Source: Escherichia coli (GTDB taxonomy: Bacteria > Pseudomonadota > Gammaproteobacteria > Enterobacterales > Enterobacteriaceae). From it: 64,000 nt of DNA. The position numbers were made by a program, and so were the translations under genes. The notes beneath the pieces were generated by a model. It was not told the DNA's origin, did no database searches, and saw nothing but the letters and a program-made list of their open reading frames with translations. This document shows positions 1 through 64,000 of this stretch, piece after piece (within the stretch, counting starts at the first letter, position 1; each line of letters starts with the position of its first letter). Location of the stretch: the NCBI RefSeq assembly GCF_024223415.1, contig NZ_CP100500.1; one strand, given 5' to 3'.

Positions 1-1069
1 GACCCGAGCGCAGGAATAAAAACACCACCAGAATCACCAGCGCCACCGAGATAATCAGCGTTTGCTCGACTTCTTCCAGCGAGGCGCGAATGGTGGGGGA
101 GCGATCCTGGGCAATTTGCAGATCAATCGCCGCCGGAATGGTTTCCTGCAACTCCGGTAATTTTGCCCGGATGCTGTCAACCGTCTGGATAATATTGGCT
201 TCCGGCAGTTTGCGGATCATCAGTAAAATAGCCGGTTTGGCGTTGGTCATCCCGGCGTTGCGCACATCCTGCACTGAGTCGGTCACCGTCGCCACATCGC
301 CCAGACGAACCGCGCCGCCGTTGTTGTAGTGAATAATCAACGGCTGATATTCAGCGGCGGTTTTTAGCTCATCATTGGTCTGGATCTGCCAGCGGTGAGT
401 GCCATCTTCCAGCGCGCCCTGCGGTTTACGCACGTTGGCATTGCTGACGGCGGTGCGTACGTCGTCCAGCGACACGCCCTGATTAAACAGCGCCTGCGGA
501 TTCAGCCCGACGCGTACGGCGGGCAGTGAGCTGCCTCCGACATCGACATCACCAACACCGTCGATTTGCGAAATCGTCGGAGCCAGCTGCGTCGAGGCGA
601 AATCGTACAGTTCACCCTGCGAATAAGTATCGGACGTCAGCGTGAGGATCATAATTGGTGCATCCGACGGGTTCGCTTTGCGATAGGTCGGGCGGCTGGG
701 CATCCCACTGGGCAGCAAACTTTGTGCAGCGTTGATCGCCGCCTGCACATCACGCGCTGCGCCGTTGATATCCCGGTCAAAATCAAACTGCAAAATAATA
801 CGCGTGCTGCCGAGCGAACTGCTGGAGGTCATTTCACTGACTCCGGCAATGCGCCCAAGTGAGCGCTCCAGCGGCGTGGCAACGGAAGACGCCATTGTTT
901 CTGGTGACGCACCGGGCAGCGAGGCGCTGACCATAATCACCGGAAAATCGACCTGCGGCAGCGGGGCGACCGGCAGCATACGGAAGCCCAGTATGCCGCA
1001 CAGGGTAATGGCAACCGACAGTAAAATCGTCGCCACCGGACGGTAAATGAAGAGGGCAAAAAACTTCAC
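1..1069 (-). CDS. mdtC: RND multidrug efflux transporter MdtC, N-terminal part (gene continues past window start)
   Basis: Minus-strand reading from 1069 gives [14 protein letters not shown]..., a typical RND N-terminus; GTG start directly after the mdtB stop; mdtABC synteny. Confidence 0.8.
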
Positions 1070-4000
1070 TTACGCCTCCTCTTCATGACGGGCAAAGCGG
1101 CTTTTGGTCCACAATGCCAGGCGGTCGAACAGCAGATAAATCACCGGCGTGGTGAACAGCGTCAGCACCTGGCTGACAATCAGGCCGCCGACCATGCCGA
1201 TACCTAACGGACGACGCAGTTCCGCGCCGACCCCGGTACTCAACATCAGCGGCAGCGCGCCAAGCAGAGCCGCCAGGGTGGTCATCAGGATCGGACGAAA
1301 ACGCAACAGACAAGCCTGGTAGATTGCCTCGCGCGGCGACATGCCTTGCTCGCGCTCGGCAGCCAGCGCGAAGTCGATCATCATGATGGCGTTCTTCTTC
1401 ACGATACCGATCAGCAAAATAATGCCGATAATCGCAATCACATCCAGTTCGCTACCAGCAATCAGCAACGCCAGCAGTGCGCCAACCCCTGCGGTGGGTA
1501 GCGTCGAGAGAATGGTGATCGGGTGAATAAAGCTCTCGTACAGAATGCCGAGCACGATATACATCGCCACCACCGCCGCGACAATCAGCCAGACAGTGCT
1601 GCCCAGCGCCGACTGGAAGGCGAGGGTGCTGCCCTGGAACTGCGTGGTGATATCCACCGGCAGATTCAGCGTCTTTTCGGTGTCCATAATCGCCTGCACC
1701 GCATCGCCCAGCGAATAGTTATCCGGCACGTTAAAGGAGATGGTCGTTACCGGGAACTGATCCAGATGGTTGATGGAGAGCGGCGCAAAACGCTGCTCAA
1801 TTTTGGCAATTGAGCTTAGCGGCACCACGCCGCCGTCGCTGCTGGTCAGGCGAATGGTATCCAGCGCCGCGAGGCCTGGGGTATTTTCGGTGTTGTGCTC
1901 CAGCACCACGCGATACTGGTTGGCCTGAGTATAAATAGTGGAAATCAGCCGCTGACCAAACGCGTTGTACAGGGCGTTATCGACATCCGCCATGCTGATC
2001 CCCAGACGGCTGGCGCTGTCGCGATCAACATTGACATACGCCACCAGCCCTTTGTCCTGCCAGTCGCTGGAGACATCAGAAAGCTGTGGCAGTTGCTGGA
2101 GTTTTTCCATCAACTGTGGCACCCAGGTACTGAGCGCATCCAGTGACGTGGCCTGCAAGGTAAACTGGTACTGGGTGCGGCTGACCTGAGTATCAATAGT
2201 CAGATCCTGCGTTGGTTGCAGGAAGAGATCGACGCCCGGCACTTTATCTACCGCCGTTTGCAGACGGGCGATGACTTTTTGCACCCGATCATCACGTTCA
2301 TCCAACGGTTTGAGGTTGATTTGTAAACGTGCACTGTTCAGCGACGGGTTAGTGCCATCAACGCCAACAAATGAGGTCAGGCTTTGCACTGCCGGATCCT
2401 GCAAAATCACGTCCGCGACCTGGCGTTGTCGCTGGGCCATATTGGCAAAGGAGCTGGATTGCGGTGCCTGCAAAGTGCCCTGAATAATGCCATTGTCCTG
2501 TACCGGGAAGAAACCTTTCGGAATGAACACCCACAGCAGCACGCTAAGCAGCAGCGTGCTGAGTGCCACGCTTAAGGTCAGCCACGGATGATTCAGCACT
2601 TTCGCCAGTCCACGACCATAGGCGGCGATTATCCTGTCGAACATTTTTTCCGAGGCACGGGAGAAGCGGTTCTGTTTACGCAACGACTCCTGGCTGAGCA
2701 TCCGCGCGCACATCATCGGTGTCAGGGTCAGCGACACCACCGCTGAGATCAAAATCGCTACCGCCAGGGTAATAGCAAATTCGCGGAACAGTCGCCCGAC
2801 GATATCGCCCATAAACAGCAGTGGGATCAACACCGCAATCAGCGAGAAGGTCAGCGAGATAATGGTAAAGCCGATTTCACCTGCGCCCTTGAGCGCCGCC
2901 GCCAACGGTTTTTCGCCTTTTTCGATATAGCGGGAAATGTTTTCGATCACTACGATGGCGTCATCGACCACGAATCCGGTGGCGATAGTTAACGCCATCA
3001 GTGTCAGGTTATTGATTGAAAAATCGAGAAACACCATAACCGCAAAAGTGCCGATTAACGACAGCGGTACAGCAACACCGGGAATGATGGTCGCCGGAAT
3101 ATTGCGCAAAAACAGGTAGATAATCATGACTACCAGCGCGATAGCCATCATCAATTCAAACTGAGTATCATCGACGGATGCGCGGATATTGGTGGTGCGA
3201 TCGGAAAGCACTGTCACCTTCACCGATTTCGGCAGACTCTCAGTGAGCTGTGGCAGCATCTGCCGAATGCTGTCGGCGGTGGAGATAATGTTAGCACCGG
3301 GCTGGCGCTGAACATTCATCACAATGGCCTGTTCTTTGTTCGCCCACGCGCCGAGCCAGCTGTTTTCTGCACCTTGCTCTACAGTTGCGACATCGCCCAG
3401 ACGAATTGGCGCGCCGTTCTGGTAGGCGATGATTAGCTGGCGATACTCTTCGGCGGATTGCATCTGGTCGTTCGCGGAAAGCGTGACCGCACGGGAAGGG
3501 CCGTCGAGGCTACCTTTTGCCGAGTTAACGTTAGCGCCGGTAATGGCGGTGCGCACGGTTTCGCTGGTCAGGCCGAGGGCGGCAATCGCCTGAGCGTTAA
3601 GTTTGACGCGAACAGCCGGACGCTGACCGCCGGAAAGCGTCACCAGGCCGACGCCGGAAATCTGCGAGATTTTCTGCGCGACGCGGGTTTCCACCATATC
3701 TTCCACTTGCGTCATCGGCATGGCGGTTGAGGTGACGGCGAGCGTCATGATCGGCGGATCTGCCGGGTTCACTTTGCTGTAAACCGGCGGGTTAGGCAGA
3801 TCGCTCGGTAGCAGGTTAGTGGCGGCGTTAATCGCGGCCTGCACTTCCTGCTCGGCGACATCGAGCGGTAATGTTAGCTGGAACTGTAAGGTGATAACTG
3901 ACGCACCGCCGGAACTTTGCGACGACATCTGTTTCAGGCCAGACATCTGCCCGAACTGGCGCTCGAGCGGCGCGGTAACGGCAGAGGTCATGACATCCGG

Positions 4001-4192
4001 GCTTGCACCTGGGTAAAGCGTGACTACCTGAATGGTCGGATAGTCCACTTCCGGCAGCGCCGAAACGGGCAGGGCGCGATAACCGATAATCCCGGCGAGT
4101 AAGATCGCCACCATCAGCAGCGTGGTGGCGACAGGACGCATAATAAACAGGCGAGACGGGCCGCCTGTGCTGCTCGGGGGTAACACCTGCAT
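1070..4192 (-). CDS. mdtB: RND multidrug efflux transporter MdtB
   Basis: 1040-aa [30 protein letters not shown]... with RND permease architecture; length matches MdtB. Confidence 0.95.
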
Positions 4193-5439
4193 CAGGAGCG
4201 TGCTCCTTTTTTCGCGTATTCGCGGCTGGTGGCTTTCTCTTCTGGAGTGGTGGCGCTCTGGGCTTCCACCACTTCCACTTTCGCCCCTTCGGTCAGGCGA
4301 TCAATGCCGTCTGTCACCACGCGATCGCCCGCAGAAATACCTGCACGGATCACCACTTTCTGACTGTCCTGAATGCCCGGCGTCACCAGATGTTTGCTGA
4401 CCTTGTTTTCACTATTCAGCACCCAGACAAAATGGCCTTCATTGCCCATTTGCAGGGCGGCTGATGGGATCACTACGGCGTTTTGTTCGGTGTCGACTAA
4501 CATGCGCGCGTTAACAAACTGATTGGGAAACAGCGCATCATCCTGATTATTAAAGCGTGCTTTCACTTTAATCGTACCGGTTGTGGCATCGATTTGGTTA
4601 TCGAGACTTAACAGCGTGCCTTCACTTAATTTCTTCGAGTTGGTGCGATCCCAGGCTTCTACCACCAGCGGTTTTCCGGCTTTCTGCGCCTGCACTACGG
4701 TAGCGATATCGCTTTCCGGCAGGGTAAAGACTAAATCGATAGGATGCGTCTGGGTGATCACCACGATCCCGGTGGTATCACCACTGGAGATTTGGTTACC
4801 AACATCAACCTGCTTGAGACCAACGCGACCATCGACTGGTGCGGTAATCCGGCTCCAGTCGAGTTGCAGCTGCGCGCTGGCAACGCTTGCTTCATCAGCC
4901 TTAATGGTGCCTTCGGTTTCACTGACCAGCGCCTGTTGGGCATCCAGCTCCTGGCGGGAAACGAGATTGGTTTTTGCCAGTTGTTGATAACGCGCCAGGT
5001 CACGGCGGGCGTTGGCAAGCGTGGCTTTATCTTTTGCCAGTTGGCCCTGGGCTTGTGCTAATGCAACTTTGAACTGGCTGGGGTCAATTTCTGCCAGTAA
5101 ATCGCCTGCTTTGACCTGCTGGCCTTCCTGGAAATGTAACGCTATCAGTTGGCCGTCCACGCGGCTGCGCACCGTAACGGTATTAGCGGCGGTAATGGTG
5201 CCAAGCCCGGTGAGGTAACGCGGAACTGCCTGTTCTACGGCGGTCGCCGCCTGAACCGGGGCTAATGGGCCGGAACGCATACCACGGCGACCACCCGCTG
5301 GCGATTGCTGCGCTTGTTTCGTCGCCCCTGGGGCTGCACTCCGGGAGTCATTGCGGCCTTGCCAGAACCAGAATGCGGCGATGGCGGCGATAACCACCAC
5401 GATTACGATTACCCAACGGGATTTATAACTGCCTTTCAT
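4192..5439 (-). CDS. mdtA: Efflux membrane fusion protein MdtA
   Basis: ORF track 4192..5586; start trimmed to the ATG giving [16 protein letters not shown]... (415 aa), HlyD-like periplasmic adaptor; stop overlaps the mdtB start. Confidence 0.9.
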
Positions 5440-5689
5440 CGTTAAGAGTTTCTCTTCCTGAAACGTTTCGCGGAATGATACTAGTGTAGCCAGCCAATAA
5501 GGGAGAAAAATGGAGGAATTATGAAACACTATCGGGAATCGTCTGAATGGCGGGCACATTTGCGAGCACGCATCCAGTAATAACACAGGAAACTATTTTA
5601 TCTACGCGTTAGCGATAGACTGCATACAGGGCGAAAGGAGGTAAGCCGCAGATTTCAGCCGGATGCTGAAACGGGAAAGCCCCTCCCGA

Positions 5690-5835
5690 GGAAGGGGCCT
5701 TAAATAAGGAAAGGGTCATGATGAAGCTACTCATCATCGTGGTGCTCTTAGTGATTAGCTACCCAGCATACTAAGACTACCAGGGCGGGGGAAACCCCGC
5801 TCTACCCTCACTCCTGAAAGTATGCCTTCACGATA
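5690..5835 (-). ncRNA. sib: Sib antisense sRNA (antitoxin) of ibs copy 1; boundaries approximate
   Basis: Established architecture of ibs/sib loci: a ~140-nt antisense RNA spans the toxin ORF. Ends not determinable from sequence alone. Confidence 0.4.
5718..5774 (+). CDS. ibs: Ibs-family type I toxin peptide, copy 1 (MMKLLIIVVLLVISYPAY)
   Basis: 18-codon hydrophobic ORF with the MMK start typical of Ibs toxins; preceded by aggaaagg SD-like sequence. Confidence 0.75.
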   Translation: MMKLLIIVVLLVISYPAY

Positions 5836-6017
5836 AGATTGTCAATCCGCAGGATTTGCCGTCTGCGATCCTGCCAGCAAAAATTCTTTGCGAGACGTTA
5901 CGCAATAATCACACTGGAAACTATTTTATCTGCAAGTCAGCGATAGACTAAGTGCATGGCGAAAGGAGGTAAGCCGACGATTTCAGCGGGACGCTGAAAC
6001 GGGAAAGCCCCTCCCGA

Positions 6018-6163
6018 GGAAGGGGCCTTAAATAAGGAAAGGGTCATGATGAAGCTACTCATCATCGTGGTGCTCTTAGTCATAAGCTTCCCCGCTTACT
6101 AAGACTACCAGGGCGGGGGAAACCCCGCTCTACCCTCACTCCTGAAAGTATGCCTTCACGATA
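6018..6163 (-). ncRNA. sib: Sib antisense sRNA of ibs copy 2; boundaries approximate
   Basis: Same repeat unit as copy 1. Confidence 0.4.
6046..6102 (+). CDS. ibs: Ibs-family type I toxin peptide, copy 2 (MMKLLIIVVLLVISFPAY)
   Basis: 18-codon ORF; sequence as I recall IbsB. Confidence 0.8.
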   Translation: MMKLLIIVVLLVISFPAY

Positions 6164-6347
6164 AGATTGTCAATCCGCAGGCTTTGTAGTCTGCGATCCT
6201 GCCAGCAAATATTCTTTGCGAGTCGTTACGCAATAATCACAGAGGAAACTATTTTATTCACGCGTTAGCGATAGCCTGCATTCAGGGCGAAAGGAGGTAA
6301 GCCGATGATTTCAGCGGGACGCTGAAACGGGAAAGCCTCTCCCGGAG

Positions 6348-6495
6348 AAGAGGGCTTTTAATAAGGAAAGGGTTATGATGAAGCACGTCATCATACTGGT
6401 GATACTCTTAGTGATTAGCTTCCAGGCTTACTAAGAACACCAGGGGGAGGGGGAAACCTCTCCCTAACCCTCACTCCTGAAATTATGTCACTCCG
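6348..6495 (-). ncRNA. sib: Sib antisense sRNA of ibs copy 3; boundaries approximate
   Basis: Same repeat unit as copy 1. Confidence 0.4.
6375..6434 (+). CDS. ibs: Ibs-family type I toxin peptide, copy 3 (MMKHVIILVILLVISFQAY)
   Basis: 19-codon ORF, IbsA-like. Confidence 0.8.
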   Translation: MMKHVIILVILLVISFQAY

Positions 6496-6654
6496 CCCTT
6501 AGTGTCAATCGACGGCTCTCCGTTCTTGCGAGGCGAATAGCAAAATTTTCTGCGCCGCCGGGCCTAATTCTGAAAGTTTCTTCGTTTGCTCTTATTTCAT
6601 TATTGCAGTCGGTATGATACCGGACCTCAATAATTCTCTAAGAAAGGATTTCTT

Positions 6655-7314
6655 ATGAGCGAACAAATCACGTTTGCCACCAGCGATTTTGCCAGTAACC
6701 CGGAACCACGTTGCCCCTGCATTTTGCTGCTGGATGTTTCTAGCTCGATGAGCGGCAGACCCATTAATGAACTTAACGCCGGATTGGTTACCTTTCGCGA
6801 TGAGCTGCTTGCCGATTCGCTGGCCTTAAAAAGAGTGGAACTCGGTATTGTGACGTTCGGCCCGGTGCATGTGGAACAACCCTTTACCAGCGCCGCTAAC
6901 TTTTTCCCGCCCATCCTGTTTGCCCAGGGGGATACGCCAATGGGGGCCGCCATTACCAAAGCCCTGGATATGGTTGAAGAGAGGAAACGTGAGTACCGCG
7001 CAAATGGTATTTCGTATTATCGCCCGTGGATTTTCCTGATCACCGATGGCGCTCCAACCGATGAGTGGCAGGCTGCCGCCAACAAAGTGTTTCAGGGGGA
7101 AGAAGATAAGAAATTTGCCTTCTTTTCCATCGCTGTTCAGGGGGCGGATATGAAGACGCTGGCACAAATCAGCGTTCGTCAGCCTTTGCCTCTGCAAGGA
7201 TTACAATTCCGTGAACTGTTTAGCTGGTTATCCAGTTCGCTGCGTTCGGTTTCCCGCTCCACGCCGGGAACGGAAGTTGTGCTGGAAGCGCCAAAAGGCT
7301 GGACGTCAGTGTGA
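6655..7314 (+). CDS. yegL: von Willebrand factor A (vWA) domain protein YegL
   Basis: 219 aa; [15 protein letters not shown] is a vWA MIDAS-like DxSxS motif; first gene of the triad. Confidence 0.9.
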
Positions 7315-8072
7315 GCTGGCGTCTGGTTTATGCATCCGCTGTTGGAACGTCGCACATTAGCGCTGATTTACCTTGTCAGGATGCCTGCCAGATGCAGGTT
7401 GCCTGGTTAAACGATCAGCAACCATTACTGGTGATGTTTCTTGCTGATGGTGCAGGCAGCGTCTCGCAGGGTGGCGAAGGCGCGATGCTCGCCGTCAATG
7501 AAGCGATGGCTTATATGTCGCAAAAAGTGCAGGGTGGGGAATTGGGGCTTAATGATATCCTCGCCACGGATATTGTGCTGACTATTCGTCAGCGACTTTT
7601 TGCCGAGGCGGAAGCCAAAGAATTAGCAGTTCGCGATTTTGCCTGCACGTTTCTGGGATTGATTTCATCGGCTAATGGCACCTTGATTATGCAGATTGGC
7701 GATGGCGGCGTGGTGGTGGATTTTGGTCACGGTCTGCAATTGCCGCTTACGCCGATGGTGGGTGAATATGACAATATGACGCACTTCATTACCGATGAAG
7801 ATGCCGTTTCCAGACTGGAAACTTTCACCAGCACTGAGCGTGTGCATAAAGTTGCAGCATTTACGGATGGTATCCAGCGACTGGCGTTAAATATGCTGGA
7901 TAATTCTCCTCATGTACCTTTCTTTACCCCGTTTTTCAATGGACTGGCGTCAGCAACGCAGGAACAACTCGATTTATTACCTGAATTGTTAAAGCAGTTT
8001 TTGTCCAGCCCGGCGGTAAACGAGCGTACGGATGATGATAAAACGTTGGCACTGGCGCTGTGGTTACCATGA
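7311..8072 (+). CDS. pphC: PP2C-family Ser/Thr protein phosphatase PphC (YegK)
   Basis: 253 aa; GTG start overlaps the yegL stop (GTGA); PP2C-like features ([15 protein letters not shown]). Confidence 0.88.
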
Positions 8073-10009
8073 AACCCACTTTATATACTGCTACTGGTGA
8101 GTGCGTTACGCCAGGCCGTGAACTGGGCAAAGGCGGTGAAGGCGCGGTTTATGATATCAATGAGTTTGTCGATAGCGTCGCCAAGATTTATCACACGCCG
8201 CCACCCGCCTTAAAACAGGACAAACTTGCCTTTATGGCTGCGACAGCTGACGCGCAATTGTTGAATTATGTCGCCTGGCCGCAGGCAACGCTTCACGGTG
8301 GACGAGGCGGAAAAGTTATCGGTTTTATGATGCCAAAAGTTTCTGGTAAAGAACCGATTCATATGATCTATAGCCCGGCACATCGTCGTCAACGTTACCC
8401 TCATTGTGCGTGGGATTTTCTACTCTATGTTGCGCGCAATATTGCTTCATCTTTTGCTACGGTTCACGAGCACGGGCACGTCGTGGGTGACGTAAACCAG
8501 AACAGTTTTATGGTAGGTCGCGACAGCAAAGTGGTACTGATTGATAGCGACTCCTTTCAGATTAACGCCAATGGCACACTGCATTTATGCGAAGTCGGCG
8601 TGTCGCATTTTACGCCGCCAGAGCTACAAACCTTGTCGTCATTTGTCGGCTTTGAACGCACAGAAAATCACGATAATTTTGGCCTTGCGTTGCTGATTTT
8701 TCACGTCTTGTTTGGTGGCCGGCATCCTTATTCTGGTGTGCCGCTTATCTCTGATGCGGGTAATGCGCTGGAGACGGATATTACCCATTTCCGTTATGCC
8801 TACGCGTCAGATAATCAGCGACGTGGTTTAAAACCGCCGCCACGATCGATTCCGCTATCGATGTTACCGAGTGATGTTGAAGCCATGTTTCAGCAGGCAT
8901 TCACGGAAAGTGGCGTGGCAACCGGGCGTCCGACGGCTAAAGCGTGGGTAGCGGCACTTGATTCTCTGCGCCAACAGTTAAAGAAATGTCCCGTTTCGGC
9001 AATGCATGTTTATCCCGCTCATTTGACCGACTGCCCGTGGTGTGCGCTGGATAATCAAGGCGTTATCTATTTTATTGATCTCGGCGAAGAGGTCATTACC
9101 ACCGGCGGGGATTTTGTGCTGGCAAAAGTCTGGGCGATGGTGATGGCGTCAGTAGCACCGCCAGCATTGCAACTGCCATTACCCGATCATTTCCAACCGA
9201 CTGGCAGGCCGCTTCCTTTAGGCCTGTTACGGCGCGAATACATCATTCTGCTTGAGATCGCACTGTCAGCATTATCGCTGCTGCTTTGCGGCCTTCAGGC
9301 AGAACCGCGTTATATTATTTTGGTTCCTGTGCTGGCGGCTATCTGGATTATTGGCAGTCTGACAAGCAAAGCGTACAAAGCAGAAGTTCAGCAACGCCGT
9401 GAGGCATTTAATCGTGCGAAAATGGACTATGACCATTTAGTCCGCCAGATCCAGCAGGTAGGCGGCCTGGAAGGTTTTATCGCCAAACGGACGATGCTCG
9501 AAAAAATGAAGGACGAAATTCTCGGGTTACCGGAAGAAGAGAAACGCGCTCTGGCAGCACTTCATGACACTGCAAGGGAACGGCAGAAGCAGAAGTTTCT
9601 GGAGGGATTTTTTATTGATGTTGCCTCTATTCCCGGCGTTGGCCCTGCGCGTAAAGCGGCGTTACGGTCTTTTGGTATTGAAACAGCCGCAGATGTTACC
9701 CGTCGTGGCGTTAAGCAAGTGAAAGGGTTTGGCGACCATCTGACCCAGGCGGTTATCGACTGGAAAGCGAGCTGTGAACGCCGTTTTGTGTTCAGGCCGA
9801 ATGAAGCGATAACGCCAGCAGACAGACAAGCGGTAATGGCGAAAATGACCGCCAAACGACATCGGCTGGAATCGACGTTGACTGTCGGCGCGACAGAGTT
9901 GCAGCGATTCCGCCTTCATGCTCCAGCACGGACCATGCCGTTGATGGAACCTTTACGTCAGGCGGCAGAAAAACTGGCTCAGGCGCAGGCAGATTTAAGC
10001 CGCTGCTGA
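8069..10009 (+). CDS. yegI: Ser/Thr protein kinase-like membrane protein YegI
   Basis: ORF track starts at GTG 8060; the ATG at 8069 overlaps the pphC stop (ATGA). Kinase-like N-terminal region, hydrophobic segment near residues 390-430, C-terminal helix-hairpin-helix motif (IPGVGPARKAALRSFGI). Confidence 0.85.
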   Translation: MKPTLYTATGECVTPGRELGKGGEGAVYDINEFVDSVAKIYHTPPPALKQDKLAFMAATADAQLLNYVAWPQATLHGGRGGKVIGFMMPKVSGKEPIHMIYSPAHRRQRYPHCAWDFLLYVARNIASSFATVHEHGHVVGDVNQNSFMVGRDSKVVLIDSDSFQINANGTLHLCEVGVSHFTPPELQTLSSFVGFERTENHDNFGLALLIFHVLFGGRHPYSGVPLISDAGNALETDITHFRYAYASDNQRRGLKPPPRSIPLSMLPSDVEAMFQQAFTESGVATGRPTAKAWVAALDSLRQQLKKCPVSAMHVYPAHLTDCPWCALDNQGVIYFIDLGEEVITTGGDFVLAKVWAMVMASVAPPALQLPLPDHFQPTGRPLPLGLLRREYIILLEIALSALSLLLCGLQAEPRYIILVPVLAAIWIIGSLTSKAYKAEVQQRREAFNRAKMDYDHLVRQIQQVGGLEGFIAKRTMLEKMKDEILGLPEEEKRALAALHDTARERQKQKFLEGFFIDVASIPGVGPARKAALRSFGIETAADVTRRGVKQVKGFGDHLTQAVIDWKASCERRFVFRPNEAITPADRQAVMAKMTAKRHRLESTLTVGATELQRFRLHAPARTMPLMEPLRQAAEKLAQAQADLSRC

Positions 10010-10020
10010 GCCATTTTCTT

Positions 10021-11373
10021 TTAACGAAACACCACTTCCGCCCAGCGTGCCAGCCCGGCGGTGACGGAGCCAAAGTCATCGCCGCCTGCAATCGGAATTC
10101 CCGGCAACTGTTCTGCCAGCGCTTTTTTAATCAGCGGCGAACGGGCGCTACCGCCGGTCAGGTAGATAACGTCCGGTTTTTCCTGGGCGTTATCCAGGGC
10201 CAGTTGCACCTGTTCCAGAATCCGCGCCAGTGGCTGGCTGAGGGCGCTTTCCAGCCCTTGCTGGCTAATCAGCGTAGCCAGTTCATCGCTGATAAACGGC
10301 AGTGAGGCGCGGGTTTCCGCTACGCTTGAAAGAGCAATTTTGCACTCTTCTGCGCTACGCACCAGGCGATAGCTTAAACGCTGACGCCAGACTTTCTGTA
10401 GCAGGGCCACTTTTTCCGGTTCGCGGGCATCGCGTACCAGATCGTTAAGCAGACGACCGTTGGCACTACTGTAGAAATCACTCTGCGCAGGTACGTCGTT
10501 GATGGCAACCGCATTCCACCACGGCAGAATCGGCAGGGCGATGCCTTTTTCGGTTTCGCCACCCATGCCCAGTAACGGCATCAGGTTTTTAAACGCCAGT
10601 GCGATGTCCAGATCGTTACCGCCAATACGGCAACCACTGTGACCCAGCAGGCTGGCTTCACGATCGAGACGCGAACGCCACTGCGGCCCCATCAGCAGCA
10701 ATGAACAGTCAGTCGTACCACCGCCGATATCCACCACCAGCACCCGTTTTTCTTCCTGCAAGGTGGCTTCGTAATCCAGCCCAGCCGCGACCGGCTCGTA
10801 CTGGAATACCACGTCCCTGAATCCGGCACGCTTCGCCGCGCGTTCCAGAATCCCTTGCGCCTGGGCGTTTGCTTCATCGCCGCCCAGCCCCTGGAAGTTG
10901 ATCGGGCGACCAATCACCGCCTGAGTAATCGCTTCTGGCAGCTGCGCCTGCGCCTGCTGGCGAATGTGCAACATCATTGCGCAGACCAGATCCTCAAACA
11001 GCGCTACCTGCTGCGGTTTTAAGCCGCTGGCACCGAGGAACGATTTTGGTGATTTCACAAACCACACTTCTTCTGGATCATCAATGTACTGTGCCAGTGA
11101 GGAAAGACCGAACTGCACGCTTTTCGCCGTAACATCGATATCTTCTTCGCGGTTATAACGAATCGCCCGACGTAACAGCGCCTGCGTTTCATCGTCGTCT
11201 GCCGGAACATCATGATGGCGGTACAGCCATTCACTTACTGCTTCACGCGTTGGCGCGCAAAGCATTGAAGGCAGCAGCGTGCTGTCGTTTTCCATTTTCA
11301 GTAATTGCGGTTTACCGTCACGCATGACCGCCACTGAACAGTTTGCTGTACCGTAATCAAAACCAATAAACAC
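10021..11373 (-). CDS. yegD: Hsp70/DnaK-like chaperone homolog YegD
   Basis: 450 aa; MFIGFDYGTANCSVA... actin/Hsp70 ATPase fold signatures (DIGGGTTD). Confidence 0.9.
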   Translation of the reverse strand: MFIGFDYGTANCSVAVMRDGKPQLLKMENDSTLLPSMLCAPTREAVSEWLYRHHDVPADDDETQALLRRAIRYNREEDIDVTAKSVQFGLSSLAQYIDDPEEVWFVKSPKSFLGASGLKPQQVALFEDLVCAMMLHIRQQAQAQLPEAITQAVIGRPINFQGLGGDEANAQAQGILERAAKRAGFRDVVFQYEPVAAGLDYEATLQEEKRVLVVDIGGGTTDCSLLLMGPQWRSRLDREASLLGHSGCRIGGNDLDIALAFKNLMPLLGMGGETEKGIALPILPWWNAVAINDVPAQSDFYSSANGRLLNDLVRDAREPEKVALLQKVWRQRLSYRLVRSAEECKIALSSVAETRASLPFISDELATLISQQGLESALSQPLARILEQVQLALDNAQEKPDVIYLTGGSARSPLIKKALAEQLPGIPIAGGDDFGSVTAGLARWAEVVFR

Positions 11374-11506
11374 GAATTAATCCCCATGCCGGTGAAGAAG
11401 GGGCGTGACTTTAGCGAAATGTTGCCGTCGCGACAACCGGAATATGAAAGCAAAGCGTAGCGTCTGAATAACGTTTATGCTGAAAGCGGATGAATAAGGA
11501 GATGCG

Positions 11507-12355
11507 ATGTATACCCTGAACTGGCAGCCGCCGTATGACTGGTCGTGGATGTTGGGATTTCTCGCCGCCCGTGCGGTGAGTGGTGTGGAAACGGTCGCTG
11601 AGGATTATTATGCCCGTAGTCTGGCGGTGGGCGAATATCGCGGCGTGGTGACTGCTATTCCGGATATAGCCCGCCATACTCTGCACATAAATTTAAGTGC
11701 AGGTTTAGAACCCGTTGCCGCTGAGTGTCTGGCGAAAATGAGCCGCCTGTTTGATCTGCAATGTAACCCGCAGATTGTTAACGGTGCGTTGGGCAAGTTA
11801 GGCGCGGCGCGGCCCGGATTGCGTTTACCCGGCTGTATTGATGCTTTTGAGCAGGGTGTGCGGGCGATTTTAGGCCAACTGGTGAGCGTGGCGATGGCGG
11901 CAAAATTGACTGCCAAAGTTGTACAGCTTTATGGCGAACGGCTGGATGATTTTCCGGAGTATATCTGCTTCCCCACGCCTCAGCGGCTGGCAGCAGCCGA
12001 CCCGCAGGCATTAAAAGCGTTAGGCATGCCGTTGAAACGGGCAGAGGCACTGATTCATCTGGCAAATGCGGCGCTGGAGGGCAGCTTACCAATGACAATT
12101 CCGGGCGATGTGGAGCAGGCGATGAAAACGCTGCAAACTTTTCCGGGTATCGGGCGCTGGACGGCGAATTATTTCGCTTTGCGTGGCTGGCAGGCGAAAG
12201 ATGTTTTTCTGCCGGATGATTATCTGATTAAACAGCGATTTCCGGGGATGACACCGGCACAAATCCGCCGTTATGCCGAGCGCTGGAAGCCCTGGCGTTC
12301 TTATGCGCTGTTGCATATCTGGTATACGGAAGGCTGGCAACCAGACGAAGCATGA
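11507..12355 (+). CDS. alkA: 3-methyladenine DNA glycosylase II AlkA
   Basis: 282 aa, MYTLNWQPPYDWSWMLGFLAARAVSGVE...; HhH-GPD glycosylase (FPGIGRWTANYFALRG). Confidence 0.92.
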   Translation: MYTLNWQPPYDWSWMLGFLAARAVSGVETVAEDYYARSLAVGEYRGVVTAIPDIARHTLHINLSAGLEPVAAECLAKMSRLFDLQCNPQIVNGALGKLGAARPGLRLPGCIDAFEQGVRAILGQLVSVAMAAKLTAKVVQLYGERLDDFPEYICFPTPQRLAAADPQALKALGMPLKRAEALIHLANAALEGSLPMTIPGDVEQAMKTLQTFPGIGRWTANYFALRGWQAKDVFLPDDYLIKQRFPGMTPAQIRRYAERWKPWRSYALLHIWYTEGWQPDEA

Positions 12356-12363
12356 CGTTGGTC

Positions 12364-12452
12364 GCCGGATGCGGTGCGAGCGCCTTATCCGGCCTGGGGA
12401 ATGAGCGATTTGTAGGCATGATAAGACGCGTTAGCGTCGCATCAGGCGATGG
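12364..12452. repeat. REP/BIME palindromic repeats between convergent alkA and dgcE
   Basis: gccggatgcggtgcgagcgccttatccggcc and gtaggcatgataagacgcgttagcgtcgcatcaggcg match the REP consensus. Confidence 0.6.
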
Positions 12453-12463
12453 GGAAGCACGCC

Positions 12464-15400
12464 TCAGTTAATCGCGAAATAACTACTATTCACCAGCAAA
12501 TCCAGCGGTTGGGCATCGGCAATCACCTCACCATAAATCAGATCGACGCCGATGCCAGAAAGCGTATCCATCACTAAGGGTAAAACGACTGGCCCGGCGA
12601 TGGTTTTCATCCCGAGTCGCTGAGCGTGCCCCTGAATAATCGTAATCAGCATCTCATCCATCAAATTACCCTGCACGTTGGCGCATAACTCACCATCAAG
12701 TAGCAGGTAATCTGCCATATTCGCTTTCAGCGAGTTGAAGATTTGCAGATCGCGGCCCACCTGGCTGAGCACTATCCGACATCCCGCCAGCCGCAGTTTT
12801 TGCACGCTTTCTGCGTGATCTAAAATCGCTTCAGCCGGAATAATCAGATGTAATAACCGTGGTGGTAGAGGGCTATTTTCCAGCTGCTCAAGCAGATCAT
12901 TCACCAGCGTGGCGCTACTCAAACCGGCAACGGAAAGGGGGAGGGAGATGCTTATGCCTTTACTGGCAACCGCTTTTGCGGCCTGCTGGAAAAATTCGTG
13001 GAATACCCGGCGGTCAAGAGCATGGCTAAGCGCCGGATCGCTGAAGCTACGACGAAATGTTTGTTCATCAATAATCTCGCCTTCGCAACTCCAGAGCTTA
13101 AGTGAAATCAGCCACAAATTACGCGCTTCCGGGATCCGTGGCGAAGCGACACCGTGGGCGAGCATCATCAACTGATTCTCTTTAATCATCCGCCACTGTT
13201 CATCAAGCGACATCGCCGCCCGTTCGCTATGTGCGGCAGCTTGCTGCGGTTCGTAAACCGTCACCCGGCCCCGGCCACCATTTTTGGAGGCATAACAGGC
13301 GATATCAGCCTGCGACATCACTTCTGCCGCCTGATGATTGTTGTCATCAATCAAGGTAATCCCGGCACTGGCACCTACCCGATGCACACGGCCTTCCCAT
13401 ATAAAGTGATAGTCATTCACGGCACTGATAATGCGTGTAGCGATAAAACGCGCGCTTTCAACATTACAGTCTGGTAGCAGCAGACCAAATTCATCCCCAC
13501 CGAGTCGCGCCAGCACGTCGCTGGAACGCAGCATACTCAGCATTAACGACGCCAGTTCGCGCAGCAAAGCGTCACCCGCCGCATGCCCGGCGCTGTCATT
13601 CACCGCTTTAAAGCGATCAAGATCGATAAACACCAGGGCATGTCGCTGATGTGTACTGTTTACCGTTTGCAGCAGGATACGCAGTTGTTTCTCAAAACTG
13701 GCGCGGTTGGCGAGATGCGTCAGTGCATCATGGGAGGCGCTGTAGCTCAGCTGGCGCAGCATTTTGCGTGATTCGGTAACGTCCTGAATCACCAGAACCG
13801 AACCAATATTGCTGCCGTCCAGAGTACTTAACGGCGTAATACAGTAATGCACGTCGTAACTGCCGCCGCTCCGACAGTGCAACACCACATCTTGCTCGAT
13901 CGCGGAACGTGAGGTGTCGGCACTGTAAATGTTCTCCATTAATGGTCCGTTGTCGCCAAAAGTAATATGCAACACCGTCAGGAGCGGAACACCTAACGCT
14001 TCTTCCTGCGTCCAGCCGCTCATCTTCTCCGCCACTGGATTCATAAAGGTAATTTTCATCGCCATATCAATACAGACCACGGCTTCACCGATGGAATCAA
14101 GCGTAATGTGCAGGCGCTCTTTTTCCTGAAACAATGCCTCGTTAAGCTGTTTAACCTCAGTCATATCCATATTAATGCCGAGCAGGCGTTCGACTTCGCC
14201 TTCTTTATTCAGTACCCGGTTGGCGAGGGCGCGGATATGGCGGATGCCATCTTTCACGGCAATGCGAAATTCCAGCTTAAAGGGCGAGCGTGATTGCAAC
14301 GAATCACGAATCACTTTTTCGGCGTGTTGGCGATCTTCCGGCAATACACACTCGTACCACACCTGCCAGTTCGGTTTGATATGCGGAGGAATTTCATACA
14401 GCTCGAACATCCGCTTATCCCAGCTAAAAATATTCGGCTTCAACTCCCACTCCCAGATGCCAATCCCGCCCGCTTCGTTAGCCAGCGTGATGCGCTCCAT
14501 CAGTTGCTGATTGACCTGTTCGGTGCGTTTTAGCTCGTTAATGTCTTCAATCTGAGCGATAAAATAGAGCGGCGTGCCATCCGTGTGGCGCACCAGTGAG
14601 ACGGCAAGCAACGCCCAGACAACATCGCCATTGCGGTTGTAGTAGCGTTTTTCCATTGAATAGGTGTTTATTTCACCGCTTATCAGCTTTTCAACCTGTT
14701 GGAGATCTTTATTGAGATCCTCCGGCCAGGTCAGTTGCTGAAAGGTGAGTCCGCGCAGCTCTTCCTGACTGTACCCGAGAAACTGGCAGAGCGCTTTGTT
14801 GGTTTGCAGCCATTGTCCCTCGGTGCCCACTAACGCCATACCGATAGCGGAATATTCCATCGCGTTCCGAAAGTGGGTTTCGCTTTCGGAAATGTGTTTG
14901 CGTTCCGCACGAAAGGCATACATCACCATGGTCATGATGTTGGCGGGCAGCAGGATCAGCAAAAACGGTAGCCACGGCATATGGCTCATCAGGTACGTAC
15001 GCGGCGTAGCAAGCAGGGAGGGATCCGCGGCCATCATCAGCGACACCATCATCACCGTGGTAAGGAAGATCAAAAAGGCTTCCATTCGTGGCAGACGCAC
15101 GGCGCTCCACATCAACAGCACAATAATGAAAGTAAAAGGCCACGGCAGATACAGCATCGAAAGCCAGCTTAACGTCAGTGTGATGGCTAACGTGAGCAGC
15201 GACTCAAAAAGCAACCGTGGGTTGCGATGGCGCAGCAGATAGTGTGGTTTAAATAACAATCCCAGCGGCACCAGTGCCAGAGCGCCGATGGATTCTGACA
15301 GTACCCATATCAAAAATGCCCTGAGAGGATCGTCTCCGGGCGTCAGCAGGACAACCAGAACACCCCCCAACAGAGGCGGAACAATGGCGCTGCCGAGTGC

Positions 15401-15781
15401 CAGACGCAGCCAGTCAGCCAGATTTTGCAAGGGGTTATACCACGGCAGCAATTTACGTAGCAGCACTGCCCCGACCACGGCTTCAACAATATTGATGGTC
15501 GTCCAGGTCATGTTCAGCGAGCTGGTGGAAAAAAGCAGGATGGATGCGGCGATATTTCCCAGCGAACAGCTCAGCGCAATTCCCGGCCACATGCGCCCGG
15601 CATGGCGATAAAACGCCACCATCATGATGGACGTCGGGAACCACAGTGGGGCGAGTTGGGTGCCAAACTGCGAAAGCTCAAGCGAGAAAAGGGTAAAGAT
15701 AAACGAGACTAAACCTAAACTGACCAGGTGAAGCAGCGGGTGGGGCAGGGCAATTAATACATGCTGTGATTGTTTGCTCAT
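12464..15781 (-). CDS. dgcE: Membrane-anchored diguanylate cyclase/phosphodiesterase DgcE (YegE; MASE1-PAS-GGDEF-EAL)
   Basis: 1105 aa; N-terminal multi-TM region, PAS-like segments, GGDEF motif (ARLGGDEFGLLL) and a C-terminal EAL-like domain. Confidence 0.92.
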   Translation of the reverse strand: MSKQSQHVLIALPHPLLHLVSLGLVSFIFTLFSLELSQFGTQLAPLWFPTSIMMVAFYRHAGRMWPGIALSCSLGNIAASILLFSTSSLNMTWTTINIVEAVVGAVLLRKLLPWYNPLQNLADWLRLALGSAIVPPLLGGVLVVLLTPGDDPLRAFLIWVLSESIGALALVPLGLLFKPHYLLRHRNPRLLFESLLTLAITLTLSWLSMLYLPWPFTFIIVLLMWSAVRLPRMEAFLIFLTTVMMVSLMMAADPSLLATPRTYLMSHMPWLPFLLILLPANIMTMVMYAFRAERKHISESETHFRNAMEYSAIGMALVGTEGQWLQTNKALCQFLGYSQEELRGLTFQQLTWPEDLNKDLQQVEKLISGEINTYSMEKRYYNRNGDVVWALLAVSLVRHTDGTPLYFIAQIEDINELKRTEQVNQQLMERITLANEAGGIGIWEWELKPNIFSWDKRMFELYEIPPHIKPNWQVWYECVLPEDRQHAEKVIRDSLQSRSPFKLEFRIAVKDGIRHIRALANRVLNKEGEVERLLGINMDMTEVKQLNEALFQEKERLHITLDSIGEAVVCIDMAMKITFMNPVAEKMSGWTQEEALGVPLLTVLHITFGDNGPLMENIYSADTSRSAIEQDVVLHCRSGGSYDVHYCITPLSTLDGSNIGSVLVIQDVTESRKMLRQLSYSASHDALTHLANRASFEKQLRILLQTVNSTHQRHALVFIDLDRFKAVNDSAGHAAGDALLRELASLMLSMLRSSDVLARLGGDEFGLLLPDCNVESARFIATRIISAVNDYHFIWEGRVHRVGASAGITLIDDNNHQAAEVMSQADIACYASKNGGRGRVTVYEPQQAAAHSERAAMSLDEQWRMIKENQLMMLAHGVASPRIPEARNLWLISLKLWSCEGEIIDEQTFRRSFSDPALSHALDRRVFHEFFQQAAKAVASKGISISLPLSVAGLSSATLVNDLLEQLENSPLPPRLLHLIIPAEAILDHAESVQKLRLAGCRIVLSQVGRDLQIFNSLKANMADYLLLDGELCANVQGNLMDEMLITIIQGHAQRLGMKTIAGPVVLPLVMDTLSGIGVDLIYGEVIADAQPLDLLVNSSYFAIN

Positions 15782-16098
15782 TACCGCTTTATCCGCAAGA
15801 CCTGGTCGCCAGTATTCGTTTCTGTGTTTATGCTAGTACAAAAGTTTTACATTTTATATGCGAATTGCTCATAAAGTGACGTAAAGGCGGATAATTTGCG
15901 CAACTGCGTATAACATTTTTTACCTTACATAAAACTGATCAACGTAATTTGCCCCCGGGAATTCTTTGTCAACAATTAACTCTGAGCGCGCGGCAACGCT
16001 ATTCGACTGGTATCAGACGGATGAAATCCCTATAATTGCCGCGTTTGGCGCTTCGTCGCCCCCTTCCTAACATCCAGGTTAATCAGGTCGCTAAATAT

Positions 16099-16740
16099 AT
16101 GACTGATCAGTCTCATCAGTGCGTCATTATCGGTATCGCTGGCGCATCGGCTTCCGGCAAGAGTCTTATTGCCAGTACCCTTTATCGTGAATTGCGTGAG
16201 CAAGTCGGTGATGAACACATCGGCGTAATTCCCGAAGACTGCTATTACAAAGATCAAAGCCATCTGTCGATGGAAGAACGCGTTAAGACCAACTACGACC
16301 ATCCCAGCGCGATGGATCACAGTCTGCTGCTTGAGCATTTACAAGCGTTGAAACGCGGCTCGGCAATTGACCTGCCGGTTTACAGCTATGTTGAACATAC
16401 GCGTATGAAAGAAACGGTGACGGTTGAGCCGAAGAAGGTCATCATTCTCGAAGGCATTTTGTTGCTGACGGATGCGCGTTTGCGTGACGAACTTAACTTC
16501 TCCATTTTCGTTGATACCCCGCTGGATATCTGCCTGATGCGCCGCATCAAGCGTGACGTTAACGAGCGTGGGCGTTCAATGGATTCAGTGATGGCGCAAT
16601 ATCAAAAAACCGTGCGCCCGATGTTCCTGCAATTCATTGAGCCTTCTAAACAATATGCGGACATTATCGTGCCGCGCGGCGGGAAAAACCGCATCGCGAT
16701 CGATATATTGAAAGCGAAAATAAGTCAGTTCTTTGAATAA
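16099..16740 (+). CDS. udk: Uridine/cytidine kinase
   Basis: ORF track 16036..16740; start trimmed to [23 protein letters not shown] (P-loop), 213 aa. Confidence 0.93.
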
Positions 16741-16831
16741 GCTTGATAAATTGTGTACCGTTCAGTGATAACCTGGTATGCCCTTGACGTAATTGGCGTT
16801 AAGGGAGTGATGCGCGAAAGGAGAAAATGCC

Positions 16832-17413
16832 ATGCGTCTGTGTGACCGAGATATTGAAGCCTGGCTTGATGAAGGCCGTTTGTCGATCAACCCACGTCCG
16901 CCAGTGGAGCGTATTAACGGCGCGACGGTGGATGTACGCCTGGGCAATAAATTTCGTACCTTCCGTGGTCACACGGCAGCGTTTATCGATCTGAGCGGTC
17001 CCAAAGATGAAGTGAGCGCCGCGCTTGACCGCGTGATGAGCGATGAGATCGTTCTCGACGAGGGCGAGGCGTTCTATCTTCACCCAGGAGAGCTGGCGCT
17101 GGCGGTGACGCTGGAGTCGGTGACGCTGCCAGCCGATCTGGTGGGCTGGCTGGACGGGCGTTCCTCACTGGCGCGTCTGGGGCTGATGGTGCACGTCACC
17201 GCGCACCGCATCGATCCGGGCTGGTCTGGTTGCATTGTGCTGGAGTTCTACAACTCCGGTAAGCTGCCGCTGGCGCTGCGTCCGGGCATGTTAATTGGTG
17301 CGCTGAGCTTTGAGCCGCTTTCCGGCCCGGCGGCGCGACCTTACAACCGCCGTGAAGATGCGAAATATCGCAACCAGCAGGGCGCGGTAGCCAGCCGAAT
17401 CGATAAAGACTAA
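16832..17413 (+). CDS. dcd: dCTP deaminase
   Basis: 193 aa, [23 protein letters not shown]... Confidence 0.95.
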
Positions 17414-17434
17414 TTCAGGCCCATTGAGGATACC

Positions 17435-19288
17435 ATGAGACGATTTCTGACGACGCTGATGATACTCCTGGTCGTGCTGGTGGCCGGGTTATCTGCGTTA
17501 GTGTTGCTGGTGAATCCGAATGATTTCCGCGACTATATGGTCAAGCAAGTTGCTGCACGTAGCGGTTATCAATTGCAGCTCGACGGGCCACTGCGTTGGC
17601 ACGTCTGGCCGCAGCTTAGTATCCTCTCCGGGCGAATGTCTCTCACCGCCCAGGGCGCAAGCCAGCCACTGGTTCGCGCCGACAACATGCGTCTGGACGT
17701 GGCGCTTTTACCACTACTGAGTCATCAACTGAGCGTTAAGCAGGTGATGCTAAAAGGGGCAGTGATCCAACTGACGCCGCAGACGGAAGCGGTGCGCAGT
17801 GAAGACGCTCCGGTTGCACCGCGCGACAATACCTTGCCGGATCTGTCAGACGATCGCGGATGGTCGTTTGATATATCCAGTCTTAAGGTGGCGGACAGCG
17901 TTCTGGTGTTCCAGCATGAAGATGACGAGCAGGTGACAATCCGCAATATCCGCCTGCAAATGGAACAAGATCCCCAACATCGTGGCTCATTTGAGTTTTC
18001 TGGGCGGGTTAATCGCGATCAGCGCGATCTCACGATATCCCTTAACGGTACGGTAGATGCTTCTGATTATCCGCATGATTTAACGGCGGCTATTGAACAA
18101 ATTAACTGGCAGTTGCAGGGTGCCGATTTACCAAAACAAGGTATTCAGGGGCAGGGGAGTTTCCAGGCCCAGTGGCAGGAGTCACATAAACGCCTTTCAT
18201 TTAACCAAATCAGCTTGACCGCCAATGACAGTACGCTGAGCGGGCAAGCACAGGTTACGCTGACAGAGAAACCGGAATGGCAGCTGAGGCTGCAATTCCC
18301 GCAACTGAATCTTGACAACCTCATCCCGCTTAATGAAACAGCGAATGGTGAAAACGGTGCCGCGCAGCAGGGGCAGAGCCAATCAACGTTGCCGCGCCCG
18401 GTTATTTCTTCGCGTATTGATGAACCGGCCTATCAGGGACTGCAAGGCTTTACGGCTGATATTTTGTTGCAGGTCAGTAACGTGCGCTGGCGCGGAATGA
18501 ATTTTACAGATGTTGCCACGCAAATGACCAACAAGTCGGGTTTGCTGGAAATTACTCAACTGCAGGGCAAGCTTAACGGTGGACAGGTTTCACTGCCGGG
18601 CACGCTGGACGCGACATCAATAAATCCGCGGATAAACTTCCAGCCACGGCTGGAAAACGTTGAGATTGGTACCATTCTGAAGGCGTTTAACTATCCGATT
18701 TCGTTGACCGGAAAAATGTCACTGGCTGGTGATTTCTCCGGTGCTGACATAGATGCCGACGCATTCCGCCACAACTGGCAAGGACAGGCACATGTCGAAA
18801 TGACCGACACGCGCATGGAAGGGATGAACTTCCAGCAGATGATTCAGCAAGCGGTAGAGCGTAATGGCGGTGATGTGAAGGCCGCTGAAAACTTTGATAA
18901 CGTGACGCGGCTTGACCGCTTTACCACCGATTTGACGTTGAAGGATGGCGTCGTGACGTTAAACGACATGCAAGGTCAATCGCCTGTGCTGGCGCTGACA
19001 GGGGAAGGCATGTTGAATCTGGCAGATCAAACCTGCGACACCCAGTTTGATATTCGGGTCGTGGGTGGCTGGAACGGGGAAAGCAAACTGATTGATTTCC
19101 TGAAAGAAACGCCAGTACCGCTGCGGGTTTATGGCAACTGGCAGCAACTCAATTACAGCCTGCAAGTGGATCAGTTACTGCGCAAACATCTACAGGACGA
19201 AGCGAAACGTCGCCTGAATGACTGGGCCGAGCGGAATAAAGATTCCCGTAATGGCAAAGATGTGAAGAAGTTGCTTGAGAAGATGTAG
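17435..19288 (+). CDS. asmA: Outer membrane assembly protein AsmA
   Basis: 617 aa; N-terminal TM anchor MRRFLTTLMILLVVLVAGLSALVLLV then a large periplasmic domain. Confidence 0.9.
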   Translation: MRRFLTTLMILLVVLVAGLSALVLLVNPNDFRDYMVKQVAARSGYQLQLDGPLRWHVWPQLSILSGRMSLTAQGASQPLVRADNMRLDVALLPLLSHQLSVKQVMLKGAVIQLTPQTEAVRSEDAPVAPRDNTLPDLSDDRGWSFDISSLKVADSVLVFQHEDDEQVTIRNIRLQMEQDPQHRGSFEFSGRVNRDQRDLTISLNGTVDASDYPHDLTAAIEQINWQLQGADLPKQGIQGQGSFQAQWQESHKRLSFNQISLTANDSTLSGQAQVTLTEKPEWQLRLQFPQLNLDNLIPLNETANGENGAAQQGQSQSTLPRPVISSRIDEPAYQGLQGFTADILLQVSNVRWRGMNFTDVATQMTNKSGLLEITQLQGKLNGGQVSLPGTLDATSINPRINFQPRLENVEIGTILKAFNYPISLTGKMSLAGDFSGADIDADAFRHNWQGQAHVEMTDTRMEGMNFQQMIQQAVERNGGDVKAAENFDNVTRLDRFTTDLTLKDGVVTLNDMQGQSPVLALTGEGMLNLADQTCDTQFDIRVVGGWNGESKLIDFLKETPVPLRVYGNWQQLNYSLQVDQLLRKHLQDEAKRRLNDWAERNKDSRNGKDVKKLLEKM

Positions 19289-19306
19289 GTTACCAGGTGA
19301 CCAGTC

Positions 19307-19346
19307 CTGTAGGCCTGATAAGACACGTAAAGCGTCGCATCAGGCG
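19307..19346. repeat. REP element downstream of asmA
   Basis: ctgtaggcctgataagacacgtaaagcgtcgcatcaggcg. Confidence 0.55.
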
Positions 19347-19580
19347 TTCGTGGCGGCATCATTATATTCTGAATATGTAAGATCGAAGGCTGTGCCGTTC
19401 ACTTGATGTTCCTCGTTACTATGGAACGCTCAAGCCGGTGAACGTGCCAGGGTGGCTCAATCGCCACCACCCTGGCAACCCGGGCCCACACCCCCGCTGT
19501 GATGTCCATGTACCACAGACAACGCTTCATTGCTGAAGTTATAAGGCGTTACGCAGCATCGGGTAAAATGACCGATACCA

Positions 19581-21164
19581 TCACACCTCGTACTCCATCT
19601 CGCCATCCTTACGCAGCGGTATAATCTGCACCTTCTGCACGCGATGGCTTTCTACCTGCAACGTTTTAAGCAAATAATCCCCCACCTGAACTTCTTCGCC
19701 AGGTTTTGGAATACGCTGCAAATACTCCATCAACAGCCCGGCAATGGTGTGATATTCACGTTTTTCATCCAGCGGCAGCGGCACATATTGCACCAGATCC
19801 TCCAGCGGCATATGACCATTCGCCGTCCAGGAACCGTCCGCATTCTTCTGAATATCATGGCGGGCGTCGATCTCTTCCACTTCGTTCGGTAAGTTACCGG
19901 CAATGGTTTCAGTGACGTCACTTAATGTCACAATCCCTTCCACCGAGCCAAACTCATCCACCACAAAAGCAAAGTGCGTGCGGGCATTACGGAACTGCTC
20001 CAGGGCAGGTAACAACGGCAAGGTTTCCGGGAACACCAGCGGCTGGCGAATCAACACCCGCAGGTTGAGCGGTTCGCCGCGCAGAGACTGTTGTAGCAGG
20101 TCGATAACGTGAACAACACCGAGCAAATCTTCTGCGTCATCACCGTCGGTAACCACCAGCCGCGTATGCTGATTTCGCTCCAGCAACTGGCGGATCTCGT
20201 CTTCCGGCGCGTTGAGATCGATATGCTCAATATCGTGGCGCGACGTCATAATGCTGCTGACGGTACGCTGGTTAAGATTTAGTACCCGCTCAATCATCCG
20301 CCGTTCCTGCGGATTAAAGATCTGCTGGTTACCATGATCCACCAGCATGGACGCGGTTTCGGCGTCCAGTTCCGCATCTTCTTTTTGCCCGCTAAGCAGG
20401 CGCATTACCGCTTCGGTAGTCCGCTGGCGCAGCGTCTGGTTAGCGGAAAGAAAACGTCGCCGGTTAAAGATAGCCAACTGATTGAGCGCCTCGATCATCA
20501 CCGAGAAACCAATGGCAGCGTACAGGTAGCCTTTCGGAATGACGAAGCCGAAACCTTCTGCCACCAGGCTAAAGCCAATCATCAACAGGAAGCTTAAGCA
20601 GAGAATAACGATCGTCGGGTGACTGTTAACAAATTGCGTTAACGGCTTGCTGGCCATCAACATCAGGCTGATAGCGATAACCACGGCGGCCATCATGACC
20701 AGTAAATGGTCGACCATCCCGACGGCGGTAATCACTGAGTCGAGTGAGAAAATGGCGTCCAGTACCACAATTTGCGTCACCACGCCCCAGAACTTCGCAC
20801 CTTTGCGTTGTGTGGGATTATTGCTGTCTTTCCCTTCCAGCCGTTCGTTCAGCTCCATCGTGGCTTTGAACAACAGGAAGAAACCACCAAACAGCATGAT
20901 TAAGTCGCGGGCGCTAAAGGTAAACGAGCGGAAGCTGAACAGCGGTTGAGTCAGGGTGACCAGCCAGGAGATTGACGCCAGCAGTAACAGGCGCATTAAC
21001 ATTGCCAGCAGCAGCCCGGTAACCCGTGCGCGGTCACGCTGCTTCGGCGGTAGTTTTTCGGCGAGGATGGCAATAAAGACCAGGTTATCAATGCCGAGGA
21101 CCAGTTCGATCACAATCAGCGTGATTAACCCGGCCCAGATAGACGGATCGGCAATCCATTCCAT
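19581..21164 (-). CDS. yegH: TerC-family membrane protein with CBS and CorC/HlyC domains (YegH)
   Basis: ORF track 19581..21230 uses a TTG; trimmed to the ATG at 21164 giving [16 protein letters not shown]... (527 aa). Confidence 0.88.
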
Positions 21165-21325
21165 AGTAAGTACAAAACCTATTCGTTGTATGACAAATGT
21201 CACAATTCGATCATGGATAAATCGGGGCAAAAATGCAATGTTGCAGCACTATTTATCTCATATTATTTGAGGGTAATAACCTCACATTATCCCTGAATTA
21301 AAAGTGGTAATAATAAAACATTATT

Positions 21326-21339
21326 TAAGAAATATCGCA
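21326..21339 (+). promoter_or_regulatory. Candidate RcsAB box upstream of wza
   Basis: taagaaatatcgca resembles the RcsAB consensus TaAGaatatTCctA, at a plausible distance upstream of the cps promoter; partial match only. Confidence 0.35.
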
Positions 21340-21605
21340 TGTGGAGGCGCAATATTAAATATTGTCAACCTAAAGAAACTCCTAAAAACCATATTGAATG
21401 ACACTTAATATAATTCTTAAAAATAGCCAATTGCCGAATTGTTACCTTGCCTGCTATTCCGTTAGCTGTAACACTTCCTCCTGCATTATTGGAGAGCCAA
21501 TATTCAATTACCATAATGTCACCTTATATTCGGAAGTTAATTTCCGCAATAACCCTTTCTCATCAACGATTGTATGCAGAGAGGGTTTGAAAAATTAAGC
21601 TAAAT

Positions 21606-21645
21606 CAGTGTATTGGTAGCTAAAAAGCCAGGGGCGGTAGCGTGT
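21606..21645 (+). promoter_or_regulatory. JUMPstart with ops element in the wza leader (RfaH-dependent antitermination)
   Basis: cagtgtattggtagctaaaaagccaggggcggtagcgtg contains the ops core GGCGGTAGCGTG. Confidence 0.8.
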
Positions 21646-21822
21646 CTGGATGCCTGAAAGACCAGTCTGAATTATTCTGTCAATAGCCTGCGGATGAAAT
21701 CAATTTTTTTAGGACTGATGCCAGTTAAATTTGTATTCAATTAACTGCAAGGTAAATGTGCATGGCGACATTGCTATTAATAGTGCACAGGATAATTACT
21801 CTGCCAAAGTGATAAATAAACA

Positions 21823-22962
21823 ATGATGAAATCCAAAATGAAATTGATGCCATTATTGGTGTCAGTAACCTTGATAAGCGGTTGCACAGTACTTCCGGGC
21901 AGCAATATGTCGACGATGGGCAAAGACGTCATCAAACAGCAGGACGCTGATTTCGATCTCGACAAAATGGTGAATGTTTATCCGCTGACCCCGCGCCTGA
22001 TTGACCAATTACGCCCACGCCCGAATGTAGCGCGCCCCAATATGACGCTGGAAAGTGAGATCGCGAATTACCAGTATCGCGTCGGGCCGGGCGACGTTCT
22101 GAATGTCACCGTCTGGGATCACCCGGAACTCACCACGCCAGCCGGTCAGTACCGCAGCTCCAGCGACACCGGCAACTGGGTACAGCCTGACGGCACTATG
22201 TTTTACCCGTATATCGGCAAGGTCCACGTAGTCGGGAAAACGCTCGCTGAAATCCGCAGTGATATTACCGGGCGCTTAGCGACGTACATCGTTGACCCGC
22301 AGGTGGATGTTAATATCGCCGCCTTCCGCTCGCAAAAGGCCTATATCTCAGGTCAGGTGAATAAATCCGGTCAACAGGCGATCACCAACGTACCACTGAC
22401 CATTCTCGACGCCATCAACGCCGCAGGTGGCCTGACCGACACCGCTGACTGGCGCAACGTGGTGCTAACACACAATGGTCGTGAAGAACGCATTTCTTTG
22501 CAGGCGCTGATGCAAAACGGCGACCTCAATCAGAACCGACTGCTTTACCCCGGCGATATTCTCTACGTGCCGCGTAATGATGATCTGAAAGTGTTTGTGA
22601 TGGGTGAAGTGAAGAAACAGAGCACCCTGAAAATGGACTTTAGCGGCATGACCCTGACTGAAGCCCTGGGCAATGCCGAAGGTATCGACATGACCACCTC
22701 CAACGCCAGCGGCATCTTTGTCATTCGTCCGCTGAAAGGCGAGGGCGGGCGTAACGGCAAGATTGCCAATATCTACCAGCTGGATATGTCCGATGCCACG
22801 TCGCTGGTGATGGCGACAGAATTCCGCCTGCAACCTTATGACGTGGTGTATGTCACCACCGCCCCGGTTTCCCGCTGGAACCGTCTGATCAATCAGTTGC
22901 TGCCAACTATTAGCGGTGTCCGTTACATGACGGATACAGCCAGCGACATTCATAACTGGTAA
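21823..22962 (+). CDS. wza: Colanic acid outer-membrane export lipoprotein Wza
   Basis: 379 aa; lipobox LISGC; OPX family. Confidence 0.95.
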
Positions 22963-22967
22963 TCGTC

Positions 22968-23411
22968 ATGTTTAACAACATCTTAGTTGTCTGTGTCGGC
23001 AATATTTGCCGTTCCCCGACGGCGGAACGCTTACTGCAACGTTATCACCCGGAGCTGAAAGTGGAGTCCGCTGGACTCGGCGCGCTGGTCGGTAAGGGCG
23101 CTGATCCTACCGCTATCAGCGTCGCCGCAGAACATCAACTGTCTCTGGAAGGTCACTGTGCCCGTCAAATCAGCCGCCGTCTGTGTCGCAACTACGACCT
23201 GATTTTGACCATGGAAAAGCGCCATATCGAACGCTTATGCGAGATGGCACCGGAGATGCGCGGCAAAGTGATGCTGTTTGGTCACTGGGATAACGAATGT
23301 GAAATCCCCGATCCGTATCGCAAAAGCCGGGAAACGTTTGCAGCGGTGTACACATTACTTGAACGGTCTGCCCGCCAGTGGGCGCAGGCATTGAACGCAG
23401 AGCAGGTATAA
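22968..23411 (+). CDS. wzb: Low-molecular-weight protein-tyrosine phosphatase Wzb
   Basis: 147 aa; CVGNICRSP active-site loop. Confidence 0.95.
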   Translation: MFNNILVVCVGNICRSPTAERLLQRYHPELKVESAGLGALVGKGADPTAISVAAEHQLSLEGHCARQISRRLCRNYDLILTMEKRHIERLCEMAPEMRGKVMLFGHWDNECEIPDPYRKSRETFAAVYTLLERSARQWAQALNAEQV

Positions 23412-23413
23412 GA

Positions 23414-25576
23414 ATGACAGAAAAAGTAAAACAACATGCCGCTCCGGTAACGGGCAGTGATGAAATCGATATTGGTCGCCTGGTCGGCACCGTCATTGAA
23501 GCGCGCTGGTGGGTGATTGGCATCACCACCGTATTCGCCCTCTGTGCCGTGGTTTACACCTTCTTCGCCACGCCGATTTATAGTGCCGACGCACTGGTAC
23601 AAATCGAGCAAAACAGCGGCAATTCGTTAGTGCAGGACATTGGTTCGGCATTAGCCAACAAACCGCCTGCATCGGACGCCGAGATCCAGTTGATTCGTTC
23701 GCGTCTGGTGCTTGGTAAAACGGTGGACGATCTCGACCTCGATATTGCAGTGAGCAAAAACACGTTCCCGATTTTCGGTGCGGGCTGGGATCGCCTGATG
23801 GGACGTCAGAACGAGACGGTGAAAGTGACCACCTTTAACCGCCCGAAAGAGATGGCGGATCAGGTGTTTACGCTTAATGTGCTGGACAACAAAAACTACA
23901 CCCTGAGCAGCGACGGCGGCTTTAGCGCCCGGGGGCAAGCGGGCCAGATGCTGAAAAAAGAAGGCGTCACGCTGATGGTTGAAGCCATTCACGCCAGCCC
24001 GGGCAGTGAGTTTACCGTCACCAAATACTCCACGCTGGGGATGATCAACCAACTGCAAAACAGCCTGACGGTAACGGAGAACGGCAAAGACGCTGGCGTT
24101 TTGAGCCTGACTTATACCGGTGAAGATCGTGAACAGATCCGCGACATTCTTAACAGCATCGCCCGTAACTATCAGGAACAAAATATTGAGCGCAAATCGG
24201 CGGAAGCGTCGAAAAGCCTCGCCTTCCTCGCGCAACAGTTACCGGAAGTACGTAGCCGCTTGGATGTTGCCGAAAACAAACTGAATGCCTTCCGTCAGGA
24301 TAAAGATTCTGTTGATCTGCCGCTGGAAGCAAAAGCGGTGCTCGATTCGATGGTGAACATCGATGCGCAGTTGAACGAACTGACCTTTAAAGAGGCGGAA
24401 ATCTCCAAGCTGTACACCAAAGTTCACCCGGCGTACCGCACGCTGCTGGAGAAACGTCAGGCGCTGGAAGACGAAAAAGCCAAACTTAACGGTCGCGTAA
24501 CGGCGATGCCGAAAACCCAGCAGGAGATTGTCCGTCTGACCCGCGATGTCGAGTCTGGTCAGCAGGTCTATATGCAACTGCTGAATAAAGAGCAGGAGCT
24601 GAAAATCACCGAGGCCAGCACCGTCGGCGATGTGCGCATTGTTGACCCGGCAATCACTCAGCCTGGCGTGCTGAAACCGAAGAAAGGGCTGATTATCCTT
24701 GGGGCGATTATTCTTGGCCTGATGCTCTCTATCGTGGGTGTGCTGCTGCGCTCGTTGTTTAATCGTGGCATCGAAAGCCCGCAGGTGCTGGAAGAACACG
24801 GTATCAGCGTCTATGCCAGCATCCCGTTGTCGGAATGGCAGAAAGCGCGCGATAGCGTCAAAACCATCAAAGGAGTTAAACGCTATAAACAGAGCCAGCT
24901 ACTGGCGGTGGGGAATCCAACCGATCTGGCGATTGAAGCCATCCGCAGTCTTCGTACCAGTTTGCACTTCGCGATGATGCAGGCGCAGAACAATGTGTTG
25001 ATGATGACCGGGGTTAGCCCGTCAATCGGTAAAACCTTTGTCTGCGCCAACCTGGCGGCGGTGATCAGCCAGACCAATAAACGGGTGTTGTTGATCGACT
25101 GCGATATGCGCAAAGGCTACACCCACGAGCTGTTGGGCACCAATAACGTCAATGGCCTGTCGGAAATTCTGATTGGTCAGGGCGATATTACTACCGCTGC
25201 TAAACCCACTTCGATTGCCAAATTTGACCTGATCCCGCGCGGTCAGGTACCGCCAAATCCTTCTGAACTGTTGATGAGCGAACGCTTTGCCGAACTGGTG
25301 AACTGGGCGAGTAAAAACTACGACCTGGTGTTGATTGATACGCCGCCGATTCTGGCAGTGACCGATGCGGCAATTGTTGGTCGTCATGTCGGAACCACGT
25401 TAATGGTGGCGCGTTATGCGGTCAACACATTGAAAGAAGTGGAAACCAGTCTGAGCCGCTTTGAGCAAAATGGTATTCCGGTGAAAGGGGTGATTCTGAA
25501 CTCCATCTTCCGCCGCGCCAGCGCGTATCAGGATTATGGCTATTACGAATACGAATATAAGTCGGATGCGAAATAA
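23414..25576 (+). CDS. wzc: Tyrosine autokinase / polysaccharide co-polymerase Wzc
   Basis: ORF track 23378..25576; start trimmed to MTEKVKQHAAPV (720 aa); Walker A (GVSPSIGKT) and C-terminal Tyr-rich tail (YGYYEYEY). Confidence 0.93.
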   Translation: MTEKVKQHAAPVTGSDEIDIGRLVGTVIEARWWVIGITTVFALCAVVYTFFATPIYSADALVQIEQNSGNSLVQDIGSALANKPPASDAEIQLIRSRLVLGKTVDDLDLDIAVSKNTFPIFGAGWDRLMGRQNETVKVTTFNRPKEMADQVFTLNVLDNKNYTLSSDGGFSARGQAGQMLKKEGVTLMVEAIHASPGSEFTVTKYSTLGMINQLQNSLTVTENGKDAGVLSLTYTGEDREQIRDILNSIARNYQEQNIERKSAEASKSLAFLAQQLPEVRSRLDVAENKLNAFRQDKDSVDLPLEAKAVLDSMVNIDAQLNELTFKEAEISKLYTKVHPAYRTLLEKRQALEDEKAKLNGRVTAMPKTQQEIVRLTRDVESGQQVYMQLLNKEQELKITEASTVGDVRIVDPAITQPGVLKPKKGLIILGAIILGLMLSIVGVLLRSLFNRGIESPQVLEEHGISVYASIPLSEWQKARDSVKTIKGVKRYKQSQLLAVGNPTDLAIEAIRSLRTSLHFAMMQAQNNVLMMTGVSPSIGKTFVCANLAAVISQTNKRVLLIDCDMRKGYTHELLGTNNVNGLSEILIGQGDITTAAKPTSIAKFDLIPRGQVPPNPSELLMSERFAELVNWASKNYDLVLIDTPPILAVTDAAIVGRHVGTTLMVARYAVNTLKEVETSLSRFEQNGIPVKGVILNSIFRRASAYQDYGYYEYEYKSDAK

Positions 25577-25577
25577 C

Positions 25578-25637
25578 GACGCCTGCATTCGCACCGCCCC
25601 GTAGGCCGGATAAGGCGCTCACGCCGCATCCGGCAAG
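25578..25637. repeat. REP element between wzc and wcaA
   Basis: gacgcctgcattcgcaccgccccgtaggccggataaggcgctcacgccgcatccggc. Confidence 0.55.
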
Positions 25638-25668
25638 TAAACCAGCTCATAAGCCGGGAGTACAACCT

Positions 25669-26508
25669 ATGAAAGACAATCCGCTGATCTCAATCTATAT
25701 GCCAACCTGGAACCGCCAACAACTGGCGATTCGGGCAATAAAATCGGTTTTGCGCCAGGACTACAGCAACTGGGAGATGATCATCGTGGATGATTGCTCC
25801 ACCTCCTGGGAACAACTGCAACAGTACGTCACCACCCTCAACGATCCGCGTATCACTTACATTCACAACGACATTAACAGCGGGGCGTGCGCGGTACGTA
25901 ACCAGGCGATTATGCTGGCGCAAGGGGAATACATCACCGGGATCGATGATGATGATGAATGGACACCCAACCGTCTGAGCGTCTTCCTCGCCCATAAACA
26001 GCAACTGGTCACTCACGCCTTTTTGTACGCTAACGACTACGTTTGCCAGGGCGAAGTCTATTCCCAACCAGCAAGTTTGCCGCTGTATCCCAAATCGCCG
26101 TATTCACGCCGCCTGTTCTATAAACGCAATATCATTGGCAATCAGGTCTTTACCTGGGCGTGGCGTTTCAAAGAGTGTTTGTTCGATACCGAACTGAAAG
26201 CGGCACAGGATTACGACATCTTCCTGCGGATGGTGGTGGAGTATGGCGAACCGTGGAAAGTGGAAGAGGCGACGCAGATCCTGCATATCAATCACGGTGA
26301 AATGCAGATCACCTCGTCACCGAAAAAATTCTCCGGATACTTCCACTTTTACCGCAAGCACAAAGACAAATTCGACCGCGCCAGCAAAAAATATCAGCTG
26401 TTTACCCTCTACCAGATCCGCAATAAACGCATGACCTGGCGCACTTTGCTGACGCTGCTGTCGGTGCGTAACGGCAAACGTCTGGCTGATGGTATTCGGG
26501 GGCGCTAA
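25669..26508 (+). CDS. wcaA: Colanic acid glycosyltransferase WcaA (GT2)
   Basis: 279 aa; position in cluster; GT2 DDD motifs. Confidence 0.9.
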   Translation: MKDNPLISIYMPTWNRQQLAIRAIKSVLRQDYSNWEMIIVDDCSTSWEQLQQYVTTLNDPRITYIHNDINSGACAVRNQAIMLAQGEYITGIDDDDEWTPNRLSVFLAHKQQLVTHAFLYANDYVCQGEVYSQPASLPLYPKSPYSRRLFYKRNIIGNQVFTWAWRFKECLFDTELKAAQDYDIFLRMVVEYGEPWKVEEATQILHINHGEMQITSSPKKFSGYFHFYRKHKDKFDRASKKYQLFTLYQIRNKRMTWRTLLTLLSVRNGKRLADGIRGR

Positions 26509-26510
26509 AG

Positions 26511-26999
26511 ATGCTGGAAGATCTGCGCGCCAACAGCTGGAGTTTACGCCCGTGCTGCATGGTTCTTGCCTATCGCGTCGCTCATTTTTGTTCGGTGTGG
26601 CGCAAAAAGAACGTCCTCAACAATCTGTGGGCGGCCCCGCTGCTGGTGCTGTATCGCATTATCACCGAATGCTTTTTCGGTTATGAAATCCAGGCTGCCG
26701 CGACCATTGGCCGCCGCTTTACTATCCATCACGGTTACGCCGTAGTGATCAATAAAAACGTGGTAGCGGGGGATGATTTTACCATTCGCCACGGCGTCAC
26801 TATCGGCAATCGTGGTGCCGATAACATGGCATGTCCACACATTGGCAACGGCGTCGAACTCGGTGCCAACGTCATTATTCTTGGTGATATCACGCTTGGT
26901 AACAACGTCACCGTGGGCGCGGGTAGCGTGGTGCTCGACTCTGTCCCGGACAACGCGCTGGTGGTGGGAGAAAAAGCGCGAGTGAAGGTAATTAAATGA
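26511..26999 (+). CDS. wcaB: Colanic acid acetyltransferase WcaB (hexapeptide repeat)
   Basis: 162 aa; left-handed beta-helix repeats. Confidence 0.9.
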   Translation: MLEDLRANSWSLRPCCMVLAYRVAHFCSVWRKKNVLNNLWAAPLLVLYRIITECFFGYEIQAAATIGRRFTIHHGYAVVINKNVVAGDDFTIRHGVTIGNRGADNMACPHIGNGVELGANVIILGDITLGNNVTVGAGSVVLDSVPDNALVVGEKARVKVIK

Positions 27000-28213
27000 A
27001 TATTTTGCAATTTAATGTGCGACTGGCGGAAGGCGGGGCAGCAGGTGTGGCGTTAGATCTCCACCAGCGTGCGCTGCAACAGGGGCTGGCGTCACATTTT
27101 GTCTACGGTTACGGCAAAGGCGGCAAAGAGAGTGTCAGCCATCAAAACTATCCGCAGGTCATCAAACATACGCCGCGGATGACTGCAATGGCGAATATTG
27201 CCCTGTTTCGTCTGTTTAATCGCGATCTGTTTGGCAATTTCAATGAGTTATATTGCACCATTACTCGTACACCGGGTCCGGTGGTCCTGCATTTTCATGT
27301 GCTGCACAGCTACTGGCTAAATCTTAAGAGCGTGGTGCGCTTTTGCGAAAAGGTGAAAAACCACAAACCGGATGTCACTCTGGTCTGGACGCTGCACGAC
27401 CACTGGAGTGTAACCGGACGCTGCGCCTTTACCGACGGTTGCGAAGGCTGGAAAACGGGCTGCCAGAAATGCCCGACCTTAAATAACTATCCGCCGGTGA
27501 AGATTGATCGGGCGCACCTGCTGGTGGCGGGCAAACGCCAGTTATTCCGTGAGATGCTGGCGCTGGGCTGTCAGTTTATTTCCCCCAGCCAGCATGTGGC
27601 TGACGCTTTCAATAGCCTGTACGGTCCAGGGCGTTGCCGGATTATCAATAACGGTATTGATATGGCAACCGAAGCGATTCTGGCGGATCTGCCTCCGGTG
27701 CGCGAAACTCAGGGCAAGCCGAAAATCGCGGTGGTGGCGCATGACCTGCGTTACGACGGCAAGACTAACCAGCAACTGGTGCGTGAGATGATGGCGCTGG
27801 GCGACAAAATTGAACTGTATACCTTTGGTAAGTTCTCGCCGTTCACCGCTGGCAACGTGGTTAATCACGGCTTTGAAACTGACAAGCGCAAGTTGATGAG
27901 CGCGCTCAATCAGATGGATGCGCTGGTGTTCAGTTCTCGCGTCGATAACTACCCGCTGATTTTGTGTGAGGCGTTATCAATTGGCGTGCCGGTGATTGCC
28001 ACCCATAGCGACGCGGCGCGTGAAGTGTTGCAAAAATCCGGCGGTAAAACCGTCAGCGAAGAAGACGTGCTGCAACTGGTCCAGTTAAGCAAACCGGAAA
28101 TCGCGCAGGCGATATTTGGTACCACGCTGGCTGAGTTCAGCCAACGCAGCCGCGCGGCCTACAGTGGACAACAGATGCTGGAGGAGTATGTCAACTTCTA
28201 TCAGAATCTGTAG
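26996..28213 (+). CDS. wcaC: Colanic acid glycosyltransferase WcaC (GT4)
   Basis: 405 aa; position. Confidence 0.9.
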   Translation: MNILQFNVRLAEGGAAGVALDLHQRALQQGLASHFVYGYGKGGKESVSHQNYPQVIKHTPRMTAMANIALFRLFNRDLFGNFNELYCTITRTPGPVVLHFHVLHSYWLNLKSVVRFCEKVKNHKPDVTLVWTLHDHWSVTGRCAFTDGCEGWKTGCQKCPTLNNYPPVKIDRAHLLVAGKRQLFREMLALGCQFISPSQHVADAFNSLYGPGRCRIINNGIDMATEAILADLPPVRETQGKPKIAVVAHDLRYDGKTNQQLVREMMALGDKIELYTFGKFSPFTAGNVVNHGFETDKRKLMSALNQMDALVFSSRVDNYPLILCEALSIGVPVIATHSDAAREVLQKSGGKTVSEEDVLQLVQLSKPEIAQAIFGTTLAEFSQRSRAAYSGQQMLEEYVNFYQNL

Positions 28214-29405
28214 CTACCTGCTGCTGCCGCTGATCTACCTGCTGGTTAACGTCAAAATCGCCCAGCTTGGCGAAAGTTTTCCCATCACCATCGTCACTTT
28301 TTTACCTGTCTTGTTACTGCTGTTTTTAGAACGCATCAGCGTTAAAAAATTGATGATTGCCTTAGGGATTGGCGCGGGACTCACGGCGTTTAACTACCTG
28401 TTTGGTCAGTCGTTGGATGCCAGTAAATACGTCACTTCAACCATGCTGTTTGTCTATATTGTGATCATTATTGGCATGGTGTGGAGTATTCGCTTTAAAA
28501 CGATTTCGCCACACAACCATCGTAAGATATTACGTTTCTTTTATCTGGTGGTCGGGCTGGTGGTGGCGCTGGCGGCGGTGGAGATGGCGCAAATTATCCT
28601 CACCGGTGGCAGCAGTATTATGGAGTCGATTTCGAAATATCTGATTTACAGCAATAGCTATGTGCTGAATTTCATCAAATTCGGCGGCAAGCGCACGACA
28701 GCACTTTATTTCGAACCGGCATTTTTCGCTCTGGCATTAATCTCAATTTGGCTCAGCATCAAACAGTTTGGTATCAAAACGCCTAAAACCGATGCTATGA
28801 TTCTCGCAGGGATAATATTATCCGGATCGTTTTCAGGGGTTATGACCTTTATCCTGTTTTATTTGCTGGAGTGGGCATTTCAATATCTGAATAAAGAGGC
28901 GATTAAGAAAAAGTTACCGTTAGCATTGATTTCTCTGGCTGTATTCCTGGTTGGTGTGGTAATCGCGTTTCCTTATATTTCCACCCGTCTGGGCGATTTA
29001 GGTACGGAAGGATCGTCATCGTATTATCGTATTGTCGGTCCGCTGGTGATGGTCGGTTATTCTTTGACCCATATTGACGGTGTAGTCAGATTTGGCTCAC
29101 TTTATGAATATGTTGCATCATTCGGAATATTTAACGGTGCGGATGTCGGAAAAACCATAGACAATGGTTTGTATCTGCTGATTATTTATTTTTCCTGGTT
29201 CGCGGTGTTTTTATCGCTGTGGTACATGGGGAAAGTGATAAAAATGATGATCAACGCTTTTGGTGATAACCGCAATTTTCGCGTGCAATTATATCTTTTT
29301 ACTCCGGTATCGCTGTTTTTTACCGGTTCGATATTTAGCCCGGAATATGCATTTTTAATCGTCTGTCCGTTTATTTTTCGAAAAGCGTTAAATATTACGA
29401 GGTAA
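28188..29405 (+). CDS. wcaD: Colanic acid polymerase WcaD (Wzy-like)
   Basis: ORF track 28116..29405; trimmed to [19 protein letters not shown] (405 aa), polytopic membrane protein. Confidence 0.88.
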
Positions 29406-29415
29406 GAATAAGAAC

Positions 29416-30162
29416 ATGTTGCTTAGCATAATCACTGTCGCGTTTCGTAACCTCGAAGGGATAGTCAAAACACATGCCTCGCTGGCGCATCTGGCGCAGG
29501 CGGACGATATCAGCCTCGAATGGATTGTTGTCGATGGCGGTTCCAACGACGGTACCCGTGAGTATCTGGAAAATCTCAATGGTATCTATAATCTACGCTT
29601 TGTCAGCGAGCCAGATAACGGTATCTACGACGCCATGAACAAAGGCATTGCGATGGCACAAGGCAAGTTCGCGTTGTTTCTCAACTCGGGCGATATTTTT
29701 CATCAGGATGCCGCAAATTTTGTCCGTAAGTTAAAAATGCAAAAAGATAACGTGATGATCACCGGCGATGCGCTGCTGGATTTTGGCGACGGGCATAAAA
29801 TTAAGCGTAGCGCCAAACCGGGTTGGTATATTTATCACAGCCTGCCCGCCAGTCATCAGGCGATATTTTTCCCGGTATCCGGCTTGAAGAAATGGCGTTA
29901 TGACCTGGAATATAAAGTTTCTTCCGACTACGCGCTGGCGGCCAAAATGTATAAAGCCGGTTATGCATTTAAAAAACTCAATGGCCTGGTGTCTGAATTT
30001 TCCATGGGTGGGGTATCTACCACCAATAATATGGAATTGTGTGCTGACGCGAAAAAAGTCCAACGGCAAATATTACATGTGCCTGGCTTTTGGGCTGAAT
30101 TATCCTGGCATTTACGCCAACGTACTACCTCAAAGACGAAAGCCTTATATAACAAAAGCTGA
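29416..30162 (+). CDS. wcaE: Colanic acid glycosyltransferase WcaE (GT2)
   Basis: 248 aa; position. Confidence 0.9.
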
Positions 30163-30177
30163 ATATAAGGGAAAACG

Positions 30178-30726
30178 ATGCAAGATTTAAGCGGTTTCTC
30201 GGTGCCGAAAGGGTTCCGGGGTGGCAACGCTATTAAAGTGCAATTGTGGTGGGCAGTACAGGCAACATTATTTGCCTGGTCGCCACAAGTATTGTATCGC
30301 TGGCGGGCATTTTTATTACGTTTATTCGGGGCAAAAATAGGAAAAAACGTAGTTATTCGTCCGTCAGTAAAAATTACCTATCCGTGGAAATTAAACTTAG
30401 GTGATTACGCGTGGGTCGGCGATGAGGTCAATTTATATACCCTCGGTGAAATAACCATTGGCGCACATTCGGTGATATCGCAAAAAAGTTATTTATGCAC
30501 CGGGAGCCACGACCATGCAAGTCAACATTTCACCATTAACGCCACGCCTATTGTGATTGGCGAGAAATGCTGGCTGGCAACCGATGTCTTTGTTGCCCCA
30601 GGCGTCACAATCGGCGACGGCACCGTCGTGGGTGCACGAAGCAGTGTTTTTAAATCGCTTCCGGCAAATGTGGTTTGCCGGGGGAATCCCGCAGTGGTGA
30701 TACGCGAACGCGTTGAAACTGAATAA
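30178..30726 (+). CDS. wcaF: Colanic acid acetyltransferase WcaF (hexapeptide repeat)
   Basis: 182 aa. Confidence 0.9.
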   Translation: MQDLSGFSVPKGFRGGNAIKVQLWWAVQATLFAWSPQVLYRWRAFLLRLFGAKIGKNVVIRPSVKITYPWKLNLGDYAWVGDEVNLYTLGEITIGAHSVISQKSYLCTGSHDHASQHFTINATPIVIGEKCWLATDVFVAPGVTIGDGTVVGARSSVFKSLPANVVCRGNPAVVIRERVETE

Positions 30727-30752
30727 ATTCAAAAAATACAGAGGAATAAGAC

Positions 30753-31874
30753 ATGTCAAAAGTCGCTCTCATCACCGGTGTAACCGGACAAGACGGTTCT
30801 TACCTGGCAGAGTTTCTGCTGGAAAAAGGTTACGAGGTGCATGGTATTAAGCGTCGCGCATCGTCATTCAACACCGAACGCGTGGATCACATTTATCAGG
30901 ATCCGCACACCTGCAACCCGAAATTCCATCTGCATTATGGCGACCTGAGTGATACCTCCAACCTGACGCGCATTTTGCGTGAAGTGCAGCCGGATGAAGT
31001 CTACAACCTGGGCGCAATGAGCCACGTTGCGGTTTCTTTTGAGTCACCGGAATATACCGCTGACGTCGACGCGATGGGTACGCTGCGCCTGCTCGAGGCG
31101 ATCCGCTTCCTCGGTCTGGAAAAGAAAACCCGTTTCTATCAGGCTTCCACCTCTGAACTGTATGGTCTGGTGCAGGAAATTCCGCAGAAAGAAACCACGC
31201 CGTTCTACCCGCGATCTCCGTATGCGGTCGCCAAACTGTACGCCTACTGGATCACCGTTAACTACCGCGAATCCTACGGCATGTACGCCTGCAACGGTAT
31301 TCTCTTCAACCATGAATCCCCGCGCCGTGGCGAAACCTTCGTTACCCGCAAAATTACCCGCGCAATCGCCAACATCGCCCAGGGGCTGGAGTCGTGCCTG
31401 TACCTCGGCAATATGGATTCCCTGCGTGACTGGGGCCATGCCAAAGACTACGTAAAAATGCAGTGGATGATGCTGCAACAGGAACAGCCAGAAGATTTCG
31501 TTATCGCGACCGGCGTTCAGTACTCCGTACGTCAGTTCGTGGAAATGGCGGCGGCACAGCTGGGCATCAAACTGCGCTTTGAAGGCACGGGCGTTGAAGA
31601 GAAGGGCATTGTGGTTTCCGTCACCGGACATGACGCGCCGGGCGTTAAACCGGGTGATGTGATTATCGCCGTTGACCCGCGTTACTTCCGTCCGGCTGAA
31701 GTTGAAACGCTGCTCGGCGACCCGACCAAAGCGCACGAAAAACTGGGCTGGAAACCAGAAATCACCCTCAGAGAGATGGTGTCTGAAATGGTGGCTAATG
31801 ACCTCGAAGCGGCGAAAAAACACTCTCTGCTGAAATCTCACGGCTACGACGTGGCGATCGCGCTGGAGTCATAA
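30753..31874 (+). CDS. gmd: GDP-mannose 4,6-dehydratase
   Basis: 373 aa; [26 protein letters not shown] Rossmann motif. Confidence 0.95.
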
Positions 31875-31876
31875 GC

Positions 31877-32842
31877 ATGAGTAGACAACGCATTTTTATT
31901 GCTGGCCATCGTGGGATGGTCGGTTCTGCCATCAGGCGGCAGCTCGAACAGCGCGGTGATGTGGAACTGGTATTACGCACCCGCGACGAGCTGAACCTGC
32001 TGGACAGCCGCGCCGTGCATGATTTCTTTGCCAGCGAACGTATTGACCAGGTCTATCTGGCGGCGGCGAAAGTGGGCGGCATTGTTGCCAACAACACCTA
32101 TCCGGCGGATTTCATCTATCAGAACATGATAATTGAGAGCAACATCATTCACGCCGCGCATCAGAACGACGTGAACAAACTGCTGTTTCTCGGATCGTCC
32201 TGCATCTACCCGAAACTGGCAAAACAGCCGATGGCAGAAAGCGAGTTATTGCAGGGCACGCTGGAGCCGACCAACGAGCCTTACGCCATTGCCAAAATCG
32301 CCGGGATCAAACTGTGCGAATCATACAACCGCCAGTACGGACGCGATTACCGCTCAGTCATGCCGACCAACCTGTATGGCCCGCATGACAACTTCCACCC
32401 GAGTAATTCGCATGTGATCCCTGCATTGCTGCGTCGCTTCCACGAGGCGACGGCACAGAATGCACCGGACGTGGTGGTATGGGGCAGCGGTACACCGATG
32501 CGTGAATTCCTGCACGTCGATGATATGGCGGCGGCGAGCATTCATGTCATGGAGCTGGCGCATGAAGTCTGGCTGGAGAACACCCAGCCGATGCTGTCGC
32601 ACATTAACGTCGGCACGGGCGTTGACTGCACTATCCGCGAGCTGGCGCAAACCATCGCCAAAGTGGTGGGTTACAAAGGTCGGGTGGTTTTTGATGCCAG
32701 CAAGCCGGATGGTACGCCGCGCAAACTGCTGGATGTGACGCGCCTGCATCAGCTTGGCTGGTATCACGAAATCTCACTGGAAGCGGGGCTTGCCAGCACT
32801 TACCAGTGGTTCCTTGAGAATCAAGACCGCTTTCGGGGGTAA
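31877..32842 (+). CDS. fcl: GDP-L-fucose synthase (GDP-4-keto-6-deoxymannose 3,5-epimerase/4-reductase)
   Basis: 321 aa; [19 protein letters not shown]. Confidence 0.95.
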
Positions 32843-33324
32843 TGATGTTTTTACGTCAGGAAGACTTTGCCACGGTAGTGCGCTCCACTCCGCTTGTCTC
32901 TCTCGACTTTATAGTCGAGAACAGTCGCGGCGAGTTTCTGCTTGGCAAAAGAACCAACCGCCCGGCGCAGGGTTACTGGTTTGTGCCGGGAGGGCGCGTG
33001 CAGAAAGACGAAACGCTGGAAGCCGCATTTGAGCGGCTGACGATGGCGGAACTGGGGCTGCGTCTGCCGATAACAGCAGGCCAGTTTTACGGTGTCTGGC
33101 AGCACTTTTATGACGATAACTTCTCTGGCACGGATTTCACCACTCACTATGTGGTGCTCGGTTTTCGCTTCAGAGTAGCGGAAGAAGAACTGTTACTGCC
33201 GGATGAGCAGCATGACGATTACCGCTGGCTGACGCCGGACGCACTGCTCGCCAGTGACAATGTTCACGCTAACAGCCGCGCCTATTTTCTCGCTGAGAAG
33301 CGTGCCGGAGTACCCGGATTATGA
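32842..33324 (+). CDS. gmm: GDP-mannose mannosyl hydrolase (Nudix)
   Basis: 160 aa; Nudix family. Confidence 0.9.
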
Positions 33325-34544
33325 AAATACTGGTCTACGGCATTAACTACTCGCCGGAGTTAACCGGCATCGGCAAATACACCGGCGAGATGGTGGAATG
33401 GCTGGCGGCACAAGGTCATGAGGTGCGGGTCATTACCGCACCGCCTTACTACCCGCAGTGGCAGGTGGGCGAGAACTATTCCGCCTGGCGCTACAAACGA
33501 GAAGAGGGGGCCGCCACGGTGTGGCGCTGCCCGCTGTATGTGCCAAAACAGCCGAGCACCCTGAAACGCCTGTTACATCTCGGCAGTTTTGCCGTCAGCA
33601 GTTTTTTCCCGTTGATGGCGCAACGTCGCTGGAAGCCGGATCGCATTATCGGCGTGGTGCCAACGCTGTTTTGCACGCCGGGAATGCGCCTGCTAGCGAA
33701 ACTCTCTGGCGCGTGTACCGTGCTGCATATTCAGGATTACGAAGTAGATGCCATGCTGGGGCTGGGCCTTGCCGGAAAAGGCAAAGGCGGCAAAGTGGCA
33801 CAGCTGGCAACGGCGTTCGAACGTAGCGGACTGCATAACGTCGATAACGTCTCCACGATTTCGCGTTCGATGATGAATAAAGCCATCGAAAAAGGCGTGG
33901 CGGCGGAAAGCGTCATCTTCTTCCCCAACTGGTCGGAAATCGCCCGTTTTCAGCATGTTGCAGACGCCGATGTTGATGCCCTTCGTAACCAGCTTGGCCT
34001 GCCGGATAACAAAAAAATCATTCTTTACTCCGGCAATATTGGTGAAAAGCAGGGACTGGAAAACGTTATTGAAGCTGCCGATCGCCTGCGCGATGAACCG
34101 CTGATTTTTGCCATTGTCGGGCAGGGCGGCGGCAAAGCGCGGCTGGAAAAAATGGCGCAGCAGCGTGGACTGCGCAACATGCAATTTTTCCCGCTGCAAT
34201 CGTATGACGCTTTACCCGCACTGCTGAAGATGGGCGATTGCCATCTGGTGGTGCAAAAACGCGGCGCGGCAGATGCCGTATTGCCGTCGAAACTGACCAA
34301 TATTCTGGCGGTAGGCGGTAACGCGGTGATTACCGCAGAAGCCCACACAGAACTGGGGCAGCTTTGCGAAACCTTTCCGGGCATTGCGGTTTGCGTAGAG
34401 CCGGAATCGGTCGAGGCGCTGGTGGCGGGGATTCGTCAGGCGCTCCTGCTGCCCAAACACAACACGGTGGCACGTGAATATGCCGAACGCACGCTCGATA
34501 AAGAGAACGTGTTACGTCAATTTATAAATGATATTCGGGGATAA
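33321..34544 (+). CDS. wcaI: Colanic acid glycosyltransferase WcaI (GT4)
   Basis: 407 aa. Confidence 0.9.
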
Positions 34545-34546
34545 TT

Positions 34547-35983
34547 ATGGCGCAGTCGAAACTCTATCCAGTTGTGATGGCAGGTGGCTCCGGTAGCCGC
34601 TTATGGCCGCTTTCCCGCGTACTTTACCCCAAGCAGTTTTTATGCCTGAAAGGCGATCTCACCATGCTGCAAACCACCATCTGCCGCCTGAACGGCGTGG
34701 AGTGCGAAAGCCCGGTGGTGATTTGCAATGAGCAGCACCGCTTTATTGTCGCGGAACAGCTGCGTCAACTGAACAAACTCACCGAGAACATTATTCTCGA
34801 ACCTGCAGGGCGTAACACTGCACCGGCCATTGCGCTGGCGGCGCTGGCGGCAAAACGTCATAGCCCGGAGAACGACCCGTTAATGCTGGTGCTGGCGGCG
34901 GATCATGTAATTGCCGATGAAGACGCGTTCCGTGCCGCCGTGCGTAATGCCATGCCATATGCCGAAGCGGGCAAGCTGGTGACCTTTGGCATTGTGCCGG
35001 ATCTACCAGAAACCGGTTATGGCTATATTCGTCGCGGTGAAGTGTCTGCGGGTGAGCAGGATACGGTGGCCTTTGAAGTGGCGCAGTTTGTCGAAAAACC
35101 GAATCTGGAAACCGCGCAGGCCTATGTGGCAAGCGGCGAATATTACTGGAACAGCGGCATGTTCCTGTTCCGCGCCGGACGCTATCTCGAAGAACTGAAA
35201 AAATATCGCCCGGATATCCTCGATGCCTGCGAAAAAGCGATGAGCGCCGTCGATCCGGATCTCGATTTTATTCGCGTGGATGAAGAAGCGTTTCTCGCCT
35301 GCCCGGAAGAGTCGGTGGATTACGCGGTCATGGAACGTACGGCAGATGCCGTTGTGGTGCCGATGGATGCGGGCTGGAGCGATGTCGGTTCCTGGTCCTC
35401 TTTATGGGAGATCAGTGCCCACACCGCCGAGGGCAACGTTTGCCATGGCGATGTGATTAATCACAAAACTGAAAACAGCTATGTGTATGCCGAATCTGGC
35501 CTCGTAACCACCGTCGGGGTGAAAGATCTGGTAGTGGTGCAGACCAAAGATGCGGTGCTGATTGCCGACCGTAACGCGGTGCAGGATGTGAAAAAAGTGG
35601 TCGAGCAGATCAAAGCCGATGGTCGCCATGAGCATCGGGTACATCGCGAAGTCTATCGCCCGTGGGGCAAATATGACTCTATCGACGCGGGCGACCGCTA
35701 CCAGGTGAAACGCATCACCGTGAAACCGGGCGAAGGCTTGTCGGTACAGATGCACCATCACCGCGCGGAACACTGGGTGGTTGTCGCGGGAACGGCAAAA
35801 GTCACTATTGACGGTGATATCAAACTGCTTGGTGAAAACGAGTCGATTTATATTCCGCTGGGGGCGACGCACTGCCTGGAAAACCCGGGGAAAATTCCGC
35901 TCGATTTAATTGAAGTGCGCTCCGGCTCTTATCTCGAAGAGGATGATGTGGTGCGCTTCGCGGATCGCTACGGACGGGTGTAG
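34547..35983 (+). CDS. cpsB: Mannose-1-phosphate guanylyltransferase (ManC/CpsB)
   Basis: 478 aa; [24 protein letters not shown] nucleotidyltransferase motif, C-terminal cupin. Confidence 0.95.
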
Positions 35984-36084
35984 CAGTTGAATAATCAACC
36001 GGATTAATTCTCCGGTAAATAACGACAAAAACAAAATTGGCCATTTCGGTCAGGGCCAACTATTGCCTGAAAAAGGGTAACGAT

Positions 36085-37455
36085 ATGAAAAAATTAACCT
36101 GCTTTAAAGCCTATGATATTCGCGGAAAATTAGGCGAAGAACTGAATGAAGATATCGCCTGGCGCATTGGTCGCGCCTATGGCGAATTTCTCAAACCGAA
36201 AACCATTGTGTTAGGCGGTGATGTCCGCCTCACCAGCGAAACCTTAAAACTGGCGCTGGCGAAAGGTTTACAGGATGCGGGCGTCGATGTGCTGGATATC
36301 GGCATGTCCGGCACCGAAGAGATCTATTTCGCCACGTTCCATCTCGGCGTGGATGGCGGCATCGAAGTTACCGCCAGCCATAATCCGATGGATTATAACG
36401 GCATGAAACTGGTGCGCGAAGGGGCTCACCCGATCAGCGGTGATACCGGACTGCGCGACGTCCAGCGTCTGGCTGAAGCCAACGACTTTCCTCCCGTCGA
36501 TGAAACCAAACGCGGTCGCTATCAGCAAATCAACCTGCGTGATGCATACGTTGATCACCTTTTCGGTTATATCAATGTCAAAAACCTTACTCCGCTGAAG
36601 CTTGTGATCAACTCCGGAAACGGCGCAGCGGGTCCGGTAGTGGACGCCATTGAAGCTCGCTTTAAAGCCCTCGGCGCACCCGTGGAATTGATCAAAGTGC
36701 ACAACACGCCCGACGGGAATTTCCCCAACGGTATTCCTAACCCGCTGCTGCCAGAATGTCGCGACGACACCCGCAATGCGGTCATCAAACACGGCGCGGA
36801 TATGGGCATTGCCTTTGATGGCGATTTTGACCGCTGTTTCCTGTTTGACGAAAAAGGGCAGTTTATCGAGGGCTACTACATTGTCGGCCTGCTGGCAGAA
36901 GCGTTCCTCGAAAAAAATCCCGGCGCGAAGATCATCCACGATCCACGTCTCTCCTGGAACACCGTTGATGTGGTGACTGCCGCAGGCGGCACCCCGGTAA
37001 TGTCGAAAACCGGACACGCCTTTATTAAAGAACGTATGCGCAAGGAAGACGCCATCTACGGTGGCGAAATGAGCGCCCACCATTACTTCCGTGATTTCGC
37101 TTACTGCGACAGCGGCATGATCCCGTGGCTGCTGGTCGCTGAACTGGTGTGCCTGAAAGGGAAAACGCTGGGCGAACTGGTGCGCGACCGGATGGCAGCG
37201 TTTCCGGCAAGCGGTGAGATCAACAGCAAACTGGCGCACCCCGTTGAGGCGATTAACCGCGTCGAACAGCATTTTAGCCGTGAGGCGCTGGCGGTGGATC
37301 GCACCGATGGCATCAGCATGACCTTTGCCGACTGGCGCTTTAACCTGCGCTCCTCCAACACCGAACCGGTGGTGCGGTTGAATGTGGAATCGCGCGGCGA
37401 TGTACCGCTGATGGAAGCGCGAACGCGAACTCTGCTGACGTTGCTGAACGAGTAA
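36085..37455 (+). CDS. cpsG: Phosphomannomutase (ManB/CpsG)
   Basis: ORF track 36037..37455; trimmed to [15 protein letters not shown] (456 aa); TASHNP active-site motif. Confidence 0.95.
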
Positions 37456-37509
37456 TGTCGGATCTTCCCTTACCCCACTGCGGGTAAGGGGCTAATAACA
37501 GGAACAACG

Positions 37510-38904
37510 ATGACAAATCTAAAAAAGCGCGAGCGAGCGAAAACCAATGCATCGTTAATCTCTATGGTGCAACGCTTTTCAGATATCACCATCATGTTTG
37601 CCGGACTATGGCTGGTTTGCGAAGTGAGCGGACTGTCATTCCTCTACATGCACCTGTTGGTGGCGCTGATTACGCTGGTGGTGTTCCAGATGCTGGGTGG
37701 CATCACCGATTTTTATCGCTCATGGCGCGGTGTTCGGACAGCGACAGAATTTGCCCTGTTGCTACAAAACTGGACGTTAAGCGTGATTTTCAGCGCCGGA
37801 CTGGTGGCGTTCAACAATGATTTCGACACGCAACTGAAAATCTGGCTGGCGTGGTATGGGCTGACCAGCATCGGACTGGTGGTTTGCCGTTCATGTATTC
37901 GCATTGGGGCGGGCTGGCTGCGTAATCATGGCTATAACAAGCGGATGGTCGCGGTGGCGGGGGATTTAGCCGCCGGACAAATGCTGATGGAGAGCTTCCG
38001 TAATCAGCCGTGGTTAGGGTTTGAAGTGGTGGGCGTATACCACGACCCAAAACCGGGCGGCGTTTCTAACGACTGGGCGGGCAATCTGCAACAGCTGGTA
38101 GAGGATGCAAAAGCGGGCAAGATTCATAACGTCTATATCGCGATGCAGATGTGCGACGGCGCGCGAGTGAAAAAACTGGTCCATCAACTGGCGGACACCA
38201 CCTGTTCGGTGCTGCTGATCCCCGATGTCTTTACCTTCAACATTCTCCATTCCCGTATCGAAGAGATGAACGGCGTACCGGTGGTGCCGCTTTACGACAC
38301 GCCGCTTTCCGGGGTTAACCGCCTGCTCAAACGTGCGGAAGATATTGTGCTGGCAACGCTGATCCTGCTGCTGATCTCCCCGGTGCTGTGCTGTATTGCG
38401 CTGGCGGTAAAACTCAGTTCACCAGGGCCGGTTATTTTTCGCCAGACTCGCTACGGCATGGATGGCAAGCCGATCAAAGTGTGGAAGTTCCGTTCGATGA
38501 AAGTGATGGAGAACGACAAAGTGGTGACCCAGGCGACGCAGAACGATCCGCGCGTCACCAAAGTGGGGAACTTTCTGCGCCGCACCTCGCTGGACGAATT
38601 GCCGCAGTTTATCAATGTGCTGACCGGGGGGATGTCGATTGTCGGTCCACGTCCGCACGCGGTGGCGCATAACGAACAGTATCGACAGCTCATTGAAGGC
38701 TACATGCTGCGCCATAAGGTGAAACCGGGCATTACCGGCTGGGCGCAGATTAACGGCTGGCGCGGCGAAACCGACACACTGGAGAAAATGGAAAAACGCG
38801 TCGAGTTCGACCTTGAGTACATCCGCGAATGGAGCGTCTGGTTCGATATCAAAATCGTTTTCCTGACGGTATTCAAGGGCTTCGTTAACAAAGCGGCATA
38901 TTGA
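37510..38904 (+). CDS. wcaJ: Undecaprenyl-phosphate glucose-1-phosphate transferase WcaJ
   Basis: 464 aa; polyisoprenyl-phosphate hexose-1-P transferase family. Confidence 0.93.
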   Translation: MTNLKKRERAKTNASLISMVQRFSDITIMFAGLWLVCEVSGLSFLYMHLLVALITLVVFQMLGGITDFYRSWRGVRTATEFALLLQNWTLSVIFSAGLVAFNNDFDTQLKIWLAWYGLTSIGLVVCRSCIRIGAGWLRNHGYNKRMVAVAGDLAAGQMLMESFRNQPWLGFEVVGVYHDPKPGGVSNDWAGNLQQLVEDAKAGKIHNVYIAMQMCDGARVKKLVHQLADTTCSVLLIPDVFTFNILHSRIEEMNGVPVVPLYDTPLSGVNRLLKRAEDIVLATLILLLISPVLCCIALAVKLSSPGPVIFRQTRYGMDGKPIKVWKFRSMKVMENDKVVTQATQNDPRVTKVGNFLRRTSLDELPQFINVLTGGMSIVGPRPHAVAHNEQYRQLIEGYMLRHKVKPGITGWAQINGWRGETDTLEKMEKRVEFDLEYIREWSVWFDIKIVFLTVFKGFVNKAAY

Positions 38905-38905
38905 T

Positions 38906-40384
38906 ATGAGCTTACGTGAAAAAACCATCAGCGGCGCGAAGTGGTCGGCGATTGCCACGGTGATCATCATCGGCCTCGGGTTGGTGCAGATGACCGTGCT
39001 GGCGCGGATTATCGACAACCACCAGTTCGGTTTGCTTACCGTGTCGCTGGTGATCATCGCGCTGGCAGATACGCTTTCTGACTTCGGTATCGCTAACTCG
39101 ATTATTCAGCGAAAAGAAATCAGCCACCTTGAACTCACCACGTTGTACTGGCTGAACGTCGGGCTGGGGATCGTGGTGTGCGTGGCGGTGTTTTTGTTGA
39201 GTGATGCCATTGGCGACGTGCTGAATAACCCGGACCTGGCACCGTTGATTAAAACATTGTCGCTGGCGTTTGTGGTGATCCCCCACGGGCAACAGTTCCG
39301 CGCGTTGATGCAGAAGGAGCTGGAGTTCAACAAAATCGGCATGATCGAAACCAGCGCGGTGCTGGCGGGCTTCACTTTTACTGTGGTTAGCGCCCATTTC
39401 TGGCCGCTGGCGATGACTGCGATCCTCGGTTATCTGGTCAATAGTGCGGTGAGAACGCTGCTGTTTGGCTACTTTGGTAGCAAAATTTATCGTCCCGGTC
39501 TGCATTTCTCGCTGGCGTCGGTGGCACCAAACTTACGCTTTGGTGCCTGGCTGACGGCGGACAGCATTATCAACTATCTCAATACCAACCTTTCAACGCT
39601 GGTGCTGGCGCGTATTCTCGGCGCGGGCGTGGCAGGGGGATACAACCTGGCGTACAACGTGGCCGTTGTGCCGCCGATGAAACTGAACCCCATCATCACC
39701 CGCGTGTTGTTTCCGGCGTTTGCCAAAATTCAGGACGACACCGAAAAGCTGCGCGTCAACTTCTACAAGCTGCTGTCGGTGGTGGGGATTATCAACTTTC
39801 CGGCGCTGCTGGGGCTGATGGTGGTGTCGAATAACTTTGTACCGCTGGTCTTTGGTGAGAATTGGAACAGCATTATTCCGGTGCTGCAAATGCTGTGTGT
39901 GGTGGGGCTGCTGCGCTCAGTGGGGAACCCGATTGGTTCGCTGCTGATGGCGAAAGCGCGGGTCGATATCAGCTTTAAATTCAACGTATTCAAAACCTTT
40001 CTGTTTATTCCGGCGATTGTTATTGGTGGGCAGATGGCGGGCGCAATCGGCGTCACGCTCGGCTTCCTGCTGGTGCAGATTATCAACACCATTCTGAGCT
40101 ATTTCGTGATGATTAAACCGGTGCTCGGTTCCAGTTATCGCCAGTACATCCTGAGTTTATGGCTGCCGTTTTATCTCTCGCTGCCGACGCTGGTGGTTAG
40201 TTATGCGTTGGGCATTGTACTGAAAGGGCAACTGGCGCTGGGGATGCTGCTGGCGGTGCAAATAGCCGCAGGCGCGCTGGCGTTTGTGGTGATGATTGTG
40301 CTATCGCGCCATCCGCTGGTGGTGGAAGTGAAGCGTCAGTTTTGTCGCAGCGAAAAAATGAAAATGCTTTTACGGGCGGGGTGA
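38906..40384 (+). CDS. wzxC: Colanic acid flippase WzxC
   Basis: 492 aa polytopic MOP-family protein. Confidence 0.92.
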   Translation: MSLREKTISGAKWSAIATVIIIGLGLVQMTVLARIIDNHQFGLLTVSLVIIALADTLSDFGIANSIIQRKEISHLELTTLYWLNVGLGIVVCVAVFLLSDAIGDVLNNPDLAPLIKTLSLAFVVIPHGQQFRALMQKELEFNKIGMIETSAVLAGFTFTVVSAHFWPLAMTAILGYLVNSAVRTLLFGYFGSKIYRPGLHFSLASVAPNLRFGAWLTADSIINYLNTNLSTLVLARILGAGVAGGYNLAYNVAVVPPMKLNPIITRVLFPAFAKIQDDTEKLRVNFYKLLSVVGIINFPALLGLMVVSNNFVPLVFGENWNSIIPVLQMLCVVGLLRSVGNPIGSLLMAKARVDISFKFNVFKTFLFIPAIVIGGQMAGAIGVTLGFLLVQIINTILSYFVMIKPVLGSSYRQYILSLWLPFYLSLPTLVVSYALGIVLKGQLALGMLLAVQIAAGALAFVVMIVLSRHPLVVEVKRQFCRSEKMKMLLRAG

Positions 40385-40455
40385 GTTGTTGTTTTCGGTT
40401 CCGGCAACAAAAACAACAACATAACCTCACCTGGCATCAAATTTATGAGGAAAAA

Positions 40456-41736
40456 ATGAAATTACTTATTCTGGGCAACCACACTTGCGGCAATCGTGGC
40501 GACAGCGCCATCTTGCGCGGCTTACTTGATGCCATCAACATCCTCAATCCACATGCCGAAGTGGACGTGATGAGCCGCTATCCGGTCAGTTCTTCCTGGC
40601 TGCTCAACCGCCCGGTAATGGGCGATCCGCTGTTCCTGCAAATGAAACAACACAACAGCGCGGCGGGCGTTGTCGGGCGCGTTAAAAAAGCCCTCCGTCG
40701 CCGCTATCAGCACCAGGTATTGCTCTCGCGCGTCACCGACACTGGCAAGCTGCGTAATATCGCCATCGCCCAGGGATTCACCGACTTCGTGCGCTTGCTG
40801 TCAGGCTACGACGCCATTATTCAGGTCGGCGGATCGTTTTTTGTCGATCTCTATGGCGTGCCACAGTTTGAACATGCGCTTTGCACATTTATGGCGAAAA
40901 AGCCGCTGTTTATGATTGGTCACAGCGTCGGCCCCTTCCAGGATGAGCAATTTAACCAACTGGCGAACTACGTATTCGGTCACTGCGACGCGCTGCTCCT
41001 GCGCGAATCGGTCAGCCTTGATTTGATGAAACGCAGCAATATCACTACCGCAAAAGTGGAACATGGCGTCGATACCGCGTGGCTGGTCGATCACCACACC
41101 GAAGATTTCACCGCCAGCTATGCCGTTCAACACTGGCTGGACGTTGCCGCACAACAGAAAACGGTAGCAATTACCCTGCGCGAACTGGCACCGTTCGACA
41201 AACGTCTCGGCACCACTCAACAAGCGTATGAAAAAGCCTTTGCCGGGGTGATCAATCGCATTCTCGACGAAGGCTATCAGGTGATTGCGCTTTCCACCTG
41301 TACGGGCATCGACAGTTATAACAAAGACGATCGCATGGTGGCGCTCAATCTGCGCCAGCACATCAGCGATCCTGCCCGTTACCACGTAGTGATGGATGAA
41401 CTCAACGATCTGGAAATGGGCAAAATTCTCGGAGCCTGTGAACTCACCGTCGGTACGCGCCTGCACTCCGCCATTATCTCGATGAATTTTGCCACTCCGG
41501 CAATTGCCATCAACTACGAACATAAATCCGCCGGGATTATGCAACAACTGGGGCTGCCAGAGATGGCGATTGATATCCGTCATTTACTGGACGGCAGCTT
41601 GCAAGCGATGGTTGCGGATACCTTAGGCCAACTTCCGGCGCTGAACGCGCGACTTAACGAAGCCGTCAGTCGCGAACGTCAGACGGGAATGCAGATGGTG
41701 CAATCTGTGCTTGAGCGCATCGGGGAGGCGAAATGA
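40456..41736 (+). CDS. wcaK: Colanic acid pyruvyl transferase WcaK
   Basis: ORF track 40342..41736; trimmed to MKLLILGNHTCGNRGDSAI (426 aa). Confidence 0.9.
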   Translation: MKLLILGNHTCGNRGDSAILRGLLDAINILNPHAEVDVMSRYPVSSSWLLNRPVMGDPLFLQMKQHNSAAGVVGRVKKALRRRYQHQVLLSRVTDTGKLRNIAIAQGFTDFVRLLSGYDAIIQVGGSFFVDLYGVPQFEHALCTFMAKKPLFMIGHSVGPFQDEQFNQLANYVFGHCDALLLRESVSLDLMKRSNITTAKVEHGVDTAWLVDHHTEDFTASYAVQHWLDVAAQQKTVAITLRELAPFDKRLGTTQQAYEKAFAGVINRILDEGYQVIALSTCTGIDSYNKDDRMVALNLRQHISDPARYHVVMDELNDLEMGKILGACELTVGTRLHSAIISMNFATPAIAINYEHKSAGIMQQLGLPEMAIDIRHLLDGSLQAMVADTLGQLPALNARLNEAVSRERQTGMQMVQSVLERIGEAK

Positions 41737-42953
41737 AGGTCGGCTTCTTTTTACTGAAATTTCCGCTGTCGTCGGAAACTTTCGTCCTCAACCAAATTAC
41801 CGCGTTTATTGATATGGGATTTGAGGTGGAGATTGTCGCGCTGCAAAAAGGCGATACAGAGAACACCCACGCGGCATGGACGAAATACAACCTTGCCGCC
41901 AGAACCCGCTGGTTACAGGACGAACCAACGGGCAAAGTGGCGAAGCTGCGCCACCGCGCCAGCCAGACCTTACGCGGCATTCATCGTAAAAATACCTGGC
42001 AGGCGCTCAACCTCAAACGCTATGGTGCCGAGTCGCGGAACCTGATTTTGTCTGCCATTTGCGGTCAGGTCGTAACACCGTTACATGCCGATGTCTTTAT
42101 CGCGCACTTTGGTCCGGCAGGGGTAACCGCAGCAAAACTCCGCGAACTGGGTGTCATTCGCGGCAAAATTGCCACCATTTTCCACGGCATTGATATTTCC
42201 AGTCGGGAAGTGCTCAACCACTACACTCCCGAATATCAACAACTGTTTCGCCGTGGCGACCTGATGCTACCGATAAGCGATCTGTGGGCCGGAAGGCTGC
42301 AAAAAATGGGCTGCCCGAGGGAAAAAATCGCCGTATCGCGCATGGGCGTGGACATGACGCGCTTTAGCCCGCGTCCGGTGAAAGCGCCTGCAACGCCGCT
42401 GGAAATCATTTCCGTCGCACGCTTAACCGAGAAAAAAGGCCTGCATGTGGCGATCGAAGCCTGCCGTCAGTTGAAAGAGCAGGGCGTGGCATTTCGCTAT
42501 CGCATCCTCGGCATTGGCCCGTGGGAACGACGCCTGCGCACCCTCATCGAACAATATCAACTGGAAGATGTGGTAGAGATGCCGGGCTTTAAACCGAGCC
42601 ACGAAGTGAAAGCGATCCTCGACGACGCGGATGTCTTCCTCCTGCCATCGGTAACGGGCGCGGATGGCGATATGGAAGGTATTCCGGTGGCGCTGATGGA
42701 GGCGATGGCGGTCGGCATTCCGGTGGTTTCTACTCTGCACAGCGGAATACCGGAACTGGTAGAGGCCGATAAATCCGGCTGGCTGGTGCCTGAGAACGAT
42801 TCTCGCGCACTGGCGCAACGACTGGCGGCGTTTAGCCAACTGGACACCGACGAACTGGCTCCGGTCGTCAAACGTGCGCGCGAAAAAGTTGAACACGATT
42901 TTAACCAGCAGGTGATCAATCGAGAACTCGTCAGCTTGCTGCAAGCTTTATAG
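41733..42953 (+). CDS. wcaL: Colanic acid glycosyltransferase WcaL (GT4)
   Basis: 406 aa. Confidence 0.9.
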
Positions 42954-42963
42954 AGGAGAACGC

Positions 42964-44358
42964 ATGCCATTTAAAAAACTCTCCCGACGCACCTTCCTGA
43001 CGGCAAGCTCCGCGCTTGCCTTCCTTCATACGCCTTTCGCCCGAGCACTTCCTGCCCGGCAAAGCGTTAACATTAACGACTACAACCCACACGACTGGAT
43101 TGCTTCATTTAAACAAGCCTTCAGCGAAGGGCAAACGGTCGTCGTGCCTGCCGGATTCGTTTGTGACAATATCAACACCGGCATCTTCATTCCTGCAGGT
43201 AAAACGTTACACATCCTTGGAAGCCTGCGCGGTAACGGCAGAGGGCGATTTGTCTTACAGGACGGCAGCCAGGTGACAGGGGAGGAGGGCGGCAGTATGC
43301 ATAACATCACCCTGGATGTGCGCGGCTCTGACTGCACCATCAAAGGGCTGGCGATGAGCGGCTTTGGTCCGGTAACGCAGATTTATATCGGCGGCAAAAA
43401 CAAACGGGTCATGCGCAACCTGACCATCGATAACCTCACTGTCAGCCACGCTAATTACGCCATCTTACGCCAGGGATTTCATAACCAGATTATCGCTGCC
43501 AACATCACCAACTGTAAGTTCAGCGACTTACAGGGCGACGCCATTGAATGGAATGTGGCGATTAACGACCGCGATATTTTGATATCCGACCACATCATCG
43601 AGCGCATCAACTGTACCAACGGCAAAATCAACTGGGGCATCGGCATAGGCCTTGCGGGAAGCACTTACGATAATAATTACCCGGAAGATCAGGCAGTGAA
43701 AAACTTTGTCGTGGCGAATATCACGGGATCGGATTGTCGACAGTTGATCCATGTTGAAAATGGTAAACATTTTGTTATTCGTAATATCAAAGCCCGCAAT
43801 ATCACGCCGGATTTCAGTAAGAAAGCAGGCATTGATAACGCCACGGTCGCTATTTACGGTTGTGACAATTTCGTGATTGATAATATTGAAATGATTAATA
43901 GCGCCGGGATGTTAATCGGCTATGGGGTAATTAAAGGCAAATATCTCTCGATACCGCAAAATTTCCGAGTGAGTAATATTCAACTGGATAATACCCACCT
44001 TGCTTACAAATTGCGCGGCATCCAAATCTCCGCCGGGAATGCCGTCTCCTTTGTGGCACTGACTAACATTGAGATGAAGCGTGCGTCGCTGGCGCTTCAC
44101 AATAAACCGCAACATCTTTTTATGCGAAATATCAATGTGATGCAGGAATCCACTGTTGGACCCGCACTGAGCATGAACTTCGACATGCGCAAAGACGTAC
44201 GAGGTGTCTTTATGGCGAAAAAAGAAACACTCCTGTCTCTTGCAAATGTTCATGCGGTGAATGAAAAAGGGCAAAGCTCCGTCGATATCGACAGGGTTAA
44301 TCACCATATTGTTAATGTGGAAAAGATTAACTTTAGATTGCCGGAACGGAGGGAGTAG
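42964..44358 (+). CDS. wcaM: Colanic acid biosynthesis protein WcaM
   Basis: 464 aa with Tat-like N-terminus ([14 protein letters not shown]), beta-helix-like. Confidence 0.9.
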
Positions 44359-44532
44359 ATTTGCGACCATTCCTGGAAAAATGGATCCATACTTAGGAAC
44401 AATGCTACTGCAATCCACAACGAAGCGGCGTAACATCACAAGTAATTCAGTAATCAATTCAGGGTAATTGATGCTGGCGAAAAAAATCGAACAAGCTATA
44501 ATTCAGCAACCATTTTACAGGTGGATGAAATA

Positions 44533-45426
44533 ATGACGAATTTAAAAGCAGTTATTCCTGTAGCGGGTCTTGGGATGCATATGTTGCCTGCCACTAAGGC
44601 GATTCCCAAAGAGATGCTACCGATCGTCGACAAGCCTATGATTCAGTACATTGTTGACGAGATTGTGGCTGCAGGGATCAAAGAAATCCTCCTGGTAACT
44701 CATGCGTCCAAGAACGCGGTCGAAAACCACTTCGACACCTCTTATGAATTAGAATCTCTCCTTGAACAGCGCGTAAAGCGTCAATTGCTTGCGGAAGTGC
44801 AGTCCATCTGTCCACCGGGCGTGACCATTATGAACGTGCGTCAGGGCGAACCTTTAGGTTTGGGTCACTCCATTTTATGTGCACGACCCGCCATTGGTGA
44901 CAATCCATTTGTCGTGGTGCTGCCGGACGTTGTGATCGACGACGCCAGCGCCGACCCGCTGCGCTACAACCTTGCTGCCATGATTGCACGATTCAACGAA
45001 ACGGGTCGTAGCCAGGTGCTGGCAAAACGTATGCCGGGTGACCTCTCTGAATACTCGGTCATCCAGACCAAAGAACCACTGGACCGTGAAGGTAAAGTCA
45101 GCCGCATTGTTGAATTTATCGAAAAACCGGATCAGCCGCAGATGTTGGACTCAGACATCATGGCCGTTGGTCGTTATGTGCTTTCTGCCGATATTTGGCC
45201 GGAACTTGAACGCACGCAGCCAGGTGCATGGGGGCGTATTCAGCTGACTGATGCCATCGCTGAACTGGCGAAAACACAGTCCGTTGATGCCATGCTGATG
45301 ACAGGTGACAGCTACGACTGCGGTAAAAAAATGGGTTATATGCAGGCATTTGTGAAGTATGGACTACGCAACCTCAAAGAAGGGGCGAAGTTCCGTAAAG
45401 GGATTGAGAAGCTGTTAAGCGAATAA
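44533..45426 (+). CDS. galF: UTP-glucose-1-phosphate uridylyltransferase homolog GalF
   Basis: ORF track starts at GTG 44521; ATG at 44533 gives [30 protein letters not shown] (297 aa). Confidence 0.95.
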
Positions 45427-45683
45427 TGAAAATCTGACTGGATGTAACGGTTGATAAGAAAATTATAACGGTGGTGAAAATTCGCAGGAAAAGTAACTTG
45501 TTGCGAATATTCCTGCCGTTATTTGATATAAATAACCAGCATAACAACGAGTTAATATTAGGATTTTAGTCAAAGTTTCCTAGGATTTTTCTTGTTTCCA
45601 GAGCGGATTCGTAAGACAATTAGCGCCTTAGTTTTACGGGTTAGCGTGAGTGAGCCATGCTCGTTACATCGCAGGTGTGTATT

Positions 45684-45722
45684 CAGTGTTCTGGTAGCTG
45701 TAAAGCCAGGGGCGGTAGCGTA
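45684..45722 (+). promoter_or_regulatory. JUMPstart with ops element in the O-antigen cluster leader
   Basis: cagtgttctggtagctgtaaagccaggggcggtagcgta; ops core GGCGGTAGCGT. Confidence 0.8.
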
Positions 45723-46450
45723 CATATGAGGAAACATTTCAGCTGAAATAATTGAATATTCCAAAGCATGAGAGTTACTTAATTTGTAAAAGTGCTACAG
45801 TACAATAGAGAGGATCTCTGTCTTCATATTGTTTGCGATCATCTCAGATGAAGTTATTGATTTCATCTTTTAATAGAAGAACTGAATAGAATATGTATGG
45901 CATTATCATTTTGAACAATAATAATAGAATAAAAGGAAGACATCGAAATGGTGGTCAAACATTACATCAGTTCTATTGATTTGACAGCAGAGAAGTCTGC
46001 CACAGCGAACCAAAATTACTGACTCGTAGAGAAGAAGTTGCACTGGCTGCTGAATGGTAATGGATGAAGACGACAGAGAAATAAGAAAAGAAAACTCAGC
46101 AGAATTACCTTCAGGGATATAGCGCATCACTATTTATGTATTGACTAAAGATAAAGCATTTAAGAAAGGTTAAGGTGTAAGGTGTGAAAAGCAGCCATGG
46201 GTAAGGTTCGTTTCGCACAGGCGTTACTTACAGTAGATGGTCGGCACATCGTAAGACTTGGTCTGATTGCCAGATCATATGTGAGACATCAGAAAAAATT
46301 TAAGCAAATATATAAACAGTAGGTGATGTTGTTAAAGTATAAAACAGATATGGTAGTCAAATAAAGCAAAGTATCGTTGGAAAAATATCTGTAAAATCCC
46401 TGGTGCGTTCACGTGAGTTAGAGTAAAAGTAATGAGGAGGTTCTATTTTT

Positions 46451-47551
46451 ATGAGTTTTGAAAATTGGTATATAAAAGATATTGAACCATATAAACTGGC
46501 TAGTCATAAAGTATGGGACGATGTTTGCAACCGAGATATATTAAAATTAGATTGGAATGAAGCAACTATTCCTGCTAGTCCGTATGTAAAGAAAAGAATT
46601 TTAGAAACTATTGATAAAATAGAGTTTAGATATTACCCAAACGTAAACAACATGGAGTTGTTAACAGCTATCGCGGGATATACTCAACTCAACATAGAAA
46701 ATATTCAATATTTTCCAAGTTCTGATGCTGCACATGAATATATAGCATCAGTATTCTTAACATCAGAAGATAGAGTGTTAATATTGTCCCCGACATATGA
46801 TAATTTCAGGCTAACCTGTCAAAGTAGAGGGGCGGAAATATCGTATGTTAATTGTTTTGATGGGGCGTTTCAATTCCAGAGTGAATTATTTATAAATGTT
46901 TTGAAAGAAACAAAGCCTAAAATTGCATATATGTGTAACCCTAACAATCCGACGGGTTCAATAATAAGGCGGGAATATATAAAGAAAATATTAACTCTTT
47001 TTCCTGATATCTTGTTTGTTTTAGATGAGGCTTATATTGAATTTTCATCTGGTTCATGTGGTGATTTTGTTAAGGAATATGATAATTTGATAGTATCAAG
47101 AACCTTCTCGAAGGCATTTGCGCTGGCCAATTTTAGGATTGGTTATATATTGGCTTCACCTAAACTTATAGTTTCAATTAATAAAATAAGAAATTCTAAG
47201 AATGTAACGACATTATCACAAGAGGCTGCAGTTGCTGCATTGCATGATTCTCAATATATGCAAGCTTATGTTAATGAGGTGATTGTAGCGCGACAATACT
47301 TTATTGAAGAGATAAATAGAAGGTTTGGAGATAAGCTGATAGCATATGAAAGTCATGGTAATTTTGTTCTTGTAAAATGCTCCTCGGAAATACTAAAAAA
47401 AACATTAATAAAAGGCCTGGAGGAACAAGATATTTTCATAAGAGATTTGTCACACAAGGAGCTCAATGGTTTACATATAAGGATTACTATTGGAACACGG
47501 ACTCAAATGAGGCAGGTGCTTAATGTTATTGAAAATATTATTGGTCAATAA
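46451..47551 (+). CDS. PLP-dependent class I/II aminotransferase-fold enzyme, HisC/CobD-like
   Basis: 366 aa; motifs CNPNNPTG, DEAYIEF and SRTFSKAFALANFRIGY (candidate PLP-lysine); low-GC codon usage. Confidence 0.8.
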   Translation: MSFENWYIKDIEPYKLASHKVWDDVCNRDILKLDWNEATIPASPYVKKRILETIDKIEFRYYPNVNNMELLTAIAGYTQLNIENIQYFPSSDAAHEYIASVFLTSEDRVLILSPTYDNFRLTCQSRGAEISYVNCFDGAFQFQSELFINVLKETKPKIAYMCNPNNPTGSIIRREYIKKILTLFPDILFVLDEAYIEFSSGSCGDFVKEYDNLIVSRTFSKAFALANFRIGYILASPKLIVSINKIRNSKNVTTLSQEAAVAALHDSQYMQAYVNEVIVARQYFIEEINRRFGDKLIAYESHGNFVLVKCSSEILKKTLIKGLEEQDIFIRDLSHKELNGLHIRITIGTRTQMRQVLNVIENIIGQ

Positions 47552-47587
47552 TATGTTTGCAGGCGCTCTTTATTATGTTGGTCAGCG

Positions 47588-48277
47588 ATGAAATATAAAT
47601 ACGCTTTTTTTGATTTTTGTGAAACGTTGGTGGATTTACAAACTGCTGATGATTACATTTCTGATGTGATTATTAAGAAGGAAGGCCGATGGAGTTATAA
47701 GCTTGCGATTATTGGCTTCTTAAGGAATAGATGGGTTAATAAATTATTTAATAAATTGTTTAACAATTATGATAACCCTAAGTCTTTGATTTTGAAGCTG
47801 GTTAAAGGGTTTGACTATGGGGTCTTTTCTGTTGCTGCAGAAGAATATTGTAAAAAACTAATGGAGTATTACTTAATTGATGATGTTATTTCGGAGATGC
47901 TAGAATTAAAAAAAAAGAATTATCAAATAATCATTGTCTCTGGGGGATATGATATATATATAAAGCATTTTTTTTCCTCAGTTGTAGATAAGGTTATAGC
48001 TACCGAGATTGATTTTTCTGATTCTAAGTGTCTGGGGAAAATATCAGGTATTGATTGTTTAGGTGTGAACAAGTTAAACAAAATAAAGAAATATATTGAT
48101 GTCAACACAATAGATTATGAAAATTCCTACGTCTTTTCTGACAGTAAAACAGATTTGCCTCTTTTTTCGTTAGCAAAGAATAAAATTGTCATATCTAAGA
48201 AAAAAAACAAATCGTGGGTTAATGAGCAAAATGAAGAATTTATTGAAAAAGTATGGTGTCCTAAAAAAATATGCTAA
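47588..48277 (+). CDS. HAD-superfamily hydrolase, probable phosphatase
   Basis: 229 aa; HAD motif I-like AFFDFCETL (second Asp replaced by Cys), motif II IVSGG, motif IV-like FSDSKTDLPLF. Confidence 0.7.
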   Translation: MKYKYAFFDFCETLVDLQTADDYISDVIIKKEGRWSYKLAIIGFLRNRWVNKLFNKLFNNYDNPKSLILKLVKGFDYGVFSVAAEEYCKKLMEYYLIDDVISEMLELKKKNYQIIIVSGGYDIYIKHFFSSVVDKVIATEIDFSDSKCLGKISGIDCLGVNKLNKIKKYIDVNTIDYENSYVFSDSKTDLPLFSLAKNKIVISKKKNKSWVNEQNEEFIEKVWCPKKIC

Positions 48278-49145
48278 GAAGTATTATTACTATACTTCTT
48301 CTTTTTTAATGTCAGATGAATTATATATAAAAAGGAAGTTTAAGAAAATTTTCGGATATGCTTTGGATATCAATAATCCAAAAACAATGAATGAAAAGAT
48401 GCAATGGATGAAGTTACATATGCATCCTCAGGAATATAATATTTTTGCAGATAAACTTCTTGTTAGAAAATACGTGGAAGAAAAGATTGGTAAAAATATA
48501 CTAATACCTATTTTTGCAGTATACGAAAGTGAAGCCGAATTAAATATAGATTCTTTGCCTGACGAACCATTTATCATTAAGACGAATCATGATAGTTCTG
48601 GTGGAATAATCGTGAGAAACAAATCAGAACTCAATATAAAGGATGCAAAAAGTTTTTGTCGATTTAATTTGAATAACAATCATTATTATATATCAAGAGA
48701 GAAACATTATAAACATTTAGACAGAAAAATTATTATAGAGAAGCTCCTTCTTACAAAATCCGGAAAAATCCCAAATGATTATAAAATAAATTGTATAAAT
48801 GGGCGTGCTGAATTTATATATTGCTCTATTGATAGAGAGGGGAAAAATTACCGAAAGATTTATGACAGGTCTTGGTGTGAAATGGATTTTAAATGGGGAA
48901 ATAAAGATGAGTTTGAGCATAAATTTACTGGGCCCAATATTGAAAAGCCTGATAATTTAGATAAAATGATTGAGTATGCGGAGATATTATCAATGGGGTT
49001 TCCTTATCTAAGAATAGATTTATACAATGTTGATGGGGAAATATATTTAGGAGAAATAACTATTTATCATGGGGGAGGGTTTGATGTTATTGAGCCAAAA
49101 GAATATGACTTATTTTTTGGTAATAAGATTCATTTAGAAAAATGA
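48222..49145 (+). CDS. TupA-like ATP-grasp amidoligase (start uncertain; ORF track begins at TTG 48186)
   Basis: N-terminal NPKTMNEKMQWMKL matches the conserved P-x-TFNEKIQWLK region of TupA-like ATP-grasp proteins; overlaps the upstream HAD ORF by 56-92 nt in another frame. Confidence 0.7.
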   Translation: MSKMKNLLKKYGVLKKYAKKYYYYTSSFLMSDELYIKRKFKKIFGYALDINNPKTMNEKMQWMKLHMHPQEYNIFADKLLVRKYVEEKIGKNILIPIFAVYESEAELNIDSLPDEPFIIKTNHDSSGGIIVRNKSELNIKDAKSFCRFNLNNNHYYISREKHYKHLDRKIIIEKLLLTKSGKIPNDYKINCINGRAEFIYCSIDREGKNYRKIYDRSWCEMDFKWGNKDEFEHKFTGPNIEKPDNLDKMIEYAEILSMGFPYLRIDLYNVDGEIYLGEITIYHGGGFDVIEPKEYDLFFGNKIHLEK

Positions 49146-50362
49146 AAAATATTATAAAGAATGGGCTGTCTCTTTCTTTTATAAAGGCAGTGACTTTGCT
49201 ATTTCCTATCGCCATTGTACCTATCCTGATATCAAAGATAGGAATGGATAAATATGGGGAAGTTGTATTTATCACTGCAATATATTCATATTTTATTAAT
49301 GTGGTTAGCTTTGGATTTGAAGAATCAGCCACTCAAGTCTTGGCAAAGAATCACTTCTCAGGTTTGTCGAAAAATGAATATATTTTGTCTGTTATCGTGC
49401 TCAAGGGCATAATTGCTGTTTCTATAATTTTTGTCATTTGTGGTTTGTATTTTTTGGGGATGGGAGGAGATTTTTTCTCATTGCTATTTTGTATTACCAT
49501 CGTCGCTGAGGTTTTTAATCCCTTATGGTTTTATCAGGGGGTCGAAAGAATTCATATTATCTCAGTGAGCTCTATAGTATCAAAATCATTATATACAATA
49601 TTAATATGTCTGTTTGTGAGATGTAATAATGATTATTACCTTGTTCCTGTATTTTTAGGCGGTGCGAATATTCTTTCTTATGTCTATCCGTTTGTTGCTA
49701 TGTGTAATGAGTGTAAATTTCGGCGCAATGACTTGAACTATAATAATTTGAAAAAAGTATTATTAGACTCAGTTAGTATATTCCTTACTAATTTTATCCC
49801 AACATTGAAAGATAAGATAGGTGCTATATTGATAGGTTTATCTTTCTCCATGAATATCGTAGCGATTTATGATATAATTATAAAAATACTTAATTTATTG
49901 TTTATTCCAGTAAATGTAATAAATGCATCGTTCTATCCAACACTTTCCAGGAAGAGAGAAAAGAAAATATTAATGCAATTAATGTATATAAATTTGGGTT
50001 ATGCTATTTTTGCATTTGTTATCGTATGTAATTTTTTTGATTATTTTTCCAATATCTACTTCCAATCCTATTCAGCGTATTCCGATGCTGTAAAAATAAT
50101 ATCTGTGTCTGTTGTTTTTTACTCAGTGAGTTTAATGATTGGAAAAAATATCCTATTGGTCACTGGTTTTTATCATCATGTGCTGCTCAGTATTATATTA
50201 TCGACAGGATTTTATTTGATGTTTGTCTGCTTTATGTATTCTCTTAGTTCATTGAGTATATATTCATTATGCTTTTTAACAACAGCATCATTCTTATTTG
50301 AAATGCTGGTTAGGTTAATTATGTTAAAGAAGACTAAGGCCTTGTTTTTTTTTAAATATTAA
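49142..50362 (+). CDS. wzx: O-antigen flippase Wzx
   Basis: 406 aa polytopic membrane protein, MOP-family-like; ATGA overlap with the upstream gene. Confidence 0.8.
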   Translation: MKNIIKNGLSLSFIKAVTLLFPIAIVPILISKIGMDKYGEVVFITAIYSYFINVVSFGFEESATQVLAKNHFSGLSKNEYILSVIVLKGIIAVSIIFVICGLYFLGMGGDFFSLLFCITIVAEVFNPLWFYQGVERIHIISVSSIVSKSLYTILICLFVRCNNDYYLVPVFLGGANILSYVYPFVAMCNECKFRRNDLNYNNLKKVLLDSVSIFLTNFIPTLKDKIGAILIGLSFSMNIVAIYDIIIKILNLLFIPVNVINASFYPTLSRKREKKILMQLMYINLGYAIFAFVIVCNFFDYFSNIYFQSYSAYSDAVKIISVSVVFYSVSLMIGKNILLVTGFYHHVLLSIILSTGFYLMFVCFMYSLSSLSIYSLCFLTTASFLFEMLVRLIMLKKTKALFFFKY

Positions 50363-50376
50363 TTAGGTATGGAAGT

Positions 50377-51246
50377 ATGAAAACAGTGTCAGTAATCATT
50401 CCAACATATAGGGATTGGGAAAGATTATCTAAATGTTTAAATGCAATAAAAAAACAAAGATATCCCGCAGAGTTTATTCAGGTAATAGTCATTAATAATG
50501 ATCCATTTGATGATAATCCATTTATAAATAGTGATGAATATAAAAATGTAAAGTTTTTAGTAGAGGGAAAGGTGGGTTCTTATGCAGCAAGAAATAAAGG
50601 CCTAAATTATGCAAAAGGGGAGATTATAGCATTCACTGATTCAGATTGTGTCCCAGATGAGTTTTGGATTTCAAATGCTGTTCGACATTTTGAAGAAAAT
50701 AGTAAATGCACAAGAATTGGTGGGAAAATTGAATTATTTTTCAAAGGTAATGTAAGTAAAACCCTAGCTGAATTTTATGAACAAAGTTATGCTTTCCGGC
50801 AGAAAGAGTTTGTTCAACGACAGGGAATGGCTGCAACAGCTAATATGTTCTCATATAAGAAGGTTTTTGATGATATATCATATTTCAATGATTCATTGAT
50901 GTCGGGAGGAGATGCCGAATGGGGAGTTAGGGCAAATAATAAAGGATATAGAATAGACTATTGTGATTCTGTCACTGTTTATCATCCGGCAAGAGAATCG
51001 ATGAAACAAATTTTTATAAAAAATCGAAGGGAAGCCAGTGGTAAAATAAAAAATAAACGAAAAGTGTTAATCAATTTTGTAATGTCATTGCTCCCACCAT
51101 TAAAATCGTTGATGTATATTAGGTATCATGGGAATAGTATATATAAAGTATTAATTGCATTTTTTATTAGATATTTAATGAGGATTGATACGGCTATAGA
51201 ACAAATCCGGGTTGTGTTTTTTAATAAGAAAGCCGAGCGATTATGA
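50377..51246 (+). CDS. Glycosyltransferase family 2
   Basis: 289 aa; VSVIIPTYRDWERLSKCLNAI and FTDSDC motifs. Confidence 0.8.
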   Translation: MKTVSVIIPTYRDWERLSKCLNAIKKQRYPAEFIQVIVINNDPFDDNPFINSDEYKNVKFLVEGKVGSYAARNKGLNYAKGEIIAFTDSDCVPDEFWISNAVRHFEENSKCTRIGGKIELFFKGNVSKTLAEFYEQSYAFRQKEFVQRQGMAATANMFSYKKVFDDISYFNDSLMSGGDAEWGVRANNKGYRIDYCDSVTVYHPARESMKQIFIKNRREASGKIKNKRKVLINFVMSLLPPLKSLMYIRYHGNSIYKVLIAFFIRYLMRIDTAIEQIRVVFFNKKAERL

Positions 51247-52487
51247 AAATGTTTTTTTTTGTTCTTTGCGTGTTCTTTTTAATAAATGGCTTTTATATAT
51301 ATCCGCCATTTAATAGTGCAATTTTAGCACCGATGTTAGCTTTATTGGGAGCACTAACATTAAGGAAGAAAATAACGATAAAGCCCTTTTCTGACTTGTT
51401 AGATCCTTCATTTTTATTTTGGTTTCTTTTTGTAAGTTGTTATTGTCTATCAATTGCAGTTTTCTCAAAAACATATGACTTATCATATGTAAAGAACTTT
51501 ATATCACAACTTGTTCAATTTGCTATTATTTTATTTAGTTTTTTTATGTTATCATCAATAGATGGAGCATTTTCTCTTAAGATAGAAAAAATTATCGTAT
51601 ATAGCTTCGTTTTACAATCTGTTATTCAGATAGCAGCATTTCTATATCCTGGAATAGCCGATATTATTCATTTATTTTATGATAAAGATAAAGTAGAGCG
51701 ATTATACATCAATTACGCAGGAGTAAGAGGACTGGCGTTGACTGGTTCCCCAGGGTGGGGAATATCTGTTGGATATGCTATATCATTTTTACTTTTTGTT
51801 AAAGCATTTGTTATTAATCAGAAATTGAAGTTTTCTAGTATTATAGTTGCAATACTACTTTTAATCGGTGCAATGTTTACTGGTCGCAGTGCTTTTATTG
51901 GTGTTATTTTCGGTGGGGGGTATTATCTTGTATCAGGAGAGGATATTACAAAAAAAATCAAAACTATAATTCTATTTTTAATTCTTCCTGCATTAATATG
52001 CATGTTAACATATATAATGTTGCCATCCCTATCCTCACTATTCGGAGATAAGGTTTTCCCATTTGTCTTTGAGTTCTATTATAAATACAAAGACACAGGT
52101 GAGTTATCTACTAAATCTACAGATATTTTGTTGAATATGTGGGATCTTAACGTTGATGTTACTGACATTGTGTTCGGTACAGGTAATTTCACAAATGACA
52201 AAACTGGAGAGTATTATTTCGGTAGTGATGTGGGATATCTCCGGAATTTATTGTATGGTGGTTTTTTTTGGATGTTCACTCTTTTTATTTATCAGGTTTC
52301 ATTATTTGGACAACTGCGTTGGTGGAAAAAAAGAAAGGATATTAAATTATTTGTATTCATTTTTATAGCCATGTTAATGTTGCTTGAGATGAAAGCAATG
52401 GCCATAGGATATAATAAATATGTGTTTACAGTTTCTATTTTATTAGGATTGTCATTTAAAGAGAGATACAGAAATGCTTACCAATAA
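51243..52487 (+). CDS. wzy: O-antigen polymerase Wzy
   Basis: 414 aa, about 10-12 predicted TM segments with a large loop; no similarity to Wzx; position. Confidence 0.7.
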   Translation: MKMFFFVLCVFFLINGFYIYPPFNSAILAPMLALLGALTLRKKITIKPFSDLLDPSFLFWFLFVSCYCLSIAVFSKTYDLSYVKNFISQLVQFAIILFSFFMLSSIDGAFSLKIEKIIVYSFVLQSVIQIAAFLYPGIADIIHLFYDKDKVERLYINYAGVRGLALTGSPGWGISVGYAISFLLFVKAFVINQKLKFSSIIVAILLLIGAMFTGRSAFIGVIFGGGYYLVSGEDITKKIKTIILFLILPALICMLTYIMLPSLSSLFGDKVFPFVFEFYYKYKDTGELSTKSTDILLNMWDLNVDVTDIVFGTGNFTNDKTGEYYFGSDVGYLRNLLYGGFFWMFTLFIYQVSLFGQLRWWKKRKDIKLFVFIFIAMLMLLEMKAMAIGYNKYVFTVSILLGLSFKERYRNAYQ

Positions 52488-53385
52488 AGTCTCTGTTGTT
52501 ATTCCGACACATAGTCGGCCTAATCTTTTGCGAAAAGCTATAGAAAGTGTTTTGAATCAGACATATAAGCCATGTGAAATTATTGTTGTTGATGATACAG
52601 AATCTGAAGAAACCGCTCGATGTTTATCTGTCATAAATAGCGATATACCTATTAGGCTAAAGTATAACACTTCTTCTGGTGCCGGCTCGTCTAGGAATTT
52701 AGGTGCAAAGATTGCTAATGGTGATTTTGTGGCTTTCTTGGATGACGATGATCTCTGGCTTCCAACTAAATTAGAAACGCAGATGTATGAATTGCGGCAT
52801 ACACAATATGATGCAATTTTTTGTCAGATGATAATAAATTATGAAGGGGTAAACATACAATATTCTACTCGAGCCAAAAATGTAGCTGAACCATTAAAAG
52901 AAATATGTATTGAAAACTTTATTGGTGCCACAATATCCTGTGTTATACGCCGTTCAATTTTTATGAAATTAGGAGGGTTTGATGAAAGATTCAAGGCTAG
53001 AGAGGAATATGATTTATGGATTCGAGTTATTCAATCTAATGCTAAAATTAAAATAATAGAAAAACCATTAACTATTTCAAATCGTTCTTTTGTACGGAAT
53101 CGTATTTCTTCTAACATAAATAATTATGAGCACGGAATATCACTTATTAACGAAAAATATGCTCGATTGATTACTGAAATATTAACTCCCAATGAGAGAA
53201 GAATAAGATTATCGAAACAATATGAATTTCTAGCTGCTCAGGCAATATCTTTAGGCCTTAAAATGACAAGCTCAAAGTATTATTTTAAGTCTTTTTTAAC
53301 AATTCCTTCTCTTAAATCGTTATTTCTTTCATTGTTGAGTATTATTTCTCCGCTAATGATAATAAAAATTAGAAGCAAACTTTAA
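52474..53385 (+). CDS. Glycosyltransferase family 2
   Basis: 303 aa; VSVVIPTHSRPNLLRKAIESVLNQTY and FLDDDD motifs. Confidence 0.8.
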   Translation: MLTNKVSVVIPTHSRPNLLRKAIESVLNQTYKPCEIIVVDDTESEETARCLSVINSDIPIRLKYNTSSGAGSSRNLGAKIANGDFVAFLDDDDLWLPTKLETQMYELRHTQYDAIFCQMIINYEGVNIQYSTRAKNVAEPLKEICIENFIGATISCVIRRSIFMKLGGFDERFKAREEYDLWIRVIQSNAKIKIIEKPLTISNRSFVRNRISSNINNYEHGISLINEKYARLITEILTPNERRIRLSKQYEFLAAQAISLGLKMTSSKYYFKSFLTIPSLKSLFLSLLSIISPLMIIKIRSKL

Positions 53386-53427
53386 TTATATCATCATTAT
53401 TAGACAGTCAATAACTGTGGAGTTAAC

Positions 53428-54690
53428 ATGAGTTCTGGGTTTAATTCTATTGAAAAGAACTTTTCAAGATTTTTATCTTACTTTCCAGGGATAAAAAAAA
53501 TAATTAAAAAAGCTTACATAAGGATAAATTTTTATATCTACAAAAAAGAACATAAAGTAAAAAGTGATTACAGCATCCATACGATTGATATCGATAGTTG
53601 CGAAACTTTTTTTGGATACTATGATAAATGTCCCGATAATGGTAAAGGAGATGTTATCGTTTGTGCATCGACTATATCTACCCACAACATACCTGATCCA
53701 AACAATCCGATTAAATTATATGTGTACAATCTTTGTACTAAAGATAAGGTGTTCATTGCTAATATTTCTGCATATAATTGGCAACAAGGATGTCGTGCTC
53801 ATTGGCTAAACGATGATTTACTTATTTATAACTTTTACTCTCATGAAAAGCGTAATTATTCGTCGAAAATATACTCAATCATAGAGAAAAAACATATAGC
53901 AGAGTTCTCTTTTGCGGTACAAGACAGTTTTCTTGGTAATTATTTTTTATCTATAAACTATTCTCGCTTAATGGCGTTACGCCCAGATTATGGATATAGA
54001 AATAAAAGTTTTTCTTGGGAATTGTTTGATCTGGCTAATGATGGTATATGGAAAGTCGATATTAGCTCTCGTAAGGGAGAATTAATCGTTACATTTTGTG
54101 ATATTATTAATTTTGAGTTTGAAAATAATGATGAGTATAAACATAAAGTTAACCATGTAATGATTTCTCCCGATGGTGAAAAATTTATATTTATACATCG
54201 TTATTATTATAAAGGTAAACGGAATGATAGATTAATGTTGTCAACCAAAGACGGACATTTAATTTCAGTATTAGCTAATAATAAAATGGTTAGTCATTGT
54301 TGTTGGCTTTCCAATGATAAAATTATCGGTTATTTAAGATCTGATAGTGGTGATGATAGTTATTGGGTTATTGATATAAATAATCTGGAGTCATACCAAC
54401 TCTTAGATGGTGAATTACTAAAATATGGCGATGGTCATCCATCGAATTGTAAAAATCTATTAGTGACGGATACATATCCTAATAAGTCAAGATATCAGAA
54501 ATTATTATTAGTCGATATGGATAATGATAATTACCAGGAACTTGGTGAGTTTTTACATGATCTTAGTTTTTCTGATGAGACTAGATGTGACTTACATCCT
54601 CGCTTTTCTCATGATGGCAGCATGATTTTTTTTGATTCAGTTTTTTCTGGAAAACGCAAGTTATGCTATTTACAGTTAATTAATAAATAA
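53428..54690 (+). CDS. Hypothetical protein, possibly beta-propeller-like; function unknown
   Basis: 420 aa, no GT signature recognised; repeated SPDG/SHDG-type strands (MISPDGEKFIFIH, HPRFSHDGSMIFFDS). Confidence 0.55.
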   Translation: MSSGFNSIEKNFSRFLSYFPGIKKIIKKAYIRINFYIYKKEHKVKSDYSIHTIDIDSCETFFGYYDKCPDNGKGDVIVCASTISTHNIPDPNNPIKLYVYNLCTKDKVFIANISAYNWQQGCRAHWLNDDLLIYNFYSHEKRNYSSKIYSIIEKKHIAEFSFAVQDSFLGNYFLSINYSRLMALRPDYGYRNKSFSWELFDLANDGIWKVDISSRKGELIVTFCDIINFEFENNDEYKHKVNHVMISPDGEKFIFIHRYYYKGKRNDRLMLSTKDGHLISVLANNKMVSHCCWLSNDKIIGYLRSDSGDDSYWVIDINNLESYQLLDGELLKYGDGHPSNCKNLLVTDTYPNKSRYQKLLLVDMDNDNYQELGEFLHDLSFSDETRCDLHPRFSHDGSMIFFDSVFSGKRKLCYLQLINK

Positions 54691-54695
54691 AGTGA

Positions 54696-55511
54696 TTGTA
54701 TATGAAAGTCGCAGTCGCAATGTCTGTATATAAGAATGATAATCCTATATACTTAGAGAAAGCCATTAAAAGTATATTGAATCAAACATATAAAAATATC
54801 CATTTATATATAGAGGTCGATGGAGTCATATCTCCACAATTATATCAATGTTTATCCTCTTTTATCTCATGCTCAAATATTAGTATAAATTTTAATAGTG
54901 ATTGTAAAGGATTGGCATTTAGATTAAATAATATTATTGATAAGGTTATATTTGATGGAGGATATTCGTATATTGCAAGAATGGATGCTGATGATATATC
55001 TCGACTCGATAGGATTGAAAAACAAGTAATATTTATGCAGACCCATAAGGATATTTCTGTTGTTGGTTCTGATGTTCTAGAAATAGATGAGGATGATAAT
55101 TTTTTATTTTACAAAAAAATGCATTGTGATCATGAGATCATCGTTCGAGATATTATTAAGAAATGTCCAATAAATCATCCCTCAGCATTTTTTAAAATAT
55201 CTTCATTTTATATAGTTAGATATAATTCCACCTTGAAGAACACACAGGATTATTACTTGTGGATTGATTTTATTTATAATAATTTAAAGATCTCAAACAT
55301 CAATGAGCCTTTGTTAAAATTTAGAGTGAATAGAGATTTTTATTCACGGAGAGGGTTTGATAAAGCTATCAATGATGTAAAATCACGAATATATGCCTTG
55401 CGAAAGTTGAATTGCTATTCACTAAGGAATATATTTCATATATTAATGCTTTTTTTTCTTAGAGTATCTCCGACTGTAATAAAAAAAATTGCATACAATA
55501 GACTTAGATAA
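54696..55511 (+). CDS. Glycosyltransferase family 2-like
   Basis: 271 aa; VAMSVYKNDNPIYLEKAIKSILNQTY and ARMDADDIS motifs; start may be the ATG at 54702. Confidence 0.75.
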   Translation: MYMKVAVAMSVYKNDNPIYLEKAIKSILNQTYKNIHLYIEVDGVISPQLYQCLSSFISCSNISINFNSDCKGLAFRLNNIIDKVIFDGGYSYIARMDADDISRLDRIEKQVIFMQTHKDISVVGSDVLEIDEDDNFLFYKKMHCDHEIIVRDIIKKCPINHPSAFFKISSFYIVRYNSTLKNTQDYYLWIDFIYNNLKISNINEPLLKFRVNRDFYSRRGFDKAINDVKSRIYALRKLNCYSLRNIFHILMLFFLRVSPTVIKKIAYNRLR

Positions 55512-55698
55512 ACTTCATCTACCACGCTATAGTCGGTAAGTGGTCTTCGTTTTTCTTAAAAAAGAAGCAACGTGACATATTTTTCTTTGTTACAGAAATA
55601 TTAAGATATCCATTATCATTTTTTCACATTTGATAAAACTTATCTTATATATCCAATTACATATATATATTGCGATAGAGTCTTGACAGGAGTAAACA

Positions 55699-57105
55699 AT
55701 GTTAAAGCAACAGATAGGTGTTGTCGGTATGGCAGTGATGGGGCGCAACCTTGCGCTCAATATAGAAAGCTGTGGTTATACCGTCTCTATTTTCAACCGT
55801 TCCCGTGAAAAGACGGAAGAAGTGATTGCCGAAAATCCAGGCAAGAAACTGGTGCCTTACTACACGGTTAAAGAGTTTGTTGAATCTCTGGAAACGCCTC
55901 GTCGCATCCTGTTAATGGTGAAAGCAGGTGCAGGCACGGATGCTGCTATTGATTCCCTAAAACCATACCTCGATAAGGGCGACATCATCATTGATGGTGG
56001 TAACACCTTCTTCCAGGACACAATTCGTCGTAACCGTGAGCTTTCTGCCGAAGGCTTTAACTTCATTGGTACCGGAGTTTCCGGCGGTGAAGAAGGTGCG
56101 CTGAAAGGTCCTTCTATTATGCCCGGTGGCCAGAAAGAAGCCTATGAACTGGTTGCGCCGATCCTGACCAAGATCGCCGCAGTAGCTGAAGACGGTGAGC
56201 CATGCGTTACCTACATTGGTACCGATGGCGCAGGCCACTATGTGAAGATGGTTCACAACGGTATTGAATACGGCGATATGCAGCTGATTGCTGAAGCCTA
56301 TTCGCTGCTTAAAGGTGGCCTGAACCTCACCAACGAAGAACTGGCGCAGACCTTTACCGAGTGGAATAACGGTGAACTGAGTAGCTACCTGATCGACATC
56401 ACCAAAGATATCTTTACTAAAAAAGATGAAGACGGTAACTACCTGGTTGATGTGATTCTGGATGAAGCGGCTAACAAAGGTACCGGTAAATGGACCAGCC
56501 AGAGCGCGCTGGATCTCGGCGAACCGCTGTCGCTGATTACCGAGTCTGTGTTTGCACGTTATATCTCTTCTCTGAAAGATCAGCGCGTTGCCGCATCTAA
56601 AGTTCTCTCTGGCCCGCAAGCACAGCCAGATGGCGACAAGGCTGAGTTCATCGAAAAAGTTCGTCGTGCTCTATATCTGGGCAAAATCGTTTCTTACGCC
56701 CAAGGCTTCTCTCAGCTGCGTGCTGCGTCTGAAGAGTACAACTGGGATCTGAACTACGGCGAAATCGCGAAGATTTTCCGTGCTGGTTGCATCATTCGTG
56801 CGCAGTTCCTTCAGAAAATCACTGATGCATATGCCGAAAATCCGAAGATCGCTAACTTGCTACTGGCTCCGTACTTTAAACAAATTGCCGATGATTATCA
56901 GCAGGCGCTGCGTGATGTCGTTGCTTATGCAGTGCAGAACGGTATCCCGGTTCCTACCTTTGCTGCTGCGGTTGCCTATTACGACAGCTACCGTGCTGCT
57001 GTTCTGCCTGCGAACTTGATCCAGGCGCAGCGTGACTATTTTGGTGCACATACTTATAAGCGCATTGATAAAGCAGGTGTCTTCCATACCGAATGGCTGG
57101 ATTAA
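55699..57105 (+). CDS. gnd: 6-phosphogluconate dehydrogenase (decarboxylating)
   Basis: 468 aa; [16 protein letters not shown] Rossmann motif. Confidence 0.97.
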
Positions 57106-57135
57106 TCTGATTTAAATCAATTAATCGATGCAAGG

Positions 57136-57160
57136 CCCGGAGAAATCCTTCGGGTTTTTT
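57136..57160 (+). terminator. Rho-independent terminator after gnd
   Basis: cccggagaaatccttcggg hairpin (7-bp stem with one G-U pair) followed by tttttt. Confidence 0.6.
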
Positions 57161-57349
57161 ATTATACAAAGTGGCAGGTTATGGCTTTTTTATAATTTAT
57201 GGTTAAAAAGCGATATAATACATAGACGCACAGCAGGATTACTGCCTTGACAGTTCATCCGCATCAGCGTTAAAAATCCCGCAGTAGATGAAGATGTGTT
57301 GGTAGATTAATGACCACTCTAAATGTTTAACCGGAAGAAGTCAGAGCTA

Positions 57350-58516
57350 ATGAAAATAACAATTTCAGGAACAGGTTATGTTGGTCTTTCAAATGGTATT
57401 CTGATTGCGCAAAACCACGAAGTGGTTGCACTGGATATCGTTCAGGCCAAAGTGGACATGCTTAACAAGAAGCAGTCACCGATTGTTGATAAGGAGATTG
57501 AAGAGTATCTGGCGACTAAAGATCTCAATTTCCGCGCTACGACAGATAAGTATGACGCGTATAAAAATGCCGATTACGTTATTATTGCCACGCCTACCGA
57601 TTATGATCCGAAAACGAATTATTTTAATACCTCAAGCGTGGAAACGGTCATTCGCGATGTGACAGAAATTAATCCCAGCGCGGTAATGATTATAAAATCA
57701 ACTATCCCTGTTGGTTTTACAGAGTCTATTAAAGAACGGTTTGGTATTGAAAATGTGATTTTTTCGCCGGAGTTTTTACGCGAAGGGAAAGCACTTTATG
57801 ATAACTTGCATCCATCACGCATAGTGATTGGCGAGCAATCTGACCGCGCAGAACGTTTTGCAGCGTTATTACAGGAAGGCGCTATTAAGCAAGACATACC
57901 AATATTGTTTACTGACTCAACCGAGGCTGAGGCGATTAAACTTTTTGCCAATACTTATCTGGCGATGCGTGTGGCTTATTTTAATGAACTAGATACTTAC
58001 GCTGAAAGTCTGGGTCTTAACTCCCGCCAAATTATTGAGGGAGTTTGCCTTGATCCGCGTATCGGTAATCACTACAATAATCCGTCATTTGGTTATGGTG
58101 GTTATTGTCTGCCGAAAGATACTAAGCAGTTACTGGCAAACTATCAGTCAGTACCGAATAACTTGATCTCAGCAATTGTCGATGCCAATCGCACGCGAAA
58201 AGATTTTATTGCCGATTCTATCCTTGCACGTAAACCGAAAGTTGTTGGCGTCTATCGTCTGATTATGAAGAGTGGTTCGGACAATTTCCGTGCTTCCTCA
58301 ATTCAGGGTATTATGAAGCGAATCAAGGCGAAAGGCGTGCCTGTAATCGTTTATGAGCCAGCTATGAAAGAGGACAATTTTTTCAGGTCGCGCGTGGTAC
58401 GTGATCTGGATGCGTTCAAGCAAGAAGCTGATGTTATTATTTCTAACCGTATGTCTGCCGATCTGGCTGATGTAGCAGATAAGGTTTATACGCGCGACTT
58501 GTTTGGCAATGATTAA
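57350..58516 (+). CDS. ugd: UDP-glucose 6-dehydrogenase
   Basis: ORF track 57323..58516; trimmed to [16 protein letters not shown] (388 aa). Confidence 0.95.
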
Positions 58517-58540
58517 TTATTTTGTTTCATACTAAGAAAA

Positions 58541-58564
58541 GGCCCTAATAAATTAGGGCCTTTT
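58541..58564. terminator. Bidirectional terminator between convergent ugd and gla
   Basis: ggccctaat-aa-attagggcc perfect 9-bp inverted repeat, flanked by aaaa upstream and tttt downstream. Confidence 0.6.
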
Positions 58565-58581
58565 CTTATGATTTTGTAAAA

Positions 58582-59586
58582 TCAAACTTTATAGAAGTTA
58601 CGATACCATTCTACAAAGTTCTTTACCCCCTCTTTAACTGACGTTTCAGGTTTGAATCCTATTACGTCATACAGTGCTTTGGTATCAGCACTGGTTTCCA
58701 GTACATCACCGGGTTGGAGAGGCATCATATTTTTGTTGGCTTCAATACCCAGAGCCTCTTCTAACGCATTGATATAGTCCATCAACTCTACAGGCGAACT
58801 ATTACCAATGTTATAGACACGATATGGTGCTGAACTTGTTGCAGGCGAGCCTGTTTCTACAGCCCACTGTGGATCTTTTTCTGGAATAACATCCTGTAAG
58901 CGAATAATAGCTTCGGCAATATCATCAATATAAGTAAAGTCACGCTTCATTTTGCCGAAGTTGTAAACATCAATGCTTTTACCTTCCAACATGGCTTTAG
59001 TAAATTTAAATAATGCCATATCCGGACGTCCCCATGGACCATAAACCGTAAAGAAACGCAGTCCTGTGGTCGGTAAGCCATACAAATGAGAATATGTATG
59101 GGCCATGAGTTCATTCGCTTTTTTAGTTGCTGCATAAAGTGAAACAGGATGATCTACAGAGTCATCTGTAGAGAAAGGCATCATGCGGTTCATACCATAA
59201 ACAGAACTGGAGGAAGCGTAAAGTAGATGCTGAACATTATTATGGCGGCATCCTTCCAGTATGTTCAGGAATCCAATCAGGTTTGCATCTGCATATGCAT
59301 TGGGATTTTCAAGGGAGTAACGTACACCGGCTTGCGCAGCGAGGTTTATTACGCGATCGAACCGCTCCTCTGCAAACAGTGCTGCCATTTTCTCACGATC
59401 GGCCAGGTCAATTTTATAAAAACTGAAATTGTCGTGCTTGAGTAAATCAAGTCGTGCTTGTTTGAGGTTGACATCGTAATAATCATTTAAGTTGTCAATG
59501 CCTACAACCTGATGACCAGCTGCAAGAAGCCGTTTACTTACATAGAAACCGATAAAGCCAGCAGCTCCCGTAACCAGAAATTTCAT
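58582..59586 (-). CDS. gla: UDP-glucuronate 4-epimerase (NAD-dependent SDR epimerase, Gla/CapI-like)
   Basis: 334 aa; [21 protein letters not shown] Rossmann motif and YxxxK (YAATKKANE); position between ugd and wzz. Confidence 0.8.
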
Positions 59587-59752
59587 TTATTATCCTCTCT
59601 CAGGCTTGATTATAGCCAATCTTCATCTGGCATAACTGAAAGTTAAATCATACCGTTAGACAAGAAAAAAAGATAATCGGTATCAGTTCTAAACATGGCT
59701 GTTTTTTCTGGTAACGTGCTCATTTTACAATCAAAGATGTTCTAAACTGACT

Positions 59753-59848
59753 ATACAAGCCGACGTCATTATTTCCAACCGTATGACAGAAGAGCTTAAG
59801 GATGTGGCAGATAAGGTCTACACCCGCGATCTCTTTGGCAGTGACTAA
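59753..59848 (+). pseudogene. ugd: Remnant of a second ugd 3' end (last ~30 codons) downstream of gla
   Basis: Translates to [31 protein letters not shown], near-identical to the C-terminus of the intact ugd ([29 protein letters not shown]). Confidence 0.75.
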
Positions 59849-59994
59849 CATCTTGTTATCAGGGCGATTTTCGCCCTGATTGTCTTATGTTTCCTTTGTA
59901 ATAATTCATTGTTTTTATCATTTATCCTATAGCATTCATGGCGATTATTGCTAAACTATGGCGACTTAAAATTATTTCGTCCGTTAGGGTAATG

Positions 59995-60972
59995 ATGAGA
60001 GTAGAAAATAATAATCTTTCTGGGCAAAACCATGATCCGGAACAGATTGATTTGATTGATTTACTGGTTCAACTATGGCGCGGCAAGATGACTATCATCA
60101 TTTCTGTCATTGTGGCTCTTGCCCTGGCTATAGGGTATCTGGCCGTTGCCAAAGAAAAGTGGACTTCAACAGCTATCGTTACTCAACCTGATGTGGGGCA
60201 AATCGCTGGTTATAACAATGCCATAAATGTGATTTATGGTTCGGCAGCGCCGAAAGTGTCTGAGATCCAGTCGATGTTAATTGGTCGTTTCAGCACGACA
60301 TTTTCTGCATTAGCAGAAACGCTGGATAATCAGGAAGAACCTGAAAAACTGACCATTGAGCCTACCGTTAAAAATCAGTCATTACCTTTAGCGGTTTCTT
60401 ATGTCGGTGAAACACCTGAAGGTGCGCAGAAACAGCTGGCGCAGTATATCCAGCAAGTTGACGACCAGGTAAATGAAGATCTGGAAAAAGACCTGAAAGA
60501 CAACATCGCGCTGCGTATGAAAAACTTGCAGGATTCGCTGAAGACCCAGGAAGTGGTTGCGCAGGAGCAGAAAGATCTGCGTATCCGTCAGATTCAGGAA
60601 GCGTTGCAGTATGCGAATCAGGCGCAGGTGACAAAGCCACAGGTTCAGCAGACTGAAGATGTGACGCAAGATACGTTGTTCCTTTTGGGGAGCGAAGCGC
60701 TGGAGTCGATGATTAAGCATGAGGCGACCCGTCCGTTGGTGTTCTCATCAAACTACTATCAGACACGTCAAAACCTGCTGGATATCGAAAGCTTAAAGGT
60801 TGATGATCTTGATATTCATGCTTACCGCTATGTAATGAAACCGACGTTACCTATTCGTCGCGATAGTCCGAAAAAGGCAATCACCTTGATTCTGGCGGTG
60901 CTGCTGGGCGGCATGGTTGGCGCGGGGATTGTGCTGGGGCGTAACGCTCTGCGTAATTACAACACGAAGTAA
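59995..60972 (+). CDS. wzzB: O-antigen chain-length determinant WzzB (Cld)
   Basis: ORF track 59938..60972; likely start at the tandem ATGs 59992/59995 (MRVENNNLSGQNHDPEQIDLIDLLVQLWRGK); polysaccharide co-polymerase with two TM segments. Confidence 0.92.
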   Translation: MRVENNNLSGQNHDPEQIDLIDLLVQLWRGKMTIIISVIVALALAIGYLAVAKEKWTSTAIVTQPDVGQIAGYNNAINVIYGSAAPKVSEIQSMLIGRFSTTFSALAETLDNQEEPEKLTIEPTVKNQSLPLAVSYVGETPEGAQKQLAQYIQQVDDQVNEDLEKDLKDNIALRMKNLQDSLKTQEVVAQEQKDLRIRQIQEALQYANQAQVTKPQVQQTEDVTQDTLFLLGSEALESMIKHEATRPLVFSSNYYQTRQNLLDIESLKVDDLDIHAYRYVMKPTLPIRRDSPKKAITLILAVLLGGMVGAGIVLGRNALRNYNTK

Positions 60973-60994
60973 TCTTTTCGGTTTTAAAGAAAAA

Positions 60995-61027
60995 GGGCAG
61001 GGTGGTGACACCTTGCCCGTTTTTTTT
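60995..61027. terminator. Terminator hairpin between convergent wzzB and the his operon
   Basis: gggcagg-N9-ccttgccc stem followed by ttttttt on the plus strand and preceded by an A-run (T-run on the minus strand). Confidence 0.65.
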
Positions 61028-61068
61028 GCCGGATGCGACAACAATATCGCATCCGCTTACCCCGTAAC

Positions 61069-61673
61069 TCACTGATGCCGTTTACGCAGGTTCTCAATTA
61101 CCGTCGTTAAATCCAGATCCTGATCCTGTAACAGCACCAGCAGGTGATACATCAAGTCAGATGCCTCGTTGGTCAGTTCAAAGCGGTCATGCACCGTTGC
61201 GGCCAGTGCGGTTTCCACGCCTTCTTCGCCCACTTTCTGCGCAATGCGTTTGGTGCCGCTGGCATACAGTTTGGCGGTGTAGGAGGTTTCCGGGGCGGCA
61301 GATTTACGTTCGGCGAGTAGTTGTTCCAGTTGATACAGGAACAGCCACTGGTGAGCGGTGTCGCCGAAGCAGCTGCTGGTGCCTTTGTGGCAGGTTGGCC
61401 CGATGGGATTCGCCAGCACCAGTAATGTGTCGTTGTCGCAGTCCGGCGCAATATTTACTACGTTGAGGAAATTACCCGACGTTTCGCCTTTGGTCCACAG
61501 TCGCTGTTTAGTGCGCGAGAAGAAGGTGACTTTGCCGCTTTCGATGGTTTTGTCTAAGGCTTCCGGGTTCATATAGCCCAGCATTAGCACTTCGCCAGAT
61601 ACAGCGTGTTGCACAATCACCGGCATCAGACCGTCGGTTTTTTCCCAATCCAGTTCGCGACGTTGTTGTTCTG

Positions 61674-61680
<7 letters not shown>
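61069..61680 (-). CDS. hisI: Bifunctional phosphoribosyl-AMP cyclohydrolase / phosphoribosyl-ATP pyrophosphatase
   Basis: 203 aa; [25 protein letters not shown]. Confidence 0.95.
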
Positions 61681-63758
<2,078 letters not shown>

Positions 63759-63759
<1 letters not shown>

Positions 63760-64000
63760 TACAGCACTCCTTTCGATGAGGGCAGGGTATCGCCTTCCAC
63801 GCGGATGGCCTGGCGCAGGGTGCGACCAAAGGCTTTGAACAGGCTCTCTACACGGTGGTGATCGTTTTTACCTTTGGTTTTCAGGTGTAGCGTCACACCC
63901 ATAGTGTAAGAGAGCGAACGGAAGAAGTGCTCGATCATTTCAGTGCTGAGATCGCCCACGCGCTGGTAGGTAAATTCGGCTTTATATTCCAGGTGCGGGC
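63759..64000 (-). CDS. hisB: Histidinol-phosphatase / imidazoleglycerol-phosphate dehydratase HisB, C-terminal part (gene continues past window end)
   Basis: Minus-strand ORF ending at 63759 encodes ...[18 protein letters not shown]..., an IGPD domain C-terminus; stop overlaps the hisH start. Confidence 0.85.

Follow-up and report, generated by a model that had tools for sequence, protein, structure and literature searches.

A three-unit ibs/sib toxin-antisense RNA array between mdtA and yegL of Escherichia coli, probably a common copy-number allele

Introduction

Does a third unit in a type I toxin-antitoxin array, at a site where Escherichia coli K-12 has two, bring a new toxin with an antitoxin of its own, or is it an ordinary allele of a locus that differs in size among strains? 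The question is raised by the mdtA-yegL intergenic region in a stretch of 64,000 nucleotides of E. coli DNA (contig NZ_CP100500.1, assembly GCF_024223415.1; hereafter the window), where a model given only the letters and a list of open reading frames (the sequence-only reading) noticed a triplicated ibs/sib locus. The RNA family concerned, SIB_RNA in Rfam (RF00113), was formerly known as the QUAD repeats.

In K-12 the Ibs peptides act as toxins at the membrane, causing depolarisation and a drop in ATP (review PMC8309996), and according to a 2025 preprint IbsA of Salmonella is an inhibitor of the Fo sector of ATP synthase; an alanine scan of the Salmonella peptide found only residues 3 (Lys) and 11 (Leu) to be essential for activity (preprint 10.1101/2025.05.26.656083). 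Sib RNAs have two recognition domains that work independently in the repression of cognate ibs mRNAs (PMC2943612): TRD1 (SibC +46..+68), whose target is the ORF, and TRD2 (SibC +99..+115), whose target is the translation-initiation region and which is assisted by the P6 loop. In SibC either domain is enough for repression, so that both must be altered to abolish it, and altering 3 nt of TRD1 gives the TRD1-mediated route a new target; K-12 ibsA can be repressed by non-cognate Sibs (PMC2943612). The ibsC and ibsD mRNAs are ~160 nt long, and the TRDs coincide with the most variable regions of the five K-12 paralogues (Han et al. 2010, PMC2943612). Duplication followed by lineage-specific change in copy number is a published theme for type I loci (PMC2887945).

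Results

The locus and its limits. With Tandem Repeats Finder one array was detected, at 5578-6487 (period 328, 2.8 copies, 88% matches), and a repeat search recovered three-copy families spaced by 328 and 328-335 nt. Every unit starts with the motif TTGCGAG (at 5560, 5888 and 6216, with a partial copy at 6526), and by this motif we set the array limits at 5559/5560 to ~6545; the sequence-only reading had located the array at 5581-6560, a span slightly narrower than the motif allows. The intergenic region, with ORFs for MdtA and YegL on either side, is orthologous in position to that of K-12 sibA/sibB. The sequence-only reading gave K-12 two copies at this position, and the yegL-mdtA interval of MG1655 indeed holds two units, sibA/ibsA and sibB/ibsB.

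4192..5439, minus strand: mdtA, left flank; the K-12 start ATG is at 5439
5559..6545, no strand assigned: the whole tandem array, three ~328-bp units and the partial unit-initial TTGCGAG motif at 6526
6655..7314, plus strand: yegL, right flank, coding for a vWA-domain protein

Units 1 and 2 are 92.4% identical and differ at 25 nucleotides, whereas either of them is 72-74% identical to unit 3, which differs from the others at ~90. In each unit an 18-19-codon hydrophobic ORF sits wholly within, and antisense to, its Sib RNA, and all three ORFs are preceded by the Shine-Dalgarno sequence AAGGAAAGGGT. The description of three direct repeats encoding such peptides was thus borne out by Tandem Repeats Finder, the repeat search and the ORFs, down to the peptide endings that had been quoted. 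The ends of the Sib RNAs below were placed by homology with the K-12 annotation.

5718-5774, plus strand: ibs ORF of unit 1, MMKLLIIVVLLVISYPAY, B-type, Tyr15 allele, the same as WP_001386901.1 in the identical locus of strain 181.1
6046-6102, plus strand: ibs ORF of unit 2, MMKLLIIVVLLVISFPAY, identical to K-12 IbsB (WP_001386899.1)
6375-6434, plus strand: ibs ORF of unit 3, MMKHVIILVILLVISFQAY, identical to K-12 IbsA (WP_010723109.1)
5674..5809, minus strand: Sib RNA of unit 1, 136 nt, 6 differences from K-12 SibB
6002..6137, minus strand: Sib RNA of unit 2, 136 nt, 1 difference from K-12 SibB
6329..6472, minus strand: Sib RNA of unit 3, 144 nt, 0 differences from K-12 SibA
5817..5845, minus strand: Sib1 promoter, -35 TTGACA at 5845-5840, 17-nt spacer, -10 TACTTT at 5822-5817
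6145..6173, minus strand: Sib2 promoter, TTGACA at 6173-6168, 17-nt spacer, TACTTT at 6150-6145
6480..6508, minus strand: Sib3 promoter, TTGACA at 6508-6503, 17-nt spacer, TAATTT

All three RNAs match the Rfam SIB_RNA model over its full length (positions 1-147) at 141.6, 142.0 and 149.5 bits (gathering score 56). Their predicted folds are alike, with a closing stem, three internal hairpins and a terminator hairpin, and have z-scores of -3.9 to -4.5 relative to shuffled sequences. Units 1 and 2 have the same 40 nt upstream of the Sib +1, and over this stretch unit 2 agrees with the K-12 sibB unit. A generic consensus scan of the window for promoters and terminators did not call those of the Sib genes, whose -10 boxes (TACTTT/TAATTT) and short U-tracts score below its thresholds; identity with the experimentally defined K-12 genes indicates that promoter and terminator are intact in each unit. 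Lys3 and Leu11 are kept in all three peptides, and unit 1, with a promoter stretch identical to that of unit 2, a predicted fold like that of Sib2 and both of these residues, appears to be intact. Judged by sequence, every testable defining feature of the Ibs/Sib family is present in the array.

Several observations concern the surroundings of these genes. At 5905-5888 (minus strand) a copy of the unit-initial motif forms a terminator-like hairpin followed by a T-run, between Sib2 and the Sib1 promoter. Upstream of mdtA, the block AAAAATGGAGGAATTATGAAAC (~5507-5580, plus strand) is conserved out to Kluyvera; it has a strong Shine-Dalgarno sequence and an ATG that starts a 19-codon ORF (5521-5580). 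Because the length of this ORF varies across genera, the block looks like a DNA-level rather than a coding element, presumably the BaeR box of the mdtA promoter. Directly downstream of the array come three translationally coupled genes (6655-10009, plus strand), yegL (vWA domain), pphC (PP2C phosphatase) and yegI (protein kinase), in which stop and start codons overlap. Further along, Rfam matches to two JUMPstart elements (21606-21644 and 45684-45722, both plus strand; 57.3 and 56.6 bits) and to an algC RNA motif (36031-36080, plus strand; 73.2 bits) point to the colanic-acid and O-antigen gene clusters in the downstream part of the window.

Recognition domains. To map TRD1, TRD2 and P6, the window Sibs were aligned position by position with SibA-E; the rules for the TRDs come from SibC and SibD, and we infer that they apply to B-type units. 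Only five positions of the 136-nt Sib/ibs overlap distinguish unit 1 from unit 2, all within the TRD1-equivalent (5/23 positions):

5753..5768, no strand assigned: stretch of unit 1/2 differences in the TRD1-equivalent, with substitutions at 5753, 5756, 5761, 5765 and 5768

These substitutions fall in codons 12, 13, 15, 16 and 17, four of them being synonymous third-position changes and the remaining one F15Y. In contrast, a perfect identity of 79 nt (5674-5752 vs 6002-6080) takes in the terminator, TRD2, the start codon and the P6 loop. Thus, of the sequence features expected of insulated pairs, a differing TRD1-equivalent is found between units 1 and 2, and a difference in the TRD2-equivalent and P6 is absent between them; the latter is present between unit 3 and units 1/2, which differ at 40 positions including the TRD1-equivalent and whose longest common runs are 14-16 nt. 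Because the TRD2/P6 segment is identical and either TRD alone is enough in SibC, cross-repression between units 1 and 2 is probable, Sib1 acting on ibs2 and Sib2 on ibs1, and strict discrimination between them is unlikely. Unit 3 is probably largely separate from both in recognition, although its K-12 counterpart ibsA does respond to non-cognate Sibs (PMC2943612). That each antisense RNA would single out its own toxin mRNA, as had been proposed, is therefore plausible between unit 3 and the other two units and fails, in all likelihood, between units 1 and 2.

The Tyr15 peptide. The Phe-to-Tyr change had been taken to be unique to the first copy, which it is not: the exact 57-nt ORF of unit 1 occurs in 1,308/5,426 complete E. 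coli genomes, one-base variants of it occur in ~1,600 more, Tyr15 is found in 12/33 sampled B-type units, and Escherichia sp. E1V33 has two units, the first of which encodes exactly the unit-1 peptide. The Tyr15 peptide is neither unique nor new. Since Lys3 and Leu11, the sole essential residues of Salmonella IbsA, are retained, F15Y is unlikely to change toxicity, and its linkage to four synonymous changes is a pattern compatible with constraint at the RNA level.

Variation among B-type units. We compared 33 B-type units from 18 genomes, in which residue 15 is Phe, Tyr or Trp and residues 4-5 are LL, IL, WI or LI. Of the common polymorphic columns, 10/12 lie in codons 4-5 (the P6 loop) or in the TRD1-equivalent, together 29/136 nt (hypergeometric P ~2e-6, for units that were chosen for diversity and are phylogenetically non-independent, and with a codon 4-5 patch whose boundary was partly set after the data had been seen). 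Codons 6-11 are without variation, and codons 12-17 hold four synonymous polymorphic sites. This clustering is consistent with selection that acts on the pairing of the RNAs and not on the peptide, and would extend to the species level what Han et al. remarked for the K-12 paralogues.

Copy number among E. coli genomes. Of 5,426 complete E. coli genomes, 5,419 gave a match to a 1,320-bp query that covers the whole array. Over the 1,320 bp strain 181.1 (NZ_CP059907.1) is 100% identical, and RefSeq annotates all three toxin CDS there (WP_001386901.1, WP_001386899.1 and WP_010723109.1, the last as ibsA), under the label 'type I toxin-antitoxin system Ibs family toxin' or IbsA. We estimated copy number from 60 of 5,422 matching records, taken in even steps down the ranking, with 18 fetched loci as a check; the collection is redundant and clinically biased, which affects the following fractions.

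Three units: ~24/60 rows (~40%)
Two units: ~25/60 rows
Four units: ~7/60 rows
One unit, or an array disrupted by IS150: isolated cases among the 60 rows

The array is polymorphic in size across E. coli, with 1-4 units, and the two-unit form of K-12 and the three-unit form of the window are alleles. The description of the third copy as an expansion holds in that the window has one unit more than K-12; it does not hold as a novelty, given that ~40% of the sampled genomes have three units and that all three genes carry RefSeq annotation.

Recombinant arrays. The first ~50 nt of the K-12 B unit match first-position units and the remainder matches unit 2 of the window. Strain 2014-01-7375, with a Tyr15 unit followed by an A unit, resembles the window array minus unit 2, with a crossover near the 3' end of the unit. 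In the B2 strains 4/0, ATCC 25922 and SF-468 the array holds two B-type ORFs, of which the second is joined to an A-type 3' flank, and lacks ibsA. O55:H7 CB9615 has two units and the O157-like F3398 three, while strain 184/2aE (NZ_CP072858.1) has three identical ibs ORFs and ibsA. As read from these alignments, the mosaic units bear the marks of gene conversion and unequal homologous recombination between repeats of ~328 bp. A three-unit array could lose a unit, and could also arise by exchange between different two-unit arrays; we considered reading a polarity from the chimeric units and dropped it, as such units prove recombination without giving its direction, from three to two or the reverse. 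Two further lesions were seen in single strains, a 35-bp deletion in unit 2 of O19:H7 730V1 (NZ_CP061764.1) and an IS150 insertion after the first unit of strain 8600 (NZ_CM167998.1).

Other species. In a scan of one genome per species with a 20-nt pattern, Citrobacter, Salmonella diarizonae and Kluyvera had a single unit adjoining mdtA with 19-aa A-type peptides, Pseudocitrobacter had two units, one with the ...ISYPAY ending, and E. albertii, E. whittamii and Escherichia sp. MOD1-EC7003 had a single 18-aa B-type unit. The best blastn match of these other Escherichia species is unit 3, but an A-type assignment was rejected, their sequences being B-type 18-aa ORFs with an A-like 3' flank. Pattern matches in three MAGs labelled Hyphomicrobiales, Clostridia and Treponema were likewise set aside (no blastn similarity to Sib; about one chance match was expected). 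Hafnia psychrotolerans carries Sib-like units of 77-78% identity at two loci. With a single unit in Citrobacter, Salmonella and Kluyvera vs up to four in E. coli, the suggestion of expansion and diversification stands up on a deep timescale, and the locus has expanded from one unit on the timescale of genera. Every unit of the window opens with (T)TTGCGAG and a partial copy ends the array; in species with one unit (Salmonella diarizonae, C. sedlakii, E. albertii) the motif flanks that unit on both sides, and because of this placement it could have seeded the first tandem duplication.

Discussion

We conclude, with a probability that we put at roughly 0.9, that the array in the window is an Ibs/Sib toxin-antisense-RNA locus in its common three-unit form, a copy-number allele that arises through unequal recombination. 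Each unit would produce an 18-19-residue hydrophobic membrane peptide from one strand and a ~136-144-nt Sib RNA from the other, the latter from a constitutive-looking promoter and spanning the ibs start region and the whole ORF. As in K-12, the Sib RNA would pair through TRD1 with the ORF and through TRD2 and the P6 loop with the translation start, and pairing would block toxin synthesis and trigger decay of the ibs mRNA. Unequal homologous recombination between the ~328-bp units would yield arrays of 1-4 units as well as chimeric units. Under this scheme units 1 and 2 would be insulated through TRD1 only, and we infer that the TRD2/P6 route between them is open.

One could instead envision a recent, lineage-specific expansion, in which the third unit brought a unique and functionally diverged toxin C-terminus together with a private antitoxin. 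The window does stand one unit above K-12, units 1 and 2 differ in the equivalent of TRD1, a specificity determinant, and the locus has grown from the one unit seen in other genera. However, the exact unit-1 ORF is shared with 1,308/5,426 genomes, the same peptide is found in Escherichia sp. E1V33 and its ...ISYPAY ending in Pseudocitrobacter, and ~40% of the sampled genomes have three units. The 25 differences between units 1 and 2 argue that the duplication is not fresh, the identity of TRD2 and P6 in the two units argues that the antitoxin is not private, and the alanine scan of Salmonella IbsA, in which only residues 3 and 11 were essential, speaks against a functional role for the C-terminal change; we regard a recent expansion of this kind as very improbable. 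The third unit might also be an artefact of assembly, a mis-expanded tandem repeat, as short reads can lead to misassembly of tandem repeats ~330 bp long. The units are nevertheless distinguishable (25 and ~90 differences), and the same 1,320-bp structure recurs in many genomes that were finished independently (99.5-100% identity) and, at 95-98%, in other lineages, so that an artefact is excluded for practical purposes.

A further explanation concerns what maintains the variation rather than how the array came about: the codon 4-5/P6 and codon 12-17/TRD1 patches may be specificity cassettes under diversifying selection, which insulate co-resident pairs from one another. The concentration of 10/12 common polymorphic columns in 29/136 nt, the contrast between codons 6-11, without synonymous variation, and codons 12-17, with four synonymous sites, the finding that units differ at both patches in most multi-B arrays, and the location of the TRDs in the most variable regions of the K-12 paralogues (Han et al., PMC2943612) all point in this direction. 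Against it, strain 184/2aE carries three identical ibs ORFs, the units of isolate 68 have the TRD1 patch in common, and units 1 and 2 of the window have the same P6/TRD2 patch; moreover, the sampling of units is not independent, the limits of the codon 4-5 patch were drawn partly post hoc, and conservation elsewhere could leave only the loops free, which would be relaxed constraint and not positive selection. We therefore hold diversifying selection on the patches to be possible, at chances of about one in three. Its fuller form, in which the array is a population-level set of interchangeable specificity cassettes and units 1 and 2 are a half-switched intermediate on the way to a new antitoxin specificity, we consider somewhat more doubtful. 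If the cassette reading is true, Phe, Tyr and Trp at residue 15 are by-products of selection on RNA pairing and not on toxin function, and unequal recombination shuffles units and patches among strains.

Taken as a locus, the copy-number allele adds nothing new, and the finding is real but ordinary: the exact three-gene arrangement has already been described and annotated, and the family and its mechanism are already known. Strain-to-strain Sib copy numbers are reportedly tabulated already in Fozo et al. 2008, in a 2008 MMBR review and in Fozo 2012. Strains with three units are nonetheless a natural experiment, in that two of their Sib/ibs pairs differ in only one of the two published recognition domains, and they make it possible to ask with native sequences whether one common TRD is enough for cross-protection. 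Arrays of 1-4 units, chimeras and variation confined to patches could inform how the specificity of antisense RNAs diverges after duplication.

The closest known systems are sibA/ibsA and sibB/ibsB of K-12, which are like the window array in locus, flanks, promoter, terminator and fold; unit 3 is identical to SibA/IbsA, and unit 2 differs from sibB/ibsB by 1 nt, with an identical IbsB peptide. Relative to K-12, the window has an additional B-type unit beside mdtA, which is 6 nt from SibB, five of these in the TRD1-equivalent, and carries F15Y. From the three-unit RefSeq array of strain 181.1 (NZ_CP059907.1) there is no difference at all, the Sib RNAs being unannotated in such records. SibC/ibsC and SibD/ibsD (PMC2943612) have the same RNA architecture as the Sibs of the window. 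The K-12 paralogues differ in both TRDs and are mutually insulated, except for ibsA, whereas units 1 and 2 of the window differ at TRD1 only. The ldr/rdl and zorO/orzO-zorP/orzP loci (Fozo et al. 2010, PMC2887945) are also arranged in tandem within one intergenic region and vary in copy number among strains; however, they belong to other toxin and antitoxin families, in which the antitoxins overlap the 5' UTR or are divergent, whereas Sib overlaps the whole ORF.

Follow-up and report, generated by a model that had tools for sequence, protein, structure and literature searches.

The yegL-pphC-yegI operon of Escherichia coli, a core triad of TerY-P architecture whose kinase carries a predicted (HhH)2 stalk

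Systems combining a vWA protein, a PP2C phosphatase and a Ser/Thr kinase

The ArnA/ArnB module of Sulfolobus is of the vWA, Ser/Thr kinase and PP2C kind, and its vWA protein is itself a target of phosphorylation. Sets of a von Willebrand A (vWA) protein, a PP2C phosphatase and a Ser/Thr kinase (STK) have been named the 'TerY-phosphorylation triad', or TerY-P (Anantharaman, Iyer and Aravind, 2012, as cited in PMC11090510 and PMC4978471). One such set lies in the ter cluster of the IncHI2 plasmid NZ_MZ152091.1, where the genes run in the order vWA, PP2C, kinase and are embedded among TerW/X/Z/A-E and biosynthetic genes. Another is the anti-phage TerY-P system (Gao et al., 2020), for which we used the validated copy of E. 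coli G3/10 (NZ_CP060075.1, 59.6–62.9 kb), with co-directional genes in the same order. A TerY-P variant of P. aeruginosa that is unseen by PADLOC and DefenseFinder still protects against phage (Costa et al.). TerY-like vWA, PP2C and kinase components also occur in the McrBC-related CoCoNuT systems of types II and III-A, in which the kinase has a C-terminal zinc ribbon (Bell et al., 2024; PMC11090510). The literature thus agrees with the original prediction that triads of this kind are called TerY-P and that some of them are phage-protective.

Two other kinds of system share part of this logic. In the PknB-PstP and PrkC-PrpC pairs, a membrane-anchored kinase is dephosphorylated by a PP2C enzyme from the same operon, and in Deinococcus radiodurans one operon contains genes for a vWA protein, a membrane kinase and a PP2C phosphatase (DRA0331-0334; bioRxiv 10.64898/2026.01.23.701218).

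The E. coli operon and its relation to TerY-P systems

We analysed a window of 64,000 nucleotides from E. coli contig NZ_CP100500.1. Three plus-strand open reading frames follow one another at 6655–7314 (219 aa, ATG start), 7311–8072 (253 aa, GTG start) and 8069–10009 (646 aa from the ATG at 8069). The GTG start of the second overlaps the TGA stop of the first in a GTGA at 7311–7314, and the ATG of the third overlaps the stop of the second in an ATGA at 8069–8072. The RefSeq annotation of NZ_CP059907.1, from a strain 100% identical over 6400–10300, gives the same coordinates and the names yegL, pphC and yegI. The triad, which comes from a non-K-12 E. coli, consists of yegL, pphC (yegK) and yegI, and the ORF calls and the annotation both agree with its prediction as one operon with overlapping genes. 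The intergenic leader (6509–6654, plus strand) extends from the last ibs/sib toxin-antitoxin copy to yegL and includes a Shine-Dalgarno-like AAAGGA, some 8 nt upstream of the start codon; a promoter scan found no consensus sigma-70 site on the plus strand upstream of yegL.

The operon is already a described one: its organization, the ATGA overlap, the PP2C and kinase activities and the two-pass topology of YegI were published earlier (Rajagopalan and Dworkin). YegI and PphC form one of the few Ser/Thr kinase-phosphatase pairs of E. coli, and according to the literature their expression under laboratory conditions is very low to undetectable (including bioRxiv 10.1101/303594 and 10.1101/819920). 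TerY, the HhH domain and DNA are absent from the experimental YegI/PphC papers (including bioRxiv 10.1101/303594). What we add is the placement in the TerY-P class, the putative membrane-tethered (HhH)2 stalk, and the view of a cassette moving between phyla and sometimes located in restriction islands.

YegL, encoded by yegL (6655–7314, plus strand), is a cytoplasmic protein. It matches Pfam VWA (1e-8), and the metal-site motif noticed earlier proved to be a complete MIDAS set (D27-x-S29-x-S31, T94, D131); in a set of 56 relatives, each of these residues is conserved in 96% or more. Two further features are conserved, an N-terminal NPEPRCPC motif and a serine-rich C-terminal tail (S193, S195, S198, S200, S202); conservation of the vWA partner, serine tail included, equals that of the two enzymes. 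A tblastn search with YegL recovered the three TerY paralogues of ter plasmids (E from 1e-15 to 1e-10), and BLASTP aligned YegL aa 19-202 with TerY3 of the IncHI2 ter cluster at 28% identity (E=7e-20), across the whole vWA domain and including both the MIDAS residues and the serine-rich tail. On sequence evidence, YegL plainly belongs with the TerY-type vWA proteins, and its metal site is intact. PphC (7311–8072, plus strand) matches PP2C_2 at 3.2e-50 over aa 11-220, and has been described as an Mn-dependent PP2C-family Ser/Thr phosphatase that is active when purified, for which a D46N mutant is available, and which dephosphorylates YegI (bioRxiv 10.1101/303594).

The likeness to the ter cluster extends to the two enzymes. 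PphC aligns with the ter PP2C at E=1e-5, both being of the PP2C_2 type, and YegI is collinear with the ter kinase over about 340 residues that cover the kinase and zinc-ribbon regions (hhalign E=1.5e-5). The two sets nevertheless differ in several ways: TerY3 has an additional TerY-C metal-binding domain that is absent from YegL, the ter PP2C, which is greatly extended at the N-terminus, reaches 545 aa, the ter kinase is a soluble protein with a beta-rich end in place of the membrane hairpin, stalk and (HhH)2 unit of YegI, and yegL-pphC-yegI stands alone. Neither ter genes nor DNA-processing or restriction modules adjoin the E. coli locus, whose flanks are housekeeping genes.

The relation to the validated anti-phage system is more remote. 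The two have a common domain logic, with a DxSxS vWA protein, a PP2C and a Ser/Thr kinase that has a domain of nucleic-acid-binding type behind it. However, their sequences are related at or below what can be detected: YegL aligned with the anti-phage TerY at E=0.005 over 112 aa, BLASTP found nothing detectable for PphC (E=1.2), and the hhalign match of YegI was confined to the kinase core. The tail of the anti-phage kinase consists of an OB fold and a low-complexity region and has neither zinc ribbon nor transmembrane segment. PADLOC models give a similar result: YegL scored 13 bits (E=0.013) on the TerY model against 572 bits for the G3/10 protein, PphC had no match to the PP2C model up to E=10 (validated control, 358 bits), and YegI had no match to the STK_OB model, while the validated proteins score 358–878 bits on their models. 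PADLOC and NCBIfam scans of the three E. coli proteins returned no TerY-P matches.

The profile comparison thus divides the original prediction: homology to the ter-cluster components held, whereas the PADLOC models of the validated anti-phage system were not matched and close kinship to that system found no support. We dropped the PADLOC failure as evidence against any TerY kinship, because TerY1-3, the PP2C and the kinase of the ter plasmid also fail these models. Judged from the alignments, the E. coli triad has TerY-P architecture and is only a distant cousin of the phage-tested triads. Our literature search found no published phage-resistance test of yegL-pphC-yegI.

The other systems can be set apart more briefly. 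YegI shares with the CoCoNuT kinases the C-terminal zinc ribbon, and its membrane hairpin, stalk and (HhH)2 unit are additions; no CnuB/C/E/H genes were found near the E. coli locus or in 80 related loci. Compared with PknB and PrkC, to which it is similar in kinase fold, membrane anchoring and operon-encoded phosphatase, YegI is without an extracellular PASTA or other sensor domain, has atypical catalytic and DSD loops, and differs further in having a vWA gene as obligatory partner and an HhH stalk in the cytoplasm. DRA0331-0334, compared by layout, is a vWA-kinase-FHA-PP2C operon: its genes are in another order, the FHA protein is an addition, and the phosphatase is much larger.

The YegI kinase, its zinc ribbon and its helical stalk

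YegI (8069–10009, plus strand) is an inner-membrane Hanks-type Ser/Thr kinase. Its kinase domain (aa 1-301, 8069–8971) has an atypical catalytic loop (VGDVNQNS) and DSD in place of DFG; the DFG, HRD and Asn motifs all depart from the usual form. YegI itself gave no significant Pfam kinase match; Pfam Pkinase was matched by 31 of 39 relatives, and K39, D141, N143, D159, D161, S162, P184 and E185 are invariant in 60 relatives. The full-length AlphaFold2 model (pLDDT 92.2) has PknA and PknB as its top Foldseek matches (E about 2e-7, TM 0.63–0.72). The bilobal fold, catalytic Lys, catalytic Asp and metal-binding Asp of a Hanks-type kinase are all present, in agreement with the kinase-like N-terminal half originally proposed. 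Kinase activity has been demonstrated with purified protein, with second-order kinetics consistent with dimerisation (bioRxiv 10.1101/819920), and autophosphorylation was mapped to serines of the DSD activation segment and of the C-terminus, from which PphC takes the phosphates off again (Rajagopalan and Dworkin).

Directly behind the kinase domain lies a zinc-ribbon-like module (aa 304-330, 8978–9058). Among 60 sequences with identities as low as 33%, C307, H313, C322, W324 and C325 never vary; the model has beta-hairpins at aa 304-316, and in alignments the segment corresponds to the CPYC ribbon found in the kinase of the ter cluster. The kinase therefore appears to carry a C-terminally fused zinc ribbon, with C307, H313, C322 and C325 as candidate metal ligands.

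The hydrophobic segment recognized earlier resolves into a hairpin of two transmembrane helices (aa ~389-409 and ~418-436, 9233–9376), on which hydropathy, the AlphaFold2 model and published PhoA-LacZ fusions agree; the fusions place both termini in the cytoplasm (bioRxiv 10.1101/819920). The cytoplasmic C-terminal part (aa 437-646, 9377–10006) is modelled as a stalk of long antiparallel helices (aa 436-646, pLDDT 97) bearing the HhH unit (aa 515-571, 9611–9781). The C-terminal HhH motif had been predicted from a peptide corresponding to aa 513-541. HHH_5 scores on YegI are modest, with an i-E of 0.0025 for the whole protein and 7e-5 for the excised region; among relatives, 10 of 33 reach 0.001 or better and 24 of 33 reach 0.1 or better. 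In addition to the first hairpin (G-V-G, aa 523-525) there is a second (G-F-G, aa 553-555), with model helices at aa 526-534, 545-549 and 556-571, and for this reason we describe the motif as an (HhH)2 unit. Sequence and model together bear out the predicted motif, and YegI is best described as having, C-terminal to its membrane hairpin, an extended helical stalk with a putative (HhH)2 unit.

Binding of DNA or RNA by this domain would be a further step, and the evidence has to be weighed against a different reading. YegI could be an envelope or membrane sensor whose hairpin responds to, for example, membrane perturbation, whose HhH stalk dimerises or docks proteins instead of nucleic acid, and for which YegL serves as scaffold. 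The second-order kinetics fit such dimerisation (bioRxiv 10.1101/819920). The stalk model had no significant Foldseek match in the PDB, all hits being non-specific coiled-coil ones at E>0.1 (dynein stalk and SMC at best), so that as a whole it is like coiled-coil stalks and not like any DNA-binding protein; moreover, variant relatives have SH3 or TPR domains, which serve protein interaction, in place of the C-terminus, and HhH units are themselves able to contact proteins. On the other hand, the transmembrane sequences are the least conserved part of YegI while the HhH hairpins are among the most conserved. Searched against PDB sequences, the HhH profile returned REV1, Pol IV, L32e, ComEA, UvrC and the Rad51 N-terminal domain, at weak E-values of 0.01–0.8, and the best matches are all DNA-binding (HhH)2 modules. 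An OB fold also holds the analogous position in the validated anti-phage system. We consider the membrane-sensor reading unlikely.

Distribution, selection and possible role of the cassette

The order vWA-PP2C-kinase is kept in 70 of 71 related loci from many phyla, including methanogenic archaea (Methanoregula), and plasmid copies of the cassette exist (e.g., pQBR103). A GTDB scan provided 80 related loci for neighbourhood comparison, in which Enterobacteriaceae are represented only by Escherichia and Klebsiella spallanzanii. Restriction, Mrr, GmrSD or Abi genes adjoin the cassette at a number of loci (L001, L002, L003, L008, L011, L012 and L099). We do not claim defence-island enrichment, because the crude seed scan, run without background, counted restriction-type neighbours in 6/58 GTDB loci and the cassette often lies beside ordinary genes, for instance those for ABC transporters, LysR, two-component systems or HrpA. 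An OxyR-like LysR regulator adjoins five loci and LexA one. The 80 loci hold no conserved fourth, effector gene; those neighbours that do recur (TetR, ABC transporter, LysR/OxyR, two-component system, HrpA) are each confined to particular lineages. Three apparent neighbour 'families' were rejected as artefacts, being antisense ORFs over the vWA and PP2C genes of GC-rich genomes. No nuclease, NADase or pore domain that could act as effector was found within the triad, and 50,697 phage records yielded one weak partial match to the cassette.

In E. coli the triad is a core locus at a single fixed position and under purifying selection. It is present in 5400 of 5426 complete genomes (99.5%), whereas the anti-phage TerY-P system is a rare island beside a type I R-M system, found in 4-5 of the 5426. 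Between distant phylogroups dN/dS is 0.04–0.08 for yegL, 0.08–0.19 for pphC and 0.13–0.22 for yegI. These values, together with the retention of the locus, the intact catalytic and metal-site residues and the activity of the purified proteins (bioRxiv 10.1101/303594, 10.1101/819920), argue against decay, in which a cassette once acquired by horizontal transfer would now be silenced, slowly eroding and without function in E. coli. Undetectable expression would suit such decay, as would the recurrent yegI mutations of the long-term evolution experiment (bioRxiv 10.1101/303594), the many truncated YegI entries in protein databases and the operon split in 1906 genomes (35%), where yegJ is inserted between pphC and yegI; overall we regard decay as very unlikely. 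The yegJ insertion does indicate that tight co-translation is dispensable.

We favour, with a probability of roughly one half, a Ser/Thr phospho-switch that is complete in itself and has TerY-P architecture, in which YegI may sense DNA and the setting is most likely a response to foreign or damaged DNA. The (HhH)2 stalk would bind double-stranded DNA close to the inner membrane with no sequence preference; this binding, or a ligand at the YegL MIDAS, would favour dimerisation and autophosphorylation of YegI; active YegI would then phosphorylate YegL, on its conserved serine tail, along with other targets, and PphC would reset the switch. The operon would normally be almost silent, and phage or mobile-element conflict or DNA stress would be the most likely occasion for its use. 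A defence or DNA-stress role is plausible given the invariance of the cassette, its restriction and Abi neighbours, the plasmid copies, the PADLOC-invisible TerY-P precedent, and a genome-wide screen in which overproduction of YegL and, independently, of YegI raised DNA damage (bioRxiv 10.1101/354589). Low expression, the failure of the PADLOC TerY-P models, the lack of an effector domain, the small share of restriction-type neighbours, the yegJ split and the modest HhH scores count against it, as does a core position with housekeeping flanks, which is unusual for defence systems.

Part of the same evidence also suits a chromosomal stress-signalling module unrelated to phage, which, in the manner of the TerY, PP2C and kinase set of the ter operon, would respond to a metal, a xenobiotic or DNA damage and act on host physiology through phosphorylation; the HhH stalk would then hold the kinase at the nucleoid. 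In sequence YegL is far nearer to TerY3 of the ter cluster than to the validated anti-phage TerY, and the locus is core, fixed in position and under purifying selection. Nearby lie alkA, a gene of alkylation repair, and, at a distance of about 9.5 kb, yegH of the TerC family; the DNA damage on overproduction, the housekeeping neighbours in many relatives and the OxyR-like and LexA regulators point the same way. However, the literature gives no stress phenotype or inducing condition, the patchy spread over phyla and archaea, the plasmid copies and the restriction/Abi neighbours resemble a mobile conflict module, and Enterobacteriaceae are barely represented among the 80 loci. We take this account to be possible but less probable than the DNA-sensing switch.

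If the favoured reading holds for defence, a core set present in 99.5% of E. coli genomes would join the immune repertoire and a PADLOC-invisible family would be added; otherwise, the operon would be a candidate switch for DNA or metal stress, with kinship to the ter system. A wider version of the DNA-sensing switch is more doubtful: the YegI-type cassette, with its TerY-like vWA protein, short PP2C and kinase with zinc ribbon, hairpin, stalk and (HhH)2 unit, might represent a distinct and very widespread branch of TerY-P immunity, with thousands of clusters in bacteria and methanogenic archaea, that is missed by defence-finder models, senses DNA at the inner membrane face, and serves E. coli as a silent core immune or anti-plasmid module.

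The GC content of the triad is 0.49–0.52, compared with 0.53–0.59 in its flanks; this contrast is not diagnostic, and base composition was set aside as a mark of recent transfer.

Layout and retention of the operon in E. coli

In the window, yegL (6655-7314, 219 aa), pphC (7311-8072, 253 aa, GTG start) and yegI (8069-10009; 646 aa when the ATG at 8069 is taken as the start) are open reading frames (ORFs) on the plus strand. The start-stop overlaps claimed in the original prediction, GTGA at 7311-7314 and ATGA at 8069-8072, were both confirmed in the sequence. Strain 181.1 (NZ_CP059907.1) is 100% identical over 6400-10300, and RefSeq names yegL, pphC and yegI there at identical coordinates; its annotation places three ibs/sib toxin-antitoxin copies and mdtABC on one side of the triad and the convergent yegD, followed by alkA and dgcE, on the other. 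This segment was found by megablast in 5,417 of 5,426 complete E. coli genomes, nearly always as a single copy per chromosome among the matched genomes, with at least 80% of its length covered in 5,400 of them at 90-100% identity. In E. coli, the triad is a core locus at a fixed position. The window is E. coli DNA of a strain other than K-12. Like REL606, it carries the compact form, in which pphC and yegI overlap and no yegJ is present at the 8069-8072 junction. In K-12 and about a third of genomes (1,906 of the 5,426; for example the compared locus L097, 6674-7398), yegJ lies between pphC and yegI in the opposite orientation; the gene has been described as confined to K strains (bioRxiv 10.1101/303594; also a 2026 paper).

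Directly upstream of yegL, the window holds three tandem SIB antitoxin RNA genes (5703-6508, minus strand; Rfam RF00113, 142-150 bits), each paired with a plus-strand Ibs toxin ORF (5718-5774, 6046-6102 and 6375-6434). DH1 and Nissle have two copies here and O157:H7 has three.

Pairwise dN/dS was calculated among the window strain, Nissle 1917, an O157:H7 strain and DH1. The values are low for yegL (0.04-0.08), pphC (0.08-0.19) and yegI (0.13-0.22), and selection therefore maintains all three genes; pphC and yegI are under weaker constraint than most flanking genes (about 0-0.09 for mdtA, mdtB and yegD; 0.10-0.28 for alkA). Both this selection and the retention of the locus count against the triad being a dead remnant, which makes that explanation unlikely. 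Over window 4192-10009, synonymous divergence between the window strain and K-12 DH1 rises from 0.024-0.026 in mdtA/mdtB to about 0.20 in yegL/pphC and falls to 0.07 in yegI and 0.05 in yegD. The jump and the subsequent drop indicate an old recombination mosaic centred on yegL-pphC, in keeping with published reports that PphC differs between B and K in sequence and activity (bioRxiv 10.1101/303594).

Enzymology and domains of the three proteins

The triad is already known: its genes have names, and its enzymology and operon layout have been published. Because the papers of Rajagopalan and Dworkin (bioRxiv 10.1101/303594, 10.1101/819920) cover the enzymes, the topology and the overlap, the object and most of the original observation are in print, and kinase, phosphatase, membrane anchoring and operon are established. 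According to these papers, YegK/PphC is a Mn-dependent PP2C-type phosphatase and YegI is an active Ser/Thr kinase although DSD replaces DFG, among other deviations; YegI autophosphorylates on Ser153/160/162 and two C-terminal serines, is dephosphorylated by PphC, and is a two-pass inner-membrane protein with both termini in the cytoplasm. The same papers report the pphC/yegI ATGA overlap for B strains and many pathogens and describe expression of the triad as barely detectable; a 2026 paper again knows of no inducing condition. Neither the Rajagopalan-Dworkin papers nor the 2026 paper mention TerY, a helix-hairpin-helix or DNA binding. What we add is the precise placement of the triad relative to two meanings of 'TerY-P', a structural view of how the YegI tail is built, and evidence of how widespread and invariant the cassette is.

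YegL matches Pfam VWA at 1e-8. An alignment of 56 relatives bears out the predicted vWA metal site, as the full set of MIDAS residues (D27, S29, S31, T94 and D131) is conserved in at least 96% of them. Additionally, an N-terminal NPEPRCPC motif and a C-terminal tail (W-L-S193-x-S195-x-x-S198-V-S200-x-S202-x-P-G, serines at 80-96%) are conserved. YegL is a vWA partner of the TerY type whose metal site is intact and whose serine tail is conserved. PphC matches PP2C_2 at 3e-50.

Searched alone against Pfam, YegI has a marginal HHH_5 as its sole match. The kinase call nonetheless holds: G22, E24, K39, D141, N143, D159, D161, S162, P184, E185, D202 and R287, catalytic residues among them, are kept in 60 relatives down to 33% identity, Pfam Pkinase is matched by 31 of 39 variant relatives, and in a full-length AlphaFold2 model (pLDDT 92.2) the best PDB matches of the kinase domain are PknA and PknB. 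Right behind this domain, C307, H313, C322, W324 and C325 are invariant among the 60 relatives, and the region is modelled as a small beta-hairpin ribbon. The hydrophobic segment noted originally resolves into a membrane hairpin of two helices (aa ~389-409 and ~418-436). The last 210 residues are modelled as long antiparallel helices (pLDDT 97) that bear a compact unit; its two hairpins, at aa 523-525 and 553-555, are of the G-h-G form. HHH_5 scores 7e-5 on the excised region and 0.1 or lower in 24 of 33 relatives, and a profile of that region, run against PDB sequences, matches only DNA-binding (HhH)2 modules, with weak E-values (REV1, Pol IV, archaeal L32e, ComEA, UvrC and the Rad51 N-terminal domain). 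Given these scores, the profile matches and the model, the predicted C-terminal helix-hairpin-helix is sound, and the YegI kinase carries a ribbon, a stalk and an (HhH)2 unit. We infer nucleic-acid binding by this unit. Comparison of the whole stalk with known structures gave no significant match, the nearest being coiled-coil stalks (dynein stalk, SMC arms).

Some relatives (P0212, P0166, P0225, P0171 and others; alignment A5) keep the YegI-type kinase and ribbon and have a different C-terminus, with replacements that include SH3_3, TPR repeats, a topoisomerase-type zinc ribbon and SMC/LmuB-like coiled coils.

Relation to the two meanings of TerY-P

The architectural TerY-P class, described from the ter cluster, combines a TerY-like vWA protein with a PP2C and a kinase carrying a zinc ribbon at its C-terminus (PMC11090510). 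In its IncHI2 plasmid archetype (L005, NZ_MZ152091.1) the gene order is TerW, TerY1, TerX, TerY2, TerY3, PP2C, kinase, where TerY3 consists of vWA and TerY-C, the PP2C has 545 aa and the kinase 499 aa. The alignment of YegL with TerY3 spans the whole vWA domain and takes in the serine tail as well (28% identity, E=7e-20). The similarity of PphC to the ter PP2C is weak (E=1e-5). YegI and the ter kinase are collinear between the P-loop and the CxxC ribbon, ribbon included (BLASTP E=3e-5; hhalign E=1.5e-5, 79% probability, 319 columns). Judged by this homology, the triad is a member of the architectural class.

The second meaning is the validated anti-phage TerY-P (Gao et al.), for which we took the E. 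coli G3/10 example from Table S1 of Stokar-Avihail et al. This system occurs in only 4-5 of the 5,426 complete E. coli genomes and has type I restriction genes beside it. The G3/10 proteins score 572, 358 and 878 bits on PADLOC's TerY, PP2C and STK_OB models, respectively; YegL reaches 13 bits on the TerY model, and nothing relevant was matched when PphC and YegI were compared with the PADLOC models. Direct comparison gives 112 aligned residues (E=0.005) between YegL and the G3/10 vWA protein, no alignment between the two phosphatases (E=1.2), and similarity of the YegI family profile to the validated kinase in the kinase core only (hhalign E=1.8e-5). The validated kinase also differs from YegI in its build: it carries an OB fold and a low-complexity tail and lacks both ribbon and membrane segment. 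By sequence, the triad is outside the validated group, and its resemblance to Gao-type TerY-P lies in gene order and domain logic. The original interpretation is partly supported: ter-cluster homology, gene order and domain logic stand, as does the profile similarity to the ter kinase, whereas close kinship to the validated system does not.

These models are narrow, because the ter-plasmid proteins fail them too. Moreover, a TerY-P variant missed by both PADLOC and DefenseFinder is reported to have protected P. aeruginosa against Autographiviridae (Costa et al.). Given both points, failure on PADLOC argues against the triad being a Gao-type TerY-P, not against its working like one.

The G3/10 system lies at 8200-11459 of its compared locus (L098; NZ_CP060075.1 59618-62877) and encodes VWA (277 aa), PP2C (239 aa) and STK_OB (561 aa) proteins. 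Its island adjoins IS5 and type I R-M, and such strains also carry yegL-pphC-yegI.

Spread of the cassette and its candidate role

Klebsiella, Piscinibacter, Chromobacterium and many metagenomes hold full-length YegI relatives at 56-62% identity. When cluster representatives were searched exhaustively, 9,699 clusters matched at E≤1e-3, of which 3,249 also passed E≤1e-30; the ~645-aa architecture is kept by most of the best 150. In a GTDB scan with one genome per species, at least 569 YegI relatives were confirmed, and the best 80 loci were analysed. These 80 include Beta-, Gamma- and Alphaproteobacteria, Georgenia, Chlorobiaceae, Acidobacteria, Pirellulales, Synergistaceae, Clostridiales, one cyanobacterium and about a dozen Methanoregula/Methanomicrobiales genomes; Enterobacteriaceae are represented among them only by Escherichia and Klebsiella spallanzanii. 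The cassette is nearly invariant: of the 71 loci whose upstream DNA was long enough, 70 have YegL and PphC homologues immediately upstream in the same orientation. No fourth gene emerged as conserved when ~1,300 neighbouring ORFs were clustered, and the two results together argue that the triad is a self-contained mobile unit. Complete vWA-PP2C-YegI-like cassettes in Methanoregula/Methanomicrobiales metagenome assemblies (L052, L059, L060, L062, L063, L066, L067, L069, L083, L085 and L087; 34-37% identity to full-length YegI) imply transfer between bacteria and archaea.

Several of the annotated neighbourhoods resemble defence islands. Piscinibacter has an SLFN-type helicase, a McrA-like protein, HIT, SNase, BrxR and JetB; Chromobacterium has AbiH, a KAP NTPase and a Tn7-like transposon; and Klebsiella has GmrSD, SymE and type I R-M. 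A Rhizobium plasmid carries DUF262 and HxsABC, and a Bacillota-like contig carries GmrSD, type I R-M and Abi_C. Mrr lies immediately downstream of the triad on a metagenome contig, and type I R-M with Mrr directly downstream on another. Other annotated neighbourhoods are ordinary chromosome or plasmid backbone, and a crude single-sequence scan with no background model placed restriction-type genes near the triad in only 6 of 58 GTDB loci, so that the defence association is suggestive, not established.

Given the ter/TerY-P kinship and the mobile, sometimes island-borne distribution, we favour a response to foreign or damaged DNA as the role of the triad. In such a response, the (HhH)2 stalk of YegI would hold or sample duplex DNA close to the membrane. 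Dimerisation and autophosphorylation of YegI would be driven by DNA, by a ligand bound at the YegL MIDAS, or by both; YegI would then phosphorylate the YegL tail and other targets, and PphC would reset the switch. Indirect support for a link to DNA comes from a genome-wide screen in which YegL and YegI each appear on the list of proteins whose overproduction increases endogenous DNA damage (Xia et al., bioRxiv 10.1101/354589). A stress function unconnected with phage, of the kind suggested for ter systems, competes seriously with this reading; membrane sensing does so to a lesser degree. The physiological role of this near-universal E. coli kinase module, for which we favour the response to foreign or damaged DNA, becomes directly testable.

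An SNase-like gene, with a ~70-aa ORF in front of it, sits immediately upstream of the triad in the same orientation in L001 (Piscinibacter, 5932-6474) and in the metagenome contigs L102 and L103 (7917-8501), possibly as an accessory nuclease of one sub-lineage. L102 also has DUF4236, a family present in the IncHI2 ter cluster (L005), and two radical-SAM genes recalling the HxsBC beside the triad in L008. On the Pseudomonas megaplasmids pQBR103 (L006 16543-17926) and pZXPA-20-602k (L007 13721-15931), the triad has an HU gene and a umuC-like gene for a Y-family polymerase in its vicinity; on these two plasmids a second, ~740-aa 'helix-hairpin-helix domain-containing protein' adjoins conjugation genes.

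Downstream of the triad in the window are alkA (alkylation repair glycosylase; 11507-12355, 1.5 kb away) and yegH (TerC-family membrane protein; 19581-21164, ~9.5 kb away), whose closeness may be coincidence. Between them, dgcE (yegE, 12464-15781) is an intact 1,105-aa ORF; the annotation of strain 181.1 marks it as a pseudogene ('internal stop'), and the O157:H7 record marks it as frameshifted.

Follow-up and report, generated by a model that had tools for sequence, protein, structure and literature searches.

Did Escherichia coli strains in which pphC (yegK) runs directly into yegI lose the gene yegJ, which separates the two in K-12, or did K-12 acquire it? The question was raised by a stretch of 64,000 nucleotides of the E. 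coli chromosome (NZ_CP100500.1; hereafter the window). A first-pass annotation, made from its letters alone, noticed that pphC and yegI overlap and leave no room for a separate gene between them. It placed, with low confidence, a small divergent yegJ in K-12, and on that premise took this strain to lack it and to carry yegL, pphC and yegI as a compact operon.

The difference between the two junctions is already known and published. In REL606 and O157:H7, yegI overlaps pphC by four nucleotides (ATGA), and in K strains yegJ lies between them (Rajagopalan and Dworkin, 10.1101/819920); the same authors present the same locus map in 10.1101/303594, and a 2026 RNA Biology paper repeats the observation (PMC13232886). 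Here we add the probable direction of the change, the frequencies of the two forms, the apparently chimeric start of yegI in K-12, and the shared borders of the block that carries yegJ.

Organization of the triad in the window

The triad and its neighbours are arranged as follows.

4192-5439, minus strand: mdtA, left-hand boundary of the yegD-mdtA interval (ORF; annotation of strain 181.1, locus positions 93-1340, mapped)
6655-7314, plus strand: yegL, first gene of the triad, a vWA protein of 219 aa (ORF; Pfam VWA, E=4e-9; 181.1 annotation)
7311-7314, plus strand: GTGA, the pphC start (GTG) over the yegL stop (TGA) (read from the sequence)
7311-8072, plus strand: pphC (yegK), a PP2C-type Ser/Thr phosphatase of 253 aa (Pfam PP2C_2, E=2.8e-50; annotation)
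8064-8113, plus strand: junction segment of 50 bp (borders from BLAST and alignment)
8069-8072, plus strand: ATGA, the yegI start (ATG) over the pphC stop (TGA) (sequence; annotation limits)
8069-10009, plus strand: yegI, a Ser/Thr kinase of 646 aa (ORF; annotation)
10021-11373, minus strand: yegD (HSP70 family), convergent right-hand neighbour, with alkA next (ORF; annotation)

Open reading frames, Pfam matches, a tblastn map and the annotation agree that the vWA gene comes first, the PP2C gene second and the kinase gene third, all on the same strand. The three are flanked on the left by mdtA and three Ibs toxin genes, and on the right by yegD, which is convergent, and then alkA. The pphC frame runs from GTG at 7311 to TGA at 8070-8072 and the yegI frame from ATG at 8069 to TGA at 10007-10009, and sequence and frames together confirm the ATGA overlap at 8069-8072. 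The first-pass annotation was therefore right that no separate gene lies between the two, as the frames share four bases; tblastn with YegJ gave no match, and no remnant of the K-12 block was found, anywhere in the 64-kb window. The NCBI gene limits in E. coli 181.1 (turkey, Canada), which is 100% identical over 6600-10100 and 100.0% (rounded) identical over positions 1-25000, are exactly those read in the window for the triad.

An overlap of this kind is a common operon feature and no statistical oddity: a 4-base stop/start overlap recurs in about 20 of the ~75 homologous operons examined, and that between yegL and pphC is also present in the K-12 annotation. That faulty assembly or annotation of this one genome created the junction is practically inconceivable. 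The same 170-bp junction, covered to at least 80%, occurs in 3471 complete genomes, which refutes such a reading, and the overlap has been reported for REL606 and O157:H7 (10.1101/819920). The operon of these two strains has the same genes, gene order, ATGA overlap and position between mdtA and yegD as that of the window, likewise without yegJ, and differs from it only in alleles (O157 is 96.2% identical over 6600-10100).

Two further observations concern the surroundings of the triad. Three tandem Ibs type I toxin genes lie on the plus strand between mdtA and yegL, at 5718-5774, 6046-6102 and 6375-6434 (products MMKLLIIVVLLVISYPAY, MMKLLIIVVLLVISFPAY and MMKHVIILVILLVISFQAY), and their copy number varies by strain, with two in K-12 (ibsA and ibsB), two in LS45, four in PKF4 and three in the window. 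A few bases may distinguish the window from 181.1, since across 25 kb the bit score falls slightly short of a perfect match; dgcE (12464-15781, minus strand) is an intact ORF of 1105 aa in the window and a pseudogene with an internal stop at the same coordinates in the 181.1 record.

The K-12 junction

This yegJ is indeed present in K-12, where b2071 of MG1655 separates pphC from yegI and encodes 153 aa on the opposite strand. MG1655 (b2073-b2070) has the same flanking genes as the window, and the two do not align collinearly across the junction, as they would have had to for the first-pass annotation to be refuted: homology reaches window position 8063 and restarts at 8114, and the 50 bp between these points (8064-8113) stand against 785 bp in K-12. 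The two layouts are related by replacement of one segment with another and not by a clean insertion. In the window, the 50 bp encode the end of pphC (its last two codons and stop) and the first 15 codons of yegI, and the K-12 block brings its own version of both ends. PphC terminates in WAE in K-12, from two codons and a stop supplied by the block, and in WLP in the window; K-12 YegI (648 aa) begins with MKTNIKVFTSTGELTTL and that of the window (646 aa) with a different 15-residue start. Between these ends, the block contains a hairpin, yegJ in reverse orientation and a spacer of ~200 bp. Its GC content is 37%, against 51% for the operon, and the hairpin, just 3' of the pphC stop, has a folding energy of -19 (centroid) to -24 kcal/mol (z = -2.7).

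The spacer between yegI and yegJ appears to give the K-12 yegI a promoter region of its own. RNA polymerase holoenzyme binds it in genomic SELEX, predicted promoters face both ways, and the spacer is also a recorded H-NS site (PMC3946193). In a consensus scan, the block held 8 promoter-like sites against a shuffle mean of 2.8, and no promoter-like site on the plus strand was found inside the operon of the window.

One might ask whether yegJ is a gene at all, or a spurious ORF without coding content in an intergenic insertion of K-12. Almost no yegJ reads are found in K-12 RNA-seq (PMC13232886), and the adjacent spacer is bound by H-NS (PMC3946193). However, the protein matches Pfam DUF2314 (E=2e-25) and has full-length homologues of 47-76% identity in many bacteria, and its ORF has remained uninterrupted in block haplotypes with up to 7% divergence. 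The protein also has effects when expressed: YegJ, although barely expressed from its own gene, harms the envelope when overproduced (PMC13232886). A non-coding yegJ is accordingly hardly credible.

Decayed forms of the K-12-type locus were also seen. In E. coli 510016 (NZ_CP025851.1, locus L004, 2450-4850), one IS1 breaks pphC and a second substitutes for yegJ and the start of yegI, and in strain EM18-18-42 an IS1 is inserted within yegJ.

Frequency of the two junctions in E. coli

Among 5426 complete E. coli genomes, the triad is present in 5416. The compact junction, called when at least 80% of a 170-bp junction probe was covered, was found in 3471 (64%) and the yegJ block in 1934 (about 36%). 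With 5405 genomes in the two classes together, hardly any genome lacks both junctions; a few carry IS1-disrupted derivatives. The yegJ block occurs in strains from cattle, poultry, pigs, wild animals and humans, and was never located on a plasmid in these 5426 genomes. The statement that yegJ is confined to K strains (PMC13232886) is too narrow, since 1934 complete genomes from many hosts carry the block. An unusual case is E. coli 19-5 (NZ_CP047010.1), from which nearly the whole triad is absent; only 8% of window positions 6600-10100 was matched, beside yegD.

Direction of the change

A scan with PphC, limited to one genome per species, recovered 79 loci. The order vWA-PP2C-kinase is kept in nearly all of about 75 species, with the kinase start -34 to +92 bases from the phosphatase stop, and no YegJ homologue was found within these loci. 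A compact ATGA or GTGA junction is present in Escherichia whittamii, Escherichia sp. MOD1-EC7003, Escherichia sp. E1V33 and the divergent E. coli E69, and the scan also covered Klebsiella spallanzanii and members of many phyla. The genome scan had no match in E. albertii or E. fergusonii, and these two carry no weight in the argument on polarity. Because every recovered non-coli Escherichia and ~70 other species are compact and devoid of yegJ, the comparison indicates that the compact form is ancestral and the K-12 layout derived. The first-pass annotation was thus correct that the strain lacks yegJ, but the absence should not be taken for a loss, since the compact form is both the majority state and that of the outgroups.

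The opposite polarity, in which the yegJ layout is ancestral in E. coli and the lineage of the window deleted yegJ and formed the ATGA overlap secondarily, has some observations in its favor. The block must be old, as its copies differ by 4-7% between strains, like their flanks. In the flanks of the junction, the window is 99.5-100% identical to A39, CE0026f and LY180, which are yegJ-positive, and the differences bunch at 7610-8118, by the junction, as would suit a recombination patch that removed yegJ. However, the 50 bp at 8064-8113 are absent from the K-12 block, and a plain deletion cannot yield them; a simple deletion of yegJ is rejected on this ground. Seven compact E. coli, as well as Escherichia sp. 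MOD1-EC7003, have exactly these 50 bp. With the outgroups compact as well, the most that could have happened in this lineage is a return to the ancestral junction through recombination with a compact strain, a variant of the compact-ancestor account and no de novo loss. We therefore regard an ancestral yegJ layout as very unlikely and retain the compact form as the probable ancestor.

Recombination at the locus

A comparison of 16 haplotypes indicates that the locus is a recombination mosaic in which either junction form may sit on the same background, because near-identical flanks carry both junction states. The window and STEC2018-607, both compact, have the flank identities of 99.5-100% to yegJ-positive A39, CE0026f and LY180 given above, and it is in the comparison with A39 that the differences are concentrated in 7610-8118, beside the junction. 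Between K-12 and the window, identity is 94.8% in yegL and only 93.6% in pphC, against 98-99% in yegI past the junction (98.0% over the first 600 bp and 98.7% over the rest). The whole triad diverges by 3-7% across E. coli strains. Homologous recombination between strains would put either form onto near-identical flanks, and for the lineage of the window the SNP patterns by the junction fit gain and loss by recombination alike.

One allele stands apart from this general level of divergence. The pphC of E69 (CP089930.1, locus L028, 2980-3741, corresponding to window 7311-8072) has only 80-82% DNA identity to that of other E. coli, and the yegL and yegI of the same strain are 92-94% identical to theirs. 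The much greater diversity of pphC compared with yegL and yegI could be due to import of foreign alleles or to diversifying selection.

Comparison with TerY-P systems

The gathering of vWA, PP2C and kinase domains in one operon is an architecture that the triad of the window has in common with the TerY-P triad, in which a TerY-like vWA protein and a PP2C phosphatase are encoded alongside a Ser/Thr kinase that bears a zinc ribbon (Anantharaman et al. 2012, as cited in PMC11090510). TerY-P-like defence modules, whose kinase has an OB fold, are credited with protection against phages (Gao et al. 2020, as cited in the same article). In YegI, a Cys-x5-His-x8-Cys-Pro-Trp-Cys motif follows directly after the kinase domain (residues 307-325, window 8987-9043). 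C307, C322 and C325 are invariant in 46 YegI homologues from many phyla and H313 is conserved throughout the displayed alignment, which suggests a zinc-binding module, consistent with a zinc ribbon.

The resemblance has its limits. With PADLOC (PADLOC-DB 2.0), the TerY model matched YegL at E=0.013 and 13 bits, PphC had no match, and YegI gave only weak matches to MkoA and PD-T4-6; NCBIfam provided no informative family names. Membership of the PADLOC TerY-P defence system is rejected, as there is no significant TerY-P match. Where the kinase of the TerY-P defence modules has an OB fold, YegI is described as having two membrane segments (10.1101/819920) and shows, by a weak match to Pfam HHH_5 at residues 515-550, a putative helix-hairpin-helix region; Pfam, the sole domain scan of YegI, lists no OB-fold family. 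Unlike TerY-P, the E. coli triad has no adjoining tellurite-resistance or restriction genes. The triad is TerY-P-like in architecture and not a member of the defence system as PADLOC defines it; we know of no defence phenotype for it.

Proposed expression of the two forms

Positions 6655-10009 of the window very probably represent the undisrupted, ancestral operon, and K-12 a rearranged form in which the kinase has been uncoupled from the phosphatase. Translation can be coupled at overlapping stop and start codons. In the compact form, a single transcript would run from upstream of yegL through yegL-pphC-yegI, as suggested by the two 4-base overlaps and the lack of a plus-strand promoter-like site within the operon, and the overlaps suggest that ribosomes ending pphC would restart at the overlapping ATG of yegI (termination-reinitiation coupling). 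We infer from these sequence features that the genes are both co-transcribed and translationally coupled, so that the YegI kinase would be made together with the phosphatase that acts on it. Published work describes YegI as an autophosphorylating membrane Ser/Thr kinase with two membrane segments (10.1101/819920) and PphC, whose biochemistry has been characterized, as able to dephosphorylate YegI (10.1101/303594). Robust expression of the locus went undetected in these studies (10.1101/303594, 10.1101/819920).

In the ~36% of E. coli that include K-12, the exchange of the 50-bp junction for the AT-rich block of 785 bp would alter this arrangement. Because RNA polymerase and H-NS are found in the spacer and promoter-like sites are in excess in the block, the most probable effect of the block is that yegI is cut off from the yegL-pphC transcript and comes under a silenced promoter of its own. 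K-12, the usual strain for work on YegI, PphC and YegJ, very probably has a rearranged minority operon and a YegI with a chimeric N-terminus, and regulatory conclusions drawn from it may not carry over to the 64% of strains with the compact form.

Origin of the yegJ block

The blocks of K-12, CE0026f, A39, LY180, PKF4 and LS45 have the same borders and gene lengths; the borders recur in five diverged haplotypes. Divergence among these six yegJ-positive strains is 4-7% within the block, about equal to that of the flanking genes. Identical borders on blocks that differ to this extent are consistent with one old event, after which the copies diverged. Neither a target-site duplication nor terminal repeats could be seen at either end of the block.

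The start of yegI in K-12 is informative about what was brought in. Its first 17 codons match the N-terminal pattern of the kinase family (a hydrophobic residue, Y/F/V, T, S/A, any residue and G, later I/L, then GRELGKGGEG). By a hand count over the last 11 of these 17 codons, its DNA is only ~55% identical to that of compact yegI, with mostly third-position differences, yet the sequence directly downstream is 98% identical. The break is too sharp for gradual divergence and points to a 5' segment that came from a distant homologue of the triad kinase.

Searches based on YegJ homologues and on the YegI N-terminus did not find a donor of the block. A protein search with the N-terminal 150 residues of K-12 YegI returned short fragments only, with no donor-like sequence, and the N-terminal segment showed no specific closeness to any of 24 sampled species. 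A mobile-element origin was also considered and rejected: the phage collection contained no YegJ, and the close matches in the plasmid collection were E. coli records only, two of them of chromosome size (4.9 Mb) but filed as plasmids and one a partial match in a 365-kb record.

It is conceivable, though rather unlikely in our estimation, that the yegJ block is an old, single, chimeric import that selection, rather than drift plus recombination, has kept beside the compact form as a long-lived polymorphism, at 36% against 64%, and that it acts as a genetic switch. If so, the compact state would couple kinase and phosphatase, and the split state would combine an H-NS-silenced kinase promoter with a membrane-active DUF2314 protein. 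The foreign 5' end of yegI would in that case imply an unsampled donor in which yegJ lies beside a triad kinase.

The closest YegJ outside E. coli, at 75-76% identity, are those of Superficieibacter electus and a related metagenome genome. In both (locus L084, 4453-12462, and locus L085, 4375-8273, respectively), yegJ lies between yegD and mdtA in the K-12 orientation, the triad is absent, and DNA similarity to E. coli yegJ ends at the limits of the coding sequence. On that same rather unlikely reading, the presence of these closest relatives in the same interval hints that yegJ may have occupied the yegD-mdtA interval before the triad did. Three more distant YegJ homologues have unrelated neighbours. 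The S. electus interval also contains an array of genes matching immunity/effector-type Pfam families (SUKH, Tli3, Tle3_C and Imm52), and the yegD-mdtA interval looks like a hotspot for accessory genes.

Follow-up and report, generated by a model that had tools for sequence, protein, structure and literature searches.

A probable decayed copy of the TRIP1/RRS repeat between the convergent genes asmA and yegH of Escherichia coli

Layout of the asmA-yegH gap

The window analyzed here is a single stretch of E. coli DNA of 64 kb (64,000 nucleotides), in which the genes asmA and yegH converge on a gap of 292 bp (19289..19580), in agreement with the 290 bp given in the original prediction. The following features frame this gap:

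17435..19288, + strand, asmA coding sequence, left flank (ORF list; RefSeq annotation of the near-identical strain 2013C-4991)
19312..19345, no strand assigned, REP palindromic unit, outside the TRIP1 relic described below (inverted repeat; sub-threshold naRNA4/REP-type Rfam match at 19312-19384)
19496..19580, no strand assigned, locus-specific spacer from the repeat to the yegH stop codon (no counterpart in canonical TRIP1; wholly deleted in K-12)
19581..21230, - strand, yegH (TerC-family) coding sequence, right flank (ORF list; RefSeq annotation of strain 2013C-4991)

The spacer at 19496..19580 differs in E. whittamii and in the cryptic Escherichia clades. The reference annotation of K-12 (NC_000913.3) lists no repeat or RNA feature in the asmA-yegH gap.

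Two inverted repeats had been pointed out in this gap, and both are present. The first, originally given with a stem of 8 bp, is a perfect 11-bp stem (TGCCAGGGTGG/CCACCCTGGCA, 19445-19455 with 19467-19477) that closes a loop of 11 nt. This hairpin is beyond chance, since 2000 dinucleotide shuffles of the gap produced one like it in 4 cases, and the entire 64-kb window has no more than three hairpins of its class. The second is a 7-bp stem (CGTTCAC/GTGAACG, 19396-19402 with 19438-19444) with 35 nt between its arms and with an inner stem, GTTCC/GGAAC, at 19408-12 and 19423-27. The 7-bp stem is by itself within chance (0.58 expected per shuffle); it is validated by the compensatory changes observed across the repeat family. 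The description of the gap as structured, non-coding, repeat-like DNA apart from the REP unit at 19312-19345 is thereby borne out.

The gap was also said to hold no ORF, which is correct in that we found no credible one, but mechanical ORFs of 32-49 amino acids do exist in it. Those of 43, 32 and 49 amino acids span the allele-specific deletion junction at 19485/19486 and therefore cannot exist in the same form in the full allele. The fourth, of 41 amino acids (19499-19624, + strand), lies to the right of the junction, and the part of it inside the gap is missing from the K-12 allele. A small-protein reading of the gap was rejected on the positions of these ORFs.

A TRIP1/RRS left arm holds both hairpins

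TRIP1 repeats were reportedly described by Rudd in 1999. Five loci, TRIP1a, b, c, d and e (aqpZ-ybjE, putP-ycdN, yohI-yohG, alx-sstT and copA-ybaP, respectively), hold 99% of the copies (Li et al. 2024, PMC10888264), and the TRIP1 copies at lysO and dusC have been described as RRS, 222-bp "replication risk sequences" (Pham et al. 2023/2024; PMC11194060, PMC10287960). The asmA-yegH gap is not among the five catalogued TRIP1 loci, and neither gene name occurs in PMC10888264, PMC11194060 or PMC10287960. Against this background, the following features were recognized in the window:

19390..19487, + strand (the C-rich strand), left arm of a TRIP1/RRS-family repeat, holding both hairpins noted above (covariance model R1; best though weak nhmmer match at the same place)
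19396..19444, no strand assigned, helix A, CGTTCAC (19396-19402) with GTGAACG (19438-19444), enclosing GTTCC/GGAAC (aligned to canonical TRIP1 GCGCTCCTT/AAGGAGCGC)
19445..19477, no strand assigned, helix B, TGCCAGGGTGG with CCACCCTGGCA, 11 bp perfect (aligned to GCAGGGGGCGGC/GCCGCCCCCTGC)
19480..19485, no strand assigned, deletion junction with the one CCGGGC that is left of the direct repeat CCGGGC/CCGGAC (window aligned to the full-length alleles L002 and L004)
19486..19495, + strand, remaining right end of the TRIP1 copy, CCACACCCCC (in the full allele, the canonical profile stops matching at L002 1864, in the equivalent stretch)

The covariance model R1 was built exclusively from 18 canonical TRIP1/RRS left arms and comprises 99 positions and two helices of 9 and 12 pairs. 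When the whole 64-kb window was searched with the filters off, the model gave a single significant match, at 19390-19487 on the + strand, with 39.9 bits, an E-value of 1.9e-7 and all of model positions 1-99 aligned, and the next-best match in the window had an E-value of 0.53; these E-values are rough because the calibration was shortened. It follows from this match that both inverted repeats are helices A and B of a TRIP1/RRS left arm. Sequence-only searches were marginal: an nhmmer profile made from 18 canonical TRIP1/RRS copies, with the asmA-type rows excluded, placed its best match in the window at the right position with an E-value of 0.06-0.16, and BLAST of canonical TRIP1 copies against the window returned nothing significant. 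The left arm of the window is about 50% identical to the canonical arms. For this reason, the assignment of the relic rests on the structure-aware model together with the full allele, which is intermediate.

Copies of the asmA type and of the canonical type alike have a left arm of 99 nt, and its pairing is kept between the two types despite their divergence. In helix A, three pairs are changed on both sides with pairing retained (CG to UA, CG to AU and CG to UA), and helix B carries a compensatory GC to AU change in eight of the eight asmA-type copies. In canonical copies, 96.8% of the cells are paired, as against 42-64% when the partners are slid. The hairpins would thus represent an inherited family structure kept by family-wide compensation, rather than a locally evolved RNA gene.

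The alternative offered in the original prediction, that the inverted repeats are extra palindromic units of the REP/BIME type beside the annotated REP, appears extremely improbable. The relic does share with REP/BIME elements that it is intergenic, palindromic and located between convergent genes, and it directly adjoins a true REP; one strain even has a TRIP1 copy flanked by two inverted REPs. However, the REP-type (naRNA4) Rfam match is confined to 19312-19384, the segment 19390-19487 aligns end to end with the TRIP1 left-arm model, and the relic bears no likeness to REP arms. Unlike REP/BIME elements, to which it shows no sequence relationship, TRIP1 has a much longer unit and is a low-copy repeat, found in a median of three places per genome as opposed to hundreds.

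The full allele and the deletion in the window

By sequence, the match to TRIP1 is much stronger in other alleles of the same gap. With the canonical nhmmer profile, the full allele (L002) gave an E-value of 2.8e-52 over profile positions 12-273, an inverted allele gave 1.1e-52 on the opposite strand, and the K-12 allele gave 4.3e-15. By BLAST, the core is 82-89% identical to canonical copies. The full allele also matches other places in nearly every genome (median of three, at 82-86% identity), at the loci aqpZ-lysO, dusC-yohP and putP-efeU, where the copies are known as TRIP1a, TRIP1c and TRIP1b, respectively (Li et al. 2024, PMC10888264).

Of the stem-loop architecture of TRIP1/RRS, the "double-Y" of PMC10888264, the window has one half. 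Both left-arm helices, in an arm of the same length, are found in the window. The central domain with its two hairpins is shared by the full allele, where a CAGCCCACATCCATGTGGGCTG block is identical, but it is deleted from the window. Like other members of the family, the asmA-yegH copy is GC-rich, intergenic, located downstream of a membrane-protein gene and found in both orientations, and its internal deletion has a parallel in TRIP1b, which lacks 125 bp. The nearest type is TRIP1d at alx-sstT, with 89% identity over 181 nt. On the other hand, the asmA-yegH copy differs from the known ones in its new locus, in its arm of about 50% identity, in having no RRS G-quadruplex (G4), in having its G-rich strand on the leading-strand template and, in the window, in the deletion of the central domain.

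We also considered whether TRIP1d and the asmA-yegH copy derive from a duplication of a gene together with its repeat, as both adjoin TerC-family genes (alx and yegH). This was rejected because the repeat has opposite orientations relative to the two TerC genes.

Relative to the full allele, 159 bp, corresponding to the central domain, are missing from the window between 19485 and 19486. In L002 the two copies of the direct repeat begin at 1692 and 1851, a distance of exactly 159 bp, at the base of the closing stem, whose arms are 17 nt long. This geometry suggests that the central domain was lost by replication slippage across the hairpin, from CCGGGC to CCGGAC. The K-12 allele carries a different deletion, of 178 bp, between AT(C/T)GGGTA repeats.

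Based on these observations, we consider it highly probable that the asmA-yegH region is a decayed TRIP1/RRS copy from which the central domain was deleted. The ancestral copy is about 265 bp long in a gap of 451 bp, with a 99-nt two-helix left arm followed by a central domain of about 160 nt, in which a long closing stem surrounds two hairpins with A(U/G)GGAU loops. The left arm, about 10 bp of the right end and the locus-specific spacer are what remains of this arrangement in the window.

Alleles of the gap across E. coli

When the window gap was compared by megablast with 5426 complete E. coli genomes, it proved to vary between strains. For an allele census, a query spanning both gene ends was used and 60 genomes were sampled evenly out of 5416 matches. 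The alleles are listed below with the length of the gap, its content and the number of sampled genomes:

451 bp, full copy, 15/60
292 bp, window type, 4/60
273 bp, K-12 type, 27/60
67 bp, REP only, 3/60
745 bp, RelE/ParE toxin and HTH antitoxin, no repeat (O157:H7 and others), 8/60
458 bp, entire copy in reverse orientation, flanked by two inverted REPs, 1/60
partial matches, no gap length, 2/60

Alignment of representative strains identified the 451-bp version as the source of the other alleles. Besides, a scan with the 18-mer of the TRIP1 core, with one genome per species, detected asmA-type copies in E. whittamii and in cryptic-clade Escherichia, and it follows that the asmA-yegH copy predates E. 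coli and that the full allele is the ancestral one. In 1425 of the 5426 genomes (about 26%) the full allele was covered to at least 80%, and in 1768 genomes the window gap was covered to at least the same extent; from the difference between these two counts, the window-type allele is present in about 6% of genomes (about 6-7% overall). Strain 2013C-4991, which is 99.7-99.9% identical to the window in this region, has the window-type allele, and strain MS8345 has the full one. The left arm is kept in the full, window and K-12 alleles, that is, in about 77% of the sampled genomes.

The original prediction was to fall if there was no conservation beyond generic REP-like palindromes. Conservation was in fact found, of the kind that belongs to a dispersed repeat family and not to a locus-specific RNA gene. 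The asmA-yegH gap constitutes a sixth TRIP1/RRS locus beyond the five-locus survey (PMC10888264), with an intact copy in about a quarter of E. coli genomes. Its omission from that survey is probably explained by the diverged left arm together with the 80% length coverage that was required. As an allelic series, the locus illustrates how a structured repeat decays, with an intact form, two independent internal deletions, an inversion between REPs, a REP-only form and replacement by toxin-antitoxin genes.

In strain 100117 (L095 587-878), the TRIP1 copy is complete and runs the other way relative to asmA and yegH, with two inverted REP units on its flanks, an arrangement that suggests a REP-mediated inversion, and the 67-bp REP-only allele (L094) looks like the matching REP-to-REP deletion. 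The 745-bp segment, present in about 13% of the sampled genomes, replaces the REP and the TRIP1 copy, and its toxin-antitoxin genes lie on the yegH strand (L093 490-1234, O157:H7 strain ATCC 43890). The E. whittamii copy (L068, within 8451-8825) has a GC-rich insertion of about 98 bp just after the 5' arm of the closing stem, possibly another small repeat.

G-quadruplex and replication activity

Helix B is the counterpart of the RRS segment that bears the G-quadruplex sequence on the opposite strand. The 20-mer of the RRS G4 (GGGGGTGCAGGGGGCGGCGG) occurs at lysO and dusC of K-12, in each case on the strand expected, but none of the window, full and K-12 alleles of asmA-yegH contains it. One further match was found in the window:

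19470..19495, - strand, G4-regex match GGGGGTGTGGGCCCGGGTTGCCAGGG (arises at the deletion junction; the regex finds nothing in the full and K-12 alleles)

By G4Hunter-type scoring it reaches 1.32, compared with 1.84-1.92 for copies of the RRS-lysO/dusC type, and this junction-made match is weak and probably incidental. The G-rich strand of the asmA-yegH copy is the leading-strand template, as indicated by the positive GC skew on the + strand of the window and in agreement with the K-12 orientation, and the RRS G4 is known to lie on the lagging-strand template (PMC11194060).

It might be argued that the relic in the window still acts as a DNA element of the RRS type, stalling replication and leaving post-replication gaps, as it belongs to the RRS family, retains a very stable GC-rich 11-bp hairpin and has acquired the G4-regex match on the - strand at 19470-19495; in addition, some function in the reverse orientation is reported for RRS (PMC11194060). 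We regard this as very unlikely. The relic lacks the RRS G4 20-mer, its G-runs are broken (GGGTTGCCAGGGTGGTGG), the score of the junction match falls below those of the RRS copies, its G-rich strand has an orientation opposite to the RRS rule, and more than half of the element is gone from the window. The authors of the RRS study, moreover, recognize no further G4 site in K-12 (PMC11194060), and the two RecA/SSB peaks described as major in K-12 are those at lysO and dusC (PMC10287960).

The decayed TRIP1/RRS copy in the window is probably inert because the two features with an ascribed function, the RRS G-quadruplex and the GGA-loop domain, are both lacking. That the relic now has no specific function is suggested by the polymorphism of the locus and is the most likely reading, held less firmly than its identity. 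At most, it may give the converging transcripts of asmA and yegH stable stem-loops in their 3' untranslated ends, and there may be selection on the left arm, which survives in about 77% of the sampled genomes. The asmA-yegH copy, without the canonical G4 and with the opposite strand orientation, offers a natural control for RRS activity.

Relationship with the TwoAYGGAY motif and a possible RNA role

TwoAYGGAY is a candidate RNA motif (Rfam RF01731; Weinberg et al. 2010, PMC2864571) with a gathering score of 43 bits in Rfam. Its model had no match in the window at E-values up to 10. The full allele (L002 1700-1860, G-rich strand) scored 31.5 bits, which is sub-threshold, as are the 28.4-30.6 bits of other E. 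coli TRIP1 copies (L005, L006 and L007), giving an E. coli range of 28-31.5 bits. The RRS homologs of Kluyvera, which are 88-92% identical to TRIP1a, scored above the gathering score, with 54.2 and 44.6 bits (copies at L044 9515-9676 and L076 3847-4011). The TRIP1 core 18-mer also retrieved genuine TwoAYGGAY members, with 72-79 bits in Lachnospiraceae and 57 bits in a Thiotrichaceae genome.

The structural comparison points in the same direction. The central domain of the full allele, read on the yegH-sense strand, consists of a long closing stem and two hairpins with the loops ACAUGGAUGU and ACAGGGAUGU, as in TwoAYGGAY, and the letters of its first hairpin (GCCCACAUGGAUGUGGGC) are exactly those seen in genuine members from Lachnospiraceae. 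With AUGGAU and AGGGAU loops and P1 arms of 17 nt that are 88% complementary, the full allele is a near match to the motif. It differs in that its second loop has a G in place of the Y of the motif and in that the 99-nt TRIP1 left arm lies outside the Rfam model. The window has lost both TwoAYGGAY hairpins and P1. From these comparisons of sequence and predicted folding, we conclude that the core of TRIP1/RRS corresponds to the TwoAYGGAY motif of Rfam. This correspondence with a motif that also occurs outside the enterobacteria bears on whether RRS are an enterobacterial invention or a spreading structured repeat. In the literature on AYGGAY, among the matches listed, we found no link of RRS/TRIP1 with TwoAYGGAY.

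The SELEX consensus site of CsrA is RUACARGGAUGU, and the loops ACAUGGAUGU and ACAGGGAUGU closely resemble it. A likeness to CsrA sites has been proposed for the TwoAYGGAY Rfam family in a preprint, and in the literature TRIP1/RRS are treated as DNA-level elements of genome architecture. TRIP1/RRS could instead be the enterobacterial branch of a TwoAYGGAY family of structured RNAs or repeats that is also found in gut Clostridia, with an ancestral copy that would have placed two to three GGA-loop hairpins in the yegH 3' UTR as a CsrA-binding or CsrA-titrating RNA; deletions such as that of the window would then be natural loss-of-function variants. We put this forward as a speculation that is quite unlikely to hold.

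Another proposal is that the gap encodes a small RNA with the hairpins as its functional structure, which would either originate from a 3' UTR, that of yegH or that of asmA, or be transcribed independently. The segment 19385-19580 indeed folds better than its shuffles, with z-scores of -3.4 on the + strand and -2.0 on the - strand, its helices are kept by compensatory changes, and the core of the parent family corresponds to the candidate RNA motif TwoAYGGAY. Across the relic, the asmA 3' UTR would read the C-rich strand and the yegH 3' UTR the G-rich strand, and the alifold energy is better on the latter, yegH-sense strand (-83.1 vs -69.5 kcal/mol). This strand preference was discarded as evidence, being confounded by G content: G-rich strands gain G-U pairs by composition alone, which makes it uninformative.

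However, a consensus scan of 19000-19900 on both strands detected no promoter-like (sigma-70-like) and no intrinsic-terminator-like sites, and neither hairpin is followed by a U-tract. The Rfam covariance search that had been suggested as a check, run on the gap at permissive E-values, returned the sub-threshold REP-type match and a chance match to RAGATH-5 (E = 6.2), leaving the window with no Rfam match beyond REP. The RNA-motif-like part is exactly the part that is deleted in the window, the asmA-yegH repeat is dispensable across E. coli, a large fraction of which has it deleted, inverted or replaced, and the covariation is family-wide and fits a structure in single-stranded DNA equally well. 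A search of the literature on yegH/asmA intergenic RNAs gave nothing relevant, and one on RSA, Box C and IRU gave nothing useful. Altogether, the earlier suggestion of a 3'UTR-derived sRNA is unsupported by the promoter, terminator, Rfam and strain comparisons, and we consider a small RNA quite improbable here. What had been noted as a structured region belongs to a known repeat, in a broken copy, and is not worth pursuing as an sRNA gene.

Further observations on the repeat family and the window

In the spacer just outside the TRIP1 copy, the - strand of the window at 19497-19518 can form the hairpin CUGUG-GUACAUGGACAU-CACAG with an AUGGAC loop of the AYGGAY type. This hairpin occurs in the E. 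coli full and window alleles, is absent in K-12 and is different in E. whittamii and the cryptic clades.

TRIP1c/RRS-dusC was found inverted in place, with the order of the flanking genes kept, between K-12 (yohP-dusC, L092 107-377) and strain MS10858 (L006 1919-2190), the two copies being 89% identical. The inversion looks like a replacement or conversion by another, oppositely oriented copy, and it would switch the G4 between the leading- and lagging-strand templates.

In Edaphovirga cremea, units matching the TRIP1 left-arm model are repeated in tandem, the period being about 209 bp (L055 10942-11534, with 2.8 copies; L052 209-722; L047 12577-12881). The genome has at least 11 matches to the core 18-mer, and the element is tandem or multicopy there. 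The RRS of Pseudocitrobacter, Kluyvera and an Enterobacteriaceae MAG is accompanied by a second, partial copy, oppositely oriented and at a distance of 100-250 bp (L018 2218-2431; L085 5787-5883; L076 4104-4316; L044 9215-9423; L031 1444-1657). These second copies consist of a diverged left arm and a unit of two hairpins, for which the match to TwoAYGGAY, over positions 46-112, reaches up to 49 bits.

Elsewhere in the window, at about 44000-60000, the G+C content falls to 0.31-0.37 with a strong positive GC skew, which would fit a polysaccharide (O-antigen) gene cluster, gained by horizontal transfer, downstream of the colanic acid region.

Follow-up and report, generated by a model that had tools for sequence, protein, structure and literature searches.

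Are the two ops-like sequences in this 64-kb stretch of Escherichia coli DNA (hereafter, the window) genuine JUMPstart/ops elements of the operons that they precede, and does either copy depart from the family to which it belongs? Work on the RfaH/ops system and on JUMPstart dates back to the 1990s, and JUMPstart was reportedly described by Hobbs and Reeves in 1994 as a 39-bp element. The sequences, their strand, leader position, and family membership, and the conservation of the upstream stem were obtained here, while RfaH binding and the ops mechanism are taken from the literature; the rfaH gene lies outside the 64-kb window.

Open reading frames, RefSeq annotation of identical records, and Pfam matches identify the window as a segment of an E. 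coli chromosome. It begins with mdtB, mdtA, three Sib RNAs, and yegL through yegH, followed by the wza leader. It continues with wza through wcaM, galF, the O-antigen leader with nine genes, gnd, and ugd, and ends with a minus-strand NAD-dependent epimerase gene, wzzB, and hisIE. The features on which the argument turns are as follows.

21046 to 21056, plus strand: ops-like 11-mer GGCGGTAGTTT, inside the minus-strand gene yegH
21606 to 21644, plus strand: JUMPstart element of the colanic-acid (wza) leader, Rfam RF01707, 57.3 bits, E 1.6e-10
21613 to 21631, plus strand: 5-bp JUMPstart stem of the wza copy (TTGGT at 21613-21617, GCCAG at 21627-21631), from the Rfam consensus structure
21633 to 21644, plus strand: 12-nt ops of the wza leader, GGCGGTAGCGTG, canonical, with TG at positions 11-12
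21823 to 44358, plus strand: colanic-acid operon wza-wzb-wzc-wcaA...wcaM, 22.5 kb, from open reading frames and RefSeq annotation
44521 to 45426: galF
45684 to 45722, plus strand: JUMPstart element of the O-antigen leader, Rfam RF01707, 56.6 bits, E 2.6e-10
45691 to 45709, plus strand: 5-bp JUMPstart stem of the O-antigen copy (CTGGT at 45691-45695, GCCAG at 45705-45709)
45711 to 45722, plus strand: 12-nt ops of the O-antigen leader, GGCGGTAGCGTA, canonical core, with A rather than G at position 12
45728 to 46207, plus strand: decayed ISAs1/H-repeat (ISEc1-like) transposase remnant in the operon orientation, about 6 bp after ops
46208 to 46450, plus strand: AT-rich spacer of 243 nt, ending in GAGGAGG before the first O-antigen gene
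46451 to 55511, plus strand: nine O-antigen genes, 9.06 kb, about 30% GC

The exact 11-mer GGCGGTAGCGT matches the 64-kb window twice, at 21633-21643 and 45711-45721, both times on the plus strand. The pattern search across the window that the earlier note had proposed therefore recovers both sites, and its degenerate form, GGCGGTAGNNT, adds a single match at 21046, giving three matches where 0.33 would be expected by chance. Of the two spans given in that note, 45711-45722 coincides with the 12-nt ops on the plus strand, while 21634-21645 is off by one base. The JUMPstart context claimed for both is borne out by Rfam: against a gathering score of 35 bits for RF01707, both copies align to the model over its full length (positions 1-38 of 38), and strand and leader position agree. 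The 39-nt elements are identical to each other at 34 positions and differ at five, with flanks that are unrelated and do not align.

That the two GGCGGTAGCGT matches arose by chance can be dismissed outright. The sole point in favour of coincidence is that a third, degenerate match exists, and against it stand the 34/39 identity within unrelated flanks, Rfam E values of about 1e-10, and the placement of both copies on the sense strand of leaders. The third match, GGCGGTAGTTT at 21046, is itself rejected as a chance occurrence, being without JUMPstart context, without an Rfam match, and on the template strand of yegH, the only annotated transcript there. Published ChIP data indicate no RfaH loading at ops-like sites within genes (PMC9765446).

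Both copies carry the ops core GGCGGTAG (positions 1-8) together with T11. In each case, ops forms the 3′ end of the 39-nt element, and is intergenic, the distance to the first gene being 178 nt for wza and 728 nt in the O-antigen operon. Because each ops reads in the same direction as the genes that it precedes, it is presented on the non-template strand, as the RfaH mechanism requires. The window copies share with JUMPstart (RF01707) the 5-bp stem, the second GGTAGC repeat, and the position just upstream of polysaccharide clusters, and nothing material sets them apart from that family. With the E. coli ops/RfaH system, as found in the rfb, waaQ, hly, kps, tra, and wza leaders, they share the same core GGCGGTAG..T, the non-template strand, and the location in the leader of a long operon. 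The cps copy in the window is the K-12 sequence itself, whereas the O-antigen copy differs in having A12 in place of the G of TG. At the level of sequence, both sites are confirmed as real JUMPstart/ops elements and represent ordinary, established biology.

The 5-bp stem is formed by standard pairs in both copies, TTGGT/GCCAG and CTGGT/GCCAG. Species-representative genomes were scanned for CAGGGGCGGTAGCGT; a recognisable arm is present upstream at 63 sites, and across these related sites the innermost pair varies among T-G, A-T, G-C, and C-G. This compensatory variation supports the stem. When the 45-nt RNAs are folded by minimum free energy, the result is no better than for shuffled sequences (z of -1.39 and +0.24) and lacks the Rfam stem. 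The ops 12-mers, folded as DNA, yield a marginal hairpin that differs from the non-canonical one in the literature. The minimum-free-energy RNA fold of the cps leader (21627-21649, plus strand) pairs CCAGG with a downstream TCTGG, enclosing ops; this fold is not significant (the z of -1.39 above) and cannot coexist with the Rfam stem. The motif (G/A)(T/C)CTGG also follows ops in cps-type leaders from other enterics.

A covarying stem raises the prospect that the 39-nt element is mainly an RNA or DNA hairpin regulator, or a recombination junction, that works independently of RfaH. The Rfam class of the element, cis-regulatory RNA, and the cessation of inter-serogroup homology at the element would fit such a role. 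The invariant part of the element, however, is the single-stranded ops and not the stem, RfaH-ops contacts and ChIP occupancy have been published (PMC5995543, PMC9765446), and point mutations in ops that spare the stem have already been reported to cause a loss of distal expression in ops reporters (PMC5995543). The boundary role, for its part, is accounted for by position, since no conserved functional sequence lies between the element and the variable genes. A primarily RfaH-independent function is accordingly very improbable.

The preferred reading is that both elements act through RfaH. A 12-nt ops is present in the leader of all RfaH-controlled operons and constitutes a consensus pause; a hairpin in the non-template strand flips out T6 for recognition by RfaH, and recruitment requires G4, G5, A7, and G8 (PMC5995543). 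The statement in the earlier note that ops recruits RfaH for transcription through long polysaccharide operons is backed by ChIP-seq in E. coli CFT073, in which RfaH binds eight leader ops sites, including those of the wza and O-antigen (wzx) leaders, with a signal that is lost upon deletion of rfaH (PMC9765446). At the CFT073 wza site, RfaH is bound only when promoter silencing by H-NS/StpA is lifted (PMC9765446). Antitermination of the colanic-acid operon by JUMPstart and RfaH is also cited as standard knowledge (PMC9976346).

By analogy with these systems, a promoter upstream of each element would start transcription, and RNA polymerase would pause at U11 while transcribing the 12-nt ops. 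The exposed non-template strand would form a small hairpin with T6 flipped out, RfaH would bind and refold, and it would remain on the polymerase to the exclusion of NusG. RfaH would then suppress pausing, Rho-dependent polarity, and H-NS roadblocks and couple the ribosome to the transcript, the outcome being expression of the distal genes in both the colanic-acid operon (22.5 kb) and the AT-rich O-antigen operon (9 kb). Judged on their sequence and on what is published for their counterparts, the two elements are very probably canonical JUMPstart/ops modules that act via RfaH, each in the transcribed leader of a long surface-polysaccharide operon.

Both operons do exceed 9 kb, as had been noted. 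The scan for plus-strand intrinsic terminators finds no convincing or strong one inside either operon, and the first strong plus-strand terminators follow gnd (57132), ugd (58533), and wzzB (60995). This pattern fits a role for RfaH against Rho and H-NS and not against hairpin terminators; the notion that ops is needed for reading through a specific hairpin terminator was dropped. The GC content of the O-antigen cluster (about 30%, compared with about 53% for cps) is a composition typical of H-NS targets. With C/G ratios of 0.6-0.8, both leaders and the O-antigen mRNA are C-poor, which is atypical of strong Rho-loading sites. Upstream of wza there is no recognisable Shine-Dalgarno sequence, which fits RfaH-assisted ribosome loading, while the first O-antigen gene is preceded by a GAGGAGG Shine-Dalgarno sequence.

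A 701-bp stretch around the wza leader shows 100% identity to E. coli K-12 DH5alpha, and about 4,800 of the 5,426 complete E. coli genomes match it at 95% identity or more. A search for the RcsAB box (consensus TAAGAATATTCCTA, up to three mismatches) finds none upstream of wza and an overall count at the level of chance. Within the colanic-acid operon, the gap between wzc and wcaA contains a REP-type hairpin, GCCGGATAAGGCGCTCACGCCGCATCCGGC, at 25605-25634 on the plus strand, which lacks a T-tract and may be an internal site of pausing or processing for RfaH-modified polymerase to cross. An algC RNA motif (RF02929, 73 bits) lies at 36031-36080 on the plus strand, directly upstream of the phosphomannomutase gene cpsG. 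Further upstream in the window, between mdtA and yegL, are three tandem minus-strand copies of Sib RNA (SIB_RNA, RF00113) at 5703-5845, 6031-6173, and 6360-6508, scoring 141-150 bits each; K-12 presumably has two at this locus, sibA and sibB.

The O-antigen cluster is present in only two of the 5,426 complete E. coli genomes, Combat11I9 and 181.1. Its genes encode, in order, an aminotransferase, a HAD hydrolase, a TupA-like ATP-grasp protein, Wzx, a GT2 glycosyltransferase, a 414-aa protein, a second GT2, a 420-aa protein, and a third GT2. Neither the 414-aa nor the 420-aa protein has a Pfam match, and the former is a candidate Wzy. The aminotransferase, HAD hydrolase, and TupA-like ligase genes at the start of the cluster (46451-49145, plus strand), together with the NAD-dependent epimerase gene between ugd and wzzB (58582-59586, minus strand), suggest a uronic acid amidated with an amino compound. 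Between the epimerase gene and wzzB, RefSeq annotates an N-terminally truncated pseudogene fragment (59733-59828, plus strand), with a terminator-like hairpin (59858-59880) after it; the fragment may be another recombination scar, on the 3′ side of the cluster.

The O-antigen copy of ops differs from the cps copy and from the Rfam consensus at position 12 (45722), where it has A in place of G, and it therefore ends in TA and not TG. The substitution is a minority variant. It occurs in three of 60 evenly sampled E. coli records that match the element (about 5%) and in two of 26 JUMPstart-context sites of other species, 23 of which have G, and it recurs in other serogroups (strain 89-3156; H86 and H87) and in Citrobacter. 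TG at positions 11-12 is common to all validated E. coli targets and is pause-inducing (Zuber et al., PMC5995543). In the same study, all ops substitutions except G2C reduced stimulation by RfaH, and G12C abolished the U11 pause in vitro while RfaH recruitment was kept; G12A was not among the substitutions tested (PMC5995543).

These observations open the way to a reading in which the O-antigen ops is weakened or bypassed: TA would fail to pause the polymerase for RfaH, and a promoter in the insertion-sequence remnant or the spacer would drive the cluster. The minority status of A12, the TG dinucleotide of the validated targets, and the loss of the pause in G12C all lend themselves to this reading, as do promoter-like hexamers at 45897-45930 inside the remnant. 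Yet those promoter-like matches number four where shuffled sequences give 3.6, and sigma-70 promoter scans of both leaders return counts at or below the shuffle expectation. Residues G4, G5, T6, A7, and G8 are intact, the G12C substitution left recruitment in place, and A12 recurs elsewhere. A weakened or bypassed element is therefore quite unlikely. Functional RfaH loading at the O-antigen leader stays the favoured account, in which A12, given its recurrence, is probably tolerated and the pause is perhaps weaker; a TA-ending ops would pause less strongly and still recruit RfaH.

The second peculiarity of the O-antigen copy is what lies downstream. Its ops is followed by 728 nt of untranslated sequence with no credible open reading frame, while in the two other serogroups examined the first gene begins about 20 and about 75 nt after ops. 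RfaH modification would be what takes polymerase across this long leader, most of which derives from an insertion sequence. The segment 45728-46207 matches transposase genes of the ISAs1 family (H-repeat/ISEc1) in their 3′ part with 76.8% identity over 478 nt (blastn, E 8e-97) and, in translated searches (tblastn, E 4e-24), is spread over three frames with several in-frame stops. It covers roughly residues 205-365 of 378, with truncation on either side: about 200 codons are lost from the 5′ end, and the 3′ homology stops at about 46207, short of the end of the insertion sequence. Within 45728-46207 there is neither an intact transposase reading frame nor a pair of terminal inverted repeats, and the segment is, by these sequence features, a remnant and not a functional insertion sequence. 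The spacer that follows (46208-46450) has E. coli homologs only in the two genomes with the same cluster.

Homology to other serogroups stops at 45719-45730, i.e., 0-9 bp after the O-antigen ops, which makes ops the last conserved sequence before serogroup-specific DNA. The suggestion that ops can anchor operon boundaries is thus upheld for this cluster, and JUMPstart is known to flank O-antigen clusters on their 5′ side (PMC4732683). The hexamer GAGGAA at the breakpoint (45728-45733) is shared by the ISAs1 gene and by the closest leader type, that of strain 89-3156, where it falls in the ribosome-binding region. The ops-ISAs1 junction was not found in the other 5,424 E. coli genomes or in 120 ops loci of other species.

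H-repeat remnants are documented at O-antigen recombination junctions such as that of Salmonella group D2 (PMC3715488). The present junction resembles the D2 type in having a decayed ISAs1 remnant between conserved and serogroup-specific DNA; it differs in that the remnant is situated within the transcribed leader, about 6 bp downstream of ops, and helps to lengthen that leader to 728 nt. It is regarded here as a further example and not as a new phenomenon, possibly with involvement of microhomology.

Just upstream of the truncation point, ISAs1 genes carry GCTGTAAA-AGGAA-ACCAGGGGCGG (a 5-nt gap), encoding AVKGNQGR. This patch, GCTGTAAA...CCAGGGGCGG, is JUMPstart-like and resembles the JUMPstart sequence GCTGTAAAGCCAGGGGCGG, a similarity that is only modestly unusual, its score being reached by eight of 500 shuffles and by none of 470 random genomic chunks. 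One could imagine that the resemblance guides short-homology recombination of H-repeat elements with JUMPstart and the recurrent splicing of foreign O-antigen clusters behind an intact ops and, as a linked possibility, that TA-ending ops elements form a distinct low-pause class, but we regard this proposal as a long shot.

That JUMPstart/ops elements precede the wza and O-antigen operons is already known, both leaders being documented RfaH targets. For annotation, the two copies provide reliable anchors for the start of the colanic-acid transcript and for the 5′ edge of serogroup-specific O-antigen DNA. The A12 variant and the 728-nt leader derived from an insertion-sequence remnant are of interest only to specialists in the evolution of O-antigen clusters or in the sequence requirements of ops. 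The TA-ending ops and the long, insertion-sequence-derived leader could change the strength of RfaH dependence of O-antigen expression in this serogroup.

Follow-up and report, generated by a model that had tools for sequence, protein, structure and literature searches.

[quoted passage not shown] The closest described pathway is that for the glucuronamides of the Campylobacter jejuni HS:2 capsule, where the chain already carries the uronic acid when serinol phosphate is ligated to it, and the phosphate is removed afterwards; the enzyme activities and the order of glycosyl transfer, amidation and dephosphorylation were shown there by experiment, and C. jejuni employs both serinol and a decarboxylase-derived amine (PMC11800397). 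A related logic of precursor supply is found in the wbgT-wbgU-wbgV-wbgW genes of Shigella sonnei form I and Plesiomonas shigelloides O17, which correspond to a dehydrogenase, a 4-epimerase, an annotated C5-epimerase and an adjacent GT2 glycosyltransferase. One sugar of the S. sonnei O-unit is L-AltNAcA, which differs from D-GalNAcA in its configuration at C5.

We analysed a window of 64,000 nucleotides from E. coli (contig NZ_CP100500.1 of assembly GCF_024223415.1) with an O-antigen locus in which homologues from both kinds of pathway lie together. Our reading, with a probability of roughly 0.75, is that this is a functional, laterally acquired Wzx/Wzy-dependent cluster, predicted to operate by the pathway proposed below and defining a rare E. 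coli O type without an established O number; the biochemistry is known, and the cluster adds a further instance of it rather than a new kind of system. Its features are as follows.

44521..45426, + strand: galF, upstream boundary gene (ORF; RefSeq name in the identical region of strain Combat11I9)
45684..45722, + strand: JUMPstart/ops antitermination element of the O-antigen operon (Rfam RF01707)
45742..46203, + strand: degraded remnant of the 3' part of a transposase gene of the ISAs1 family (H-repeat) (DNA similarity)
46451..47551, + strand: PLP-dependent aminotransferase, Cj1437 orthologue, predicted to convert dihydroxyacetone phosphate to (S)-serinol phosphate (full-length identity)
47588..48277, + strand: HAD-IB phosphatase, Cj1435 homologue, predicted to remove phosphate from the serinol-phosphate amide
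48231..49145, + strand: TupA-like ATP-grasp amidoligase, homologue of the Cj1438 C-domain, predicted to amidate a uronic acid at its C6 carboxylate with serinol phosphate
49142..50362, + strand: wzx, O-unit flippase (RefSeq 'oligosaccharide flippase family protein'; homologues with PF01943; about 13 hydrophobic segments)
50377..51246, + strand: GT2 glycosyltransferase (a) (multiple GT2 NCBIfam matches)
51243..52487, + strand: wzy, O-unit polymerase (RefSeq 'oligosaccharide repeat unit polymerase'; about 11 hydrophobic segments)
52474..53385, + strand: GT2 glycosyltransferase (b) (GT2 NCBIfam matches; RefSeq 'glycosyltransferase family 2 protein')
53428..54690, + strand: WbgV-family beta-propeller protein of 420 aa, predicted UDP-hexuronate C5-epimerase (WbgV homology)
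54702..55511, + strand: GT2 glycosyltransferase (c), conserved downstream partner of the WbgV-like gene (EpsE-like and TuaG-like family matches)
55699..57105, + strand: gnd, downstream boundary gene (ORF and RefSeq annotation)
57350..58516, + strand: ugd, UDP-glucose 6-dehydrogenase, supplies UDP-GlcA (RefSeq annotation)
58582..59586, - strand: gla-like UDP-glucuronate 4-epimerase (SDR), supplies UDP-GalA (PDB matches)
59755..59940, + strand: second copy of the ugd 3' end, remaining next to the inserted gla (RefSeq partial pseudogene)
59995..60972, + strand: wzzB, O-chain length regulator (RefSeq annotation)

As already noticed in the initial annotation, composition becomes AT-rich after galF and recovers at gnd: in 500-base windows, GC is 0.48-0.50 in galF, 0.27-0.36 over 45500-55500 and about 0.50 again inside gnd. 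The nine-gene block (46451-55511) has a GC of 0.302, versus 0.528 for positions 1-44500 of the window. From galF to gnd, the genes for the aminotransferase, HAD, ATP-grasp, wzx, GT2, wzy, GT2, the 420-aa ORF and GT2 follow each other on the + strand, all intact and with tight or overlapping junctions; this gene content agrees with the earlier description of wzx, wzy, three GT2 genes, a three-gene amine module and one further ORF, without rml, manCB, fnl or wec genes between galF and gnd, and neither gne nor gnu was found between wcaM and galF. The JUMPstart element scores 56.6 bits (gathering score 35; E 5e-12) and its motif, GGCGGTAGCGT, can be read directly in the sequence. The adjoining fragment is about 76% identical at the DNA level to transposase genes of the ISAs1 family found in more than 5000 E. 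coli genomes and aligns with the 3' part of the K-12 copy; the ORF list holds no intact + strand ORF of at least 60 aa there, and the fragment is likely a scar of acquisition. PF00535 is recorded for a protein identical to GT2 (a) and for its E. tarda orthologue. The Wzy product shows 68% identity to its E. tarda counterpart but scores only 28.6 bits with TIGR04370, under the cutoff of 40, so its assignment rests on topology, gene position and annotation. The WzzB product has hydrophobic segments close to both its N- and C-termini. The galF/gnd position, JUMPstart, wzx, wzy, the three GT2 genes and wzzB are all in line with an O-antigen cluster, and we regard the locus as a true E. coli O-antigen gene cluster that was gained horizontally.

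All nine proteins have collinear counterparts in E. tarda GCA_048082445.1 (64-77% identity), with ugd and gla alongside as in E. coli, although the chromosomal site differs: the cluster follows dcuC there, and a galF-like gene, galE, ugd and gla come after the cassette. In Photobacterium damselae the nine proteins are 43-68% identical and wecA lies directly upstream, in keeping with the initial view of a serotype-defining cluster started by a WecA that in E. coli is encoded elsewhere. In Shewanella all nine genes are present but rearranged. The cassette has a GC of 0.26-0.30, versus 0.38-0.58 for the DNA flanking it in its hosts; these nine genes of about 30% GC move together as a cassette. 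Going by the title cited above, chemical analysis has shown a serinol amide of GalA in E. tarda, whose sequenced genome may differ in O type from PCM 1153.

Every step of the proposed pathway is derived from homology (29-45% identity) and gene order. WecA would start the unit by transferring GlcNAc-1-P onto undecaprenyl phosphate, and the three GT2 enzymes would add three further sugars to give a tetrasaccharide, at least one of the added sugars being a hexuronic acid. Ugd would provide UDP-GlcA and Gla UDP-GalA, while the WbgV-like protein probably epimerises a UDP-uronic acid at C5, most likely converting UDP-GalA to UDP-L-altruronic acid, from which the GT2 enzyme encoded immediately downstream would transfer the sugar. 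The aminotransferase would transaminate dihydroxyacetone phosphate with glutamate to give (S)-serinol phosphate, the ATP-grasp ligase would couple it to the C6 carboxylate of a uronic acid already in the lipid-linked oligosaccharide, and the HAD phosphatase would remove the phosphate to leave a neutral serinol amide. Wzx would then flip the unit, Wzy polymerise it, WzzB set the chain length and WaaL ligate the chain to the core. The repeat most likely has four sugars, with serinol in amide linkage to a uronic acid, and it probably contains a rare L-uronic acid; four sugars fit three GT2 genes plus WecA, within the range of four to five proposed initially.

The expected supply of UDP-GlcA and UDP-GalA from genes downstream of gnd is supported. 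The ugd product is 82% identical to the Ugd encoded beside the E. tarda cassette, and the gla-like epimerase is 70-73% identical to those encoded beside the cassettes of E. tarda and P. damselae. In PDB, the epimerase matches the Klebsiella pneumoniae NAD-epimerase 5u4q with an E value of 1.9e-189; the chain set 6zl6/6zla, matched with an E value of 8.6e-43, is labelled there only as 'Epimerase domain-containing protein', and we take it to be the Bacillus cereus UDP-GlcA 4-epimerase.

The initial annotation also proposed a unit made from housekeeping UDP-sugars and these two uronic acids, with no dedicated nucleotide-sugar gene in the island. This part is probably wrong, since its 'unknown ORF' is homologous over its full length (36% identity, E 4e-72) to S. 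sonnei WbgV, named UDP-GalNAcA C5 epimerase in RefSeq; the ORF is probably a dedicated precursor gene, and housekeeping sugars alone would then probably not suffice. The substrate in S. sonnei is a 2-acetamido uronate, UDP-GalNAcA, whereas the E. coli cluster lacks a UDP-GlcNAc dehydrogenase, so that the 420-aa protein would have to act on UDP-GalA or UDP-GlcA; as WbgV acts on an N-acetylated uronate, this assignment is an extrapolation. Together with Ugd and Gla, the protein may thus yield UDP-L-altruronic acid. Of 11 other loci checked, 9 have a GT2 gene as the immediate neighbour of the WbgV-like gene (8 downstream, 1 upstream), and this neighbour is on the 3' side in E. tarda, P. damselae, Moellerella, Providencia, Vibrio, Thiothrix and S. 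sonnei; GT2 (c) is accordingly predicted to transfer the product, although the S. sonnei and E. coli partner enzymes are unrelated beyond family level. A gla orthologue is nearby in 7 of the 11 loci, with the analogous 4-epimerase gene wbgU taking its place in S. sonnei, whose cluster, unlike this one, has no amide module. The protein has a predicted lyase-like propeller fold resembling oligogalacturonate lyase, and some relatives in AlphaFold DB are fused to a GT1 domain.

The 420-aa protein could instead be a lyase or trimmer, a modifier acting on the polymer or at the lipid level, or a non-catalytic GT2 partner, in which case the unit would contain only D-GlcA or D-GalA, as first proposed. 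We regard this as a possible but less probable explanation. In its favour, the best structural neighbours of the protein are PL22 lyases and one family member weakly matches Pfam Pectate_lyase22 (E 0.054); moreover, the function of WbgV is known here from annotation, and legacy annotations label the family 'glycosyl transferase'. Against this, the homology to WbgV is full-length, with about 65 residues invariant across the family, and the constant pairing with GT2 and 4-epimerase or dehydrogenase genes is what one would expect for a gene that supplies a precursor. No transmembrane segment was detected, nor a signal-peptide-like N-terminus by eye, so that the protein appears cytoplasmic and without access to the finished polymer. 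The L-AltNAcA of S. sonnei, furthermore, requires a WbgV-type C5-epimerase, and its cluster has one surplus 'GT'.

For the amine module, the initial proposal of amide decoration is supported by three full-length homologues of the characterised C. jejuni proteins Cj1437, Cj1438C and Cj1435, members of the same three families that are clustered there (45%, 29% and 29% identity, respectively), which point to a pathway for amidating a uronic acid. The ATP-grasp protein matches PF14305 (ATPgrasp_TupA) at E 3.2e-47 and Cj1438C at E 4e-36, and its start codon agrees with RefSeq; it stands alone as a protein of 304 aa, whereas the C. jejuni ligase is the C-terminal domain of a multidomain glycosyltransferase. 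The HAD protein aligns with Cj1435 over its full length (E 9e-23) and exceeds the TIGR01488 HAD-IB cutoff (64.7 bits versus 45); its variant motif I, DFCET(L), is invariant in all five aligned sequences, the C. jejuni Cj1435 cluster representative among them. The aminotransferase aligns over its full length with frameshift-corrected Cj1437 (272 bits, E 4e-93), the enzyme that turns dihydroxyacetone phosphate into serinol phosphate in C. jejuni; its ORF is intact, and no equivalent of the phase-variable poly-G tract of Cj1437 was noted. The glycan also differs, being a Wzx/Wzy O-antigen on undecaprenyl diphosphate here and an ABC-transporter capsule in C. jejuni, as may the acceptor, GlcA in C. 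jejuni and maybe GalA or L-AltA here. Among species representatives of TupA-like ligase loci, a gla-like gene is present in 35 of 79 and ugd in 22 of 79; GalA, GlcA or L-AltA may serve as acceptor.

From these comparisons the amine is most likely serinol. The initial interpretation, otherwise mostly right, is thus to be corrected on two points: serinol can be given as the probable amine, and a precursor gene is probably present. A rather improbable alternative is that the PLP enzyme is a decarboxylase of the Cj1436/CobD type, giving an amide with ethanolamine or 1-amino-2-propanol. The enzyme does fall in the HisC/CobD superfamily, matches the TIGR01140 threonine-phosphate decarboxylase model at E 4e-46 and CobD-type structures at E 1e-14 to 1e-19, and both amines occur in C. 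jejuni. It is, however, only 25% identical to the decarboxylase Cj1436 (69 bits), far below its match to the transaminase Cj1437, and scores 270 bits with the hisC transaminase model against 158 with the decarboxylase model; the cluster has this single PLP gene and none for a Cj1436-type decarboxylase, the alternative amine source in C. jejuni. Like O143 / S. boydii type 8, O91, O110 and O167, the cluster would specify an E. coli O-antigen with amide-substituted hexuronic acids, but the amino-acid amides of the last three need no amine-synthesis genes, unlike the serinol module.

The region is 100% identical in E. coli Combat11I9 (NZ_CP021726) and 99.7% identical in turkey strain 181.1, and these are the 2 of 5426 complete E. 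coli genomes that carry the cluster; in the remaining 5424 we found neither the cluster nor DNA similarity to the amine module, and among the best 120 relatives of the ligase the only E. coli or Shigella protein was the cluster's own. It would be quite unlikely that the cluster is decaying or silent in rough strains, which would account for the 'O-' typing of Combat11I9, listed as O-:H28 in one paper, and for the HAD, wzx, wzy, one GT2 and 420-aa genes being annotated as fragments in 181.1. Here, however, 'O-' comes from genotyping and stands for the lack of a database match, not for a phenotype; the 181.1 differences (0.3% of bases) are consistent with indel errors in assembly; the nine ORFs of the window are intact and tightly joined; and the Wzx sequence occurs in identical form in 255 indexed blocks of a public assembly collection, where it was seen on 119 contigs.

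Serinol is also to be preferred to histidinol, which a HisC paralogue and a histidinol-phosphatase-like HAD would provide for ligation to the uronic acid: although the aminotransferase barely misses the TIGR01141 hisC cutoff (270.3 versus 276.55 bits) and the HAD weakly matches histidinol-phosphatase models (E 2e-11 to 2e-5), this is very improbable, as the aminotransferase is only 28% identical to the HisC that the strain itself encodes, intact, in its his operon, versus 45% to Cj1437, the HAD has the DFCET motif in common with Cj1435, an enzyme whose substrates are phosphorylated glucuronamides, and is homologous to it over the full length, and no histidinol amide appears among the O-antigen constituents that PMC7685785 names for E. 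coli.

Beyond the cluster, gla occupies the same site in 269 of 5426 E. coli genomes, and the sequence at 59755-59940 matches the 3' end of ugd at 88-97% in about 4000 genomes without gla.

The region between galF and gnd carries nine genes, all on the plus strand and downstream of a JUMPstart/ops element, the usual position of Wzx/Wzy-dependent O-antigen clusters in Escherichia coli. The features of the locus are as follows:

44521-45426, plus strand, galF, upstream boundary
45684-45722, JUMPstart/ops element (Rfam RF01707, 56.6 bits)
46451-47551, plus strand, HisC-like aminotransferase
47588-48277, plus strand, HAD-IB hydrolase
48231-49145, plus strand, TupA-like ATP-grasp protein (Pfam PF14305, E 3.2e-47)
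49142-50362, plus strand, wzx
50377-51246, plus strand, GT2 glycosyltransferase
51243-52487, plus strand, wzy
52474-53385, plus strand, GT2 glycosyltransferase (GT2b)
53428-54690, plus strand, ORF of 420 aa without a Pfam match
54702-55511, plus strand, GT2 glycosyltransferase
55699-57105, plus strand, gnd, downstream boundary

Downstream of gnd lie ugd, an SDR epimerase gene on the minus strand (gla-like), wzzB and the his operon. The initial annotation had described a sharp drop in GC content after galF with recovery at gnd, and this is borne out by 500-base windows, with values of 0.48–0.50 in galF, 0.27–0.36 from 45500 to 55500 and around 0.50 inside gnd; the island is indeed AT-rich, with a GC content of 0.302 for 46451-55511 versus 0.528 over the 44.5 kb at the start of the window. 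Its gene list was also right, comprising wzx, wzy, three GT2 genes (the glycosyltransferase genes of the cluster), a three-gene amine module and one unknown ORF, and rml, man, fnl and wec genes are missing from the cluster, as claimed. Likewise, no gne/gnu gene was found upstream of galF. The cluster encodes a polytopic Wzx and a polytopic Wzy, as corresponds to an O-antigen cluster: PF01943 is recorded for this exact Wzx protein, with about 13 hydrophobic segments, and for its Edwardsiella tarda orthologue, while Wzy has about 11 such segments and a polymerase name in RefSeq, but its TIGR04370 score, 28.6 bits, is below the cutoff of 40. The other products lack hydrophobic segments, save for a weak C-terminal one in GT2b. 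PADLOC defence models yielded zero matches.

The first three genes of the cassette (46451-49145) find their closest parallel in the capsule locus of Campylobacter jejuni HS:2, studied by the Raushel laboratory. There, Cj1437 makes (S)-serinol phosphate from dihydroxyacetone phosphate by transamination, and ethanolamine phosphate arises when Cj1436 decarboxylates phosphoserine. The ATP-grasp domain at the C-terminus of Cj1438 (Cj1438C) amidates the C6 carboxylate of a GlcA already in the chain, after which the HAD phosphatase Cj1435 takes off the phosphate (PMC11800397). We took the query sequences of Cj1438C and Cj1435 from the supplement of that paper and recovered the C. jejuni locus, where a poly-G frameshift in Cj1437 was repaired before comparison. 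The aminotransferase is 45% identical to Cj1437 over its full length (272 bits, E 4e-93), versus 28% (110 bits) to the strain's own HisC, encoded elsewhere in the genome, and 25% (69 bits) to the decarboxylase Cj1436, as befits an orthologue of Cj1437 distinct from the other two enzymes; with the hisC equivalog TIGR01141 it scores 270.3 bits, just short of the curated cutoff of 276.55 for HisC. The ATP-grasp ligase matches Cj1438C over the full domain (29% identity, E 4e-36), which together with PF14305 identifies it as a TupA-like amidoligase. The HAD-IB protein aligns full length with Cj1435 (29% identity, E 9e-23), and it shares with the Cj1435 homologues the motifs DFCET, VSGG and SDxxxD; the unusual motif I, DFCET(L), is invariant in all five aligned HAD proteins, including the C. 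jejuni Cj1435 cluster representative. Among solved structures, the aminotransferase matches only generic HisC, the HAD protein only phosphoserine phosphatases, and the ATP-grasp protein none.

Judging from these sequence relationships, the amine module is best read as a putative pathway that synthesizes serinol phosphate, couples it as an amide to a uronic acid at the expense of ATP and then removes the phosphate. The amine is thus probably serinol, which corrects the initial annotation in this point. A histidinol reading of the module was rejected, because the aminotransferase is 45% identical to Cj1437 and only 28% to HisC. 2-Amino-1,3-propanediol also occurs as an amide in the O-antigen of O143 and S. 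boydii 8; our literature search on serinol in O143 and S. boydii 8 retrieved no supporting paper, and the best 120 relatives of the ligase include no E. coli or Shigella protein besides that of the cluster itself.

The HAD gene shares 47 bases with the ATP-grasp gene (48231-48277), both here and in E. tarda, and by around 32–35 bases in P. damselae and Shewanella, which suggests that their translational coupling is conserved in the four hosts. In the C. jejuni contig SRR10500325_27, the reading frame of Cj1437 breaks off at ten consecutive G (2315-2325), consistent with phase variation. The aminotransferase ORF in E. coli is intact.

The ORF that the initial annotation had left without a function belongs to a large and tightly conserved family. 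Our search retrieved 2994 relatives, and the best 120 of these show 41–67% identity and span Vibrio, Pseudoalteromonas, Halomonas, Providencia and Bacteroidales; an alignment of 30 family sequences contains around 65 invariant residues. The protein contains neither a Pfam domain nor a transmembrane segment, and its N-terminus, judged by eye, is unlike a signal peptide. The AlphaFold2 model (pLDDT 90.5) consists of two N-terminal helices and a beta-propeller. Its closest matches in Foldseek are PL22 oligogalacturonate lyases (E 9.8e-13), and the seven-bladed fold of these enzymes is reproduced in the prediction. At the sequence level the protein does not match the PL22 family PF14583, and among 30 relatives there was a single hit, at E 0.054; PDB sequences searched with a profile of the family yielded no lyase, and only a chance match to a CE2 esterase.

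A relative from Shigella sonnei surfaced in the AlphaFold DB search, and a translated plasmid search identified it as wbgV, from the form I O-antigen cluster, whose product is named UDP-GalNAcA C5 epimerase WbgV in RefSeq. The 420-aa protein and WbgV are homologous over their full length (36% identity, E 4e-72, residues 8-416), with all the family motifs kept. The lyase reading was thus dropped in favour of a C5-epimerase. Uronate lyases and C5-epimerases both start with abstraction of the C5 proton, so that a lyase-like fold makes sense for a C5-epimerase. By homology, and with the function of WbgV taken from its RefSeq product name, the gene is probably a dedicated C5-epimerase gene, and the statement that the island contains no dedicated nucleotide-sugar genes is probably wrong. 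In RefSeq the 420-aa protein itself is hypothetical, and many relatives appear as glycosyl transferase or TolB family; placing the family with WbgV would improve the annotation of thousands of polysaccharide loci. Two further observations concern this family: Clostridia proteins of around 800 aa (R6K196, A0A7C6YEU7 and A0A1K1LWC6) apparently consist of a WbgV-like propeller fused to a GT1 domain, and A0A0B4N3E3, a second E. coli protein (420 aa, annotated as TolB), is a further member at 32% identity that could serve as C5-epimerase in a different O type, for instance O112ab, which has L-IdoA.

Gene context supports a role of the 420-aa protein in precursor supply, as do the GT1 fusions seen among its AlphaFold DB relatives. 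In the window, the last GT2 gene starts 6–12 bases past its stop codon, and a GT2 gene lies directly 3' of the WbgV-like gene, with overlapping or nearly abutting ends, in E. coli, E. tarda, P. damselae, Moellerella, Providencia, Vibrio, Thiothrix and S. sonnei; in one Clostridia locus it lies directly 5'. A gla orthologue (52–73% identity) occurs nearby in 7 of 11 loci with a WbgV-like gene; in S. sonnei its place is filled by the analogous 4-epimerase WbgU. The coupling of a dehydrogenase, a 4-epimerase and an adjacent glycosyltransferase is also found in the window, where ugd and gla lie downstream. In the proposed pathway, Ugd would convert UDP-Glc to UDP-GlcA, Gla would convert this to UDP-GalA and, by analogy with WbgT, WbgU and WbgV, the 420-aa protein would epimerize UDP-GalA to UDP-L-altruronic acid, a substrate that is an extrapolation; the downstream GT2 would then transfer the product. 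The main alternative is that the 420-aa protein acts on UDP-GlcA, yielding UDP-L-iduronic acid.

The gla-like epimerase matches the NAD-epimerase structure 5u4q from K. pneumoniae (E 1.9e-189) and the chain set 6zl6/6zla (E 8.6e-43), labelled "Epimerase domain-containing protein" in PDB, which we take to be the UDP-GlcA 4-epimerase of B. cereus. Its gene is part of an insertion between ugd and wzzB (58517-59940) that is found in 269 of 5426 complete E. coli genomes (e.g. ETEC6334, 96.7%), and the segment 59755-59940 duplicates the 3' end of ugd beside gla, being a partial pseudogene in RefSeq. Both its frequency and the ugd duplication indicate that this is an E. coli accessory gene common to several O types and external to the low-GC block. 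Among 79 species-representative loci encoding a TupA-like ligase, 35 contain a gla-like gene and 22 contain ugd, and the aminotransferase-HAD-ligase triad appears in only one, from a Flavobacteriaceae genome. This scarcity suggests that most TupA-like ligases probably attach ready-made amino acids, and that the triad is the mark of the serinol-type subset.

The nine genes were found together in other hosts. An E. tarda genome contains all of them in the same order, with 64–77% protein identity (64% for Wzx and 68% for Wzy), followed by galF-like, galE, ugd (82%) and gla (70%) genes. In P. damselae, the order is wecA, the nine genes, ugd, gla and galU, with identities of 43–68%. Shewanella sp. 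125m-1 (8172-17091) also contains all nine homologues, with a rearranged order that starts with the WbgV-like gene (31% identity) and has the aminotransferase gene between two GT2 genes, and with a Bac_transf-type initiating transferase instead of wecA. The GC content of the cassette is 0.30 in both E. coli and E. tarda (flanks of 0.56–0.58) and 0.26 in P. damselae (flanks of 0.38–0.40); since it is lower than that of the flanks, the cassette is foreign to all three hosts. According to a title cited in PMC5485987, the O-polysaccharide of E. tarda PCM 1153 contains a GalA amide of 2-aminopropane-1,3-diol, which agrees with the serinol prediction, although the sequenced E. tarda strain may be of a different O type.

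The interpretation in the initial annotation of an O-antigen cluster with an amide-decorated uronic acid is largely supported, the changes being that the amine is probably serinol and the ORF probably a dedicated C5-epimerase gene. Given that gnu is absent and that wecA lies beside the Photobacterium cassette, we infer that WecA would start the unit with GlcNAc; the three GT2 enzymes would then build a tetrasaccharide. This would include one or more hexuronic acids, of which one would be serinol-amidated, and probably an L-hexuronic acid. On the model of C. jejuni, amidation would occur on the cytoplasmic lipid-linked intermediate and via a phosphorylated amide. This amounts to a concrete antigen prediction, of a GlcNAc-started backbone of about four sugars that includes a serinol-amidated uronic acid and probably an L-hexuronic acid.

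Taken jointly, a tentative reading, to which we would assign a probability of about 0.35, is that the cluster specifies an O-antigen with L-altruronic acid, made by a WbgV-type C5-epimerase acting on non-acetamido UDP-GalA, and with a serinol amide introduced via phospho-serinol on the lipid-linked oligosaccharide; that the nine-gene cassette, of around 30% GC, is mobile and has been exchanged among Edwardsiella, Photobacterium and Shewanella, which are fish-associated, and E. coli of avian or urinary origin; and that the WbgV-like family, with around 3000 detected relatives and a lyase-like propeller fold, supplies bacterial surface glycans quite generally with L-hexuronic acids, by a route that has largely escaped annotation. 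The serinol-phosphate amidation of C. jejuni capsules would extend to Wzx/Wzy O-antigens of Enterobacterales and Vibrionaceae. In the text of a 2019 review on E. coli O-antigens (PMC7685785), O112ab is the sole O type given with L-IdoA, and neither AltA nor serinol is mentioned, so that a confirmed structure would add constituents to those named there for this species. The modules themselves are already known, from serinol amidation in C. jejuni, WbgV in S. sonnei and Wzx/Wzy clusters, and the sequence is public and partly annotated; what is new is that serinol amidation and a WbgV-type epimerase are linked with this E. coli O type, and that the shared cassette is recognized, with no new kind of system and no new principle involved.

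The region is 100% identical to that of E. coli Combat11I9 (NZ_CP021726; urine, Hong Kong) and 99.7% identical to that of the turkey isolate 181.1, and only two of 5426 complete E. coli genomes carry the cluster; a sensitive search for distant DNA matches with the amine module retrieved only those two among complete E. coli genomes. The exact Wzx sequence was present in 119 contigs and in 255 indexed blocks of the assembly collection, so that the O type is not vanishingly rare beyond the complete-genome set. Its hosts include a urinary isolate with a ColV-type virulence plasmid and a turkey isolate. Combat11I9 is listed in a preprint as O-:H28, that is, with no match in O genotyping, and a literature search by strain names and accessions found nothing on the O type beyond this designation. 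An E. coli O type scored as O- by published genotyping reveals a gap in typing schemes.

UniProt contains entries for the cluster proteins that apparently date from 2014, one of them named Putative O-antigen transporter, which we infer to be a Prokka-style name; Prokka was used by DebRoy et al. In DebRoy 2016, OX6, OX9, OX10, OX21 and OX38 correspond to numbered O groups, and among its entries only OX18 (KJ710507) is both unique and, by its accession series, a 2014 submission. OX18 is also on record with flagellar type H28. By elimination only, OX18 is thus weakly suggested as the candidate type.

In strain 181.1 (NZ_CP059907.1, 8162-15243), the cluster is annotated as many fragments, with the HAD, wzx, wzy and 420-aa genes split or cut and with one GT2 and the ATP-grasp genes called shorter; this could reflect homopolymer indel errors of the assembly or real decay of O-antigen genes. 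Downstream of gnd, the coordinates of the window are offset by one base with respect to the Combat11I9 record, which implies that the two sequences differ by a single base within 55701-57350, most likely between gnd and ugd, the O-antigen cluster itself being 100% identical.

The 730-base gap between the JUMPstart and the first gene was scanned against Rfam, with no hit besides JUMPstart, and its alignment with the upstream region of E. tarda gave nothing informative; in E. tarda, a JUMPstart-like sequence precedes the first gene by only about 100 bases. Within the gap lies the degraded 3' part of a transposase gene of the ISAs1 family (H-repeat; 45742-46203), of which more than 5000 E. coli genomes contain copies at about 76% identity; it is plausibly a scar of the acquisition of the cluster.
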